This document shows, one piece after another, positions 1 to 64,000 of a stretch of DNA of 64,000 bases. The notes under the pieces are model-generated. The model was given only the letters and a program-made list of their open reading frames with translations. It was not told the DNA's origin and did no database searches. Within the stretch, counting starts at the first letter, position 1. Each line of letters starts with the position of its first letter. The DNA lies in the NCBI GenBank assembly GCA_050084515.1, contig CM114271.1:21452001-21516000 (forward strand), read 5' to 3'. The DNA is from Blasia pusilla (Eukaryota). Made by a program: the position numbers and the translations under genes.

Positions 1-3000
1 GTTCTAGTATTCTCGGCGGTAGTAGGACTTCATCGTCTGGATATGTCGGTCGTCATCATTTTCTGCAGACTGGACGGAGGATGCTGCAGGTGAGTAATCA
101 CAAGTTTATGCTGAAGAAGGTCAGTAAAATATAACCAGCGTTGCCGCATACTAGGTCAAATAATATTCCCTGCAGAGAACGAAATAGCCGGTCTGACAAT
201 CAATTTATTTAGAGCTTGAAGCTACATTTTCGATGTGCGACGCCAACGTTGGCGTGAATTGAAGTTCATAAGGAATCTATGTAGAAGTCTATACTTAGTG
301 TCACCCTACGGATACTAGAGTTACCGACGGGTGGAATAAAATAGAATTCTCCCTGTCGGACACGCTGGCAGTTCATGGCAAGGACACAATGTTTCTGAGG
401 TGGTCTGCGAACCTGTTATCTCACCTTAATATAGACAACAGTGAATATTGGAACATGAGTCAGGCGAATTCTCCCGACGCGATCAAAAACGGGCACTCAC
501 GAAAAATTTTGATTGATTTTTTGTTCCGGAATCCCGGTAATGTTTATCCAACAGATGAGCGGTTCTGGCAGCTTCCTCCCGATGCCAAGAAGGCCTTTTC
601 TTGGAGAAATAGACGCTGAAGGTCCTTGGGGAGAGATATTCGGATGGTGCATGGCCGCCATTTACATGGGCGGAAGGTTTCCACAGATATGGCTAAACGT
701 GAGAAGTGCATTGAATTTCGTCTTCTCATCAGATGCTTTCAGTCGAGTCTGTTAACAGTCTTACAGTTGTTCTTTGGGACTTGGAAGTGTCATGTATCTG
801 ATAAGACTCAGATACAGGATAACCTAGATTATTAAATAATAATGAGGCGTACTCTCTTTTTGAAATAAGTACATTAACTTGCCTATGGTGCGTGTTGACG
901 GGTATCTCTGCAGATTAAGCGAGGAACAGTTGAGGTGAGTAATATCTGAGCGATCCTAATAGTAAAAAACGTAGCAAATTCTACGGAATTTCTAAGTGAT
1001 CGAGAGAGTCTGGACTTCTGTACGTCGATTTTTTTTCTTAAACTATTACTCATAACTATCATTTCCGTAAAAATGGGAGGAAAAATCTTATGAGTTTGAG
1101 AGGTAGTATTTACGTGTAAAGCTCTGTATTTACGTCTAGTCCATCTTCATTCTGAAAAAGAGAATTGAGTGGTACAAGAATTGATTTTGTTCACTACTTA
1201 CGGTCATCAATTTGATCGACGTCGTTACCAATTTTCTGCAGGGTCTGAATCCACTGATGTTTTTCTTTGCACTCGTTGGCAACGCCACTTATGTTGGCAG
1301 GTGAATGTCCGTGCACAGCTCCCATTTTGATGCTAGATTTTGGATTGTAAGCAATGAAGATTACTCGAGGCATGGGTGGCAATACTAAAACCAAAACTCT
1401 AGATGACCTCTTGCTGGATTTGATATTGCAGTATCATCGTCAGGAGCACCGCCTGGACACAAATAAAGCCCAATATGCCTTGGCTGGTGGACGCTGCAGT
1501 GTGTGTCTGTCTGGACTTATTCGTATCCTTCAAAACAAATATTTTTTCCGTTTATGTTTGAAGTATGCTCACCCTTTCCCTGATGAAGTCATGTAGCAGA
1601 GGCAGTTATAAACATATTCATATGGATTATGTTATAATGAATCTCCAATTACGGTTCTTTATTAAGAATGCAGCTCGGCCCACAACCCTTGGATCTAGTC
1701 AGCATTCTCCAGAGTAAAATGATCAGTCTCGTATGCCGTAATAATTTAGTTTCAGTCTTATTAGTCGGGAAGTACTGACAGTTTTGTCGTCCTTCGCATG
1801 GGAGTGAATCAACCTTATTAGGTAATGACAGTGACTGATAGGTTGTGAACTTGAGTATCGACGATCGATGTATATTGTGCTGGCTACTCCTTGACACTCG
1901 GTAGATCTTGTGCCAGTTTGTGTACTATACCAGGAAAGCGTTGCAGGAGGACCAGGAGGAAGAGAAGGCTTTGAAGTAGAGACGTAGGTCAGAAGATGAT
2001 TGTGTTCTTTAGTTTCCTGTCACTGCATTTAATTCATTTGATTGCGGCACCAAAACTGGCTTCATCGATTTGAATAGTCACAGCCCTTGCAACAAAGCGG
2101 TTTGTGGTTTGAATTATTGGCGAAGGTAGAGCTTACATTGTGGAGATGTAGCGCACGGAGATATTTATTTACTAGAGTGTAGGGCTCGGACACAGAAACA
2201 TGCCTGCTTGTACCATTTATATTATACATTATCTTCCTCTCTTCGTGACGTATGCCTTTCTGCTATAACAGGCCCGATTGTCTCGAAAAGTTCGGGATTA
2301 TCGATCGAGTGGGGTCATATCGGCGTTGGTCATATTCAGAAGATGTTATGGTCATGCCGACATAATCATTGCGCTCCCAACAGTACATAGCTAGCCCCTA
2401 CCGCACAGGGAATGCTGAGTGATCTTATTGGGAGATTGTTGATCGATTAATCCCGGTTATTTTCGGAAAGTTCTGTAACCGCCCTGAGGTAGAGCGTCAA
2501 TTTCGAATCTTAGCGGAAAAAGTTTGTTTGTCCCTTTAGATGCTCACTGATTTACACTAGTGTGAAAACAGATTCAGTTCACGTAGCAGTCGCACGTATT
2601 TACGACTCCCGATGTGTCACCAAATAGATTTGGGATCTTAAGTTGTTATTTTCGTAGGCGACAGTTAAAACTAGGATAAACCCATGCTGCCGTCGTGGCA
2701 GCCCATCGATTTTCTTTCGCCCTCGTGTCTATCTGTTATCTTTGATCCTTCCGCATTCCCATAGTAGTCTTACTCTCCCTCGTCTGATTCGCTTGTGATA
2801 GCATAATTACATATCTTCATATCATTCCAATGGAAATAATTTGGAGTTGTTTACTGAAGCAAAGTCGGATGTGGTGACTTATCTTATTCTTACTTTGCCG
2901 TAGGATAATTACATCGAGCATTCTCATAAGAAAATGAGGTTCTTTCAAACTTTCAAAGTAAAAATTTATCATTCGAGAATATAGCTTATACCTAGCAAAT

Positions 3001-3185
3001 GTAGGCTATCTGAGATTGTGTATAGAGTGACGTAGCATTCCATCTGGTTACAATCATTTACTCTCAGCGTAGTTCTCACCTCTCCGTGAAGACGTAGTAC
3101 GTACCGACTACCGCGGCAACAGCGAATCTTCATGTGCAGAGAGATTGCAACACGCCTTTACATTCACATGTTTCAGTCATCTCCA

Positions 3186-3420
3186 GCCCGGACCGAAAGC
3201 CATAGATAGCCGCGGCCTTGCGTAGAAGGCCGCGTAGATTAGACCTTAGTCGCAGGCGGTTCGGCACGGGATTAGGGTCGGTAATACCGACGGCGGAGGA
3301 CGGACGGTTGGACGGGGTGCGGACGGATGGACGGACGGCTGGCTGGACGGACGGAGAGATGGATGGACGGATGAGCTCACGGATGGATGGATGGACGGAC
3401 GGCGGGGTGGAGCGGACGGA
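3186..3420 (+). repeat. Left TIR and subterminal GGAC-repeat of the MULE
   Basis: Inverted match to 15535-15766. Confidence 0.85.
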
Positions 3421-3459
3421 ACCCTCACCTCCGAACGCCAAACCCGAAACCCAATGTGG

Positions 3460-3790
3460 TGCGTTTTTCGGTCTGCTGCGTGTTTTCGGTCTGCTGCGTC
3501 TTTTCGGAATTGGTCCCAACGATCGACTTGAGGGCTTCGTCCCGGCCTGCCACAAATGCGCAAATCCGCCTTGAGAGCTTCGTTTCGGCCTGCCAGTCTG
3601 CTGCGTTTTTTCGGTCTGCTGCGTCTTTTTGGTTTGCTGCGGTTTTTCGGTCTGTTGTGTGCGCTATCACTTGAGGGCTTCGTCCCAGCCTGCCACAAAT
3701 CCGCCTTGAGAGCTTCGTTTCGGCCTGCCACAAATCCGCAAATCCGCCTTGAGAGCTTTCTTTATGCCACAAATCGCCTTCCGGGCCTAT
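3460..3790. repeat. Short degenerate tandem repeats (GGTCTGCTGCGTTTTTTC and GAGGGCTTCGTCCCGGCCTGCCACAAATCCGCCTT motifs)
   Basis: Both motifs recur several times by direct reading. Confidence 0.8.
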
Positions 3791-5479
3791 GAGGTTGGTG
3801 TTTCTCTTCTCTTCTCTTTTCTTCTCCTCTTTTCTTTGATCAGCCGCTCAGTCATTCAATCGAATCTCTGGACCCGAGCACCACCAACATTGACATCCGT
3901 TTATGAGGTTGGTGATTCTCTTCTCTTAGTACACTTAAGAATGTCAGTAGCCGAAGCAAACGGTGTTCTATGTCCTTAGGGAGTCACACCGTGAGCCATA
4001 GAAGTCACGGGCAATATGCATTACAGTCCGGAACTTTATTTGTGAGGAAGAGAAATGAAGCCACTGTGAGATCGAATTTGCAGAGTTTTCTGGGCATATT
4101 TGTAGACATTAGGAGAACGCCGAATGCATAGAAATGTGATTGTGGCAAATAAATACATGCCCCAATTTTCCAGACATCCCTTCCCGATGGTGGGCGGGTT
4201 AGCGGCTCCTATTGGCTTAAGGGTCAAGTGCAACATCGGTAGTCTCGGAAGGGTAGTATACATGCCCCTTACTTGTACTCTATGGAGCTCAAACACAGAA
4301 ACCTGCCCAACTAGTCCTGTTGGATTCGATTGCGACAAACTTGTACAGGAGATGTGAACCCTTTCATGAAGATCCTTGTTACAATAATCCCGGGACTGCA
4401 TCATGACCAACCGTAATATTGCAGACGTCTAGACCTAAAGTTACTTAGAAACCGTAAACAGAAGCAGGACTGGAGAAACTTCGTTTCTTCGATTTTCTCT
4501 GTACTTCACGACTTCGCTTTGCACATAATCTTGACCCTAGAAGCCGGCGTCTCCGATCCCCAACCCCGCTCGATCAAGTCCCATGTCAACCACGTCTAGA
4601 TCTTGAAACAACAGGGGCCGGGCATCTGCAAGACCAGTTTGGCAAGCGTGAAACCCCATGTTTGGAGAAGGAGTAACACTCGGTAACACAGGAGGGGAGC
4701 AACACCCATCACCTCAGCCGTTGTCGTCACGACGATGACGGTCATAAATCTCGAGCATGATAGAGGGAATGTGCAGCGGTCTACGAAAGACCGAGTTTCA
4801 GTGACAAGGTTGAACTAAATTAAGGAGCTCGTTCTCTTCTCTTCTCTTCGCTTCTCTCCTCTTTCTGACTTTATTTGACAATTACCAAGTTGGTGTTTCT
4901 GTATTTTTCCAAGCGTTCATACAGCTCCATCGTGTTGCCTATTGTACAATGTGTGGCAACTTTTCAGGCAATGGAAATATATTTGAATCTATTTGCAGTA
5001 TACAAATTTTGTTTGAACTGGTTACTGAACATGCGGTTGTGAGGGATATATCGACTTAATCGTCTTTGAATGAATACTTTCAGTTGCGAAGATTTGTAGG
5101 GCGCATGATGCAAATCTTGGTTCTGCTGCCCTGTCATGAATTATTTTAGTGAGAAGAAAACCTGAACGTTTTCTGTCTTTGTTCTCTTCCAGGCGTCCAT
5201 ACAAAACCATCGTGTCGCCTATTGTACATCGTGTGGAACTTCTTTGAGCACAGACACAAGGTAAATAGTCATTCAGACTCCGTCTCATTATATGTTTACC
5301 AGTGGGCTGACCTTCTATCTCTGCTGCACAAATACAAGGCATATTTAGAGGATATCTCCACTAAGATCCAACTGACCAGAGAAAGCTAAATATTTGATGT
5401 AGGTATGAATATGTCTTCCTGATGTAGAAATATGGCTCACACAGATCAAGTTCCTTACCAGCATTTGCAATTCTTGCAG

Positions 5480-8400
5480 GGGAGCACATAAGCGTTCAAA
5501 TTCCTTGCTGCTATCAAATCTGCCACTACTATCGACCTAGGTCTTGAATGTGAATTTGCCTCAGTTGTAGGGCTTGTAGAGTAGTACGTATCGCATCATG
5601 TCCAATATCGTCCAGTTTTGTGATGCAAATGGGATGCACACTTTGAATATGCTAGTTAGGAAACCAGAAAATGTTACACATTTCATGTCTGGCAATCAAG
5701 GGTCTAGATATATACCATTGCATAGAACAGGCAGCTAGGGATGCTGGGTACCACGTGGCTTTCAGCTAGGGATGCGTGGGTACCACGTGCTGGGAATCTG
5801 ATGGAGGCATCACAACAGAACATGGTATCAAAATTAGTATGCACTATCCGATTAAAGCGGAGGTTAAATGCCACAGAGGATGTAGATGATAGCAACAACG
5901 TCCCTTGGGTGATTGGGGTCACTCCTAAAACGGTTTACCTTATCGACCAGACTGACATTGATGATCAACTACATTTGGAAAAGGACCAACATGTGGATTT
6001 ATCCGAAGTTATGAGCTCATTGGCCATTCTGAATTTAGCTCGGGGTAAGCTCTTAACACATAGTGCATGTGTGTTCATCCTCTTTCGTCATACAAGTTGT
6101 GTTCCTTGGTAGACCGAATTCAACTAAGTGACTAATGAGGTGTGCTTGACTCATCTTCTTGTAGGTGGAGGACAACCTTTTGCATCTTGAAATCCTAGGG
6201 AATGTTTAGGAGATTTAGGGTTTGTGTTTACTTTTTGAGGCCTAGTTCTTGTCGTAAACCATATACCGAAGTACCTACATATAGATCTTCAATATAGGGA
6301 TAGTATTCATGTAAGCTGAGAATCTCGAACAAGCCCCACGTCTACCTTTTAGACGACGGGTTTGGGCGGTGATGGGCAAGCCAGTCGTCTATCTTTTAGA
6401 CGACGGGTTTGGGCGGTGATGGGCAAGTCAGTCGTCTACCTTTTAGACGACTTGTTTGGGCGGTGATGGGCAAGCCTCACGTCTACCTTGTAGACGACTT
6501 GAGTTGGGCGGTGATGGGCGAGCCTCACGTCTACCTTGTAGACGACTTGAGCTGGGCGGTCATGGGCAAGCCTCACGTCTACCTTGCAGACGACTTGAGC
6601 TTGGCGGTCATAAGCTTCTCTTTCTACTTTTTAGATGGTTTGTTTGGGCGGTCATGGGCACGTCCTAGGAATACTGGTATTCCGAATGGCGAATTTTCAT
6701 TGCCCTGCGTCTAGCTCTTCCTTTTCTATTTAGTTTCATATTTACTAGTTAACACATAAGCCTAAACCTGATATGCGTATGCTGTCATCCGGGAAAATAA
6801 AATTCCACCTGAGAAATGCGTGCTCATCTCGTGCCTGTTGTCTTTCAATGCCCAAGGTAACTATTTCATGCTTACTTGTATGGTTGATAATGTTGTTACA
6901 TAGGGCCCATTTTACAAGGGAGACGTGGAGAAAGAGCCCTCCTACCTTGAGCCTCTAAACATGTTTGCTGCGTTTATGGGCAAAAGCCCACCCCCATCTC
7001 AAAAGCAGGCTTACCAAACATCACTGTGGAGGGATCCAGTGGAGTGGGTCCACTATTGCTACAGCGAGGAGCACAAGCAATACGTTTGCTTGTGCTCCAA
7101 GTGCATTGAATTTTTTCGCACGCCGGAAGCTTTCAACTCCCACCTTGCTTCACAGTGGCTTAGGCCAGTGCCTGGAACACCTCGTATCACAGGGAAGAAG
7201 AAGTCAGATGTTGATATTCAAGGCATAGAAGATGACGATGAAGACGAGGGTAAGAGTGGGTCCACTATGTGATTGAATCCTATTGAGATTGCTCATGTAA
7301 TTGCCTGGTTTTGCTTAAGGGTCAGAATCTCTGTCATACTGCAGATTTCCATGCAGGGACTCACACACACGCTTCTATGCAGGGACTCACACACATCCTT
7401 CTGCTGCCAATCTCAGACTTAGAGGCACAGTCTTGCAACGTTGGGCTAACCGAAAGCGGCAGAAGAAGAATGCTATCCTCAACAAAGCCAAAGACCATGC
7501 CACAAGGGCTGCCGGGCCGTATGTCCCCATGCCTGCATTTACTGATCTGCTGATTGCATTTGAAGCTCATCGTACTGCAGATTTCCAGCAAACCTCATGG
7601 GCATGCTTAGCCAAGGTGGAGGAGTTTGAGAAGGCCAGGGAGGAATTGGAGAGTGCTTTGGTGCGCCCTACGACCATAGTGAGGGGATGGATAGAGGCCG
7701 GTCATAAGCTTCTCCCTTCCCACGTACCTGCTGATAGGGTACATCGTGCGACATACATTGGAGATGTCGAGCTGCGTTCCACCACTTATCTGCTGTGTGG
7801 ATGATGGATAGGCAGGAACCTTTTCGATGGGATGCAGGTTTAGAGACTAGAAAACAACAGGTTGAGCAGTCTCTTGCAGTATTAGATGGGATGCGCAGAG
7901 CGCATCGGCATGCCTGGTTCATCAGCGAGCAATACTTTGTCCCTCGATTCAAGTATAATTACCGGGTTTGGAAAGAAGCCAAAAAACCGTTTATAGTAGC
8001 AAAAATGAGAGAGAAAGTGACATGTATATATGTGGATGGACTTGGCTGCAGCCATGGTGATGCTGTGTCCAGGGTACAAATCTTGTCCTTTCATTCTAGT
8101 CCTTGAATTATCCCATCTCCATTGAAACTAGGCACAGTTTGTACATTCTATGCATGTTTTCTACTCTTGTGCATTTCATATGATTTGTCATTTGGTGAAC
8201 ATGTGTGCAGGGAGGTGTGGATATGGAGATTGTGGACTCCAGTGACTCTGACTCTGTAGATGATGGTCATAGATCTCCAGATTCGGCAGGAACACACAGG
8301 ATGGAGGAGAGGTTGGGGCGGCCTGACGTAGAGCCTATATTTTCAGATGAGCCAATTGAGCTGGACATTGTGCACCCACGGAATCTAAGACCCACCTCTA

Positions 8401-8837
8401 GATCCGGTAGGCCCACCACGGAGAGATCTTCTAGGGTCACGCGTGATACAAGGAAATCTCCTCGCCTTCATCCTGTAGAGTCCAGTGCACGCCAAGCATC
8501 CCGTGGATACCGTAAGTCGCCTAGCCCGGACCAAGTGGTGGTGCAGGGTGAGCCTATTGTGAGATCCAAGTATCCTATGGGGAGAACTAAAGAGTCCTTG
8601 TAAAGGAGGAGAAGGATCATGCTGGCCGAAATGAAGAAGAAGACGGGCTTAGAGACGGGATTGCAGGTACACAACATTCCTATACTAAACCCTTTGAGAT
8701 ATTTATTTTTTCTGGATAAGTTGTACTTGCCTCACACATTCATGTGGCTTTTCAGCAGGCGCCGACGGGAGATGGACACCCTATAGCGGTTGCTGTGAAC
8801 TTGGACAATGATGGCGTGCTTAGCGGAAGTGACCAGG
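5480..8837 (+). pseudogene. Multi-exon accessory gene of unknown function inside the MULE, convergent with the transposase; contains a degenerate C2H2-like zinc finger
   Basis: In-phase GT-AG joins link exons 6904-7249, 7383-8073 (one frameshift near 7795-7804), 8211-8666 (in-frame TAA at 8601) and ~8756-8837. A probable upstream exon lies at ~5480-6044. Motif CSKCIEFFRTPEAFNSHL fits C-x2-C-x3-F-x5-hydrophobic-x2-H. Confidence 0.55.
6330..6662. repeat. ~7 x 47-48 bp tandem repeat; most units carry a CGTCTA-loop-TAGACG hairpin
   Basis: GGGCGGT(G/C)ATGGGC recurs at 6364, 6411, 6458, 6506, 6554, (6602) and 6646. Confidence 0.9.
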
Positions 8838-9748
8838 TTGTGTTCCATCCCTTTCTCACATCTTTTAGGGTAAAGTAGATTGATGATCTTCAAAATCTGC
8901 AACGTACAATGCTGATTTAGGGCTGAAACACTTCGGGTGGTAATTAGGTGGCTGGAGCTGGACACATACAGCGGGAGGTAGCGGTGCCAAGTGAAGACCA
9001 GCATGCTGATGTGGATGGCGGAGACTTTCATTCTACTCCGCTGCCCCTTTTCTCGACTCCGGCATTGGATGCGTTAGAAATGGAAACTTTGTCCACAAGT
9101 GGAGCTACTGCGGGGCGACATTAGAGTTGCAACTGCATCATGTAATGACATGAACCAAGATAATATGCCTCTAAAACTTCTTTCACAATTTTGATAGACT
9201 ATAGACATATTTTGAACCTACTCAAGAGTGTAAATTTACATGTGTTGGTACATTGTTTGATAGATAGCCGGCTGTTGGAAATTGTGCAGATTCTGTATAA
9301 AATGTTGACTATCTTTGAGGATGAACCTATGGCCTTCGCATGCTGATGTGCCATGGAATGCTTTGAATTTATAGATGGACGGCGGCTGCTTCAGGTTTTG
9401 CAGTTTTGCATTGAGCACCCCAACAGAGGCTATCGGTCGGACAATTTTGTTCCTCATCTACGGCGGCTGCTAGAGTTTGTCAGTTTTGCAGACCTTCCTT
9501 GAGCACTACAACACGGAGCTACAACAGGTTAGACAACCTTATTTCTGTAACTTCAATGACGGTGTCCTTGTATTTATGCAATTTGGCATGTCGGCATGTC
9601 CTAAAGGTGAAGTTGTGTGCATGTATTTATGCAATTTGGCATGTTGGCATGTCCTAAAGGTGAAGTTGTTGATTTGTTCTGTGCAGATGCGGGATGTATG
9701 ATGGCAATGAGGGAAGGATGGAAACGTTCTATGCTAGTTCCCCCCCCC

Positions 9749-10498
9749 GGTTGCCCCAGGGTTAGATGTAACTTAAAGAAATCCCACATGTACTCTGAAA
9801 TTGCCTTTTTTATGAAAAGTCGAAGTGCATACTGTGATATGTGTTGTTCCCATTGTACGTTCGACATTTTGTATGGCTTATCGCATTCAACCAAGTCCTG
9901 CAAGTCTTGTCGACAATCTGTTTCTGTCGACACTCTTTTTCTGTATGCTCATCCCTTTCCTCCCAAGTTGCCCCAGGGTTAGATGTAACTTAAAGAAATC
10001 CCACATGTACTCTGAAATTGCCTTTTTTATGAAAAGTCGAAGTGCATACTATGATGTGTTGTTCCCATTGTGCGTTCGACATTTTGTATGGCTTATCGCA
10101 TTCAACCAAGTCCTGCAAGTCTCGACAACTTTATCGACACTACACTCTTTTCGTATGCTAATCCCTTTCCTCCCAGGTTGCCCCAGGGTTAGATGTAACT
10201 TAAAGAAATCCCACATGTACTCTGAAATTGCCTTTTTTATGAAAAGTCGAAGTGCATACTGTGATATGTGTTGTTCCCATTGTGCGTTCGACATTTTGTA
10301 TGGCTTATCGCATTCAACTTTCGACACTCCTGTATGCTAATCCCTTTCCTCCCAGGTTGCCCCAAGGTTAGATGTAACTTAAAGAAATCCCACATGTACT
10401 CTGCAATTGCCTTTTTTATGAAAAGTCGAAGTGCATACTGTGATATGTGTTGTTCCCAATGTGCGTTCGACATTTTGTATGGCTTATCGCATTCAACC
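9749..10498. repeat. Four-copy tandem repeat (periods ~180-220 bp) between the convergent MULE genes
   Basis: GTTGCCCCA(G/A)GGTTAGATGTAACTTAAAGAAATCCCACATGTACTCTG... starts at ~9749, 9967, 10176 and 10355. Confidence 0.95.
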
Positions 10499-11324
10499 AA
10501 CCGATACCACTCCTGTCCACAATCTAAATCTGTATGTTTGGTTTGTTACTAATGGTCTTCTATACTTGTTGAGGTTCTAAACATAGCCTAGTACATATCC
10601 ATGGACTTGGAACACTGTTTGTGAGGTGTTCAACAAAATGAACATTGGAGCTACGATGTTCATCTTGCATATGCTTTGTTTCACTACATATCACCGCATA
10701 CGCGTATTATAGACAAGTCGTTGTTGCACTTCAACATTATTTAACGGCTAATCGTTTCACATGATTATTTTAGCGACGAATTTAGGATCAACTAAGTTAG
10801 CTGTGGTAGGGTCGACGCCGCTAAAACTTTACGAAGAGGGACATGGCTCAAGGGTAGGGTTGGGAGCGTGTCCAAAGCGTTTTTTTCTAGTCAAGCCTAT
10901 CTTCTTTAGTTACAACTACTTTAGAGGAATCTCTATATGAAGAAAGTGGCGGTGTTTTGCCTCTACGGCGTGGAACACGACGCAATATAGCTGCGCCCCC
11001 CTGTACGTGGTTAAGCCTCCAATGTGGAATGGTGCGCGCGCGCGGTATGCCTGCCCGACCTGGTTAAGAAGTGCATAAGTGAGATCACGGGATCCGAATG
11101 GGATCTTGTCAGAGCTGCCATCGCGGTAGAAACCAAACTTGATTCAAAAGGTTTTATTCAAGAATGCACAACATAATAAGGGATGAACACATGTTTTCAA
11201 GTGTTCGATTTAAAAACATGCAGAACACTGTATATCATGTGTTCCCGTGTAACACCTCCTACTTTGTGTTACAAGGACGTTTCAACGCTTTACTTCACAG
11301 TATTAAAGGACATTCAATTGGCTT

Positions 11325-14300
11325 TCACATAAGAGTTTCTTCTTGAGAGTCCAAGATAATTATGGCGTCTTTGGTTTCTCCTATTGCTCTAGGGTGTAAT
11401 TCACAATCTAATGGAATAGATGAATCAGCAAGGCTATCAAGCATAATGTCCACTTTTGTCCTCTTTGAGACACTGGCGGACCTGTAGGTACTATGAGGTG
11501 TGCTATTTACCAAAGGCCATTGGGAATCTGCGTTTAAGCCATGGGACGGGTTCTCATCAACTTGGCTCAATAGTGCCACTAGGTCCAAACTAATACATGC
11601 CGACCCTTCCATTTCTGCCTCCATGTTCAAAAACTTAGTTTTCCTCGCTCTGTGGAAGGATTCCACTTGGTGCTCTTCGAAACTCGGCTGAGTTCTAACA
11701 GGATCACAAGACCTTCGTTTTAATTGCAAGCGGTCTAGCCAATTCAGGCGCCTACGCAGGCTACGGTTCTGTGGTTCATTCCCCACAAACGGCTCAGGAA
11801 AGTGGGTGGCAATGTCATTAGCATTACCTTCAACGTGAGTGTTAGTCTCTACCCTGGCCTTGAGGTTCAAAACTGAATCTAAATCCTTCTGCACTAGTTG
11901 AAACAAGTGTTCAAGGAGCATATCTGAGAATGGAACCCCAAGGGTAGCGTTTAGGCATTTCTCCATGATGTCTCGAACATCCTTGGTGGTGGTTTTTGGT
12001 GGCGGATCTCTTCCTGTAGGTTCAGCAAGCACATGGTCTTGTCCCTCATGCCCAATATCTCCATCTTTGTCTTCCTGATCTTTTTCATGTAATTCATCTT
12101 TGTGTGGCTCTTGCACCAAATTTTCAAACCCGCCCGCTCTGCTTCCAAAGCGAGTTCCTAAGCAAGACAACAACTGAACTTCTGTGTGGCCACAGAGGAG
12201 AAGACATTTTACCTACAGACGGAGTGTGTTAAAACAGATGGAATTCAGCTTGCTGAAATCTGATGTAAAGACCCTAAATCACATCAAAGTTGTATGAAGA
12301 CAGACCTGATGTTTACAAGTGAACCCTTCGTTGGCACGAGGACATGTACAAGCAGCATCTCTTGTATCGTAGTCGACCACATCATGCCAAACATCTGGCT
12401 TTGAAATACTTTTCACCTTCGCACATTTCCTCCCATCTACCAATTCAAATGTGACATGATTATCCGGTATGTCATTTGCCCTTTTAATTGCCATGAGCAT
12501 AACTTTTTGTATGGCCTTGTTTCTCACCATGCCTTCTCGTTTCAAGAAGCCTAGGTACCAGAAGAAATCTTCTATTTCACCAGTGAGCATTTGCACAAGC
12601 CATATCAGTTTTCTTGTTGGCTTCGTGGGCATGCTGGACGCTAGGTGCATTTTTAGAGTGTGGTGCTACCTTTCGATTGCAGCATTCGTATCTTGGTTGG
12701 ATCTTGCGTGCTTACGTTATCCCTTGGCCCAGTTCAAAATTTTTGGATGCCAGTAGCTTCCATAGTACTTCACAAAGTGTCGTTCTGATCCAACCCACTT
12801 GCGCATGAACCGATAGGAGGCGTCGATGGGATCTGCAATGCCATATGCAAATTATTTATTAGTCACTAAACGGTATGTGGAGGAAATCATCCAAGAAAGA
12901 GAAAAGCATGTAAGTGTACTATCTGTTTGATTGATGATATACCTTCATCACGTGAGTACATTACACCACCCAAGTCTCTGTTCATGTCCGCTTTCGTAAT
13001 TGGACAACGCACTCGTTTATGCAGATTCTTTAACCAGTTCTTGCAAACATGCCATAAGCAGAGGTCAATAGGGACACCCGGAAATACATTTCGAATAGCA
13101 GATTGTTCCTCTTTCGAATCATCCACAATGAAGCATGAAGGCTTCCATTCATTTGCCTCTGTATCTTGCAGGCTCGAGTGTATATTCCTCTGTGCCCAGT
13201 CCTTGATTTGGGAAAAGGTCTCCACTAGATCTTCGTGTTGGTGTCGTTGTAGGATTGCCCATACCAATGGCAGGCCATTCTGGAACTTATCAAAACCCAG
13301 CAATGTGAATAATTGATACTGTGAACACACATAACATAATGTTCAGAATAGAAGACAAATGAAAACAGGCACCAGGGTGTACGTAAGAAAAATCGCACAA
13401 AATGGAATGGTTACTGATAAAGATAAACGCATTGACTCACCTATAATGTCCATTGAAAGTAGTGAAAAACAAAAATTTGAATCATGTATTCTTTGAAGAC
13501 ACTTTACACTAAGTTCAAAATTTCCAGCATTCCAAACAGTCCTTAAGTAGAAGCATTTCTGCTTGCCTGCTCCATGGCTCCATCAATTCTACAACAAATG
13601 ATAGGATCAAGGCCAACTAACCTCGTAAGTGTTGGTGCCATGGGTTGCGTCCATGGAGATGGCCCCGCCATTCCCTAGCTCTAAGAGATTCTGGAGCATC
13701 CAAGGTGTGGAAAGTACAAGGCAAAAGGACTGGTTCAACTTGGAAATAGCCTCCCTGTAGTAAATTACATTCTCAGGATGTGCTTGTACCCAGTGATGAA
13801 TTGCAGTAGCGTCATCGGTTCCGTCATACCCCCCTTCTCGCCTTCGCATAGAATGCTTAATATTTAGTATGCCTTGATGCTTCAGCATGGCGTCCCTGCC
13901 CCATGCATGTTTCTGATTGGGGTTTTCACGGATGTGTACGCGAATCCACCTCCTATGCTCTTTCATGATATTCTTGGGGCTTACATTCACTCGTAACAAG
14001 CGCTCTACAAAATCCTTGCAGTGCAAACTTAGTTTCGGGGCGACAGTTGCATTTGCAATATCTTCTGTCTTATCCAAGTCACCATGGCATATCCGACCTT
14101 CCCTGTCCACATGGTTTGAATGAAGATGCCTTATCATATAGAAACCAACACGATCTGCTGGATAGACTACAGCAAAGTGAAATTGGCATCCGCGTCCTTG
14201 AGATAGTCCAAGGCGTGTGCTCTGGTTTTCTGGCCTGCTACCCTTGCCCCCTATGCGACGAATGTTAGAGTCAAAGACCTCATTGGGCAAAGATGTCCAA

Positions 14301-14626
14301 ACCGAACCCCTACAATCATGCGGTCCATATGCGCACCAATATCGAATGGTAAGATTCTTGTGTCCTGATTTATCAATCTTGCTGATTTGGAAAGTAGTCT
14401 GAAAATGCGGTCTATATTCTTCACCACGGATGAAGTCATGTACCCTTTCAGCATGAATCCATGCCTCCTTTCGGTCACCATACCAAATGAGGTGTTCTCT
14501 TAAAAAAGGACCAGGCGATGGGGTCTGGATTGTATCACATTCTAATGTACTGGAATATTTTGTGTATTTCACCATGATGACAGGGTAGATACAGATTTGC
14601 GAGGGCTTTGAGAAGTTGCCAAGCAC
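11325..14626 (-). pseudogene. MULE (MuDRA-like) DDE transposase with SWIM zinc finger; spliced; two premature stops
   Basis: Exons ~14626-13622, 13318-12943, 12832-12306 and 12212-11325 join in frame. They give SMDATHGTNTYE|YQLFTLLGFD, FIVDD...DLCLWHV, DTNAAIER*HHTLK and the SWIM motif CTCPRANEGFTCKH. Stops at 12719-12717 and 12668-12666. The 5' end is uncertain. Confidence 0.9.
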
Positions 14627-14888
14627 AAGAAGAAAACAAGAACACAGTGAGGTCTGTGTTCGGACATGCAGATTTCCTCCAAATTACCAAAAACACACGA
14701 AGCATGCATAGGGATTACTTAGCCATACTTAGTATCATTCATATATCAGTGAAACACTGCCAGTGAGGTACAGCATGCTTTCGAATACATCAACTCAGGT
14801 TTAAGGGAAGAATTCTTTGGATCAAACAAATTTCTACTGCCATTACAAAAAACAAATTTGAGGGGTAGAGATACATACCTTTCAAATC

Positions 14889-15301
14889 ATAGTATAAACC
14901 GTAGTCAGGTTGAGGTTCAGCTCTGCGCACCGAAGCCTTCTTTATCCGTCTAAAGCTTGAATTTGAAGAAACTCTGGTTTAATCCTCTACGTTTAGCTAA
15001 TCCAAACACGCAGCTATTCGGATCCAATGCCCGAACATTTCGGAATCCAAAATCTTCTTAATCCGAAAAATGATTCTTAAACGGCACTAAAAATAGTATA
15101 AAACGTACTCAGGTAGAAGTTCAACTCATTCGCTCTGTGCACCGAACAGAGCCTTTTTATCCGTCAAAAGCTTGCATTCGAAGAAACTCTGGTTTTTTCT
15201 TCTACGTTTAGCTAATCCGAACACGTAGCTATTCGGATCCAATGCCCGAACATTTTGGAACATCCAATCCCTGATCGACGAAAGCTCTTCTTAATCCGAA
15301 A
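14889..15301. repeat. Direct duplication (~180-210 bp x2) upstream of the transposase
   Basis: ATAGTATAAA...GAAGAAACTCTGGTTT...GCTATTCGGATCCAATGCCCGAACATTT...CTTCTTAATCCGAAAA occurs at ~14889-15070 and ~15093-15301. Confidence 0.85.
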
Positions 15302-15534
15302 ACCTCCCTCTCTAATCCTCGCTAATCCTATGTTCCTCTGAAGCATTTGCTAATCCACATGGTAACACAAACAGCGGTTCTGAAGCATTTGCTAATCCGC
15401 ATGGTAAACCGACGACGCTGCATTTGTTTTTTCAAAACGGGATGGCGGGAGAGTATGGGTGAGGGGACGGACTGCGATACGGAACGGAATTTTGAACGGA
15501 CGAACTGCGATACAGAACGGAAACCTAAACGGAC

Positions 15535-15766
15535 GGAAATGATTCCGTCCGTCCGTCCATACCTCCGTCCGTCCGTCCGTCTATCCGTCCAACCGTCCAT
15601 CCGTCCACCCAGTCGTCCAGCCGTCCATCCGTCCTTGAAGCTCGATATCCGCTGTCCGCTGCCGGTATTACCAACCCTAATCCCGTGCCGAACCGCCTGC
15701 GCCTAAGGCCTAATCTATGCGGCCTTAAACGCATGGCCGCGACTATCTATGGCTTTCGGCCCGGAC
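15535..15766 (-). repeat. Right TIR and subterminal repeat of the MULE
   Basis: Inverted match to 3186-3420. Confidence 0.85.
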
Positions 15767-18700
15767 AAACGAGAAATCATTCAGGACATCATGGCTTTTT
15801 CCACACTTGTTTCCCCACTCTCAAAAGAATCCTTAAACAATACACAACATCTACATTATAATCCGATATATTATGAGTGTCGTCTTCTTGATTAACGAAT
15901 TCGTTTGTCTTTGGGGAGCAAGAAAATGCGACACAGTCTTTATAGTCTAGTGTATAGTCTTTATGGACTATACACTAGCAAAAGTTAATCGACCCTTTTC
16001 AGTAGTTAATCGAACCTTTTCAAGTGTATCTCACCTCACTAGTAATAACTAAAAAAATTTGTTTATCATTATGAGGAAAGTAAGGTGAGAAAAATGTCAA
16101 TTTTATCACTCATAATTCAAAGTTTAAATATCCTTAAGTGAGAAAGTAAAATACATATAAATCCATCTTTCATTCACCTTCTACTAACTCAAAACTTCCT
16201 TTCTAAGAGTGAATTTGAAATTTGAAATTTACTATAATAAAAATTATAGTGAGAAGCGAAAACTTAGATATGAATATTTGTAGTGATAAGTTGTATATGA
16301 ATCCCTACGATAAATACTTCTTGTTCCTACTATTAAATGGGGAGAGGGAAATGATGTAAATTCATGCTCTTGGTTCTTTGTGTCAATTCCCACTCTTCCC
16401 TTTTATGCAAGTTAGCTTTTCTTTGTTTGTATTTAAAGTTTTGAAAAGTGTGATAAATCCCTTGGCTAGTACAAGATCTATGAAGAGAGTAAGTGTTCTA
16501 CACCTACTCCTTTGGACTCCGTCGGCCCAAATATACGTTACGAGCACGACGGGCTCATGGGTAGGTTTGGATGCGGGCCGCGGATATCCAAGCGCCATGT
16601 CTGTCCTGTGAACGGATTTGTTTGTTTTCATGTAATCTTGACAAGCATATCAGTCATAGTTTGGATCAACTAGTATTTTATCTCACGAGTCTTAATCTTA
16701 GCCTATCCTTCAAGTTCAATATATGTAGATGTTATGGTCTGATAATATCCCCTATCTCCCTAATACATGCAAGTCCTTCCAGACTTGAGTAAACTTCCTT
16801 TGATAGTCTATAAACGTAAAACAATGCTAACGCGTAAAATGGTCCCAATTGCCGAATAGATCCCTAACGAATCTCTAACCAAGACTCGACATCTGAGTCA
16901 CGAATCAAAGTTTAAGGTAAGGGTCCATAAATAGTCCATTGGATTTTGGTTGCAATTAATTGGTATCCAAACCCCAAAGCCAATCTCTCAATCCATCCCA
17001 TTATCGTGTAGTAAAATAAATCAATATGTACATTCCACTGCTATAAGTGTTTGAGAAAGCGTGTATAAATATTGAGTGATAAATTTAAGAAAATAAGATT
17101 TCATATTTAAATATTTTGAGAATATCTCATTTGTGCAGACCTAGTTTTGCTAAAAGAGATCATAAATGAAACATGCTAAACATAAAAGTAAAATAGAGTG
17201 TTTATATATTAATAAATTTGATGAAAAGTCAAGACTAGAGTAGTTCGAAGGATATGGAATATAATTATGATGATATTTTAAAAATAGATTAAAAGTAATT
17301 TATCCAAACGGGATCAACTACACCTTGAGAGAAAGCCATGTGGCATAAGATGAGATTGACCTTACTTTGTACTCTTGTGAATATCTCATGAGTATATAAA
17401 GAGGAGAGACTTTCAAGGATTCATTACCTTGAATTCTATTTTCTCGAGTTATCTTTATCATTCTTGAGATAATAATATTTGACTTGGTTGCTCTTCTAAG
17501 AAGATTGGATTATCCCTCTTGGAGAATAACTTGGCATGATCAATTCTTGAAGAGCTTGAGAATTTGATGAGTCTAGAGTCGAATATTTTGGAGAGACTTG
17601 TTATCTTAGAAATGAATCGTCTCACGATTGATGGTATTTAACTTGGTTACTCCTCCAATAAGAGTGAGTTAACTCTCGTGAGATAATAACTCAACCATAA
17701 TCTATTCTCTAAGAGTTTTAGAGATTGATGAGTGTAGAATAATTTTTAGAAATTTATTATTCATAATTTTGAGGGAATATGTGTAGTGGTTGCTTGTGAC
17801 CTTAAATTATGTAGGGAGAGAGAGAATAATAGAGTATGTTTGTCAAATATGGATAGAGATGGAATATTAGCTAGTGGTACTTGATTTCCCTTTCTTAAAC
17901 CCATATCTGATTCACATAAAGATCCTCTTTATAGATAAGCATTGGTTTGTTCGTTATCTAATCTACCACTTTGGGGAGACATTCATAAACCAAGATAAAC
18001 AATCACCAACTCTGGTAATACTTCCAATTCTCGCTTATGGAGGGATTTGGGATTGTATATTGAACTTCTCATTAAGCAATCTATGAATACAAACAAGCCT
18101 CTTTGAGTAGGTTTTAATACAAATTCTGTAATTTTGTTAATGTACAATGGAAAAATGCTTTATGAAGACTTCATAGTTTTGAATTTTGGGGCTAGGTGAT
18201 ATGAAGAAGTGATTGCCTTCATGGAACCATTTGTGACTTCTATCGTTAGTGAAAAGAGATTGTACGTTCTGATTCGATATTGAATAGGAAAAAACTTATA
18301 GATAATTCATCTTGCATCAACAACTACCTTAGCTAGAAGGTCCGCCTTACTCAAAGAAAGGATCTTGACACAAAAATTGATGCTTCAACTGATAACTCTT
18401 TAAGGCGGTAGACTATTGTTTTGTAAATTGAGGTTTTATCAAGATGACTTTTTTGGATGGTGTTGCATCAATGGGAGCTGAAGATCTTCTACGAACATTG
18501 GAAACATTATTGAGCCAACAACATGGAGTTAACATAGCTTACATTTATGAAAAAATCTAATTTCTGAAAAAAAATGATTCGTCAAAATCTAAAGGTATGA
18601 TCTTATTAGATTAAAAGTTCATAAGTGAGATCTATGAAAAAGAAAGTTTAATTTGATGACAATCTTAAGGAGATGTTTATCCAAATAAGCACCAATTCTT

Positions 18701-20086
18701 TGATACAAGCGTGCTTATAATTCACTCACATGAGTTGCATCAAGAAATAGCAAGGTTTATGGAAGGAATAAATGGATATCAATCTTTGGAGAAGAAATTG
18801 GATGGGCACAATTTTGAGGCGGAGAAGGTAGAATATCCTATCACGGCACGAGTATAACCACAATACAAGGTTCTAGTTCGAAAAGTGAAACTGATAGCTA
18901 CTCAACTACCAAAAGGACTTTGGGATACAAATCCCCAAAGAGATCCACACCCATCTCTATATTTAGGAAAGTCCTCTTGAGCCACTCCTTCTGGCCCTCG
19001 AGCTAATTATCATTTTGATAGCTTGGGGATAATTTTGAGATCTTTGCTTGTAAGTTTATATCAATTTTTAGTACGTTGGAAACATCTTCTCTCAAGCTTT
19101 TCAACGCCACCAAGTAAAGGCTGCAAGTGGGTATGGATGGAAAAAAAAGTCTCCAATATGCACATCCATTTGCTAATAATTGGGCCTCTAGTGATGGAAT
19201 CTCCCACATTGTGAGCCCGCCACAAAATCCCATATGGGTGTATGGCAGGGTTTACTTACGTCATTGTGGTGGCCTTTTGGGCTATCCACAATGACGTAAG
19301 TAACTCACCAATTTCAATAACATTTAGAGAGATAATATCAACAACAACTAAAGAGACATGACTTTAACAAAGTGCGTTTCTTATGTCAACTTCTTGCACA
19401 ATCTGAGCTTGTTTCAAAAGCCTATTAGCTTGGGCATCTCGCAAATTTATGGAGACCTATCGCCTACGATAAAGAATCGCAATAGATAAGGATAACTCAT
19501 TTCTCGATTTGGGATGATAAGGGAAATCCGTATCGGATGAGTCAAACCTCACGTCTATAGCCCCATATACCTTTATGGCCATGGAGATGAACCGATGTCC
19601 ATTTTGAATTCGACTATAGAGATAGGTCTTCTTCATTGCCATCACTCCTTGTTGCAATCCCCCTTTTGTCACCACCAAGGCTTGCATAGCCTCCCGTGTA
19701 GGATCTGTCACTACAACATCTGCCACCATCACCGTAGCCACTCGCGTCATATAAAGATCAACATGAATTAGGGAATCCCACATATGCATGAAGTAGTGCC
19801 TCTCTATCTATATACACATTGAAGCCATTCTTATGAGCAATATTGAATATGATATCCGCATAACATCATGAGTGGAAATTTTCTCACCCCCAACTAGACA
19901 TCATGCTAAATGCACACCAAGTGGATCTAGACTTCAACAACATTCATCATGTGTTGAACCAACCACTGATGGTCGGGGGAGGCCTAGCTCGCTTAAAATT
20001 ACTTCCTTTGGATTCTCCGACTTCCACACGCACACTTAAGCACTCAACAAGTGTGGGGTAATCCGAAAGACCTCAAATGAAGGAGA

Positions 20087-20191
20087 CTAGTATAAGCCCG
20101 TGCGATGCACATGTTTACATTATCTCCTATTGATTGAGAATGTGAATAATTGCATTGGTTGAAAGTGCCAAGTGGAGAGAATTTAGGAATG
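20087..20191 (-). mobile_element. Helitron 3' end (hairpin + CTAG), apparently interrupted by the Gypsy insertion
   Basis: Minus strand reads ...GTGCATCGCACGGGCTTATACTAG|T, the typical Helitron 3' hairpin-CTAG followed by T; 5' end not located. Confidence 0.55.
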
Positions 20192-20674
20192 TGTCACATC
20201 TGAGTAGCCGATAGGCCGAGATCTATCGTGGATAGGGCGTAGGAGCCAACGGACTATCTTGAGTGTACCTTTGTCCCACGGTGTCAGATGAGGTTGAGGA
20301 TAGGTCCATTGTGTCAGGAACGTCGTTTCTGACAACTTTCATGTTGAGGTCTTTTATAGCCGGATGACTTGTTGACCAGGTCAACCGCCCCTGGTAACCT
20401 GTGCGCACAGGTTACCAAGGGGAGGGCTATTTTTAGGGGAAGAGCCTTTTGGCTCTTCCCAACCCTATATAAGAGAGGAAGATGGCTTTCCTAAGCCATC
20501 TTTCTCATGTTGGGCCGTTGGAGCACCTCCCTTGTATGTGTGTGAGCTAGGACTAGGGTGCTATCGTCCGGATTCCTTGATAGCATAGGGTGGACGAGGC
20601 TCAATATGCCGATGTAGATTGAGGAGTGGAGTTTTAGGCCGGGTGTGCCGTTTTCACTACTCTTTATTTTTACA
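20192..20674 (+). repeat. Repeat A1 (5' LTR-like; TG...CA; TATA box at 20466-20472)
   Basis: Near-identical to 29271-29752 and homologous to 63211-63676. Confidence 0.93.
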
Positions 20675-20685
20675 TGAGAAAGATG
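20672..20685 (+). promoter_or_regulatory. Putative self-priming primer-binding site
   Basis: ACATGAGAAAGATG is the exact reverse complement of CATCTTTCTCATGT (20497-20510), ~30 nt downstream of the TATA start. No TGG tRNA-type PBS is present. The pairing is conserved in the 63211 copy. Confidence 0.75.
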
Positions 20686-21869
20686 TCACGGGGCTGGTGG
20701 AAATTTGTTGTTTGTAGGTAGGCAAGCGAGTTGCCTTGGTCGGGAGCCCCAAGAGACGCGTGTGTTGCGGGTGTTTTTCATTTTTCTATTCGGAAGGCCG
20801 TGGGCGGAAGCGCTGTCCATTTTTCTCAGATTTTGCTGGTGCGGATTGATGGGGAACAGCAGCCGAGTGTAGTGTGTGGTGGAGCGTCGGGTGTACGCGA
20901 GTGAGGGTGTCGAGAGAGAGAAGAAATGAGAGTCAGGGCGCAGACAGACGGGCGGCGACGGGAGCTAACGGGTGGCAATAGACGGGCGGCGGATGGCGGA
21001 CAGCGGACAGCGGGTGGCAACGGCGGATGGTGGGTGGCAACAGCGGACGGCGGGCAGCCATGGCGCGGCCCCCCTTCCCCCCGGGCATTTATTACACCGC
21101 CCCGCCCCCTCCAACGTGGTAGGATTGGAGCGGCCGTGGTTGGTAGGACGGACGAGGTTAATCCGGCGAACATGAGTTGAGATTTTCCGGACATGATTGG
21201 GAGCCAACCAGGGTGAGTCACGTTACATGCCACGCGTGGGGATAGATAGAGAGGTTTGCGTGACATGATGTTTTGGGGCGCGACAGGGCGTTACGAGAGT
21301 TGACGATGGAGGGGCAGTGTGCATGATGCCAACGGGTTGTCCGCATCTGTTGACGGGAGGATCGACGTGTTGGTCGAGGAGAGTGTTGTGTTGCGGAGAT
21401 TGTCATATCATATGGAGGAGTGCATGTTGACGGTGCAGCAGGTTGGAGGGCGTGATCAGGTTACCCATTCGAGTCCCTTTTCCCGCACTTGTCGTGTGTG
21501 ATTGAGAGTGCTGGGTATCGGGTAGTAGGTGGTGCTAGGTGGGTGCAGTGATGGTGACGAGTGTAGATTCTTTTCATGTGTAGCATTTTGGTGGATATAC
21601 GGCGGTTGCCGAGTAGGGATCACGTGTATGACCCGAGAGAGTTTCGCTAGGTTAATTGAGTCAGTTGGGAGGCTCATGGTGAGCCCGAGTGTTGAGCGTG
21701 CGTGAAGCCGGGTATGTCATCACGGGATTGATGTTAGCATAGGTGAGCTAGTAAGGCGTGTGGGAGACTCTCAGTGAGTCTGAGTGCTTGAGCGGGTGAG
21801 ACAGGGTTTGTCATCACTGCGTTCTTCTAGGGTTCGGAAGAACGGGGTAGTGCGAGCAGTAGTAGTGGT

Positions 21870-23918
21870 GTGACACGGAGTGGAGTGAGATACCGAGGGG
21901 TTACCAGTGAGGAGCTCCCTCGACATCCATCCGTGACTGGATCTTCATCACTGGACACTGGGTCTGGTGACGAGATCACAGACAGAGACAGTAGTACTTG
22001 GCAAGAGATGGACGACATGGGGCATCGGGGCATGCGTCGTTTCTCGGGTGTAGTGGGCACTATCGACTTAGATGATTTTATCCAGGAGTTCGACACATGG
22101 TGCGACTTCCAGGAGATACAAACCCCGACACGGTTCAACCCTTTCATGGCATGGAAGGGGTTGTTTCAGCACTTGGAGGGTCCTCCGATGGATGACTACA
22201 TGGAGTTTCGATCACTATATTCAGAAGAGATCGATGCCTGGAGGATGTATTGGGCTCCAGGGTATGTGTCCACTAGTGGTCGCGAGGCTTATGATGGGAT
22301 TGTGAGAAAAGAGAGACCCACACCATCAGCCCGGAGACTAGATGGAGAGGAGGGCAGTGAGACTCGCGATGTGGCAGAGACCTCTGGTGGTAGAGGGCCA
22401 CCTAGCTTCAGCCCCACAGTAGAGTTCTTTCGACAGTTGGGGAAGAGCTACCAGGGCGTACGCACCGATAAGCTGAAGAGTCTACAGGATTTTCAACGAC
22501 GATCGGGTGAGAGTCTGAGAGAGGCATTCACACGCATGAGAAGGCTGATCATTGCTACGTTTGGAGTGACTGAGGCAAAGTCAGTCTAGTATTGGTACGG
22601 GGTTCTGGACCGAGAACTACGGAGGAGAGTCCGAGATGCGGTGCTGATTCACACAGCAAAGCCCACATTGAAGGTGGTCTTTGAGTTGTCTCGAGCGTAT
22701 TGAGCTCAACATGAGTGAGGAGCGGTAGTGACCGCTGATTTTCTTGAGAGTCGACGGGTCCCTGGCGATGGTGACCCAACAGTGTGCCAACGAGCACCCG
22801 TACCACGGAGCGGGCGGTGTGCCTAGAGAGAGCGGGCGGGTACCGTGAGCCTATGAGACAACGACCCGTACCTACATATGTTGCCCAAAGACCAGGACCG
22901 ATGTGGTCTTGTTGGGCGTGTGGAGGGGCCCATAGGCGAGAGAGGCGCCCACAAAGCATGGGAGAGGACCACGGCGCCTCAAATTGCTCAGGAGCCACAA
23001 AGGATGGCCCCACCACAGCACCAGTGTGACCATCGCCACAGATATGGTCACACTAGGGATAGATGTTTTGACCTTCGCCGAGGGGCACGTCCAGAGGTAG
23101 GCCGAGGGCCTGGGGGCGGTCGTCCTAGAGGAGGTCGGGGAGTTCTTCCTGGACGTGATGGTAGAGGACCACCACCAACCAGAGGAGATGGATCAGGAGC
23201 ACCAGAGCCGGCACTTCTCTCACGCATCGATCAGTTGGAGCAGAGGATTGCTACCATGACGATGATGCAGCTTAGGCAAGGCACGGAGCTGCGAGCAGCT
23301 AGTGTGACTCCAGCTTCTACCTCTTACCCTGACCTGGGTGAGGATCTCGCCATTATGGGATTTATGTGTAGTGCAGCCCAGGTTGAGGCACCTGCAGTGG
23401 TGACTCGGGGTGCTGCGAGAGGCACCGAGCCATCGAGAGGTGGAGTTGAGATTGACCCACCAGAGGGGACCGATGGGCGGCAGGCCAGGGTTCCACAGTC
23501 GTTCATATTGTTGGAGGCACTACACACACCATCGATGGTGCCTCGACAACCAGAGGTGCCTACAGTTCAGACACCTACGTCGACGTCACGAGGAGTTGGA
23601 GTGACAACTCCTATGCCGGCTCGAGTGGAGTCAGTGTCGACCATGGTGTTGGAGGTGGCCACTAGAGTGAGTCAGACTCCGCTATTTTCCGCCATAGAGT
23701 TGGCGATGTTGGGAGTTGGACCAGCTGAGGTGTTCCGGTTGGCCACCACCATGTGTGAGCGTGGAGAGATGACTGCTTCTTGTTCAGAGGTAGTTGAGGA
23801 GGTGGTGGACTTGCCCTCAGAGCTGGTGTTTGGGACGTTCCCCATAGAGTCATGGCATGCGGCGGCGGCGGTTGATAGATATGCCCACTCGACCATAGCC
23901 ATAGAGCGGCGGTGGTGA
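21870..23918 (+). pseudogene. Gypsy gag region (retrotransposon gag domain plus degenerate zinc knuckles)
   Basis: RFSGVVGTIDLDDFIQEFDTWC; FQRRSGESLREAFTRMRRLI; SCWACGGAH and QCDHRHRYGHTRDRC knuckle relics; interrupted by stops and frameshifts. Confidence 0.75.
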
Positions 23919-23989
23919 CACATGGAGTAGTGTTACTGGATAATCGAGCTTGAGTATTTCGCTTGGTTAGTCCGACGAGGACAGTATAC

Positions 23990-24330
23990 CACCTGCAACG
24001 CGTCCTACTTGATTCGGGAGCGCAACCCTTGATGTTAGGGAAGGCGGCGTGTTTAGCGTTGGGGTTACGGAAGGCCGACATTGAGCCTTGTCCCTTCCAG
24101 ATACAGACCTCGATTGGGGGCGTATCACCCACTCAGTAAATGACTCGACAGGAGATTGTTGTCAGAGTCCAGCCAGAGCAAGCGACGGATAGTGCTATGG
24201 TGCGCACACGTGCGATAACGACACCAGCTGAGTCGTATGATGTGTTGGTGGGGAGTACAGTGTTATATCCCCTAGGATTCATCCTTGACTTCTGGGAGGA
24301 GACCGTTGCTTATCGGCCAGGATGGCGGTC
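23990..24330 (+). pseudogene. Retropepsin aspartic protease domain
   Basis: VLLDSGAQPLMLG at 24002-24040 and YDVLVGS C-terminal motif. Confidence 0.85.
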
Positions 24331-24727
24331 AAGTGACGGTCGAATGAGTCAGTTACCCGTGCAGTTTGCGGGACGAGGTGGTCGATCATGAGGCGAGTCT
24401 ATGACCACGTTGGCAGCTTTCATAGGTAGTGTTAGCTGGCCAGGAGAGTTGGTGGAGGGGAATGCACATGCGGAGGATGTCCCAGTAGCGGATAGTCCCA
24501 TGGAGAGACAAGCCATGGCGGGTGTCGCTTCCCATGTTGGTGAGGCCTCTTCACCATTGTGGGGTACGACTCGAGAGCTACAGAGGAGTGCCGACGACCT
24601 CGTGAGGCAGGCGTGGAGTCATGTTTTTATCCCACAGCCGCGAGAGTCACGTGGCGATCAGGCTCTTGGAGTGGAGACGATGACCCCGCTAGATACCACA
24701 CCTGTTGTGTGGCAGTGCCGAAAGGAG

Positions 24728-25680
24728 GATGTTAGGGTGTTAGATCTCTTTGGAGGGATAAGCACCGGATTGGTTGCACTATTGCAGGCAGGCATAAGGG
24801 TGCATCAGTACGTTTATGTGGAGAGATATGAGACCGCGCGGCGAGTATCATTACGTCACATGGCGAGATTGGTCCAGAGGTATCTTGAGTTGTTGCGGTA
24901 TCGTAACGGGGATATCAAAGATACGCTACCCGCCGACATCTCTTTGGTGGGGGCGTAGGATGGATAGAGTTGGCACCATTCATTTGGTGATTGCTGGATG
25001 GCCATGTCAGGGTCATTCATCAACTGGCCGAGGATTTGGATTGCAGGATCCGAGGTCAGGGATGTTTTGGGAGATGCTGCGAGTATTACAACACTTGCAG
25101 GAGAGTCAGATATGTTCTCCAGCGTACATTTTGGAGAGCGTGCCGTTGTTGGGAGACACTCGTGCACGTGTGATGACGAGTGTACATCAGGTGAGGTCCT
25201 GGTTGGGACCTGTGGTGTTGTTAGATGCAGCGAGAGTTGGGTCACGTGCCCATCGTCCACGATTGTGATGGACGAACCTGATACCATCGAGGTCTTGAGT
25301 CGAGCAGCATACGGTGGAGTCTAGAGAGCACCACATCTCATAGTGGATGCTATTTTGGGCTCAGGGCGTCAATCTAAGGTGGTGACACGGGATGATAGAC
25401 CACCGTTGGCCATGGCCAATAGGGTGGGGGAGTTGAGGGCAGCCTTACCTACGTTGGTGAGCTTCCCAGCATCCCATGCCTTTTGTCAGGGAGGGCCAGG
25501 CATGATTTGGGATGAGGTGACCGGAGCATTGGAGGAGCCTACAGCACATGAGCGCGAGCGCGCCATGGGGTTCACTACCGGTACTACGGCGGTGCTAGGG
25601 ATGACTGAGGCATCACGGAGATAGGTGTTGGGGCAGGCAATGGACCTCAACTGTCTCACATGGATAGTCAGCCTAGGTAT
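24728..25680 (+). pseudogene. DNMT3-like DNA cytosine-5 methyltransferase domain within pol
   Basis: Motif I VRVLDLFGGISTGL, II YVYVE, IV AGWPCQGHS (PC at 25002-25007), V DPRSGMFWEM, VI YILESVP, VII/VIII DAARVGSRAHRPRL*WTNL, IX ERERAMGF and X VLGQAMD, all in canonical order. Confidence 0.92.
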
Positions 25681-26099
25681 GGCTGAGCAGAGACGGATGC
25701 GAGTGTCATCCATGCCGTCACGTCCACGAGTTGGACCATTGCCTACCGGGTCTGTACAGGCATTGGCTGGGGGCAAGACGAGGAGAGATAGGCACCCATG
25801 GACTTCTTGGGACGTCGTTCAAGCAGAGAGTGTGAAGGCGGCTAGAGTAGCACATGTTCATTTTTCGGATGTGGAGCATGGTATAGGAGGTCAGAGTGGA
25901 GTGGCTGTTGCGGAGGTGGCTAGGGTTGCTACATAGCATCCAAAGCCAGAGGTTGCGTCCTCTCCGAGTGAGGTCACGATGGAGACTTGGGAGCTTGTGA
26001 TAGGTCTCAAGTTGATAGGAGGAGAGCGACGGCGAGTTCATAGGTTTCTGAGGGGGCATGTCACTTGTTTTGCCTTCAGTATGAGAGACTTGGGTACGC

Positions 26100-27420
26100 T
26101 GAAGGGTCCCGGGATACGGATTGAGTTGGCTAGTGATACGCCGATCTTTCGTCAACCCTACAGGTATTTTGATATGGAGCGAGCCTTGATTCAGAGCAAA
26201 AGTCAAGACTTGTTGAGGCGGGACTTGTGGAGTTATCACATGGGGAGTATGCATCTGCCACAGTCATGCCGGCGAAGAAGGATATGTATGGCAATTGGAC
26301 GGATAGGCGGATGTGTGGAGATTACCGTCCTATCAACCGACAGACGAGGTCAGATCGGTGTGCCATGCCTACTCCTGAGGAGATCTTTGATGCGGTAGGG
26401 CATGCAAAGATCTTTAGTACTTTAGATCTCCGTGTTGGCTATCATCAGCTTCCTATCAGGTTGGAGGACAGGGAGAAGAAACTGACGTGCAGGGGATAGA
26501 TCGGTTCGGGAGAGATTGCTTGTATCAGTGGCGGTTCTTACCATTTGGGTTGAAGAACGCGCCTGTAGAGTTTTAGAGAGTGATGGATAGGATTCTAGCT
26601 GGCTTGGATTTTGTACGATGTTACATAGATGATATTCTTATCTTCAATTCCACGGTTGAGGAGCATGAGCGACACTTGGAGGTGTTTCGGAGATTACAGT
26701 TACATGGACTGAAGTTACATCCAGGCAAGTGCAGATTCTTTCGGGAGCAGATTGAGTACTTGGGACACACCATATACCCGAGTGGGTTAGGCGTTTAGCA
26801 GACGAAGGTAGAGGCTATTGCGTAGATTCCACGCCCTACAGATGTGAGTCGAGTCCGAGCATTTCTTGGACTGGCGAACTTCTATCGACGGTATGTCAAG
26901 GGTTTTAGTGCGATCGCAAAGTCTTTGACCTTGTTGACGAGACTTGATCAGGTGTGGTTGTGGGGAGATGATCAGGAGCGAGCATTTCAGGAGCTCAAGG
27001 ACAGGTTGACGTCCTCACCCATTTTACAGAGACCGGTTAGGGGTCAACCATTCCAGTTACATACCGATTGGAGCATGTTGGGTCTACGAGCAATGCTTAC
27101 TCAGAGGGATGACGAGGAGAGGGAGTTTGTTGTGGCTTACGCGAGCCGATTGAACAACATTGTAGAGGCGAAGTACAGCTCCTACGAGGGAGAGTGCTTG
27201 GCTGCAGTGTGGGCCGTGGCACATTTTAGGTGTTATTTATTCGGCAACCCTTTCACACTTATCAGTGATCATCAGCCATTGAGGTGGTTGATGGAGTCCG
27301 ACAAGCTTACGGGAAAGCTTGCCATGTGGGCTCTATTACCACATGAGTATGAGTTTGAGGTGGTTCATAGGCCAGGTCAGTTGAACCAGGATGCGGATGG
27401 GTTGAGTCGTAACCCATGTC
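26100..27420 (+). pseudogene. Gypsy reverse transcriptase and RNase H
   Basis: RMCGDYRPIN, STLDLRVGYHQL, LPFGLKNAP, YIDD (26622), FLGLANFYRRYV, LHTDWS, YEGECLAAVWA, SDHQPL, DADGLSR. Confidence 0.97.
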
Positions 27421-27799
27421 CGAGTCAGAGAGACGACACAGGAGCTCGATGGCACGGAGAGAGTGATGAGGAGATGGTGCCCGGTTGGCATGCATCTACC
27501 TATCTTTGTTGGTTGACTATGGCATGTCAGCCACAGGTGATGACTCCAGTGGTGGGGTTGGATGATGAGTCTTTGGATCCGGAGGTTAGTGAGGAGGCGA
27601 CATGTGGTCGTGATATCCATGACGACGTGGAGGTTGTGGAGTTCTTGCGCATTGGCGTCATTGCAAGTACAGTGAGTGCTAGGGAGCGGGATCGGATCCT
27701 ACAGAGAGCCAAGAGGTTCAAGTGGGAGGGGACTCACATTTTGCGGGTATGGGGAGATGGTAGGATACGAGTGATACCTCATTCTTCCCAGCGAGCATG

Positions 27800-28706
27800 T
27801 GTAGTGCAACATGCCCATGAGGAGTTGGGACATTTCGGAGTAAAGCGTACTTACAGCTTACTCCAGGTTCAGTATTGGTGGCACGGCATGCATACTCGGG
27901 TACAACAGTTTGTGGCCACACGTATGGTATGTGATAGAGTGCGAGCATCCTTCAATGCTCCCACTCCGCAGTTACATCCTTTGCCGATTATGGGTTTAGG
28001 TTATCGGTGGAGTTTAGACTTTGCGGGACCTTTGCCATTGACAGGGCGTCATCATAGGTACGTGTTGGTCATGGGGGAGCATTTCTCCAAGTGGATAGAG
28101 TTGGTGGCACTACCAGACAAGGCGAGCGAGGGAACACCTTATGCGTTCCTAGATCGTGTGCTTAGTCACTTTGGTGCACTGGCGGAGGTGTTGACTCACA
28201 AGGGTACCAAGTTCAGGGGAGAGTTTTAGGCCTTGTGTGATCAGGCGCTGATAGATCACCGCACCACGTCCAGAGATCATCCTGAGGCGGATGGGTTGGC
28301 GGAGAGAGTGGTACAGACGGTGAAGAGAGGATCGCGCAAGTATGGCTTGCAGCGGGGACAGTTGAGGGAGTGGGACCTACAGTTGTTATGGTTGGCTATG
28401 GGTTATCGCTTTAGTCGGCAGGCATCCTTGGCGTCATTTTCATCATACTTTTTGCTCTTTGGGAGAGAGCCAGATTTACTTGCAGCAATTTGACGTGACA
28501 TGGCGGAGGTGTTAGATCTTGATGATCCAGATGTGTGGGTACAAGCATGTTCTCAGAGGGCAGAAGTTTTTCGTAGAGTTATGCCTATGGCCTTTGAGAA
28601 CTTAGCTATTGCCCAACATAGAGATACATTGAGGTACGCGACCATTCGTGGAGGAGGTTATCGTCCAGGGATTATGAGGTTTCATCCTGGAGATTACGTG
28701 TATTAA
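27800..28706 (+). pseudogene. Retroviral-type DDE integrase (HHCC-like zinc region + rve core)
   Basis: HAHEELGHFG...WW; WSLDFAGPLP; EHFSKWIE; HRTTSRDHPEADGLAERVVQTVK. Confidence 0.95.
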
Positions 28707-28910
28707 CAGCACGCGGCACCCACGACGCTAGATGTCACTATAGGGCGCACGATCCTACGTGTGTACGAGGTATTACCGATTGGAGTCCTCATGTTGGAGG
28801 GACGGGATGGTATGGTTTGGAAGGATCATATGCACAATTGTGCGCCATATCATCTTCCGAACGTAGATGGGACGGTGGATCCGAGCTTGGCAGTGGTACC
28901 TGCAGGCTTG

Positions 28911-29054
28911 AGGTGTATGTTGTGCGGATCTGCGAGGGATGCAGCCACCATGTTGGTATGTGATGGTTGTTCTCGAGGGTGGCATATGTCATGTCTGACC
29001 TCCCCTCTTGATGTGGTTCCCACAGGACGATGGATGTGTCCGAGATGTGTATAG
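28911..29054 (+). pseudogene. PHD finger at the C-terminus of pol
   Basis: RCMLCGSARDAATMLVCDGCSRGWHMSCLTSPLDVVPTGRWMCPRC, an intact C4HC3 pattern with terminal W-x-C-x2-C. Confidence 0.93.
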
Positions 29055-29121
29055 GGTAGTAGGTCATCTTAGAGAGATGTGATATTTTCTATCTGGAGTT
29101 GGGGGGATCCAACTGCCAGCT

Positions 29122-29131
29122 AGGGGGACGG
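29122..29131 (+). promoter_or_regulatory. Polypurine-tract-like sequence preceding repeat B1
   Basis: AGGGGGACGG immediately before TTGTGTG; no comparable tract precedes A2. Confidence 0.6.
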
Positions 29132-29268
29132 TTGTGTGATCACCATATATATGTATGAGTTGATTTTTGTACATTTGTGGATCAACCCGTGTGTGGGGAA
29201 GATCGATGTTGTGTGGTGTAGATGTGACCAGCGATGTATGTTGTGTAGCGATATGTATGCGCATGACA
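29131..29268 (+). repeat. Repeat B1 (138 bp)
   Basis: Direct repeat of 29753-29890, about 8 substitutions by manual comparison. Confidence 0.93.
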
Positions 29269-29270
29269 GT

Positions 29271-29752
29271 TGTCACATCTGAGTAGCCGATAGGCCGAGA
29301 TCTATCGTGGATAGGGCGTAGGAGCCAACGGACTATCTTGAGTGTACCTTTGTCCCACTGTGTCAGATGAGGTTGAGGATAGGTCCATTGTGTCAGGAAC
29401 GTCGTTTCTGACAACTTTCATGTTGAGGTCTTTTACTGCCGGATGACTTGTTGACCAGGTCAACCGCCCCAGTAACTGTCTGTGTCTTGAAGAGTTACCA
29501 AGGGAGGGCTATTTTTAGGGAAGAGCCTTTTGGCTCTTCCCAACCCTATATAAGAGAGGAAGATGGCTTTCCTAAGCCATCTTTCTCATGTTGGGCCGTT
29601 GGAGCACCTCCCTTGTATGTGTGTGAGCTAGGACTAGGGTGATATCGTCCGGATTCCTTGATAGCACAGGGTGGACGAGGCTCGATATGCCGATGTAGAT
29701 TGAGGAGTGGAGTTTTAGGCCGGGTGTGCCATTTTTACTAGTCTTTATTTTT
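29271..29752 (+). repeat. Repeat A2
   Basis: Direct repeat of 20192-20671; lacks the terminal ACA and runs straight into B2. Confidence 0.93.
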
Positions 29753-29890
29753 GTTGTGTAATCTCCATGTATATGTATGAGTTGATTTTTGTACATGTGT
29801 GGATCGACCCGTGTGTGGGGAAGATCGGTGTTGTGTGGTGTAGATGTGACCAGCGATGTATGTTGTGTAGCGATATGTATGCGAACGACA
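29753..29890 (+). repeat. Repeat B2, the right terminus of the element
   Basis: Ends GCGAACGACA, followed by the AATG TSD. Confidence 0.9.
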
Positions 29891-30829
29891 AATGAGAAGG
29901 AAGCAAAAAGAGAGTAGATTGATACACACCAATTTAATCCAAAAAATGAGGGAAAAACTGTATCCCAAAATACTACATCAAGATCCATGGTTCAAACAAA
30001 CACAAGAGATCATATTTTGTGCTTGATAAACCCCCTTAAGATGACCTAGGTAGAAAATGACGTTTACTTGTAGGGGCTATAAATACTTTGATTTCGGGAT
30101 GAGTTTTTTGAGTTTGGATTTTTAATGATATGATGTATAGCATGATAGTATTTACTAATAGTTTTGTTGGGAAAACCTTGTGTGATAGGTTTTATTCCAA
30201 AAAAACTTTAAATTAGGAGGATTCGACATAAAATAGTTGTTCCATTCTTAATTCTAGCTTAGACTCAACTTGTTTGACCCTCAAGATTTATTTATTTTTC
30301 CATTTAGGTCAAGAATTTTCAAAGTTCTTGGGATCTTGGACTTTCTCCTTTCGTGAGACTCACTGTGCTCATGGATCCCTAGACACAATTCCACACATTA
30401 CATTCTTTTTATGGAATGACCGTCATTTACAATTAAAACAAAGGATTCCTCTTACTTTTCTCAATCTTTTGGTATGTAATCCCCCAAAAATTACTCATTC
30501 ATCCCTTTATGTTAATCAATAGTGGGTAACTTTCACTTTCTCCACATACCCTCTTTTACGTATTTACAATTTTCTCGGTTAGTTTCTCCTCAAGTCTCCG
30601 ATTGGGGTGTGTTTGGTTTTGTTACAATTATCTTAGGGAGTTAGTTCTTTTCATATCATTTCTTCCTTATTTTTTGGTGCAGATATGTTTATTTCTCCCA
30701 CACATCTTTCTTATTTTTCAACATGTTACCTCATTCTTTTACCCTTGCAATCCTTATTAATAGTTGCTTGGCTTGGAGATGTCTTTTCCTACCTCCAATT
30801 ACTCCTCAATATCCATGAGTGATGGACTA

Positions 30830-30967
<138 letters not shown>

Positions 30968-31899
30968 ACATGTTTCGTGACCCGCGGCAGACCAGCATGG
31001 CGGGCTTCATCCCCATTGGGCGGGCTAGAAGCCCGCAATGGGCCCGCATAGAGCCCCCCCAAAGCCCGCATATATGGCCCTGCATTTGGTGCTTGAGGAC
31101 CACATCTTGCAAGCCCTGCTCAAGCCTGAGCCTGCCCAATGGGAGCCTATCGCGTGCTGTGGTGGACCATGCAACGGGTGCGGGCTTTGTAAGCCTGAAT
31201 CTACGCGGCAGACTCATGTGCGGGCTACAAGTACATGTAGCCCGCACATGACCCTATGGACGAACATAAGTCCGCAGACACGGAATTTGTCCGTGTGCAA
31301 CCTTGTAAGAGGGATATTCAAGAGAAGACTCTTCCTCAATACATGTCTTCTTCTAAATCAAGCAATCCCTTTTACTCTTCATAAGTTCTTGGAGGGAGTT
31401 CTTGCACATGAGACAAGCCACTATTGCATGTACTATCAAAAGATGAGAAATTGGGTTCTTCTCACTATCTTTTTGCTTCTTGTCTAGACTAGGATGTTAT
31501 TGCAAAGTAATTTAACTGAAATTTGTCACTTTAGCATTCGAAAGAAAAAAATTCAAAGTATTGTTACATAAATAAGTATTTTTCCTTTCAATTCCAACAC
31601 ATAAAGAATGAAAAGACTAAGAGATTCTTCACTCGTCTTGTTGTATCTCTTCATTTTAAAGCGGATCTGCCTTTGGCTAGTCAAACATGTTCATAGTCAT
31701 ATGGGGGAAATTGTTTGGGTGTTGCATCAAAGTTAGGATCCAACTCATTGTTATTGTTGAACCCTTTCTCATCATCATTTGATGAGTCCTTTGACGTAAA
31801 TGTTTTATTTACAACACTTCAAGTATATGTGCCTTTTGTGTAGATGAACAAGTACCCTTGCAAGTTCTTGTACTCATTTGTAAAATCCGCGCCTATGAT

Positions 31900-33900
31900 T
31901 AATACACAACTTTCCATCCCAACCTATCTTTTACATGTACATAAAAAAACTTGCTCCAATTGGCTAGGAAAAACAAAAGCATCAGAATTTAATGGTAAAA
32001 ATTTTAATATCTAAATTTGGCTAGCAAAAATCCATCATAAATAGCTCACCATAAAGCATTTTGGGTTCTTGAGCCCCCATCTAGATTGAACCCATTTTCC
32101 TCTCATTTAGATAATTGATTGCTCTAGGTTTATTTAATCCAACATTAGAATATGTGACAAGAGCCCAAGAGAATGGCACTGATGGTCCTCAAGAACCTCA
32201 TGCGCTAAATAGGATAGAAAGATTGATCCAATCCTCGAATCAAATGTAGTGTAATCACTCCCAACATCTACCTTAAAGTGGTTTCCGCAAACCTATATCT
32301 TTTTGTATGACATGTAAGACCAAGAAGGTGGGTAATTGTTTTTTACAACTATGTCTTTTGGATCAATATATATCATGGCTCTAAGCCATCAATTCTTTGA
32401 TCTTTGGATAGGTCCACTAAGAGAATGTGGAATCCCCATTCCCCTCCTCTCTACACTTCTTACACAGAGACTATTGATGATAAACTTCTAATGTTTTCAT
32501 CCTTCAACATCCAAAATAGGTAGCTACTTCTTTATGCCCAAAAAATTTGTAAAAATACAAAGGAGAAGAGGAAACTCATTGGAAAATGATTCTATAAGAC
32601 TTACTCCAACGACATACTAAAACATTGACTATTTTGGATCATATGTGCATATGCCACTCCGAGAAGTTCAAGGCTTTATTTGACGCTTGATCCCAACACC
32701 TTCTAACACTTTGTTAATAACTTCTTCATCTTAATCACATCCCAAACTCTTGTTTGTATGACATCATAGTCTTGCATGTACTTGTTGATGAAACCAAGAG
32801 CTTTGTCAATTAAATGTCCTTCGACCATATAACCTTTTCTTTTGGGGCGTAATCTAATATAATTCTTCAACACACCCAACTAAAGTACCTCTCCATGAGG
32901 TTCATACACCGCCTTTTACCTCTTCAAGGGGTAAGTGTATAATATGCCTTTGGTTTTAACTTAATGGACATTCTATGACGTTTGGTGTGAAGTTGTAAGT
33001 GATGTTTGATTCTTCTAACTACCATGTTTTGCTTAACTGGAGATGAGTCCTTATTTTTCAAACCAATTTTTTTTCAATATATGGTCCACAAAAATTTTCT
33101 CACAAGCATGTATAATGTCAAGGGTATGAAGGATTAATCAATCTTATAAAATAGTGAAGAGGGAAAAGTCCAAATTTTGGGTTCACGGACTCTTCGAGAA
33201 AACCATCAACGGCTCGCCTTCCAATAAGGTAGCTCAAATAGAATGCTCTTTGGTTGGACCTTATACACTTTGTAGGGGTCATTAATAACTTAATCATCCC
33301 TCCTTTGTCTAGTGGCTTTTCTTGTTTCATAAAAAATCTTCTTCATTTCAGTCCACCTCAATATGTTCTCAGTTGTAAAGTGTAGGCATCAAATTCTTGG
33401 ATGAATTTGAATCCTTCAATTGAGAAGATGTGCCAATTGGGTCGTCATGTAAGGGTGATTCCTATCTTGGTATCGTCAATGATCTTGAAATATTGGCTTG
33501 TGCAAAATTTTAGAGAAATATGGATCTACCACATCTATACATGCATTTTTCTGTAAAGATGAAAAACCATTTTTCATTTCTTAAGGAAAGTGTCTCTTTT
33601 TATTAAAGGGGAGTTGCACTTTGACCAATTCAAAAAAGTCCTTATGCTCTTCATCGATGAGCATACAACCATTGGGGCAAAAATAGTTTTGAGTATAATT
33701 CAATCTCAACTTAGGTATCAACCTTTTTGCAGCACACTGATTTCTTAGAACCACATTTTTGTAGGGCAAGATTTATATGGCTAAGAATTTTAAGATATCG
33801 TTGACAACTATGTTTGGGACATTTTGAGCATCACATATGTTTAAGAATAACATAGTGAATGCAAGTTTGTTTATTTTAGAACTTGTAAATAAGGGTTGAC
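31900..33900 (-). pseudogene. Decayed CACTA/EnSpm transposase fragments
   Basis: Minus-strand relics AKRLIPKLRLNY..YFCPNGCML (~33660-33735), MERY..GVLKNYIR..GYMVEG..ALGF (~32790-32900) and DAFVFPSQLEQVFF (~31945-31985); termini not identified. Confidence 0.65.
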
Positions 33901-35289
33901 ATGTGTTACCAATATGCATTGACATTATTAGAGTTATCCAACGGCACAATATGTTATCTCTACCAAGTTCAATATCTAAGTAGAAACAAATGTAACTAGA
34001 CAGAAAAAGAGGTTAGGACAAGAGAGAGGAAGAGCAAGGGAGATGAGTTTGTGCAAGTTTATGTAAGAGAGGATGGAAACATGGGAAATCAGATTCCTCC
34101 CTTTTTCCCCATCCACCTCCTCTTAAGATTAATATTAAAAAATTAATAACTACTAAACACAAATAAAGTCTTTAAGTTATTGTTGTCACATAAATGGCAA
34201 TTCCTCACACACCCCTTTTTCAAAAATCCTAACATCATAATCAACTCCTTTTTCAACAATCCTATCCCAGTTTTCAACCACCCTTCCATACCCACCATAG
34301 CCCAGGCCCATCCTTCCACCCATACAAGGCACTCCTTCACCACTTGCCCTTCTCTTTTGTCATGGGATTCCTTCCTTTGTCGATTTCTCCCATGCCATCC
34401 TCCTTTTCCTCCTTCCCCTCCTTCGCTCTGCTATGCCCTCCACCTTGCCATCCAACCCATCCCCTCATTGCACTCCATAGCTCTTCCATCCTCGCTCCCA
34501 TGTCTCGTGAAGTGTGCGTAAAAGTCACTTGAATACTTTTTTTCAATGTGCTCATGTCTTGATTTCCGCCTACTTTGACAATGAAGACATGAAATTTTCA
34601 CAAAAGGTGAAATGGTCCACGTTTAAGAGTGTGAAATGGGCCAAATAGATACTTATGCATACGAGTGTGGGCTTAAGGCGGGCCTAGATGAATGAGAGTG
34701 CTTTCTCAGATTTTTTTCACCTCTAAGAAAAAAAATTGTCACTCGAAGGAGATTGATGCTAGAGCTTCAATTAGATGGATTTAAAAAAAATTAACATCAT
34801 GGTCGTTATAATTCTCTTGAAAATTAATATTGATTAAATATTTATTACTACTTTCTATGATGTCTTTTTCAGGGGCTCGGGAAAGTACCTCTCAAGTTCA
34901 TCAAATAGTACGTATGAGAGGATTAATGTCAGAGAGTTTTTCATTATATACTTTGTGAACAAAGTATATAAACGACCGCTATAACCCCATATCTACCTAC
35001 TTTTGTTAACAAAATGTAGAAAATAAGCTCCATTTTTTCTACATGTTGGGGATTCTCCATAACGCGCTTAAACCCCCATGGGCTTAAGCGCTTTATTTTT
35101 TTCCGAGTGAGTAGAGGTAGTGCGGAGGAATTAGTTTTGAAGTGAGTAGAACGCGTAGAAGAACGCGCAGCAATTCCCAGTTTTCTTTGTTGTGTGCAAT
35201 GGTTGCTGCACGGTCGAAGCGTACTCGATGATGCTGTACCCAGGATCAGGATAAAGTACATTCGGAGAGCCCCGGAATACGGTTTGCTC

Positions 35290-38200
35290 ATGGCTCACGG
35301 TGTGGTTTTCTCGCGCACCAACGCGATCACCCAACGCCTCGCAACATGCAGTCTCGCGAGCTCTTCTTCGCTGAGGAGCGAGAGTTCTAGAGTTCGTGCG
35401 CCTCGGCAGTGCCGTTCAACAGCTGGTCAGTATCGATGTGGGGTCTTGGTGTTTGGGGGATAGGCTGTGGCTTATGATGAAGTGCAGCTGAGTTGAGAAT
35501 TCCTTGAATCTGGCTTCCCTTCACAAGAGGTGGAATTGAGATAACTGTAGGAGTCAGCATTCCTTAGGGTTTTATGGAGCACGTCATTGATTTCGTTTTT
35601 TCTTCCATCTTTTGTCTTTCAGGAAATTTCGTTGAGAAAGGTGCTCATTGGTCTCGTTCCATATCCTCAAGTGCAAGAGTAAGAGCATGCACCGAATCGC
35701 CTGGAGTCGAGGTAACTAAGCTGTCTGGGGTGTGTAGATATTTGAATCCTCTCCATAGCCCCTGTACAGCTGATCTTTTTAGAATCAGGATATCTTCGAG
35801 TCTACATCTGGTGCTGTGCTGTGGCGGCGATTAGGATGTGTCAAGAGGATGGTGGGACTGATTAGAATGGTTATTAATGGACCTGAAGGAATGGGACAAG
35901 CAAATGCTGAAAGAGAGCAGAGAGCGCGACTTACTAAGACAGCGAGATAAGGAAGAGGAGCTACTGAAAGAAGCAGAATATCGGACAATTGGTCAGCAGC
36001 TTGCTGGTTACTCGGAGGAGGAAATTCGACATGTGAAAAAGTTTGTTGCCAGCTTAATCCGGGCTGGAAATGCAGTAGAGGAGGTACGACTTTGCAGACT
36101 ATACTCCTAAAGTAGCCATAGTCATAGCCTTGCGACACTTGGCCCTGCACCTAGTTGGATGCTGTTAGTTCAGTGACATATGCAGAAATGGACGAAGAAA
36201 TGAACTGATTTCTTGTCCAGAGACCCAAGAGAGCCAGTCAGGCGCAAGAAGAGAGGACTTACCACATGGAAAGAGAGAGACTTTCCCATATTTCGTGAGT
36301 GTACCAAAGTGGTTGTTAGTGCAGAGCTGGTAGATTTGAGCCAGAATAATCATAAAACAAACGATCTTACTTAATTAGCATCCCCAAAATACGCTGTTAT
36401 TCATTGCAGCAGCATTGGGCTATCAATCTGGTGTATTTGAATGCTGCTCTCATGACAATAACTTACAAATTCTGTCTAGATCGTTGCTCTTTCTGCAGTA
36501 GATCCTTTGAATGAGACCAGATTTTGAATTGAAGTGTCATCTACCCTAAACACTAAGCGACTTCACTCTCTGTGGATGACTTCCTTTCTTGTATCCTGCC
36601 TAAGACAATCCGGATGAAGTTGAATTTGTGATCCATAAATCCCTTCGACTGTCTGATATGGCAAATGTATGCCAAGAGATTTTTCACTCTGGCAAGTATC
36701 AGTTTGATGGCCTTGTCATGTCAGATGTATGCAAATCTCTCTGGCAGACAGTTCAATTGATTGCTTCTTGTTTTGTTGACACTGCCTTCGTCTCACCTGA
36801 TTGGCCATTTCTCTTTTGAGTTTAAAGTATCAATAGGCATGTGCCCAACAGCTGCAGATCTGGACACTAGGCATTCTTTCAGTAGGAAGGTTTGGTAAAG
36901 TGCTATGAGCGCATTTTGTAAGCTGTGACTGATTTAATTTGGTAATTTTCAAATCTCAAAGCCTGACAGGTTTTGAGGTCTACTGATGACATTCTTTATA
37001 TCTGTGTTCTGTGTTCTGGATGTTCTTTTCATTACAAGATCTACATAACCTCTTGCTAAGGTTACAACTGCATTTCAATTCTGACACCTGATTGGGACGC
37101 AAAGGAGCCTACTCTGGACTCTATTCATGTGGATGCATTCTGCCCTTGAAAAATTGCACAAGGCTCTTATTGACTGCCCTTCTGCTGCCCTGTCTCGTTT
37201 TTGTAACATGCTCTGGTCTCAACGCTCTCATGAGGTAGTGATGTGTTTTCCACGCTCGGTGCACAGGGCACCCTGGAAGTATTGAGATTGGCCGAAAAAT
37301 CAAAAATATTTTTGTTTTTTTATTGGTCCGTTTTCACCAGAATGCTTATTATCCGCTAGGAAGCGAAAGCCTCTGGGCTTGCAAAAGGAGGGATATGTTC
37401 TAAAACTTGTGAACCTAATCAAGTTGTAGTAGCTCATTCTGTTAGTGGTAGATGGAATCTTAATCCCAAGTTTCACTAAGTATGATATGCCAGTCATTTT
37501 GCAGATGATAGTGGATGCAGCGGACAATAATGAGCTTAATCCTCTTACTCTGCTGATCATCAGGAACCGTCTGGAACTTGCACGCCATGATGTATGTCTC
37601 CTTCTCTTCTTACTGAGACAGAGTTGTGGAAACATATGAGATGTTCCTATTTGTGCCTCAAGTTACTTTTTGAATTTGGACACCAACACTAGACATAGTT
37701 GGAATGCTCGAGATCTCTCTCAAGCTAAATGTGAACTGGTCATATCCTGCATGCCTCATGTCTTAAATTTCAAGAAGGCTGTGTTAAATGACACAAGAGA
37801 GTGTATTAATTATAACAGGAGTGAATTTCACATTATGGCCTGAGGTCTCTTTGGAATTTTGCAGGATGAAAGAGATGCTATTCAAGCTCTTGATTTACTA
37901 TACCGGCGTATTGAGGTTTGTTATACTTGCTCAACATTGCTCTTGTACTCATTCAGTTGTTCTACCTAGTAGTTCCCTGCAACAAGTGCAATTTGCAGAT
38001 TGTGACTGCCCATCAAAGACGACAGTCGGATAGTGAAAACTGCCAAGTTGGGCATCTCCTTTCACCGGAAATTATGATAAGCCTCCAGTAATTGACATTT
38101 ATTGTACTCCAAGGCAATCCAGAAGTAGTGGAGATATTTCCATTCTGGATGAAATGTCAAAATTCATGAGCTGTTCCCCACGTAATCAATCATGCATGAT

Positions 38201-39705
38201 TCAAAAACTCTTATGATACACACACACAGGAAATGTACCTGCTTCATGTTGACCTTTTCTATGAGATCACACATGTTTGTAAACACCACCCTTGAAAGAG
38301 GGTCAGCCGGTAGACTACAAAACTGCTTCCAACAGCAATTCCTCCTCCAGAGAGGTGACCCCTAAGAAAACGGGATCACACCAAACTCGATCTGTGCGAG
38401 CTCAATAATCAACCAGGAGTGGAGCATCATACAAAACACCCTGAACAATCCTCGTGTCTGCATGAACAGTCATGGCTCCAGTAGAGGAGCTGTCCCAGGG
38501 ATCAGGATCCACTGTCAAGTATGAATGCTTTTAAACAGTTCTGATATCTACAAAGCCAGTTACACACTGGAACTATTGCTACTCAGATTTATTCTAGTCA
38601 TTACATAACATGAAGTTTCACACTGGCATTCTTACATGAAAATGTTATCGTAAGACGTGGATTTGCGTTGCATGTACACAGACTGAAATGTTGCAAAGGG
38701 AAGCACCATTAGCTTTGCAGGTTTTGAACGAGCTTCTGAACCTTCACGATGGATTCAGTCATGAAGAATGGCTGCAACGATGTCGTCAAACCATGATTCA
38801 AATTTTCCCCCCTGAGGATGCCTTCACATTCCTGGGACCACCTGACTTCGATCTCTACAATGTAAGCTCTTCCGGTTCTTAATTTATCTTATTTCTTCAT
38901 GAGTTACACGCCATTCTTGCGTTGCATCTCAGGTCTTCGCTGTGATACTTACAATTATCCTGTGTGTTAGCCATATTCTGGACCATTCAAAAGGGGCCTG
39001 ATCACCCAATGTGTGCCAGCTGCTAAACTATTTCTGGCTGTAAATTCTGTTCCTGCTATTCAATTGAATCTAGATGCGGTGAAAATAAATTTTCCTGTAC
39101 CCTTTGTGGTCTAAATTGAAATGTGATATGTGATATGTGATCTTCATGCTTATCAAATTCCTCTTGGTTTCCTAGAACCCTCAAGTTATATACCCTGACT
39201 CTAGAATTGACACAACATTGGAAAGGAAAGAGTCCAATGGAGGATTGCGTTCTGTATGGATTTCATTCTTGGTACAACTACACTGTCAACGCGGGCTTAA
39301 CTTGGTGTTGTAGGATGAACAAAAAAATAGAGAGTGTTTTCTTTCAACTTAAGGCCTTGTAGTGATGGATCAGTCCTGCCCATTACATATGGTGTCAACT
39401 TCAGAGAACAAAAAGTTTTCATGATACAGAAAAGAAGGTGGGTTCTGATGGCACATTTGTTTTCTTCCTCGACAGCATCATGGCCCTGTGGAAATGCCAG
39501 AAGAAGAAGATGACATTCTTTGCGAATTGATTTCATCCGTGAAGTAGACAGTCTTCTTTCAGAGTTAGAGGTGCAGGCAGAAGTGAAGCCAATGGAAGGA
39601 TTCGACCCACAAACTGTGGCTGTCCGCTTTCGTCAAGAGGAAAAGTTGCGAGCCATCGAGCAAGTGAAGGATTTGCGGAACCTGGCTGCCACACTCAAGT
39701 GGTAG
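35290..39705 (+). CDS. PAC: PALE CRESS chloroplast protein, 7 exons (35290-35425, 35623-35711, 35889-36083, 37505-37591, 37865-37915, 38682-38861, 39476-39705)
   Basis: Spliced translation EYRTIGQQL...IIRNRLELARHDDERDAIQALDLLYRRIETE...LNLHDGF...RIDFIREVD...RQEEKLRAIEQ...LKW follows Arabidopsis PAC as I recall it. Ser/Arg-rich transit-peptide-like N-terminus. One-base frameshift at ~39519-39521. The exon 3 acceptor is less certain. Confidence 0.9.
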
Positions 39706-40947
39706 ACACATCTCAAAGTTCCAATTGCTACCTGAGCTTGAATGTCTCTATAGGACCACCCTGTTCTGGTTCATCCTCCTCACAAATGGGCCAAGAGACA
39801 GGAGTTACGGGAGGCATTCAGATCACTGGAAGTAAAGTATCTAGCTACAGATGAGTGGGTGGAGTTTCAGCCTTCAGCGGTATCATACTGCAGCCACCCT
39901 AGACATAAACCGGAGACAAGGACCATAGCAAGGTCTGTGCACTTCTCCTAGAGATACGTATTTTACTGTTGGGAGACTCCATTGAGATGAGTTTTTGGTT
40001 CTCAGTGGAGATTCAGTGACGAGGCCTGTATGGCCCCCCTTGATCACCAGTTTCTGCCTACCAGATTGATAATTTTTGCATATTTTAATTTGTAGGTCAT
40101 TTACATGCGGTGGGTATTACTTGTAGTGGATTCTTCGCTTCGCATGGATTGGATGTTAGAAAATGTTACTCTAATGGGAAAAGAAATGATATAAACATCA
40201 AAAGTTTCACTTGGAAAAAGCAATGACTAGTTTCGGGTATGATCTCGAATGTGATTTGAGGTTCACTGTAAAATGTGAAATCCTTGACCTATTCCAAATA
40301 CTAAGATTTTCTCTGAGTAGTAACATGGCAGGCGTAGTGCATACTATCACATTTGGTCACATGTAAATTAAAGTCATCCTAAAGTTGTTCAACCAAGACA
40401 AGGAATGAATGGTAGATTATTAGCGCGAAAAAAGGGAGAAATTATTAGGTTGCCTACGTGAGCCACATGGGTGATTGGTATGAGGAACTCAATACAAGTA
40501 GAAGAAAATAATTACTTGTGTGAGTTTGAGTAGTAAATTTGAGCACTACTACCTTTGCATCTCAAAAATTCTTATTTGACACTCACCTAACTCTTCCACT
40601 TTTGTGACCATTGGCTCTCCCACACTATTTGCATTGTATTCACAAGATTCTTAGGTTTTGTATTGAGGTTGAAAATGATTCTCAAGGACTCACATACTAT
40701 TTTGCAATCCAAACATTTGCTTAGACGACCTTATATGAATATGGTTTTGAGTGCATGTCAATCCTTTGCAATTGCCAAATTTGAACTTGGTAACTAGTTC
40801 CCAATTCTCACAAGTAATATGTGACTTCAATACGATTGCTTTGCAAGTCATTGTTGGTGCTTTTGGTTTATTCATCTCTTTCTATTATTCTGTTTGTTTT
40901 GTCTCTCATTCTTCCATAACATCCATACATATCAAATATAGTGACAA

Positions 40948-41190
40948 TCACAAATATCCATCCAAGAAAGTATTATTTATCGAGAATGTAGTACACAACA
41001 TGCCAAGGTATCTAATCGAATCCAAGGGTGTGTTGCAACTTCTAGTAGGGGTTTTGTTGTTGATGAGACCACCCAAACATAATGCTTGCCAAACCATCAT
41101 ATTTTGGAGCAATGGAGAGCATGTGATTATTACTTGGACAATATGCTTTTCATATGTTTTCAAATTATGATATGATGATTTATAAACCAT
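40948..41190 (-). pseudogene. Possible CACTA transposase relic
   Basis: YHNLKTYEKHIVQV resembles the CACTA LKSHDxH motif; weak. Confidence 0.35.
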
Positions 41191-41219
41191 TCTTTACACC
41201 TTGGGACCAGAATTTGAAT

Positions 41220-41680
41220 TTATGAGTAGATGAAGGCGATTTCCTTGGAGATTCTAATATGTGTAGACACATGGTTGGAAATTGGATCTATTTGCTTATT
41301 ACTAGGCTGGACTTGAACTACGCAATCAATCTAGTGAGCCAATTCATGCAAACGCCTCAAAACCTTAAAATAATGCCGTGAGGAGAATTATGCGATATAT
41401 AAAATTCTCTTTCGTTTTGGATTTCAATTTAAACCTTCTCCTTTTAATTTTGTATTTATAGATGTTGATTGGATAGGAAGCGGATGTGATGGACACTTGA
41501 CATCTGGTTATTCTTTCATCTTGGGAAGCGAAGTTATAAATTGGGCTTCAAAGAAGCAACCTGTCGTTCGCACACACATCTACACACCACACAATACTTA
41601 TCTCCCCCAAAACACCGGTAGATCCACACATGTACAAATCATTATGTCTTTATCTCGTACTGAAGGGATTGTTATAAAGT
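41220..41680 (+). pseudogene. Copia RT/RNase H relic
   Basis: IYLLITRLDLNYAINLVSQFMQTP; DVDWIG...TSGYSFILGSEVINWASKKQP..MSLSRTE. Confidence 0.8.
41562..41636 (-). mobile_element. 75-bp insertion homologous to the 3' part of repeat B of the DNMT-Gypsy family
   Basis: Reverse complement TGTACATGTGTGGATC...GTGTGGTGTGTAGATGTG...GCGAACGACA; flanks AACC/AATC; splits the Copia KKQP motif. Confidence 0.7.
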
Positions 41681-43766
41681 AACGATAATCTGATTTTGAG
41701 TCATTCACTTCCATCGTGGAACCCAAAACTGTGGAGAGACTCGCACTGAATTGACAAAGTGGCAAAAAGTTAATCTTGAGTTTATCGTTCACTTCTTCAC
41801 CTACATGCACTACTTTCCTCTTGTCTGTCATCCTTCCTCTCCTCTTTCGGAAATAACCACTTTCTTGGTCTTTTGGAATGACTGACCAGTAACACGTTGC
41901 TGACGCACAAATTTACTGCCCTAGGGAGTTTATGTTACAAGATTAGAAGTTTGTAAAATTTACAGACAATTACTTTACGCTCCACTTGAGCTGGAAGAGC
42001 TAGTTAGGTACCTCAAAAAAGTAGCAGACACAAAACACCAGGCAACGGCTGCAAATATGCCTGTGGCCAGCAGTAGTGACAACACTGCTGCAAACAGATC
42101 AGTACCCAACACGAGAAACTGACTTAGCACTTCTGCCATGTTCCTTCGTCAGCTTCTGAGGAAATGCACCAAACAACTTCCTCGTTGAATAAAATTGAGT
42201 TCCTTTCGTGGCAGTGTCACAAAAGTTATCCTTACCTTTCTACTTAGGGGTTTCTGGGTAGTCTATCTTACACGAATTAGAAGACACCACAAGATTTTAT
42301 CTCCTAGGTTGCATATCAAGCTGTATGTGTGGTGTCCTCCAGAGTGGATCAGCTACACATGAGAAGTGCTTACAGCCACTTGGACTCGTTGGATCTTGAC
42401 TGAGCTTTGTTTCCCCGATCAAGAAGATACATGGTCTCAAATGTGCCTTGTTTGAAAAAACTCCTCAGTCCTGGTCAGTGTGAACATTTCAGTGTCAGTA
42501 ATACCACAGTAGTGGCAGTCATCATGTCAAAGCTACTAGGTCCAACCAAATTCATCTGCAACCTACCGTGTCATACTTGCTTGCCCGCTCTCTTCAGTGT
42601 TAATGCTTACACACACTTCTATCTATGATAGCTCAACCACTGTGTTCTTCTGTTTTTGATTCTCAATGCTACGAATGAAAACTTTGTACAAATAGACACA
42701 GTGAAAGTACCCATTGAGTAGTGCCAGTCATAGCCTAAAGACGAGTCCCTGTGCCCTCAATAGATAGTTCTAGGGCCTGGGATCGGTGCAGGAGGAAAAA
42801 TAAGAAAAGTGGGTATCATAAGATATAAGGGTCTCTCATATAGTCTGAGTGCTTATGGTTCAGATTTCTGGTGCAAAGCTCTCAAGTGATTGAGGTAACC
42901 AGAAAGACATCACCTACCAGTGCAGTAGCTCTGGGCAGTGAAGGGAGACTACTGGACAAACAAAAATTGAGGGCTCTCCCACGTTTAGGATTACAATGGG
43001 AATAGATCATGTCATCTGATTGTAAGACTCGATGTCCTGTGTCAAGGCACCAGATGATCGATGTGAAGCAGTTCGTAACTGTTCTAGGGATTCACAGAGC
43101 AGAAGAGAATACCATATGGCCACCGAACTCAAAAGAATGGATTAAATGTGCCCCATTCAGCCCCCAGGTTCTATATCCTCCAAATTGCAGGCATGGTATG
43201 ACGACTAAGATTGCTATTCAATTAGATCTCTCCCAATCAATCGTTTCACAAATGTCTGCAACACTTTTCATTTCAGAGTGCGGGATGTACTGTAGTAGGG
43301 AACGAGACTACTCCACTCTTGAATCGCTTCCGAGGAACTCTCACAGTTCCAAGGATAGCTCTAATTCTCGTCTAGGCCAACCGAGAAGAGATGATCGCCC
43401 CAGTTTGTGAAGAACAACTCACCTGCTACAGGACAATCAGAGCTTAAAATCCAGTGTCAATGCAATCAGCAGCTAAAGCAGTCACTAGATCAAAACAAAG
43501 TTCTAGGGCTAGCCTCAGGATTCTCTACTGACTCCCCTTTTTCTGATAATAAACTACAAACCACATTCCCGTTAGGACTTTGTTCACATTTACAGCATCA
43601 CTTTCCAAAAATTTCGGGTCGGCCGACTCTATTAAAACTTTCATTGCTAAACTCATCAGCTTCTACGGACCAAATCTTAACACCCGGAACGCAAATCCAA
43701 CCGATGTTATTTTAAAATAAGGAAGTAACTTATGGGGAAAAATCAAACATACTAAATTCCACTAAT

Positions 43767-45827
43767 AAAGAATATTGTATCACGTCCGTTTCAAACAAGA
43801 TTGTGTTACGAGGTTCTTCGAGATTCCAAGCACGAGTTCTAGCCTTGGATCAGCCAACTCACTTTATGGAAAGGAAGATTCCATAAATTTCAGATCATTT
43901 AATCCTTCCCCTTCTTCATAAAAGCCCTAAATGACAAGAAGCTAGCCGTGAAGGATCTGAATAAGAATTTTGTGGAGCCAAGGGATCCATAATTCATTCC
44001 ATGAGAAAATTTGCAGGAATTTGGTCACTTCTTACCGACAGCCCGAAATTTCTCGTTATCCGTCTCTTCCGCTCGATTTATTACGCCTGCACCGCTTTCG
44101 GTTTTCCTGTTTCACACCACAATTCCGAGCCCTGAATCCTGTGCCCGGTAGTTACAACCTGGATTTGAGTTTCGTAGCCGCAGCCAAACTGTTGCTTCCA
44201 ATCGCAGCACTGTACACGACACTGCCTTTCCCCCGGATTGTCCCATTCTTGTTCCTCAGCTCGCGTCAATCCTCACCATGTGCCCCTAAAACCCCTAAAA
44301 TCTTCCATGTGTCTGTAAACTCTCATCTCGTGACTTGTATCCGACGGGTTCTACCATGTGTCCATCGTTTGTGATCAGTTCTTCCTCGTGGCGTTGAGTG
44401 GAGATGCCAGCTGGCCCCCGGTGTCAAACTACCCGGCCCCCCCCCGGCCCTCCGAACTCATGGACTCTTTCCATTTTAGGAGAAATTATCATCTAATGTG
44501 TAATTTTTATGGTAAAAATGTGTGGAATAAATATGAAAAAATTCCTCTCGGAAGAAGAAAGAAAGAATTAATTCAAATAATAGAATTTAGGTAACGTATA
44601 AATACCTAGGGGTGTTTACATCACCTAGCCCCGCATTTTTAAGGTCACTTGGATTGTTAAGCTTGAAGATGGCTAATTTTAATTGCCATCAGTTTTGCAC
44701 AAGTTGGAATTTAGTACGTTTGATTTTTTCTCATAAGTTCCTTCCTTATTTAAAAAATTGGTATCATCAATAAAAAATCTAAGTTGGATTCGTTTCAGAG
44801 GTACTAGTGGATGCGTATTGGGTTGTAATGGGTAATTTAAATGACCTTCATTGCAGGAAAATATGCTTACTAGAATGATCTTATTGGTTGAATAATAGAA
44901 TTAATAAGAAAAGAAAAGAATTTGAAAATTATAAACGCACTCTTCAATACCATTTTTACTTTCAAACACGAAAACTTGTGCAAAATTTAGGAAAAGAATT
45001 TTTTGTGTGCAAAATTTAGGTCCACTAGTTGTAATATAAAATAGATGTATGCCATAAATTTGAAACGTAAGACATGAAATGAACGATTTTTTCGCATTAT
45101 ATCCACATTTGGTTCTCATCGAAAATGTCGGAAAGAATCCATGAGTTGGAACTTGGAGGGGGGGGGGTCGTAGTTTGACTCTGGAGGCATCTGGTATCCC
45201 TACTCAACGCCACTGATCACAACTGATCATCAATGATGGACACATGGAAGAATCCGTCGGATACAAGTCACAATACAGGTCTCGTTATGAGAGTTTACAT
45301 ACACACTTTAGGGGTTTTCGTGGCACACGGTGAGTGTTCATGCGAGCCGAGGAACAAGAATGACACAATCCGAGGAACGGCAGTGTTGCGATTGGAATCA
45401 ACACGTTGCCTATGCCTACGAAATTCAAATCCAGGTTGTGACTATCGGGGCACGAGATTGATTGCTTGAAAATGAGGTGTGAAACAGGAAGACCGAAAGC
45501 TGTGCAGACGTGAAAAATCGAGCGGAAGGGACGGATAACGAGAAGTTTCGGGCTGTAGGTAAGGAGTGTCCACATGGCTGCAATTTTGCTTATGGAATGA
45601 ATGGTGGACCCGTTGGTTCCACCAAATTCATACTTGGTTCCTTCACGCCGAGCTTCTCGTAATTTTGGATTTCTATGAAGGAGGGGAAGGATTAAATGAT
45701 CGGAAATTTCTGGAATCTTCGTTTCCATAAAGTGAGTTGGCTGATCCAATGCTAGAATTCGTGCTTGGAATCTCGAAGAAACTCGTAACACAATCTTGCT
45801 TGAAACGGACGTGATACAATATTCTTT
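43767..45827. mobile_element. Non-autonomous foldback/MULE-like element with ~700 bp imperfect inverted arms and a ~640 bp AT-rich spacer
   Basis: 43767-~44478 is the reverse complement of ~45121-45827 (AAAGAATATTGTATCACGTCCGTTTCAA... at both ends); no coding capacity; no TSD seen. Confidence 0.85.
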
Positions 45828-46580
45828 CGTAAGGCTTTTTTTATTTTATTTTATTTCTCCTTACGCTGCCCTTCAAATACATATCGTGCGCGTTACCCTC
45901 GTCTGGTAGTCGCTTCTTCGGGGCTGCGGTGAAAGCTACTTCCTGAATCTGAACAATGCCCAGCGTGTGCTCGCCCGATTTCGATTTTTTGTCGCTGGTA
46001 GTGCGTGCCTTTGAGCAGGAATTAGGCAGGTTGTCCGGTCTCAGCAATTTCAGATCTATAAATTCGAAAGTGTAGTGGGATGGAGCAATCTCATGTTGAA
46101 TCTGCTGTATCGCGAGATTCCTTGGGTTCAGTGCTTGATCTTAAGGTTGCAACGGACTTCAGGCAGCGGACGGTCGTCAGGACGAAGAGCTTGCAAGCTT
46201 ATGCAGGTGTGGTCTATATTCCGTAATCTTTCAGTCTTCTCAATTCTTGCGACAATCTGAACAGCTCAGTGTTTTGAGAATTGGCATCAGTCTATTGTCT
46301 GGATGGAGTTATCCTTGGACATACTATGTGTCAGAGCAGATTCCATCAAATCGGGAGTTTTCTGATGGTCAGTGAGTAGATTCTAGGTGCAGCCACACTA
46401 TTCAATACGACGCTGGACCTGTGAACCAATTTCCCTTCACTTGCAAACATTAAGCGAGAATCATAACATCAGCTGGATACGCGTTCCTGGTGTTAACTGT
46501 TAAGTGCTCCTAACTGTGTAGGCATTTGGTTTTGGGATGTGGCAGCGCCAACCGAAAGACATCTGAACCAAAAACCAGTA

Positions 46581-49500
46581 ATGGGGAATACGCAAGGTCA
46601 CACGAGAGCCGGGCCGGAATTTGAAGCTGCCTCCAGGCATGAGTCCTCTTCCTGGCGCTGAATAATTGAAGGCGTGCACAATAAGACACCCGCTCATAGA
46701 GAAAAAAAATTAAGTGCTCCTGTAGGAGTTTCACCTTATAGTGGGTCATGGGGAGGTTTGATCAGTTTTCCTCCTCGAATTTTTTCTACCGAACAATTCT
46801 TGTATGGCCAAGAGACGTATCGTTACTCGTTCGATCAACTTTGCAGGTTCTTAAACTGTCGACCGAATAGTGCAAGTTTATGATGTCCTTATATTGGGTC
46901 GCCTTTAATCGTTGGATTTTTGTTATGGCAGGAGCTTTTCTTCAACGGGGCTCGAGTCTTTGAATAAGCTGTATCTATCTTTGGCTCTGCAGTCTAGGAG
47001 CGATGGGGCTTATGTCAGTGCTTCTGCTTTCCAGGTACAATTCTTCCATATGTAAAGAAATTTTTCAGATGTTCACGAGTCTAACTGGAATGGATAGACT
47101 AGCTTGGGAGATGTAACTCAACTTCAGCATCAGTTACGTCATATGCAGCACAAATCGGCTCTACTACATACACACTCTCTCTCTCTCTTTCTCTAAAAGA
47201 GAATTCCCGTATGAGGCTCTCTCTACATCTATTGAGCACCACATGCACAGGGGAAATATCCTCCTAGTAGGAGATTTCAACGGGAAACGGCCAACACTCA
47301 AGCTCCAATCTACATGTCAAACAACACCAACATGGAAGGGATTGATACTCAGTCGGCTGATGGTCTCTCAGAGAAGTATTCTTCCCACACATGCAGCGCA
47401 ACTCAGTGGACAAGGAAAAAACAGCCAATGGAGAGAAACTTCTCCAACTTTGCTCAACACATTGTTTGGTACTCGCCAATGGCATGGCTATGTGGCCACA
47501 GTCAGGAGGTCGCACTTCCATTGGACACTCTGACTCCAACAGAGAAACCTCGACATCAGTGGTTGACTACCTGATTGGGGAAGTACATCAACTACCACAT
47601 CTGGTTGCCAATGTGCAGGTCACACCGGTTCTAGAATCTGATCATGAACCACTCTACTTTGACATCATGGTCTCCAAAACCATCCCAGAGGCTGCAGAAA
47701 AATTAACCCTGCCGACCAAATGTCGATACACTTTCCTTCAGGAAAAGAAAGATGAACTCATCACACTCGTCAACAAGGCTCTTACAGAGTGCTCACCCAC
47801 AGTGAACACGACTGAGTTCAGCGACATCCTACATCAATGTTGCAGAAAAGTCCTACCTTTCCAACTGTCTGGAGGCAAACACATTAGATCCACTTCTACG
47901 TTCTTCTCCCAACCCTGGTTTGACAAGGATTGCAAAGAGGCCCGCAGGGAGCTGAATCACAGGCTGAGGGAGGATCCACACTCTCCACACACTCGATTGT
48001 TGCAGAAAACTTACAAACGATTGGTACGTAGGAATAGACAGAACATCATTCCACTCCAGGATCTACAGATCTGGACCACATATGGTACCCAACTTCACCA
48101 CTCCAACATTGCCGCTCCTACCGACCCCTGGCCGAATGGGCTTCAGGATCTACCGGACCTCTTCACCATTGACGATGTCACATCAGGAATCAAAAGGCTA
48201 CATAACAAACCAGAGGATGGCCTGGGGTGCCAGGCTCAAATGTTCAAATTCGCAAGTGAGGCAATTGGCCCAACCCTCACCAGAATGTTCAATACTGCAG
48301 TTCAACAGGGCTTCCCACCAGAATGGCAAATGAATACGATCTACCCACTCTTCAAGGCTGGAGACCCAATGATACCATCCAACTACAGAACGATCATGGT
48401 GAGCTCCCTCATGGCCAAGTTGTATGGACTACTGCTGGAAAGGAAAATCAGCGACTGGGCTGAAGAAAAGAAGGTGCGAGCCAGAGGACAAGCAGGTTTC
48501 CGACACTCACATAGCACCCTGGATCTCCGGGTACTGATTGAAGAAACTTCCAAGTCAAGAATTGGGCACAAGCCCGGTAAATTGTTCTGCTGTTTTGTAG
48601 ACTTCAAGAAGGCCTTTGACACAGTCCCAAGGGCGCTCCTTTGGAAACGATTTGAAGAGTTGGGTGTCCCACCACAACAACTTACAGCAATCAAGGTCTC
48701 ATATGCTCAGGTGTTTGCACAGATTGCCACTAAGAGGGGCAGATCTGAAACTTTATCTTCCAACACCGGAGTCAAACAAGGATGCCCCCTCTCACCTACA
48801 TTGTTTGGGCTCTACATTGACGAACTTGGAGAGGTGCTTTCTGGAGTGAATGGAGATCCACCAGAGCTAGCACACTGCCTCATCCCCCTGCTCCTGTATG
48901 CAGATGATATAGTTCTGATGTCTAGAACAGCACATGGGCTCCAACTTTACCTGAATGCACTTTCAAGCTTCTGCAACAAATCGGGCATGGAAGTCAACTT
49001 GCTGAAAACGAAGATAATCATCTTTGGATCACAGCTCCCCTCACGGCGCAGCGGTCACACACTTTCACCTTCAGCCAGGAATGAGAAGGGAGATCATTGA
49101 GATTGTGGGTGAGTACATATACCTGGGGTGCAACTCAAACCCAACAACCAATGGAGAGCCAATGGGAGTATAACAAGATCAATGCAGGCTTGAGGGGTCT
49201 ACACCTGGTACAATCCAATTGCAAAAGAATGGAACTCTGGCATATTCCACAGAAACTCCATCTCTTCAAAGCTCTGGTGATCCCAGCCACACTCTATGCA
49301 TCTGAAGTGTGGGGCCCCAGCTCCAAGGCTTGGCCCCAGGGCCTTGACGCCCCCCAGAAACTCTTCATGCGTCAGAGTCTGGGCATTAGGAAAACCACTT
49401 CCCACGACATTCTATTGGCTGAGTTTGGGGAGGTACCAATGGAGATCCATGCTGTTAAAAATCTGATCACATTTCTCCAACACCTTGAGGATATCTGCGA

Positions 49501-52500
49501 GGACGATCCCAATCGTCTATCCGCCAGGGCCTACGTGGTTTCAAAAAGTAGTGCCACCCTTGGGACTAAAAATTGGTACTATGACTGCATGGAGTGGCTC
49601 ATGAAATGGGGAATATCCATCGGTGACCTGCCTACGGCCACCCACCAGGACCTTGCTGAACAATTACACAACAATTACATTGCCATCAATTGGGGCCGAC
49701 ACCAGCGTCTCTGGGAAAGTGAGAAAATGACTGACCAGCAGAAGTATCTCCTTGTACAAAGTCAGAGCTAGCATCAGCTAGACCATCCATGATTTCAGCT
49801 TGTACACAATCAGCAAATCAGTTTCTATCTCTATTGCCAAATCAGAGCCCTACCATGATGTGACTCTTCTTATTATCTAAGAGATACTAAGAAGGATTCT
49901 ACACAGTCACACCTTGCACTCACACTACAGATCCTCACATGTCACCAGCTCAGAGATCAGACATGGCTCACCTCATTGAGCACAAACAATCTCCATCAGC
50001 ATACTAGACAAAACAATCTGCCTTCCAGTGAGGCTTTAGCAAGCACAGCAATTAGTCTCAATCTCCTCTTCCTACTCTCTGATCACTCTGCAGCAGGACA
50101 AAGAGCCTCAGGAGTTCTCACCAAAACTGTGCATGCTGTAGAATTGGCTTCTGCTCTCTAAACAGAGACATTATATACATGAGGGTGAGCACTTCTGGCC
50201 CTTAGATCTTCTTGAACAGATCCATACCCTAAATAACAGATGGTGGCTAGCCCTAACTCGAGAATTGCCCTAATTCAAGGTTACCCTAAAAAGATAGAGG
50301 AACACTAAGTTATCTCTAGCTAATTAAATTAGTATCCAACTAAGTTAGTATTTGACTAACTACTTTTAGGGCATGACTAAACTAGATATTAACAAATTTC
50401 AACAGAAAGCAGGGGGAATTCCTCTCACAAAAATGGTGAAAGAATGAGGCGCTACCACACCCTCATGAACAACTGCAGATCCATGCAGCAAGCCTCCTAC
50501 ATCTCTGCCCCCATTCCCACTAAGTTACGTCATACATTAGCGAGATTCAGACGTGGCTCTACTGACCTGGAGATTGAGAAAGGAAAATTCTCACAGAAGA
50601 AAAGGCAGGACAGATTATGTAGATTTTGCAACTCGGGGCTTGTTGATGATGAACATCACTACCTCTTCGACTGCACCTTTCACGATCACATTAGGCTTGA
50701 CTTCCCGGATCTCTTTGTTCACCGAGCTCCCAGGGTCCTCCCGTTCATGACTAGGCAGAATCAGACTCAGATAGCTAAATTCTTGCATAGTTGTGTGAAG
50801 ACCAGGGACACTCACCTGGCTCTGAGGACCCCTTAGGCCCTCGCTGGTGCTTGCTCTCTCTCCAAATTTGTTGTTAAGTCCCAGTACTAAGTCCCAGGGC
50901 CCTGTGGGGTCCCCGTGGACAATAAATCTATTCATTCATTTATTCTCTCTCTCTCTCTCAACCTCTAGTACGACAGGCACTACTTAATGAGTACAGTCTC
51001 TCAACCTCTAGTCATTACTTGGTCTCCTGCGCAAAATTCACAACACACAGAGCAAGAGCATATGCTGATATTGCTAAGCTGGTAGCACCAGAATTGTTCA
51101 ACACATTCAGTAGGCTTGATTCATTGCCCAAAGCTGCTGCACTGGTAAGTAATGTCTATTGGGGATCCCAATCAGGTAAAGTAGATGGTGTGGTGAAGAG
51201 TTTCTTGGTTGACACTTGGAAGCTCCGCACAAACACGTTGTTTGGTCAGCACTCACACTATATGAGAGTGTCTCCCTCCTCTCATATGGTACCTTCTTCA
51301 CTTGCTTCTCTCTCTACACCCATCCCAGTCTCAAGCACCGTCCAACCAGGGCGCGGGGTCTATGGTCGCAAGGCTACGACAGGCACTACTTAATGAGGAG
51401 ACACTCTCATATGGTACCTTCTTCACTTGCTTCTCTCTCTACACCCATCCCAGTCTCAGGCACCGTCCAACCAGGGCGCGGGGTCTATGGTCGCAAGGCT
51501 ACGACAGGCACTACTTAATGAGTACAGTCTCTCAACCAGGGCGCGGGGTCTATGGTCGCAAGGCTACGACAGGCACTACTTAATGAGTACAGTCTCTCCT
51601 CACAGAGCAAGAGCATATGCTGATATTGCTAAGCTGGTAGCACCAGAATTGTTCAACACATTCAGTAGGCTTGATTCATTGCCCAAAGCTGCTGCACTGG
51701 TAAGTAATGTCTATTGGGGATCCCAATCAGGTAAAGTAGATGGTGTGGTGAAGAGTTTCTTGGTTGACACTTGGAAGCTCCGCACAAACACGTTGTTTGG
51801 TCAGCACTCACACTATATGAGAGTGTCTCCCTCCTCTCATATGGTACCTTCTTCACTTGCTTCTCTCTCTACACCCATCCCAGTCTCAAGCACCGTCCAA
51901 CCAGGGCGCGGGGTCTATGGTCGCAAGGCTACGACAGGCACTACTTAATGAGTACAGTCTCTCTAATTGTGCACGCCGTTGAGTTGACTGTATCTCCCCA
52001 CAGCCCAGTAGGACAAACGCAATGGCAGGAGCCTAAACGCAATAGAAATTTTTAGCGAAGTTGGGACTATAATCCTGAGTTACGACATTAGACATCTTCA
52101 ATGTGGTCTTTGTGGGTTTAAATGTGCCAGGGATCATTTTCATACCTTAATTTACATTCCCACAAATTATAATTTGTTTGGTGGGTAATCTCATTTTGGA
52201 CTGAACCCGCCTTTGCTTTTTCCATTGCTACGGCTTAGGGTGGCTGTGAGAGTTTTGTGATGAAGGAGAATGACTGCAGCAGAGAATTAATCCAAATTGT
52301 TGCTGTACTATCACCTAATTTGAGATACTATACAAGAGTCACAAGTACAATGTATGGAAGGGATCTTGTGCAGGCATATTTTGGAATTCACGGAGCACTT
52401 GGAACACGATTATTTAATGTTGTTACCCGTATGAGAAAGGAGAAATGTCTCTACTTTGAGGACCTAGTCATTGCTAAGGTAAACTTAGATCAAGTGAATT

Positions 52501-55500
52501 GGCTTTATTTATTTGCAAATTTCTATGTTGTTTGTCAAGTGTTCCACGATTATCACAGTAGCTTGTTCTCTTAAGGATTTGAGGTGCCTTCTGGTTTTCT
52601 ATTGGCTTTTGTTTGCATGATGGGTCTGTTACTGCACGCTCATAGTCAAGCTGGGCGCGAGTAGATGCTGGTGTCAATTTTGGTAGTTGGGAATTATCAA
52701 GCACAAACCGACACTTCTAAGTCATGAGTTTGTCTGAATTGAGAACATTTCTGGATCTCTATAAAAAGGGTTTGGATTATCTTGGATTCCTGTGTTGTGT
52801 TTTTTGCTTAAACTATATAGGTGTCTTTTGTGTTGCTACACCATAACTGGAGTCGTTTGGAAACTACCGTGGCCCCATAGAGGCTACATCTTTAAGTGCT
52901 AGTTGATACAACGTACTGGCCAGCCTTTCAAGAGATTTTTTTGGTCTCACGCTTTTGTCTTTTTGTGATGTCTGGTCAATTTCATTTAATTTATTCTGTG
53001 ACATTGATTGTGTAGTCAACTTATGAGAAAGGTGGACCTGGTGAAATTGAGGATTTTCAGTTTCAACTCTTAGATTTGGTTGGAGATGGCAAAGTACAGA
53101 GGTCAGTACTTCCTTGCTCACAAAGCAGGAGAGGAGATTTGAAATTGGTTGTGTTTGGGATTATGCTATATGAATGGAAATGCACTTGTGTATGTTTCTT
53201 TCTTTCTTTCACAGCGACATTCGCTCCCAATGTCCTTGTGTTTCAGATTAGTAGCATCCTGAGCAACGGGATGGATGTAACAAAATGCCACAAATGCATA
53301 TTGTCTCTTTGATATCAGTGACAATGTAGAAGCCGGTGGGACCACGAGAGCAAAGGACGAGAAATATTGTGGGAAAAGGGGGGCAAAACTTGCCTTAATT
53401 TAAAGTCTCTGTATCCAACAGATGTGGCTAGTGTTAGCACACTTGATTGTACTAGATTGTATCTGTGGTAATTGTAAGATTGGTTTGGTTCCTATGAATC
53501 CAGAACAGAGGTGGAGGGTGTCATGCTTGCAATATTGGAGACTGTGCTCGGCCCAAGTGATGCAGTTGTGGGTGCAGGCCTTCCAGAGGACGTCTTACGA
53601 GCCTTTTTAAATGCAGCAGAATTTTCTTTGCAACCAGAAAATGATGGCGAGGAGCCTTGTATGTCCTTGCAAGACTTTCGGAAGTGGTGCAGCCTCATAC
53701 CATCCATCAAAAAGTTCCTCGGCTCTCTCTTGAAGGTTCCAACTGTAGGTGAAGGTGATAATATTTCGTTCATTATCCTTCTGTACATCTTTCTTCCAAC
53801 TTCCTGTTCAAATTTTGTAGTATCATCTCATTTTGCAGATGTCAAAGACTGAGAATAGCATCGATGATGAGATAAATTGGGAGACGAGTCAATGTGAGAA
53901 TTGCGGAATGAATTGAAATTGCGTTTGTACTCTCTGTGTTCTCTGTATTGATAGATTGAAAAGTCAATACATAAGTAGCAAAGTCTGCTCTAAACTAAGA
54001 GCCGTAATCAAAAGACGTGACGGTAACTGTGTCACTTCAGAAATGTCTCATAGCTATGTATCGTTTCGCAAGATGAAATGTTACTAGCAGTAATCAATGG
54101 TCATAAACAGAACATTGATCCTAATCTAATCTAGATCGTTCGTATGGATTGATCCGTGTGATCAATTCTTGGATCAGTACTCTGATGATTTGTTTCGCTG
54201 GACTAATTGATTTCCTACACTCCCACTCAGGGGAACAAATCAGCCATTTTCATTACTTGTTAACCCTAGAGATTTAGTATGTTTCTGATGAGGTCCTTTC
54301 TGTAAACCCTTAGTAAAAATGTCTGCAGTCATCTCTGCAGTTGAAATATAGGTCAAAATAATTTCGCCACTTGATACTTGATCTTTGATATAGTGGTATT
54401 GAATGTCGATGTGTTTGGTGCGGTCATGATGTTTTGTAGAACTGACCAAAGCAATAGCACTTTGGTTGTCACAGAAGATCTCAGTTATCTTCTGAGCAAA
54501 ACCAATTTCGTTAAGTAATCTTCTGATCCAAATAGCTTCAGTGCTAGTTTTAGTCATTGCAATGTACTCAGACTCGGTCCTTGAAAGAGCAACTGACTTC
54601 TGTTTTCTACTTGCCCAACTAATTGCTCCTCCTGCAAGGAGAAAGCAAAATCCGCTAGTAGATTTTTGGGAGTCGATATTGTCTCCATAGGCAGCATCAG
54701 AATATCCTTGAAGATGAAAAGGAGTAGATGAGCGCTGATATTGGAGAAAGTAATGTTTTGTCCCTTGCAGATACCTGAAAATACGTTTGACAGCAGTCCA
54801 GTGTATAGGACCAGGATTGGTCATGAACTGTGCAACAGTGCTAACAGAATAGGCAATATCGGGGCGAGTGCACACCATTGCCCACATTAAACTGCCTGTA
54901 GCACTTTTATAAGGAATAGAAGACATTGCTGCAATGTCAGCAGGATGAACAGGAGATTGATCTTGACTAAGATGAAGGCCAAAATCAAAGGGAGTGGAGA
55001 TAGGTTTGCAGCCCAGCATGTTGAACTGTTTGAGTTTGTTGGTGATGTAAGTCGTCTGGTTGAGCCTGATCCATCCTTGTTGTCGGTCTCGTTGGATATG
55101 AATTCCCAGAACATGGTAAGCTTCACTGAGATCAGTCATTTCAAACTCTTGGCGGAGCTTCGTTTTGACAAAATGAAGCAGCGCAGAACTGGAGCTTGCG
55201 ATGACAGTGTCATCCACGTAGAGAGCAAGGATCAGAAAATTGGAGTCCTTGTTCAGAATGTAAATATTAGAGTCAGCAGTGGTGCTGACGAAACCAATGT
55301 CTAGTAAAACATAGTGACAGCGTTCATACCACATACGGGCTGATTGCTTCAAACCATAAATGGACCTTTCGAGAAGGCAGACCAAGTTATTATGGGGAAC
55401 TGGCAAGCCTGGAGGAAGGGCCATGTAGATCTTGTGTTGCAGGAATCCATATAGAAAAGCAGCGATTACATCTAATTGATGTAAGTCCAGGTTGAAATAA

Positions 55501-58500
55501 GCAGCGATAGCAATTAGAGATTGAAGTTTAACAGTAGGAGAAAAGGTCTTGTGGTAATCAAGATCAGGAACTTGAGTAAATCCCTTAGCAACCAGACCGG
55601 CTTTGTACTTGTGGATCGTGCCATCCACACGAGGTTTAATTTTAAAAACCCGACGGCAGCCAACTGTGCTTTGATTAGGAGGAAGGGGAACCAAAGTCCA
55701 AGCCTTCATTCTAGCCATATTCTGAAGTTCAGCAGAAATGGCAGCCTTCCAATGTGAAGAGTCAGGTCCAGAGATAGCCTCTTCATAAGATTGGAGTTCA
55801 AGAAAAGAACTAGTAGAAGAGAGCAAGGCCCAACGCTTCTCTGCAGCTCGCTTCTTGTTCTTCTCAGCTTCAATAAGTGCATCGTAACGCTCAACAGCCC
55901 GAGTAATGCGAGGACTTTTTCTTTGAGCAACAGGAGTAGGAGCTCGTTGTCTTCTTTCATAGTAAAGATGGGTACGCCCATGACCAGGTACAGGGTGTGC
56001 AGTGGAAGAGACCGTTGGTGAAGGCATATCCTCTGGCTGTGGCGGACTTGAAAGAGGTTGAACTCCCACTGAAGATGACATGGAAGGAGAGGGAGTTCCC
56101 ACTGAGGGAATAATCGGGGAAGTAGCAGGAATAGGCAAGGAAGTTTGAGGATGAGGGGATGAGCGGAAAAATAGAGGATCAGATCTGATAGCCAGATCTT
56201 CTGCATCAGAAGAGGCGAAAGATGGAGTGGTCTGAGCAGTCTGATCTTCAAGAACTACAGCATCACGGGAGAGAATGATAGTTTTGTCTCTCAGCCTCTC
56301 GAGACGCAAAGCTTTACTTTGGTCACTGTAACCAAGGAAAATGCATTCCTCAGTGCGAAAATCCAACTTTGAATGAGGATCATTGATTTTAGCAAATGCA
56401 GGGCTTCCAAAAATACGAAGATGAGATAACACAGGTTTACGATTAAACCATAACTCATAGGGTGTTGTAGAAAGTGGCAATGCTTTGCTCGGAAGACGAT
56501 TTTGCAAATAATTAGCAGTGACCAAATCTTCACCCCAATAAGTCTTGGGGAGAGCAGAATGGAAAAGCATAGAACGGACAGAATTAGCAAGAGTTCTGTT
56601 CTTACGTTTTGAAACACCATTTTGCTGTGGTGTGTGGGGAACAGTGAACTGCCTGGAGATTCCTTGAGAATGGCAGAAGTCTAAGAAAGCAGATGACTTA
56701 AATTCCCCACCATTGTCAGATCGCAATGTCTGAATGCGTCGAGGTTGATGTTGTGCCTCTACATTAGCCACAAATTGAGTGAAACGGGAAAAACCTTCAG
56801 ATTTGTAATGGAGGAGGTAAACAGTAGTATACCGGGAGAAATCGTCAATAAAGACCATGAAATAATGAAAACCCAAATGAGTAGGGGGAGAAATAGGCCC
56901 GCAAATATCTGTATGAATCAATTCTAAAACATTGAGAGCTCTATAGACTGGAGAAGTGTTAGAAAAAGGTTTGCAAGTCTGCTTGCCATGTAGGCAGGCT
57001 CGACATGAAGAAATCTGAAAGGGATTATGCCGTGGAAGTCCGCCAGCCATTTGCTGATTTTGAAGTTGAGAAACACGAGCGGCGCTGATGTGACCCAAAC
57101 GGTGATGCCACAGATCAGCGATCATGGGAAGAATCGCAGTGGCAGCTGTATTGGGAGAAAATCGGGAGGGTGGAAGGCTTCTCCGAGTTTGTACAAATCA
57201 TTGATTAAATAACATGTTGTGATGATCTGGTCTGTAGAATCACGGAGTATGCACTTTCCGTTGTGAATCAAGGCAGATCCTCCTGAAGTGTCTAGTTGCT
57301 TGACTGAGAAAAGATTTTTCTTCAAGCTTGGTATAAAGAGAACATTCCGAAGAATGTATCGAATACCATTAGTCAGAAGGATCTCAACGTGTCCAGATCC
57401 TTTTATCTCCAGACTAGAGTTATCACCTAGGAAAACATACGAAGATTTTTCATACGGAGTGTAATTGGAAAAGTAATCACTGGAGAAGGCCATATGATTA
57501 GTAGCACCGGTATCAAGATACCATGTGTTATCTTGAATATCTGAAGCCGAAGTTGAATAGGCAACGGTAAAGAAGAGATGAGACGTAAAATTTGCTTTTG
57601 GAGCAGACAATCTGGACTGCATTTGCTGATCTGCAAGACGTTTTCGGCAATCTTTAATATGATGCCCCTGCAAATTGCAGTAGAAACACTTCATTTTCTT
57701 ATAAGTGTTCTGCTGATTGGAGGATGAAGCCTGCCAATCAGCTTGATGATTGGGCGATTCGCCATGTGGAATCGTCATAGAAGCAGGAACAAATCCTGAT
57801 TTGAAAGGACCAAAGCCTTTCTGAGGAGCTTTGCCTCGACCGTAACCTCTGAAGGAGCCCCCTTGCCTCGAATTGCCGAATTTGGACTTCGATTGAAAAG
57901 GGGCAGAACCTCGTCCAACAAAAAAAGCTCCGGACGGTTCAGCAGTCTGCGTCTTCATCATTTTCTCCTCCCTAGGAAGGAAAGTGATCACAGATTGCAA
58001 AGTAAAGTTACTCTGACCTCGCAATGAGGTCAATAAGTTTGGGTAACTATTGGGCATTGATCGCATCAATACAAGATACTGATTTTCATCAGTAGTCACC
58101 GATCCAGCAGCGTGGAGTTGATCAATCGATGTCCTAAATTGATGGACATGTTTGGTAACACTATCACCTTCTTTCATCTTAAGAGTCTGCAATTCATCTT
58201 GCAGATACATTTTTGTGACAGCGTCCTGGGCTTGGTATAAAGAATCAAATTTCGTCCAGGCTTCCGCTGCAGTCGTAGTGGAACTGATATGATGAACTTG
58301 CGAATTATCTAAACGATTTGCTATGAAGGATAAGGCAATTCGGTTGAGAATCTCCCATTCGTGAACACTCCCAGCGCCGGTGGCAGGAGGGGTAGCCGCT
58401 GCTGGCTTTGGAGTTGTTCCTTCTACGATGCCTACTAAATCTTCGGCATCAAGGTACAATCTCATGCGTAATTGCCAGATATAGAAATAGGTCCCGTCAA

Positions 58501-61500
58501 ATTTCGGGATGTGGTCAATCTTGAGGAACATGTTAGAATTCACCATCGTGACTTGATGAAAATGATAGAAAACGGGTCAAGGACTTCGAATTCGTAAGAA
58601 TCAGAAGTCTGCAACCACCAAGCAATCAGAAACGAGAAAGGCGTTTGAGCAGAAGGCCTCCCCTCTACTCTAGGAATGTTGAAGCGTCCCTCAAATTCCA
58701 ATCCTTTCTTGAAAATCGTAAAAGTAGTGACTAGCAACCTCGCTCTGATACCATGTGAGAATTGCGGAATGAATTGAAATTGCGTTTGTACTCTCTGTGT
58801 TCTCTGTATTGATAGATTGAAAAGCCGATACATAAGTAGTAAAGTCTGCTCTAAACTAAGAGCGGTAATCAAAAGACGTGAGGGTAACTGTGTCACTTCA
58901 GAATGTCTCATAGCTATGTGTCGTTTCGCAAGATGAAACGTTTCTAGCAGTAATCAATGGTCATAAACAGAACATTGATCCTAATCTAATCTAGATCGTT
59001 CGTATGGATTGATCCGTGTGATCAATTCTTGGATCAGTACTCTGATGATTTGTTTCGCTGGACTAATTGATTTCCTACAGTCAACTCGTCTTGTTACAGC
59101 GCTGATAACTTCTCCTGCAGGTATTGTTGGTAGACAGGTTCCAACACTGATTGTTCCCGAAGGCATGGAACGTAGTACACTTCTGAGAAGAGAGTATGCA
59201 TGGCATATTGCTGGACCTCTTCAACAGCAAGACGCACAGGAGTGGGCACTTCTGTTTCACAGCTCTGAGAACGGACTCAGCTTCAACACTTTCTTGGGGA
59301 ATGTGACGTGAGTACTCCCTTTCTTCTTTTTTTGTCATGTCAAATTTGTGAAGGAACCCCAACCTTCTCTGCAGAAGAAGATGATAGAATTTAATGGATG
59401 TTGACGATTGGGAAGTGATGAGAATATTTAGGCGGTACAAGGCTGTTCGGTGTGTACTCGTGCGTTTTACGAGATAGTGTATTATTTCAGCATGCACTTT
59501 TTGTTCCGTTCGCATATGAACTCTAATTCTACTATTATTTGATGACCATCTCCTTTTCAAAGTTTATCACAAGTGTGTTTGATCAAAGCAATGTTTCTTA
59601 TATGTCCTCCCTTTCCTACTCGATTATTGTAATCGCCTTGTGTTATGCGATTGCTAACCTAGGATTTAAGTTTTATCTTTATTCCTCACAGGCTTGAGTC
59701 GAATTATTTGACAGATTTGCTGGAGGTTCATCTATCCTAGTGATAAAAGACAAAGAAGGATGTATATATGGTGGTTACGCCAGTCAACCTTGGGAGAAAC
59801 ACAGTGATTTTTACGGTGATATGAAAAGCTTTCTCTTTACACTGCATCCATGCATGTCACTTTACCGGGCCACGGGATCAAACAACAAGATTCAATGGGT
59901 GAGGATACATTAAATGCTTGCCATGTTCTTGATGTTGTTCGCGTAGTACTAAAGTGAGGGTTTTGAAGTAATCTTTTCCTATTATGTTCGTAGTAAGTAT
60001 GTGCATATGTTCTATCATGGAATCATATGATTAATTCAAAAGCCGAATCCTAAGGCAACCAATTATTTGTGATGCATATTTTCAAAGTAGCCATCACCGC
60101 ATGACTCTTTCAAGTAGAGAATCTATCTATCTTATAATCGGCGACCATAAGACAAAGTAGTAGAAAGTTTGCTATTTTGCCCCTTAATTCGTATTTGATG
60201 CAAAGGGAAAATGAATTTGAATGGAAGAGAATTTTGATTTTTAATTAAGATTGATTATTTATTTTATTAATTCATATTATAATGGGTGATCTTATACGCA
60301 TAATAAGACAAAATGATGAGTTAATAAGACAAAATAGCAACAAGTTTGCAATTTTGTCCCTTGATTCACATTCAATGCGAAGGGAAGATGAATTTGAAGG
60401 GAAGAGGAAAATGCTTTTATTAATTTAAATTAATTTTCAATTAATGATTTAATTAATATGTTATTTTGATCGAATGAATAGGGGGAATAGAAGAGTAGTT
60501 ATTATTTAAATTTTATGGAAGGGGGAATTATTTATGGAAGTGGGGTATTATTTAAATTTTAATTAAGGAGTGGAATCATTTAGAAAAGTGAAATGTTACG
60601 ACTCCTTTAATAACAAAGAAAAAATTGTATTTAAATTCTGAAATGAAAATTTTGAAAATTTTTGAAAATTTAACTTTTAAAACTAATCATGTTAAATTTC
60701 ATTTGATATTTCTGGAATGGAAAATGAAATTGAATGGAGGAGAGAAATGATTTCATCAAAATTAATGATTTTGTTAGTAAATGTTATTTAGGTCGGAAGA
60801 GTAAGTATTGTGTGAACTTTTATGCAGGGAGAAAAATTATTTAAGTGAGTTGGGTATAAATTAAATTTGAACTGAGGAGTGGAATTATTTTGAAGAGTAA
60901 TATTTATTTTAAAATTTAAGAATCTAAAAATTATATTTAAATTTTGAAATGAAAAATATCCCTTTATTATTTTAATAATCACTTTCCTGCGCAAGTATGG
61001 GCATGCTAACTAGTAGTTTGTAGTGTAGATAGATGGTGTATGGGTCATTCATTCTGTCCCTCTCCACCAGGCCACATATGACGGAGTGTACTTTTTGCGT
61101 GTTGTAGGCATTTCATCACAAGAGTTTTCCTACATTAAGAATGATGTGGACAGTTTGAGGTCAAAGACTGCCTTGATGAGATGCTGTGGCACATGCTTGG
61201 AAGTCACCTTCAAAATTGTTGCTAAGCGAGATTGCTACACTGTGACTCTACCTGTGGGTACAGAGTAGTGACGAAAGTGTCAGCAAGTTTGTGACTCCCT
61301 CTATGGCTAATGTCCTGAGTTTCTTTGATGGTGCAGTGTGCTGCAGGTTATGTCTCAGAGAGTATACCAAATGGTATAGGTTTTGGGGGCCAAATCCATC
61401 ATTTTGGATTATTTATAGCTGCAAGTTTTGATAAGGGTCACACGCGGCCTTCAGTGACTTTCAACAATCCGGCTCTCTCCACAAACCCACTTATTGAACC

Positions 61501-61654
61501 TGAAGTAATTGAGTGTTGGGCAGTAGTGTCTAAAGTGGACAGTGATGGCCAAGGTGGGGCAGAAAAGCTCAAGGGTACCATTCTGGAGAGATTCAAGGAA
61601 GACAGACAAATGCTGAATATGGTTGGCGTAGCAAATGCCAGTGACTCGGTTTGA
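46581..61654 (+). CDS. TLDc-domain protein with N-terminal EF-hand-like region and MG N-myristoylation-type start (At5g06260/MEAK7-like), 8 coding exons: 46581-46636, 46932-47034, 52374-52478, 53016-53101, 53504-53748, 59121-59307, 59715-59898, 61337-61654
   Basis: All joins are in phase: MGNTQG...AASRSFS...AFQAYFGIHGALG...FEDLVIAKSTYEKG...FLGSLL...EYAWHI...LLFHSSENGLSFNTFLG...YGGYASQPWE...FYGDMKSFLF...PNGIGFGG...ILERFKEDRQMLNMVG. Confidence 0.93.
47070..50945 (+). mobile_element. 5'-truncated non-LTR retrotransposon (LINE, RTE-X/L2-like): APE endonuclease-RT-C-terminal Cys/His motif, in intron 2
   Basis: LLVGDFN, NGEKLL, VVDY, SDHEPL; QAGFR, FVDFKKAFDTV, GVKQGCPLSP, LYADD; RLCRFC...DEHHYLFDC; AATAAA then a (TTCA)n tail; frameshifts. 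Confidence 0.92.
49720..50404 (-). mobile_element. Solo LTR (685 bp) nested in the LINE
   Basis: TG...CA ends with 5-bp TSD GAAAG (49715-49719, 50405-50409). Removal fuses ORF 49097 in frame to ORF 50444 (LWESRGNSSHKNGERMRRY). Strand is inferred from a minus-strand TATA. Confidence 0.9.
50969..51964 (+). mobile_element. Head-to-tail stack of five variably 5'-truncated 3' ends of a second LINE-like family
   Basis: Each unit ends TACGACAGGCACTACTTAATGAG(TACAGTCTCTC). Units ~50969-51002, 51013-51397, 51404-51533, 51533-51598 and 51601-51964. The longest encodes HYLVSCAKF...GRGVYGRKATTGTT*. Confidence 0.8.
54240..57125 (-). CDS. Copia pol: GAG-pre-integrase, integrase, RT, RNase H
   Basis: LWHHRLGH, IHTDICGP, LRSDNGGEF, PQQNG, IYGLKQSARMW, LYVDD, YSDA, WASRKQ, CDNQSAI, ADIFTK. 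Confidence 0.95.
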   Translation of the reverse strand: MIADLWHHRLGHISAARVSQLQNQQMAGGLPRHNPFQISSCRACLHGKQTCKPFSNTSPVYRALNVLELIHTDICGPISPPTHLGFHYFMVFIDDFSRYTTVYLLHYKSEGFSRFTQFVANVEAQHQPRRIQTLRSDNGGEFKSSAFLDFCHSQGISRQFTVPHTPQQNGVSKRKNRTLANSVRSMLFHSALPKTYWGEDLVTANYLQNRLPSKALPLSTTPYELWFNRKPVLSHLRIFGSPAFAKINDPHSKLDFRTEECIFLGYSDQSKALRLERLRDKTIILSRDAVVLEDQTAQTTPSFASSDAEDLAIRSDPLFFRSSPHPQTSLPIPATSPIIPSVGTPSPSMSSSVGVQPLSSPPQPEDMPSPTVSSTAHPVPGHGRTHLYYERRQRAPTPVAQRKSPRITRAVERYDALIEAEKNKKRAAEKRWALLSSTSSFLELQSYEEAISGPDSSHWKAAISAELQNMARMKAWTLVPLPPNQSTVGCRRVFKIKPRVDGTIHKYKAGLVAKGFTQVPDLDYHKTFSPTVKLQSLIAIAAYFNLDLHQLDVIAAFLYGFLQHKIYMALPPGLPVPHNNLVCLLERSIYGLKQSARMWYERCHYVLLDIGFVSTTADSNIYILNKDSNFLILALYVDDTVIASSSSALLHFVKTKLRQEFEMTDLSEAYHVLGIHIQRDRQQGWIRLNQTTYITNKLKQFNMLGCKPISTPFDFGLHLSQDQSPVHPADIAAMSSIPYKSATGSLMWAMVCTRPDIAYSVSTVAQFMTNPGPIHWTAVKRIFRYLQGTKHYFLQYQRSSTPFHLQGYSDAAYGDNIDSQKSTSGFCFLLAGGAISWASRKQKSVALSRTESEYIAMTKTSTEAIWIRRLLNEIGFAQKITEIFCDNQSAIALVSSTKHHDRTKHIDIQYHYIKDQVSSGEIILTYISTAEMTADIFTKGLQKGPHQKHTKSLGLTSNENG
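57122..58546 (-). CDS. Copia gag-protease (separated from pol by a frameshift near 57125-57170)
   Basis: KFDGTYFYIW, CCHC knuckle CFYCNLQGHHIKDC, protease WYLDTGATNHM. Confidence 0.93.
   Translation of the reverse strand: MVNSNMFLKIDHIPKFDGTYFYIWQLRMRLYLDAEDLVGIVEGTTPKPAAATPPATGAGSVHEWEILNRIALSFIANRLDNSQVHHISSTTTAAEAWTKFDSLYQAQDAVTKMYLQDELQTLKMKEGDSVTKHVHQFRTSIDQLHAAGSVTTDENQYLVLMRSMPNSYPNLLTSLRGQSNFTLQSVITFLPREEKMMKTQTAEPSGAFFVGRGSAPFQSKSKFGNSRQGGSFRGYGRGKAPQKGFGPFKSGFVPASMTIPHGESPNHQADWQASSSNQQNTYKKMKCFYCNLQGHHIKDCRKRLADQQMQSRLSAPKANFTSHLFFTVAYSTSASDIQDNTWYLDTGATNHMAFSSDYFSNYTPYEKSSYVFLGDNSSLEIKGSGHVEILLTNGIRYILRNVLFIPSLKKNLFSVKQLDTSGGSALIHNGKCILRDSTDQIITTCYLINDLYKLGEAFHPPDFLPIQLPLRFFP
58742..58753 (-). 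promoter_or_regulatory. Copia primer-binding site (tRNA-iMet)
   Basis: TGGTATCAGAGC directly after the 5' LTR on the minus strand. Confidence 0.95.
60122..61013 (+). mobile_element. Non-autonomous Helitron in intron 7
   Basis: A|TCTATCTATCTTATA 5' end, AT-rich body, degenerate hairpin CCTGCGCAAGTATGGG and CTAG|T 3' end. Confidence 0.7.
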
Positions 61655-63210
61655 GGCATTGTACATTTCTCAGCTATGCATCCTTCTTTGCCCCTTCTGG
61701 GCGGGCTTATAATACTTTCTAGGTCTTCAATTTTCTCTTTTCTATGCCTGTTATTTTTCATACTTAATGTACCCCTCTCCAAGAGCTCACCCAACTGTCA
61801 GCCAGTTCTCTTTGTAAAAGTGAGGGCTCCAAAATCCACACAAGGTATGCAATTCTAAGCCCTGGCTATGTCCAATCAGCAAAGTTTGCCACCAGAAGTA
61901 TAGTGCCAAAACATGACCAATTTTGTCATTGACCTGAGTTGGGCAGTTTGCCAAATGAGGTGGGTAGTGCCACCGTGTTGTTTTATTTTGATGTAAAGTC
62001 ATTAGAAATCTTTCAACCTAAACATATAGAGATGCAGTGAAACAGGAATCGTAGAAAAGGAGCTTCAGGTGAGAAGGTAGTCTTTCGAGAAGCAGAAGTC
62101 GGCACATCAGGACCTCTGAGAGACTTTCAGAGATTGGATTGTGGCTGAAGGATTAGAAAGCATTCTGAAACAGTTCAAATAACTTTTGAGTTCATTGCAC
62201 TAAAGAGAGGATACCAGAATTCTAAATAAAGAAAGCTCTCTTACCAGTAGCAGCAACCACACATTATATTCTAGAAATGCTATCTAAAACAAGTAGGTTG
62301 GAGAAATTGCATGGCAAAGATGGACTCCATCTTACCATAGCCAAATAGTCATGAAATTTTATATCTTTTGAGCTTTAATGATTGGAAAAATTGTTGTTTT
62401 GCGTCTTGAGGGATTATAAAAGTAATCAACAGGCGACCCCTCATTGTAATGTCCCTCCAAAAAAAGCACTAAAATCATCTTTACAACCCCAACTATGCAA
62501 TCCTACTTGCCTTGAACCCAAATGTGGAGTATTTAACACTCATACCACCAATCCAAGTATCCTGAAAGTAGTCTTATAAACCTATAGATACCCTCTCATC
62601 AAAATTTAAGTAGAAGGTTAGACCAACATCTAAGTCATTTCCATTGCAATCTCTCATCATATCAATGGAACTTTTTACCTTTTACTTCAGAGTGTAAGTG
62701 TTTCAGATATCCATTATGGGGGCTAAAGCGAGCTAACAAATGGTTAACAAATGAGTTAACTTATATCTTTTGAAAAAGTAAAAACATTTTAGCCACAATT
62801 CTCCACAATGACAATTGTGGAGAATAGAAGCAATTGTAATTCATAATAGTACATATAGTACTAACTTCTATACATTTATATTGGAAAATCTTACTCAAGT
62901 TAGCAAGAATAAACAATAAGGGTGCCAAAACATACAATTCTATATCATTTGAAATGATCGCATCTAGCATACATTACCATCATCCAAGTAGGGGAAATAT
63001 CCTTGAAATATCTTAGAATTGACTCCAAAAAGACACAAAATAAATTAACCGTTTGCCAATTAACATGACAACCAACAAATTTTATGATATCTCTTTATGA
63101 CCCTCTAAGAGTCATTGAACTTCTCTTGCAACAATGCAAGAGCGTACTTCCTCTTGGAAGATCCCCTCAAGATATCCAACTGCGACATTCAAAATGGAGC
63201 CCATTTCTAT

Positions 63211-63890
63211 TATCACATCTTAGTATCCGATAGGTAGAGATCTATCGTGGCGAACTAAAAAAGCCAGCGGACTGTTTTTGAGTGTAGCTTTGTCCCGACG
63301 TGTCGAATGAGGTTGAGGATAGGTCTGTTGTGTCAAGAACATCGTTTCTGACAACTTTCCTGTTGGGTTCTTTCACAACCGGATGACTTGTTCAGCAGGT
63401 CACCACCCATGGTAAATTGTGCGCGCAGGTTACCGAGGGGGTTGCTATTTTTAGGTCTCATACCTATATAAGGGAGGAAAATGGCTTTCCCAAGCCATCT
63501 TTCTCATGTTGGGCCGTTGGAGGTTCATTCTTGCTCGGATGTGTGAGTTAGGATTGGTTACTTGCGTCTGGATTCCTTGATAGCACAGGGTGGACGAGGT
63601 TCGATATGTCGATGTAGATTGAGGAGAGGAGTTTTAGGCCGGGTGTGTCATTTTTACTCTTATTTTTACTTTTACATGAGAAAGATACGAGGGGGCAGGG
63701 GGAATTCGTTGTTTGCAGGTAGGCAAGCAAGTTGCCTCGGTTGGGAGCTCTTGGAGGCGCCAATTGGCGTTTGCTTTGTCAATTTTTCGTTCGGAAGGCC
63801 GTGTGCGGAAGCGCTGTTCATGTTTCGTAGATTTCGTTGGTGCATATTGACGAGAACGAGTCTCCGAGTGTAGCACGGAGGATGGCGGCA
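63211..63890 (+). mobile_element. Diverged 5' end (repeat A plus leader) of a second DNMT-Gypsy family member
   Basis: Colinear with 20192-~20870, including the TATA box, the CATCTTTCTCATGT / ACATGAGAAAGAT pair and downstream leader; begins at the same boundary. Confidence 0.88.
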
Positions 63891-64000
63891 GGAGTAGTGT
63901 CGTCATATAGCGGCAATGATGAGTGTAAAGGGGAAGGAGAGTTAGATCTTGCAGCTTTTGGGGGGGCTATTTAGTAAAAGAGCAACCAGGTTACAAGAAC

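Follow-up and report, generated by a model that had tools for sequence, protein, structure and literature searches.

Integrase-type ends inside the LTR of a decayed, putatively self-priming Ty3/gypsy-type retrotransposon with split repeats from Blasia pusilla

Elements of the DIRS order are not known to make target-site duplications. The retrotransposon Tf1 is self-priming, with a primer-binding site (PBS) complementary to the first nucleotides of its transcript, and its primer has been reported to be copied rather than removed. In the IS3 family (IS911 type), a DDE enzyme acts on right and left ends that abut a few base pairs apart, and short target duplications result. Retroviral integrases remove a dinucleotide from DNA ends, and reverse transcriptases can jump from end to end. 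Self-priming was also predicted for Tcn1 of plants and for TAR (PMC6317226), and cleavage by integrase of the palindromic junction of two-LTR circles is described for foamy virus and HIV-1 in the available excerpts of PMC1180852, PMC1905944 and PMC4372172. The layout A1-[ORFs]-B1A2B2 defines Ngaro, PAT and VIPER (PMC8547959, PMC4157794 and PMC6681497), and solo A-B units are expected there as recombination products of split-repeat elements (PMC8547959). For KnitGypsy-Dnmt3 of Klebsormidium nitens (de Mendoza et al. 2018, PMC5890265), the legend of Figure 4c gives a DIRS-like repeat structure with Gypsy domains; duplications, primer site, LTR definition and mechanism are absent from the available parts of that account. 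The layout itself is not new, and the novelty is lower than was assumed in the first-pass annotation of the present locus, since this combination had already been remarked on.

The window analysed here is a stretch of 64,000 nt of Blasia pusilla DNA (assembly GCA_050084515.1, contig CM114271.1, forward strand positions 21,452,001 to 21,516,000), and the features of its split-repeat element are collected in Table 1. A set of 80 related metagenome loci was used for comparison, duplicate loci being removed before independent loci were counted, and raw reads were surveyed in run X22. The element is best explained as an old, decayed, self-priming Ty3/gypsy-type LTR retrotransposon of a streptophyte lineage related to KnitGypsy-Dnmt3, whose likely route of integration was head-to-tail joining of the cDNA ends together with an integrase cut at a site inside the LTR. 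The route is deduced from the products alone, and the explanation as a whole, route included, is given a probability of roughly 60 %.

Table 1. Features of the split-repeat element and of a second family member (window coordinates).
Feature	Position	Strand	Evidence or remark
Target-site duplication AATG, left copy, 4 bp	20188..20191	+	recurs at 29891-29894
A1: 3' part of U3 plus R-U5 of the reverse-transcribed LTR; integrase-type end TGTCAC at start	20192..20671	+	95.5 % identity to A2
TATA box TATATAAG in A1	20466..20473	+	31 nt upstream of self-primer site
Predicted RNA 5' end and self-primer CATCTTTCTCATGT	20497..20510	+	5 matches in window versus 0.06 expected
Putative primer-binding site ACATGAGAAAGATG	20672..20685	+	exact reverse complement of 20497-20510
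Gag-like region, two broken frames	21831..23918	+	position and reading of translation
C5 cytosine DNA methyltransferase domain, fragment	24978..25166	+	PF00145, E 2.4e-7, profile positions 62-119 of 324
Reverse transcriptase, broken	26173..26795	+	PF00078, E 7.4e-13, match only in 26577-26795
RNase H, integrase zinc finger and N-terminal part of DDE integrase core; ORF ends at stop	26826..28229	+	PF17919 1e-29, PF17921 1.2e-12, PF00665 2.1e-4
C-terminal PHD finger	28914..29048	+	PF00628, E 2.6e-11
G-run polypurine-type tract adjoining B1 (putative plus-strand primer site)	29120..29130	+	sequence; G-run abuts B1 in 19/19 relatives
B1: 5' part of U3, CATGACA at end	29131..29268	+	repeat alignment
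Spacer GT, 2 nt, within palindrome-like site CA-NN-TG	29269..29270	+	2 nt in 23/23 relatives
A2, second A copy	29271..29752	+	repeat alignment
B2, second B copy, joined to A2 exactly at U5-end/U3-start; integrase-type end CGACA	29753..29890	+	repeat alignment; family reads leave B2 end into diverse flanks
Target-site duplication AATG, right copy	29891..29894	+	sequence
Second, diverged family member, 5' end (A then PBS), cut by window end	63211..63873	+	PBS matches own primer site at 13/14

The repeats A1, B1, the 2-nt spacer, A2 and B2, the TGTCA...GACA ends and the AATG duplication had been described in the first-pass annotation, and were confirmed by alignment and by direct reading of the sequence: the whole unit opens with TGTCAC and closes with CGACA between the two AATG copies, and B1 runs out in CATGACA, followed by GT and by the TGTCAC of A2. 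A1 and A2 are 95.5 % identical over 485 alignment columns, and B1 and B2 94.2 % over 138. The start of A1 stands as described; its end, placed at 20674, was moved to 20671, where homology with A2 stops (...TTTTT), and the ACA that follows is part of the PBS. A short target-site duplication around TG...CA inverted ends is as expected of Ty3/gypsy elements (Metaviridae). Equal LTRs are not found: the left end carries A only and the right end B-NN-A-B, with the PBS after A1 and the G-run before B1.

The gene order is gag, DNMT, reverse transcriptase (RT), RNase H (RH), DDE integrase (INT) and PHD finger, and Pfam matches on the plus strand follow the Ty3/gypsy Pol order (PF00078, PF17919/PF17917, PF17921, PF00665); five long relatives have the order DNMT-RT-RH-INT-PHD. 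No Pfam match was obtained in the gag-like region, which contains a degenerate zinc-knuckle-like motif, and reading frames were broken in every copy examined. KnitGypsy-Dnmt3 resembles this element, as far as the available parts of PMC5890265 describe it, in combining DIRS-like repeats and a Dnmt3-like cytosine methyltransferase domain with a Pol of Gypsy type; the window element differs in holding only a fragment of the DNMT. The layout is identical to that of Ngaro, PAT, TOC1 and VIPER, which would agree with a tyrosine-recombinase element that replicates and inserts through a closed circle and carries a vestigial integrase. In those elements a tyrosine recombinase replaces the rve integrase, whereas the window element has TG...CA ends, 4-bp duplications and the DDE integrase named in the first-pass annotation. 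A tyrosine recombinase was not detected: Phage_integrase (PF00589) had no match at E up to 0.01-0.05 in the 50 of 60 plus-strand reading-frame pieces scanned or in the five long relatives, and is absent from the precomputed Pfam lists of the 120 homologues listed. The proteins follow the Gypsy order (RT-RH-INT), conservation extends to the inverted ends TG...CA, and 4-bp duplications flank independent insertions (the window element, six of eight full-length relatives and three of four scorable copies of the shorter A-int-B form, in which int is the internal region). Membership of the DIRS order was rejected on the lack of a recombinase match in the pieces scanned, the rve domain and the duplications, in spite of the split repeats, and a tyrosine-recombinase origin is considered extremely improbable.

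Directly after A1, 14 nt are the exact complement of the predicted RNA 5' end (20497-20510), which would lie about 31 nt after the TATA box; in the family, the first 13-16 nt of the predicted transcript can pair with this site. Pairing of at least 10 nt at the equivalent site was found at 19 of 22 5' ends, in three unrelated primer/PBS sequence pairs across clades, so that the pairing covaries; one compensating change, C:G to T:A, is present in locus L068. In the minimum free energy (MFE) fold the RNA 5' end is paired with the PBS (z -2.05). This covarying pairing, new in the present analysis, points to Tf1-like self-priming from a predicted PBS adjoining U5. In locus L028 a joint of primer plus minus strand is preserved as DNA, which suggests that the primer can be copied rather than removed, as reported for Tf1; joints of the same type occur in 13 reads. 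With Tf1/sushi and Tcn1 the element shares a PBS directly after U5, complementary to the transcript start, and lacks a tRNA-type site. Tf1-type elements differ in having ordinary equal LTRs that end in the integrase ends, and a chromodomain instead of a PHD finger.

The reverse-transcribed LTR was predicted in the first-pass annotation to be B+A, with the purine tract before B1. This holds, because the G-rich tract CTAGGGGGAC (29120-29129) lies 1 nt upstream of B1, a G-run has the same place in every one of 19 relatives, the self-primer site directly follows A1 and A contains the TATA box. The LTR is B-NN-A: U3 begins at B, directly after the G-run, and at the A2|B2 joint the last base of U5 is fused to the first base of U3. 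The integrase-type ends, with TGTCA...GACA and the 4-bp duplication, are located inside this LTR, at the near-palindromic GACA-NN-TGTCA, and not at its ends; the integrated copies thus have a circularly permuted order, A1-int-B1-NN-A2|B2. Such a layout, cut open in the middle of an LTR, suggests that integration follows an unusual route.

Split repeats characterise the family, as had been proposed from the copy at 63211, and the wider lineage as well. That copy (63211-63873, 78 % identity) does begin at A, with nothing B-like upstream and the same sequence after A; its first bases are TTATCAC, the TG being mutated. Several hundred copies with the same junctions were found in the raw reads. Read depth was about 1000 for the internal region, 1850-2200 for A and 1-2 for the unique flank. 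From the end of A, 551 reads passed into PBS-containing sequence (agreement 0.84), the consensus of their loose ends opening with the 14-nt PBS; from the end of B, 623 and 640 reads passed into diverse flanks (agreement 0.34 and 0.38), and no class leaving A into diverse flanks was among those listed. Both junctions, A|B and B-NN-A, also lie within contigs that derive from other copies and from a second organism label. None of the reads and contigs listed covers the 3' repeat block of this particular locus from end to end, as would be compatible with a local duplication, or an assembly error, at the 3' end of an ordinary LTR retrotransposon. Against such an accident stand the hundreds of copies in the reads, the 5' structure of the second copy, and the normal assembly, elsewhere in the window, of a conventional copia element whose LTRs are equal and whose duplication is 5 bp long. 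Furthermore, int-B-NN-A-B forms the 3' end of 18 independent loci from other assemblies, in two clades at 42-71 % protein identity; since the layout recurs in independent assemblies it is not due to chance, and there is hardly any likelihood left for a one-off rearrangement or misassembly.

When the arrangements among the relatives were tabulated, as had been recommended, these 18 loci were joined by 16 independent A-int-B loci, and eight relatives were full-length A...B-NN-A-B. The 4-bp duplications at the start of A1 and the end of B2 recur in these eight, perfectly in six and at three of four bases in the other two. The first-pass annotation had expected a conserved CA-NN-TG site and a variable A2|B2 junction, and this was observed: the spacer was 2 nt long in 23 of 23 loci, its dinucleotide variants being mostly one transition away from GC, whereas the joint varied more in length and was the exact U5-end|U3-start fusion in 12 of 19 loci and off by -2 to +20 nt in the other seven, two of which retain the last 2 nt of the G-run tract at the joint. 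Within one element, B1 and B2 were 93.3 % identical on average, against 88.3-88.5 % between elements whatever the position (12 elements); both B copies thus stem from one template per cycle.

The A-int-B form is nearly as common as the full form, and three of its four scorable copies (L008, L068 and L080) have perfect end duplications. It might on this account be the primary insertion, cut from linear cDNA or a one-LTR circle at two internal sites, with B-NN-A-B a rarer product and the only one that replicates. The full form L059 and the A-int-B copy L080, however, have both flanks and the duplication CCAA in common; they are the same insertion in two forms, so deletion after insertion does occur, and this is the only pair that proves such an origin. 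The ratio of A to internal depth, about 1.9 in the genome of the window, also argues against large numbers of A-int-B copies, unless these are balanced by solo A-B units. A primary A-int-B insertion is regarded as improbable, and such copies would have arisen later, by B1×B2 deletion; linear cDNA or one-LTR circles might account for some of them by direct insertion. The full arrangement A1-int-B1-NN-A2|B2 alone keeps promoter, PBS, G-run and 3' R together, and only that form can therefore replicate.

Under the favoured route, both termini of the linear cDNA would be joined head to tail in each cycle, and the integrase would make a double-strand cut at the left LTR's internal site and insert the ends so made. 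The joining could take place before the cut, in a two-LTR circle or by an end-to-end jump of the RT, or after concerted integration of two halves. The same product results in either case, so the products do not single out a circle as substrate. The first-pass annotation had the element integrate through a circle opened at the internal CA-gt-TG; the products fit, and the circle as substrate is not proven. Random opening of a two-LTR circle would also yield the opposite permutation, A-B-NN-A-int-B, which did not occur at any of the 22 5' ends that were visible; the site is therefore chosen in a polar manner. This polarity would be explained by a linear cDNA made as NN-A-int-B-NN-A-B-NN during reverse transcription, by an extra template jump or from unrecognised priming sites, with 2 nt trimmed from its true ends as by retroviral integrases and no need of a circle or host end-joining. 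The fixed spacer has the length of the dinucleotide so removed, end-to-end jumps are known, and a jump would account for the microhomology and the small gains and losses at A2|B2 no less well than a ligation. A templated joint would also fit the scarcity of A2|B2 length variants in the window's own family, where none reached the 5 % threshold for listing. In the window sequence, though, no purine tract precedes the start of A and no primer site follows the end of B. If the plus strand jumped from the end of U5 to the start of U3, the right end would be extended, but this alone would leave B-NN on the left, so an internal cut at the left site would still be needed, and in L028 the integrase site was used about 180 nt inside a cDNA end. 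Ready-made linear ends are accordingly judged rather unlikely, and joining with an internal cut is preferred.

A retroviral-type integrase, an internal CA...TG palindrome where LTR ends abut and cut ends fit for integration, the cut being proposed for the window element, recall the foamy virus and HIV-1 junctions. In those cases, so far as the excerpts cited above go, the palindrome is made by ligation of LTR ends and cutting restores a normal provirus; in the present family every LTR carries it internally as a constant feature, and integrated copies retain the ligated joint, A2|B2. The IS3 family offers a further likeness in its DDE enzyme, short target duplications and abutted ends separated by a few base pairs, but consists of DNA transposons without reverse transcription, whose spacer comes from donor flank DNA, whereas the 2-nt spacer here is inherited in U3.

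A whole DDE-integrase LTR lineage of streptophyte algae and bryophytes may have shifted the recognition site of its integrase away from the LTR tips and into an internal palindrome of the LTR, which would require that the cDNA ends be joined head to tail (two-LTR circle or equivalent) in every cycle; this extension is put forward tentatively, at somewhat less than even odds. If true, the split-repeat layout, so far treated as the hallmark of tyrosine-recombinase retroelements, would mark junction-based integration in general, irrespective of the enzyme, and there would be a natural case in which the productive intermediate is the LTR-LTR junction form, for long regarded as a dead end.

By protein identity, the window element is closer to Marchantia polymorpha proteins (59-69 %) and metagenome contigs (up to 71 %) than to K. 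nitens proteins (39-46 %). Homologues of the ORF at 26826..28229 were up to 64 % identical, and fish sushi-like proteins were among the distant homologues, with 42-48 % identity over about 42 % of the query.

The layout A1...B1-GT-A2-B2, proposed in the first-pass annotation for the decayed Gypsy-type element, was confirmed by repeat finding, blastn and direct reading of the sequence. The unit starts with TGTCAC, ends with CGACA and carries the annotated AATG duplication; at the internal junction the end of B1 (CATGACA) is followed by GT and then by the start of A2 (TGTCAC). The annotated start of A1 stood and its end did not, since homology with A2 reaches only 20671 (...TTTTT) and the ACA that comes next already belongs to the primer-binding site (PBS). 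The polypurine-type G-run tract CTAGGGGGAC finishes 1 nt upstream of B1, and so precedes B1 and not A2, as had been claimed. The second family copy begins at A as described, and nothing B-like was found upstream of 63211. A alone was rejected as the LTR because the duplication adjoins the end of B2, not that of A2. An isolated B-like fragment on the minus strand ends in ...CGAACGACA beside unrelated sequence, and no A-like or internal sequence was found upstream of it.

Features of the split-repeat element and of the surrounding window (window positions)
Feature	Position	Strand	Details and method
Target-site duplication AATG, 4 bp	20188-20191 and 29891-29894		both flanks of the unit; sequence reading
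Repeat A1	20192-20674		
Segment of A1 complementary to primer site	20497-20510		
Primer site after A1	20672-20685		
C5 DNA-methyltransferase fragment	24978-25166	plus	upstream of RT; Pfam, E 2.4e-7
RVT_1	26577-26795	plus	Pfam
RNase H, integrase zinc finger and rve core	26826-28229	plus	Pfam
PHD finger	28914-29048	plus	Pfam
Repeat B1	29131-29268		
Repeat A2	29271-29752		95.5% identical to A1 over 485 columns; repeat finding and blastn
Repeat B2	29753-29890		94.2% identical to B1 over 138 columns; repeat finding and blastn
B-like fragment	41575-41638	minus	84% over 64 nt
Second family copy	63211 to window end		78% identity; begins with A, then the same post-A sequence; blastn
Ty1/copia element	53892-59080	minus	conventional, nearly intact
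Tandem or dispersed repeat arrays	9742-10533, 14941-15260, 51046-51963		units of about 186-217 nt; 105 nt spaced 215; 300-nt pair spaced 555 with 130-nt sub-repeats

The 14 nt that follow A1 are the exact reverse complement of a segment of A1 located 31 nt downstream of a TATA box, and these two segments pair with each other in the predicted RNA fold. In the window the 14-mer, in one orientation or the other, is present five times (0.06 expected), always in A copies or their primer sites. Pairing of 10-16 nt at the equivalent place was found at 19 of the 22 visible 5′ ends (two in the window and 20 in related loci from metagenome contigs); in clade 2 the pairing segment lies 32-39 nt downstream of a TATA-like box. 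The three groups employ three unrelated sequence pairs, one locus (L068) carries a compensating change, and the A copy is degenerate or truncated at the three 5′ ends that lack pairing (L005, L024 and L056). Judged from the sequences, the arrangement is that of self-primed elements, with a predicted RNA 5′ end. No tRNA gene was detected in the window by using ARAGORN; the motif TGGTGG, 24 nt after A1, was ruled out as a tRNA-type PBS because it does not adjoin U5 and L027 and L036 lack a counterpart of it. With the primer site at the end of A and the G-run before B, U5 would end at the end of A and U3 would start at the start of B, so that the reverse-transcribed LTR would be B-NN-A (NN being the 2-nt spacer), in agreement with the earlier proposal of B+A.

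In the related locus L028 (3361-3885), downstream of A2 come the PBS sequence and next an inverted copy of roughly the first 180 nt of A; this inverted stretch terminates at an inverted integrase site that adjoins flank DNA. The structure has the appearance of a minus-strand primer of which a DNA copy was made and subsequently integrated. Thirteen raw reads from the genome of the window (run X22) join, on opposite strands, 29591, the last primer-sequence base, to 29752/29751, the last U5 bases; the shorter side of these reads measures up to 74 nt. They could represent the same primer-cDNA joint or, in part, an effect of split-read placement, which cannot account for L028.

All reading frames of the element were broken. 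Of 60 plus-strand frame pieces at least 35 aa long, 50 were scanned with Pfam, the other 10 being alternative frames inside the RNase H-integrase (RH-INT) and PHD ORFs; two upstream frames were gag-like by reading of the translation and had no Pfam match. No tyrosine recombinase was found in these 50 pieces or in five long relatives. Two of the latter (P0019 and P0043) also carry the DNA methyltransferase (DNMT) before RT, in the order DNMT-RT-RH-INT-PHD; in P0044 and P0060 it lies between RNase H and integrase, and from P0005 it is absent. Named homologues came from Marchantia polymorpha (59-69% identity), Klebsormidium nitens (39-46%) and also Closterium; many contain a PHD finger and some PF00145. 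By its internal DNMT fragment the family is connected with the Klebsormidium Gypsy elements that carry a DNMT. A tblastn search with 15 element ORFs gave no other coding relatives in the rest of the window, and none of the copies examined was intact.

Metagenome contigs were searched with an RH-INT profile, and the best 80 of 484 related stretches were made into loci, which form two clades, one sharing about 58-71% and the other about 42-48% identity with the window protein. Repeat structure was read by self-comparison and by blastn with A and B references, and duplicate loci were removed by their 3′ flank before arrangements were counted. Eight full-length A...B-NN-A-B elements were obtained, all with the ends TGTCATG...ACA; their 4-bp duplications were perfect in six (AAGG, GGTC, CCAA, ATGT, TGAC and AATC) and matched at three of four bases in the other two. 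Ordinary equal LTRs (A...A or BA...BA), named in the first-pass annotation as the finding that would speak against it, did not occur among the relatives in these best 80 of 484. Independent loci comprised 18 with int-B-NN-A-B (int, the internal coding part) and 16 with int-B|flank, one locus pair being present in both forms. L059 (full form) and L080 (A-int-B) are the same insertion, with a common 5′ flank, the duplication CCAA and 3′ flanks that are 96.8% identical. Exceptions were L043 and L079, which carry B-NN-A without detectable B2, L060 and L007, which are partial, and L028, described above. Split repeats are thus a real trait of a widespread lineage.

Within its own genome the family was followed by placing X22 reads on 28700-30100 at a likeness of at least 85%. 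Depth was ~1-2 in unique flank, ~1000 in the internal part, ~1850-2200 over most of A and ~800 at each B start, which indicates several hundred family copies in which each internal region is accompanied by about two A and two B. The end of A was left by 551 reads for sequence starting ACATGAGAAAGATG (agreement 0.84), the A|internal joint as at A1; the end of B was left by 623 and 640 reads for unrelated sequences (agreement 0.34 and 0.38). Among the matches listed there was no class of X22 reads passing from the end of A into diverse flanks, and no read or contig across this exact locus. Contigs of other copies cross A|B (contig set X1, records 4-7) and B-NN-A (X2, record 12; X6, record 20, the latter under a different organism label). 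Read depths, loose ends and contigs of other copies fit this layout, which is therefore a family trait rather than an accident. An LTR of A+B with a damaged 5′ copy was ruled out, because A is joined directly to the PBS or internal region in the 551 family reads and in 20 of 20 relatives with a visible 5′ end. In about 1950 reads the match is confined to the last ~40 nt of B (29229-29268 and 29851-29890), and a different, GT-rich sequence lies upstream; they point to a sister subfamily with the same B end and integrase site and a different B body. Differences between family copies were mostly C>T (88) and G>A (114) among 340 places listed (28700-29890), an excess that fits the expected decay of methylated cytosines.

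The internal site ...ACA-NN-T(G/A)TCA... has a spacer of 2 nt in 23 of 23 loci. The spacers (GC, AC, GT, AT and AA) mostly differ from GC by one transition and so appear to be inherited as a component of U3; an origin from target DNA, in the style of IS circles, was ruled out, as the spacer bore no relation to the element's own duplication in seven elements. In the window and in 12 of 19 relatives, the A2|B2 joint is an exact fusion of the base before the PBS with the base that comes first after the G-run tract. In the other seven relatives it is 2 nt short with AT/AT microhomology (L075 and L078), 1 nt short (L037 and L069), 1 nt longer (L064), or has lost one U5 base and gained the terminal 2 nt of the G-run tract (L002), a change shared by L019, which also contains an 18-nt insert partly repeating A. 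No such length change was seen at the G-run|B1 boundary of the same 19 loci. The anticipated contrast between a fixed CA-NN-TG and a variable A2|B2 was thus observed. B1 and B2 are 93.3% identical within one element and 88.3-88.5% between elements, irrespective of position, which indicates that both copies derive from one template per cycle, as LTRs do.

In the textbook view, LTR retrotransposons and retroviruses integrate linear cDNA by way of their LTR tips, and two-LTR circles count as dead ends. The split-repeat Gypsy lineage departs from this rule in its products: the integrase-type ends and duplications sit at an internal site of the reverse-transcribed LTR, and the integrated copy is a circular permutation that keeps the U5|U3 end-to-end joint. 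The two cDNA termini would be joined head to tail, and integrase would cut both strands at CA-NN-TG of the left LTR and insert those ends with a 4-bp stagger. Joining might precede cutting, as a two-LTR circle or an end-to-end jump of RT, or might be done by host end-joining once the two halves have undergone concerted integration; the products alone cannot distinguish the two orders. Were a two-LTR circle opened at either of its identical sites, A-B-NN-A-int-B and A-int-B-NN-A-B would be expected in equal numbers, yet the former was seen at none of the 22 visible 5′ ends, and the process is therefore polar. Faster A × A deletion in the A-B-NN-A-int-B form may contribute to this polarity, but more A-int-B copies than were found would then be expected. 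The proposed integration by circle opening accordingly stands in part: the permutation with its U5|U3 joint agrees with it, whereas the order of joining and the missing opposite form do not bear it out. Only A-int-B-NN-A-B has promoter, PBS, G-run and 3′ R, so only that form could replicate, each replicating copy retaining a fossil of the U5|U3 joint; A-int-B copies arise, at least sometimes, by later B1 × B2 deletion, as in L059/L080.

The priming of the element resembles that of Tf1/sushi, Tf1 being a self-primed element in which the primer site pairs with its own RNA. In the cited passages of PMC6317226, the plant lineages Tcn1 and TAR are predicted to be self-priming. Split direct repeats in the same layout are described for Ngaro, PAT and VIPER in passages of PMC8547959, PMC4157794 and PMC6681497; those elements use a tyrosine recombinase, and the window element differs from them in its enzyme and in its duplication. 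The closest published relative, KnitGypsy-Dnmt3 of K. nitens, is given DIRS-like repeats and Gypsy domains in the legend to Fig. 4c of PMC5890265, so that the window element is of a kind already noted in print. The main-text passages of that paper offer no mechanism for the repeats; its supplements, like those of PMC6317226, may be relevant to how the repeats are built and where primer sites lie. A literature search, supplements apart, returned no other paper with the name KnitGypsy, and split direct repeats together with Gypsy or integrase otherwise led only to tyrosine-recombinase elements or general reviews. New here are the 4-bp duplications at the start of A1 and the end of B2, the self-primer and the way it covaries across clades, the identification of B-NN-A as the LTR, the fixed internal site versus the variable U5|U3 joint, and the polarity of the permutation. 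Foamy-virus and HIV-1 integrases are reported to cut palindromic LTR-LTR junctions internally (PMC1180852, PMC1905944). The lineage offers a natural system for asking whether LTR-LTR junction forms feed integration, and links split repeats like those of DIRS, Ngaro and PAT to a mechanism independent of tyrosine recombinase. LTR-finding pipelines that need two equal repeats and an outer-edge duplication probably mis-call or discard such elements, which number hundreds of copies in this genome.

The Ty1/copia element of the window, with its equal LTRs, provides an internal contrast. Its LTRs (~329 bp, TGTGAG...CCTACA) are 97-98% identical and bounded by a 5-bp duplication, GTCAA; ORFs of 985 and 484 aa encode gag, integrase and RVT_2. 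On the coding strand the LTR is adjoined by TGGTATCAGAGC, a tRNA-Met-type site.

Follow-up and report, generated by a model that had tools for sequence, protein, structure and literature searches.

A DNMT3-like cytosine methyltransferase domain in a decayed Ty3/Gypsy-type retrotransposon of Blasia pusilla and in its bryophyte relatives

The element, its parts and its ends

The window analyzed here is a 64,000-nucleotide stretch of Blasia pusilla DNA (contig CM114271.1, positions 21,452,001 to 21,516,000, forward strand). We found that the DNA methyltransferase (DNMT) stretch within it comes from a 9.7-kb Ty3/Gypsy-type retrotransposon, a decayed copy lying at 20192 to 29890 (Table 1). Pfam and tblastn matches follow the Ty3/Gypsy domain order of protease, RT, RNase H, and integrase, and the integrase is of the DDE type. 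This agrees with a preliminary description, which had called the element a Gypsy retrotransposon and had placed a protease DSG at 24011 and an RT YIDD at 26622; both motifs start there.

Table 1. Features of the element, in window coordinates
Feature	Position	Strand	Evidence or remark
Left 4-bp target-site duplication, AATG	20188-20191	.	same 4 bases at 29891-29894
Repeat A1, 5' long repeat, begins TGTCAC	20192-20671	+	95.5% identity to 29271-29752 over 485 aligned positions
gag-like region, decayed, several frames	21867-23909	+	tblastn of L093 gag-protease ORF, 36% identity
Aspartic protease region, DSG at 24011-24019	23954-24391	+	collinear with protease of L103 ORF1
Broken DNMT3-like C5 cytosine methyltransferase domain	24692-25720	+	2 frameshifts, 3 stops, motif VI ESV
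Conserved in-frame stop TAG closing ORF1	25934-25936	+	reading frame runs on beyond stop into RT
Reverse transcriptase (RT), frameshifted, YIDD at 26622	26173-26798	+	RVT_1 E 7.4e-13 on 26577-26798; tblastn of L103 ORF2 aligns
RNase H	26961-27347	+	RT_RNaseH_2 E 1e-29, RT_RNaseH E 1.8e-28
Integrase, H2C2 zinc domain and interrupted DDE core	27783-28493	+	Integrase_H2C2 E 1.2e-12
PHD finger, C-terminal end of integrase ORF	28914-29048	+	PF00628 E 2.6e-11; same place in L103
Polypurine-tract-like motif	29118-29130	+	immediately 5' of B1; same arrangement in L106 and L091
Repeat B1, terminal GACA, 2-base spacer then A2	29131-29268	+	94% identical to 29753-29890
Repeat A2	29271-29752	+	copy of A1
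Repeat B2, terminal GACA	29753-29890	+	right end of inserted unit
Right target-site duplication copy, AATG	29891-29894	.	adjoins right end of element

Some of these parts were recognized through relatives. The gag-like pieces of the window itself gave no match in a Pfam search; the L093 gag-protease ORF that served as the tblastn query for this region has a zf-CCHC match (E 1.2e-7). Asp_protease_2 matches residues 708 to 757 of L103 ORF1 (E 2e-4) with 22.4 bits, under its 24.3-bit cut-off. In the window, the rve match is also under its cut-off (E 2.1e-4, 21.9 bits) because the ORF breaks at 28229. The tblastn alignment of L103 ORF2 extends to 29048, and PF00628 is present in the precomputed Pfam domains of most long relatives.

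The repeats are split, unlike two plain LTRs. They are laid out as A1...B1-A2-B2, with TG...CA-type ends, within 4-bp target duplications. The K2P distance is 0.056 between A1 and A2 and 0.061 between B1 and B2. We found a 4-bp target duplication in all four elements that have both ends; in the other elements it reads AAGG (L106), CACA (L097), and ATGT (L092). The B repeats of relatives were detected with the BLAST low-complexity filter off. When all 80 metagenome loci and the window were scanned automatically for split repeats, only the window and L106 showed the full pattern, a result that is uninformative on the algal lineages and comes from a sample in which most contigs end inside the element. 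No primer-binding site like the usual tRNA end was recognized behind A1.

It is possible, at less than even odds, that the true LTR is B+A, in which case the polypurine tract would precede B and the primer side would follow A. Integrase cleavage would then fall at an internal palindrome, TGACA-NN-TGTCA, as if opening a two-LTR circle. The outcome would be split repeats and 4-bp target duplications, with a DDE integrase producing a layout like that of DIRS. The split direct repeats of PAT and Ngaro, as described in PMC4157794, are alike in that A2 copies A1, B2 copies B1, and the internal pair lies 3' of the coding region. In contrast to DIRS, PAT, and Ngaro, the element has rve and Integrase_H2C2 domains and 4-bp duplications. 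Pfam found no tyrosine recombinase in it, and only the repeat layout resembles those elements.

ORF layout, relatives, and RNA

In intact relatives, ORF1 encodes Gag (CCHC), aspartic protease, and DNMT, with the DNMT at the C terminus. ORF2, in the same frame beyond a single conserved stop, encodes RT, RNase H, integrase (H2C2 and DDE), and the PHD finger. The DNMT had been described as lying inside pol. We found instead that it forms the C terminus of ORF1, ahead of the conserved stop, with RT, RNase H, and integrase beyond. In two proteins (P0014 and P0032), the DNMT lies upstream of RT and RNase H within a single protein.

A stop occupies the homologous site in 25/25 elements (19 TAG and 6 TAA), a sample of loci that includes insertions taken twice (L104 is L106, and L097 is L098). 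In 23 of them, CAA or CAG comes directly after the stop; the window has CAT there, and L101 has a second TAG. Four of the 25 elements have the full CARYYA context, and 19 have CAA CCC. We also considered as a signal the stops that interrupt the frame between the protease and DNMT regions (window 24389 to 24391, L093, L105, and L101). They lie at nonhomologous positions and are absent in intact L103, and we read them as decay.

Read-through of the conserved stop would yield ORF2. Because ORF2 would be made in this way, the DNMT would be made in Gag-like amounts, and it would be released by the element's own protease. Judging from the conservation of the stop, this mode of expression is more likely than not.

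A search with the window piece matched 60 proteins at E<=1e-3, among them 15 from Marchantia polymorpha, 2 each from Calypogeia fissa and Sphagnum troendelagicum, and 1 each from M. paleacea and Riccia sorocarpa. Annotated proteins with the same domain occur in at least nine bryophyte species, and more distant relatives occur in Closterium, Mesostigma, and chlorophytes. The domain is shared by 31 to 32 close metagenome loci at 62 to 79% identity. Most of these copies are broken, and just 6 of 32 have one ORF that spans 85% or more of the DNMT match. Window positions 24692 to 29041 align with L084, L091, and L106 as one block of ~4.4 kb at 69% nucleotide identity. Intact ORF1 products have 1,250 to 1,450 residues, and intact ORF1 copies are annotated in Marchantia polymorpha. 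We concluded that the DNMT is common to the whole element family, in liverworts and Sphagnum with distant algal relatives, and is not a single capture.

Dozens of gene models annotated as "C-5 cytosine methyltransferase" in bryophytes and moss-associated metagenomes are ORFs of these retrotransposons, and at least one is labeled bacterial. A scan of viral contigs gave 80 loci with partial matches at 24 to 53% identity, none of them near the 62 to 79% of the close metagenome set, and these loci were left out of the analysis.

Family members are numerous in the DNA run that contains the window stretch (X1), where 125,135 contig pieces align to the element. In DNA reads with the same species label, depth over the DNMT bins is similar to that over the rest of the element. 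Three RNA runs with the same species label contained 497, 514, and 536 reads at >=93% identity to the element. Over the internal part, first mates on the minus strand outnumbered those on the plus strand ~10-fold, which indicates sense RNA in most stranded libraries. Low-level, mostly sense-strand RNA from family members is present in these runs. Only 13 to 15 reads per run were >=99% alike, and thus the RNA reads come mostly from copies other than the window copy.

The methyltransferase domain and its probable activity

The domain survives in the window as three pieces. The first (24692 to 24955, frame 2) holds motifs I to III, with FGG at 24749. The second (24957 to 25265, frame 0) holds PCQ (Cys at 25005 to 25007), ESV (25134 to 25142), and AHRPRL, and the third (25325 to 25720, frame 2) holds motifs IX and X. 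Alignment with 20 relatives placed frameshifts at ~24956 and ~25287 to 25288 and in-frame stops at 25266 to 25268, 25322 to 25324, and 25622 to 25624, where the relatives have sense codons. Motif VI reads ENV in 20/20 relatives, versus ESV in the window. The copy is therefore broken, as had been reported. An intact frame with the catalytic ENV is present in intact relatives and absent from the window copy, from which enzyme production is impossible.

We also considered CpG depletion as a sign of self-methylation and rejected it. The observed/expected CpG ratio is 0.76 in the element, which is not below that of the flanks (0.74 and 0.52), and thus the window copy carries no special signature of methylation decay.

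PF00145 matched the middle piece, on window positions 24798 to 25268, with an E value of 2.4e-7, scoring 31 bits (cut-off, 22), and it matched intact L103 ORF1 with an E value of 1.8e-13 and 51.1 bits. The outer pieces, searched singly against Pfam, gave no match. In a local phmmer search, 218 stored proteins matched any of the three pieces, and 87 of these had adjacent collinear matches to all three. In P0015, for example, the pieces match residues 869 to 956, 959 to 1060, and 1080 to 1206 (E 5e-26, 1e-48, and 3e-50). Motifs I, IV, VI, VIII, IX, and X are visible in the alignment and stand in canonical order in the window and the 20 relatives. In PDB alignments, motifs I, IV to VIII, and IX to X are ordered as in DNMT3A. 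These data support the earlier claim of a nonpermuted C5 methyltransferase between protease and RT. The domain reads as a bare DNMT3-type catalytic domain whose motifs follow the usual sequence from I to X. N-terminal to it we found no PWWP, ADD, or other reader; Pfam on L103 ORF1 gives protease and DNMT only.

The preliminary description had likened the domain to DNMT3. In a search of PDB with the family profile, the top 29 sequences were all DNMT3A, DNMT3B, or DNMT3C (E 3e-24 to 1.4e-18). DRM (3e-11), M.HhaI (3e-7), and DNMT2 (9e-4 to 0.4) ranked below, and no DNMT1 or chromomethylase was found at E<=1. By this profile ranking, as distinct from a phylogeny, the domain appears nearer to DNMT3 than to DNMT1/MET1, CMT, DRM, DNMT2, or bacterial enzymes. 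An unrooted tree built from element-borne sequences only groups the window domain with those of Marchantia, Calypogeia, and Sphagnum in an 11-member clade (SH-aLRT, 100).

Loss of the catalytic Cys and neutral evolution, which the preliminary description had listed as counting against its reading, are not what we found. All 26 sequences compared, which span 33 to 76% identity, have the motif IV Cys and the Glu of ENV. At least 90% of them keep the ENV Asn and the motif VIII His-Arg, and the motif I glycines show little or no variation. By the NG86 method, L103 and L105 differ in the DNMT by a dN of 0.036 and a dS of 0.253, a ratio of 0.14. The ratio is 0.12 for L103-L102, 0.10 for L102-L105, and 0.17 for L093-L084; for the window and L084 it is 0.15, with dS saturated. 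The same locus pairs gave 0.20 for gag-protease and 0.06 to 0.35 for ORF2. These ratios of 0.10 to 0.17 support purifying selection on the DNMT domain. For active copies, we consider the odds somewhat better than even that the domain functions as a de novo cytosine-5 DNA methyltransferase.

A selected domain could also be noncatalytic, a DNA-binding or scaffold module that acts as DNMT3L does for DNMT3A and perhaps recruits or blocks host methylation. Some distant relatives do have another residue for the Pro of the PC dipeptide: Closterium, P0084, and P0091 read ECQ, and two proteins of chlorophyte type read SCE or DCA. In contrast, the 26 sequences vary little or not at all at the catalytic Cys, the Glu of ENV, the His-Arg pair of motif VIII, and the glycines of motif I, exactly the residues that DNMT3L-like dead paralogues are known to lose. 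The isolated domain of the related element KnitGypsy-Dnmt3 from the alga Klebsormidium nitens gave no methylation in yeast, which would fit a noncatalytic role, but its authors called the result inconclusive, since human DNMT3B also failed (de Mendoza et al. 2018, PMC5890265). We regard a noncatalytic domain as unlikely.

A methyltransferase made together with Gag, upstream of the stop, would be placed with packaged RNA, and it might act inside the particle on the element's genomic RNA or on a primer tRNA. The fold can act on RNA; DNMT2 has the same fold and does so. Against this, profile E values are 1e-18 to 3e-24 for DNMT3A/B/C and 9e-4 to 0.4 for DNMT2. In addition, the related SymbioDIRS-Dnmt3 domains of Symbiodinium methylate DNA de novo at CG in yeast (PMC5890265). 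RNA methylation is thus very improbable. We found nothing in favor of a one-time origin, whether by capture of a host DNMT3 fragment in this copy alone, by nesting of another insertion, or by a chimeric assembly; the preliminary description had itself named presence in this copy alone as refuting its reading. A one-time origin is refuted by the family-wide collinear copies, with the same domain in the same place and frame in bryophyte proteins, close metagenome loci, and intact ORF1 products, and by the even read depth over the DNMT.

A de novo DNA methyltransferase in the element would act on its newly made DNA, on DNA at the integration site, or on both. The best solved relatives of the PHD finger are those of CHD4, PHF12, PHF21A, KDM5 (PHD1), ATXR5, UHRF1, and AIRE. 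The PHD fingers of these proteins bind unmethylated H3K4 or H3R2. By analogy, the integrase PHD finger would direct insertion into silent chromatin. We offer these targets of the DNMT and this steering by the PHD finger tentatively, at less than even odds.

Known systems and significance

The best explanation for all of these data, to which we give a probability of about 0.75, is that the window holds the decayed DNMT of a Gypsy-DNMT3 family element, the land-plant counterpart of KnitGypsy-Dnmt3. The latter is a Gypsy-type element with a Dnmt3-like domain in its polyprotein and a Ka/Ks of <0.2 (PMC5890265). Both elements are of the Gypsy type with a nonpermuted Dnmt3-like domain, and the dN/dS of 0.10 to 0.17 found here is similar. 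The legend of Fig. 4c in that paper gives its repeats a DIRS element structure and its domains as Gypsy-like, which fits the A1...B1-A2-B2 layout. The hosts differ, a charophyte alga there and a land plant here, with relatives in liverworts and Sphagnum. We found no mention of a conserved stop after the DNMT, a PHD finger, or 4-bp duplications in PMC5890265, whose figure or supplements may show them. No Klebsormidium protein is among the listed matches or the named cluster members, and the kinship we infer is one of architecture rather than of a tree.

Other retrotransposons that encode a DNMT are more distant. SymbioDIRS-Dnmt3 and SymbioLINE-Dnmt belong to the tyrosine-recombinase DIRS and LINE classes and reside in a dinoflagellate, and according to the authors, these DNMTs were acquired independently (PMC5890265). 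EpiLTRs and DAM-LTRs are LTR retrotransposons with an acquired DNA methyltransferase and chromatin-reader domains. They differ in having an adenine methyltransferase and a DNMT sister to DNMT4 at the 3' end of pol, and the same source treats streptophyte Gypsy-DNMT3 separately, as a case known earlier (bioRxiv 10.64898/2026.05.21.726589).

Cellular DNMT3 (animal DNMT3A/B/C and Physcomitrium DNMT3, PMC6453930) gives the best catalytic-domain match and shares the motif order and a short target-recognition region. In contrast to these multiexon host genes, the element is mobile, and its ORF1 is without PWWP, ADD, or another reader. The element's only reader-like domain, the integrase PHD finger, is encoded in a separate ORF from the DNMT. 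PHD fingers are known in retrotransposons in general (PMC6673714). Chromoviruses likewise carry a histone-tail reader at the integrase C terminus, presumably choosing insertion sites, but theirs is a chromodomain and not a PHD finger. To our knowledge, chromoviruses have no methyltransferase.

The arrangement would thus place a leaky stop downstream of a DNMT3-type writer made at Gag-like levels, and the integrase would bear a reader of the unmethylated-H3K4 type. It is possible, if rather doubtful, that Gypsy-DNMT3 elements are one old green-plant lineage, spanning chlorophytes, streptophyte algae, and bryophytes, that joins this writer, the integrase reader, and the unusual mode of integration.

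The preliminary description had regarded such elements as uncharacterized in land plants. Their presence there is new, and they are abundant in liverworts and peat mosses; the principle had already been described as Gypsy-DNMT3 in Klebsormidium (PMC5890265). Our literature search, which did not extend to subscription journals and supplements, found no description of DNMT-bearing retrotransposons in bryophytes or other land plants; such copies may appear in the supplements to PMC5890265 and PMC12344493. The conserved stop, the integrase PHD finger, and the split repeats with target duplications are the anatomy found here, and they provide concrete experimental handles. The retrotransposon origin of the dozens of "C-5 cytosine methyltransferase" models in bryophytes and moss-associated metagenomes also has a practical bearing on genome annotation.

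Transposon-borne DNMTs invert the usual view of methylation as a host weapon against transposons. In the literature searched, the only streptophyte example is that of Klebsormidium, with its inconclusive enzyme assay (PMC5890265). The presence of intact ORF1 copies in Marchantia polymorpha, together with the RNA reads, moves the question to land plants and to a model with genetics, methylomes, and transformation. If these elements do form one old lineage, the role of DNA methylation encoded by transposons could be tested directly in Marchantia.

The methyltransferase domain of the window copy

A GC-rich block at about 20.2 to 29.9 kb of the window (GC content, 48 to 56%; GC skew, +0.17 to +0.28) is flanked by DNA with 33 to 47% GC, and its plus strand holds one long coding region, in remnants. 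The coding strand of the element at 20192 to 29890 is strongly rich in G and poor in C (0.33 versus 0.20), with similar values in the related metagenome loci L106, L103, and L093; CpA is overrepresented in this set (observed/expected, 1.4 to 1.7). The protease motif DSG starts at 24011 and the reverse transcriptase (RT) motif YIDD at 26622, and three-frame translation revealed a DNMT domain between them in three pieces. The preliminary description had placed these landmarks exactly.

Features of the element and of its neighbors in the window
Feature	Position	Strand	Details
A1	20192-20671	+	First copy of A repeat
DNMT piece 1	24692-24955	+	Motif I LDLFGGISTGL, then following motifs
DNMT piece 2	24957-25265	+	GWPCQG, ILESV, GSRAHRPRL
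DNMT piece 3	25325-25720	+	ERERAMGF, LGQAMDLNCL
Conserved stop TAG	25934-25936	+	Reading frame runs on behind it
PHD finger	28914-29048	+	PF00628, E 2.6e-11; closes integrase ORF
B1	29131-29268	+	Directly 5' of A2
A2	29271-29752	+	Second copy of A repeat
B2	29753-29890	+	Directly 3' of A2
CT/GA dinucleotide microsatellite, long	~30835-30965		Just downstream of element
579-residue ORF	47361-49097	+	RVT_1, E 2.7e-29; further ORFs to ~50833; looks like LINE type
Ty1/Copia element, long open frames	54243-58576	-	Pfam Retrotran_gag_2, gag_pre-integrs, rve, RVT_2 (E 1.3e-56)
Exon-like ORF	61319-61651	+	TLDc domain, E 5e-9; probably part of host gene
Second related element	63213-64000	+	A-type repeat 79% identical to A1, then same leader; runs past window end

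Pfam family PF00145, against which the preliminary description had proposed comparing the domain, scored over its cutoff on the middle piece (31 bits, cutoff of 22; E 2.4e-7); the outer two pieces alone had no Pfam match. Of the 218 proteins with a match to any piece in a local phmmer search, 87 matched all three in adjacent, collinear stretches. Relative to 20 aligned relatives, the window domain carries frameshifts at about 24956 and about 25287 to 25288 and in-frame stops at 25266 to 25268, 25322 to 25324, and 25622 to 25624, and its motif VI reads ESV where all 20 relatives have ENV. Stops and frameshifts are also abundant across the remainder of the element. The window copy is a relic, broken and with ESV for ENV as first described, and the original observation held in full.

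We searched a profile built from 26 domains against all PDB chains. The 29 best distinct PDB sequences were DNMT3A, DNMT3B, and DNMT3C (E 3e-24 to 1.4e-18); tobacco and Arabidopsis DRM (E 3e-11 to 6e-8), M.HhaI (E 3e-7), and DNMT2 (E 9e-4) also matched, and no DNMT1 or chromomethylase was found at E≤1. When aligned, motif I, motifs IV to VIII, and motifs IX and X follow the order of DNMT3A, and the domain is therefore not permuted as in DRM. Among these 26 domain sequences, which share 33 to 76% identity with the first, there is no variation at the motif IV Cys, at the Trp preceding it, at the Glu of ENV, or at four other positions; at least 90% of the sequences conserve the motif I Gly, the Gln following the Cys, the Asn of ENV, and the motif VIII His-Arg. 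We found no PWWP, ADD, or other reader domain in ORF1 (Gag-protease-DNMT) of an intact relative. At the level of sequence profiles, these data support a DNMT3-like catalytic domain, and the original DNMT3-like, nonpermuted identification was right.

Spread of the family and selection on the domain

When the middle piece of the window domain (107 residues) served as the query of a word-indexed search, 60 of 162 candidate proteins passed E≤1e-3, most of them being 65 to 76% identical. The named sources were Marchantia polymorpha (15 proteins), Calypogeia fissa (2), Sphagnum troendelagicum (2), Marchantia paleacea (1), and Riccia sorocarpa (1); Sphagnum tenellum, S. fallax, and S. jensenii came from later searches, and Haematococcus, Chromochloris, and Mesostigma from profile searches. 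Exhaustive HMMER searching of 1.84 billion representatives gave 834 matches at E≤1e-3, with 100 at E≤1e-10. In two Marchantia proteins, the DNMT precedes RT and RNase H within a single chain, and window-like RT, RNase H, or integrase stretches also occur in 41 of 209 collected proteins. A metagenome scan gave 80 loci, 31 of them at 62 to 79% identity to a bryophyte-type domain. We found that window positions 24692 to 29041 align with L084, L091, and L106 as a single ~4.4-kb block (nucleotide identity, 69%), spanning the DNMT, RT, RNase H, integrase, and PHD finger. The possibility that the domain is present only in this copy therefore fails. One 455-residue family member (P0301) is entered in a public record under a bacterial metagenome-assembled genome, with the label DNA cytosine methyltransferase; mis-binned plant or algal retrotransposon DNA is its probable source.

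The window layout, with the DNMT before RT, is found in bryophytes, three Closterium strains, and unnamed metagenome proteins. A second layout, RT-RNaseH-DNMT-integrase, is found in 12 proteins, including "pol" of Scenedesmus sp. (P0108, P0132, P0153, P0154, P0167, P0170, P0172, P0176, P0178, P0182, P0184, and P0191). With its PHD finger, this layout reads RT-RNaseH-DNMT-integrase-PHD; its named chlorophyte sources are Scenedesmus, Haematococcus, and Chromochloris, and metagenome contigs at loci L113 to L150 hold many long intact ORFs of this kind. We found no description of it in the literature examined. In an unrooted maximum-likelihood tree of 40 domains, all of them element-borne, the window groups with Marchantia, Calypogeia, and Sphagnum in a clade of 11 members (SH-aLRT, 100); Closterium sequences and sequences of the chlorophyte layout make up two separate groups, both supported.

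Most close copies are broken, as expected of transposon relics; at 6 of 32 loci (L084, L093, L101, L102, L103, and L105), at least 85% of the DNMT match lies in one ORF. We calculated dN/dS for the DNMT domain in pairs of intact copies by the Nei-Gojobori method and obtained 0.14 for L103-L105 (dN, 0.036; dS, 0.253), 0.12 for L103-L102 (dS, 1.37), 0.10 for L102-L105, and 0.17 for L093-L084 (dS, 1.76); more distant pairs were saturated. The same pairs gave 0.20 for gag-protease and 0.06 to 0.35 for ORF2 (RT-RNaseH-integrase-PHD). The window pieces compared with L084 gave 0.15, with dS saturated. Purifying selection has therefore acted on the domain (DNMT range, 0.10 to 0.17), about as strongly as on the rest of the element. 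These values are in line with the Ka/Ks of <0.2 reported for KnitGypsy-Dnmt3, a Gypsy-type element of Klebsormidium nitens (de Mendoza et al. 2018, PMC5890265).

Stop codon, PHD finger, and split repeats

In intact L103, ORF1 (1,369 residues) contains a gag-like part, an aspartic protease at residues 708 to 763, and the DNMT at about 929 to 1260, and it ends with TAG; ORF2 (1,047 residues), in the same frame, contains RT, RNase H, integrase H2C2, rve, and PHD. We compared this stop among loci L081 to L111 and the window. A stop at the homologous site between DNMT and RT was present in 25 of 25 elements with the region, the window included (TAG in 19, TAA in 6), although independent elements number fewer than 25 because L104 and L106, and likewise L097 and L098, are each one insertion sampled twice. 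The codon that follows is CAA in 21 elements and CAG in 2; the window has CAT there, and L101 has a second TAG. CARYYA is the tobamovirus read-through context; 4 elements fit it in the six bases after the stop, and 19 have CAA CCC there. The Marchantia ORF1 models P0015, P0022, and P0002 end 68 to 70 residues past the domain, a matching distance. This pattern suggests programmed read-through, which would split Gag-protease-DNMT from RT-RNaseH-integrase-PHD. The DNMT, upstream of the stop, would then be made in Gag-like amounts.

PF00628 is also among the precomputed domains of most long relatives, chlorophyte ones included. The best solved relatives of the PHD finger are those of CHD4, PHF12, PHF21A, KDM5A/B, KAT6A, DPF3, ATXR5, UHRF1, and AIRE. 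These PHD fingers read H3 tails that lack methylation at K4 or R2.

The A and B repeat pairs of the window element are equally diverged (K2P, 0.056 and 0.061). The unit from A1 to B2 starts with TGTCA, ends with GACA, and is flanked on both sides by AATG; the repeats with their flanking sequences lie at 20188 to 20671 and 29118 to 29894. L106 (1676 to 10797; 69% identical) has the same layout with flank AAGG, L097/L098 has an A-B right end with flank CACA, and L092, with only 11 bases where A would lie, ends directly after B1 and has flank ATGT. Thus, all four elements with both ends have perfect 4-bp duplications. L092 (6320 to 11962) and L091 (6945 to 7049) end right after B1, without A2-B2, and represent a shorter integrated variant of this family. 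A polypurine-like motif lies directly 5' of B1 in the window, L106, and L091, and the boundary between B and A is a palindrome, TGACA-NN-TGTCA, which is a perfect 16-mer in L106 and L084.

In formal terms, PAT/Ngaro elements share the A1-B1-A2-B2 layout (PMC4157794); in contrast to PAT/Ngaro- and DIRS-like layouts, this element has a DDE integrase and target duplications. The Fig. 4c legend of PMC5890265 describes KnitGypsy-Dnmt3 as having DIRS-like repeats and Gypsy-like domains, which fits the split repeats here. We speculate that the LTR of reverse transcription would be B+A and that integration would cut at the internal palindrome, as if opening a two-LTR circle (A-int-B-A-B) or a one-LTR form (A-int-B, compare L091 and L092).

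Transcription, copy number, and relation to described elements

The sequencing-run index listed no RNA run as a match. We mapped three raw-read RNA runs, which have the same species label as the best DNA runs, to window positions 20000 to 30000 and found 497, 514, and 536 reads per run at ≥93% identity, from 6 to 12% of each run. Across 26012 to 29017, first-mate depth was 2.5 to 16.5 on the minus strand versus 0 to 2.1 on the plus strand, which corresponds to sense RNA in most stranded libraries; minus-mate depth in the DNMT bins (24676 to 25677) was 0.3 to 4.0. Only 13 to 15 reads per run matched the window element at ≥99% identity, so other members of the family, rather than the dead window copy, are the main source of the transcripts. 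From DNA run X1, which has the same species label, 125,135 contig pieces mapped to the element, indicating a highly repeated family in that run; X1 is possibly the window's own source and thus is not independent support. At 80 places the window has A or T and X1 has G or C, and at 51 the difference runs the other way; this fits transition decay of the window copy.

DNMT-bearing retrotransposons were reported in PMC5890265 from Symbiodinium (DIRS and LINE) and, as KnitGypsy-Dnmt3, from Klebsormidium nitens. The yeast assay in that paper showed CG methylation by SymbioDIRS-Dnmt3 and none for the Klebsormidium domain, a result its authors called inconclusive. A 2026 preprint (bioRxiv 10.64898/2026.05.21.726589) has "streptophytes (Gypsy-DNMT3)" among known cases. 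Our full-text literature search, covering the main text of open-access papers, found no description of a DNMT-bearing retrotransposon in a land plant. We therefore regard the land-plant occurrence as new and the Gypsy-DNMT3 principle as known; the preliminary description overstated the novelty because the principle was published in 2018 (PMC5890265). In the literature examined, we did not find a description of three structural features: the stop behind the DNMT, the integrase PHD finger, and the split repeats with target duplications.

The earlier idea that the enzyme might methylate new cDNA or the insertion site is a reasonable hypothesis. The family is abundant, under selection, and transcribed. 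Marchantia polymorpha carries it, and what a transposon might gain from its own DNMT could be addressed there by experiment.
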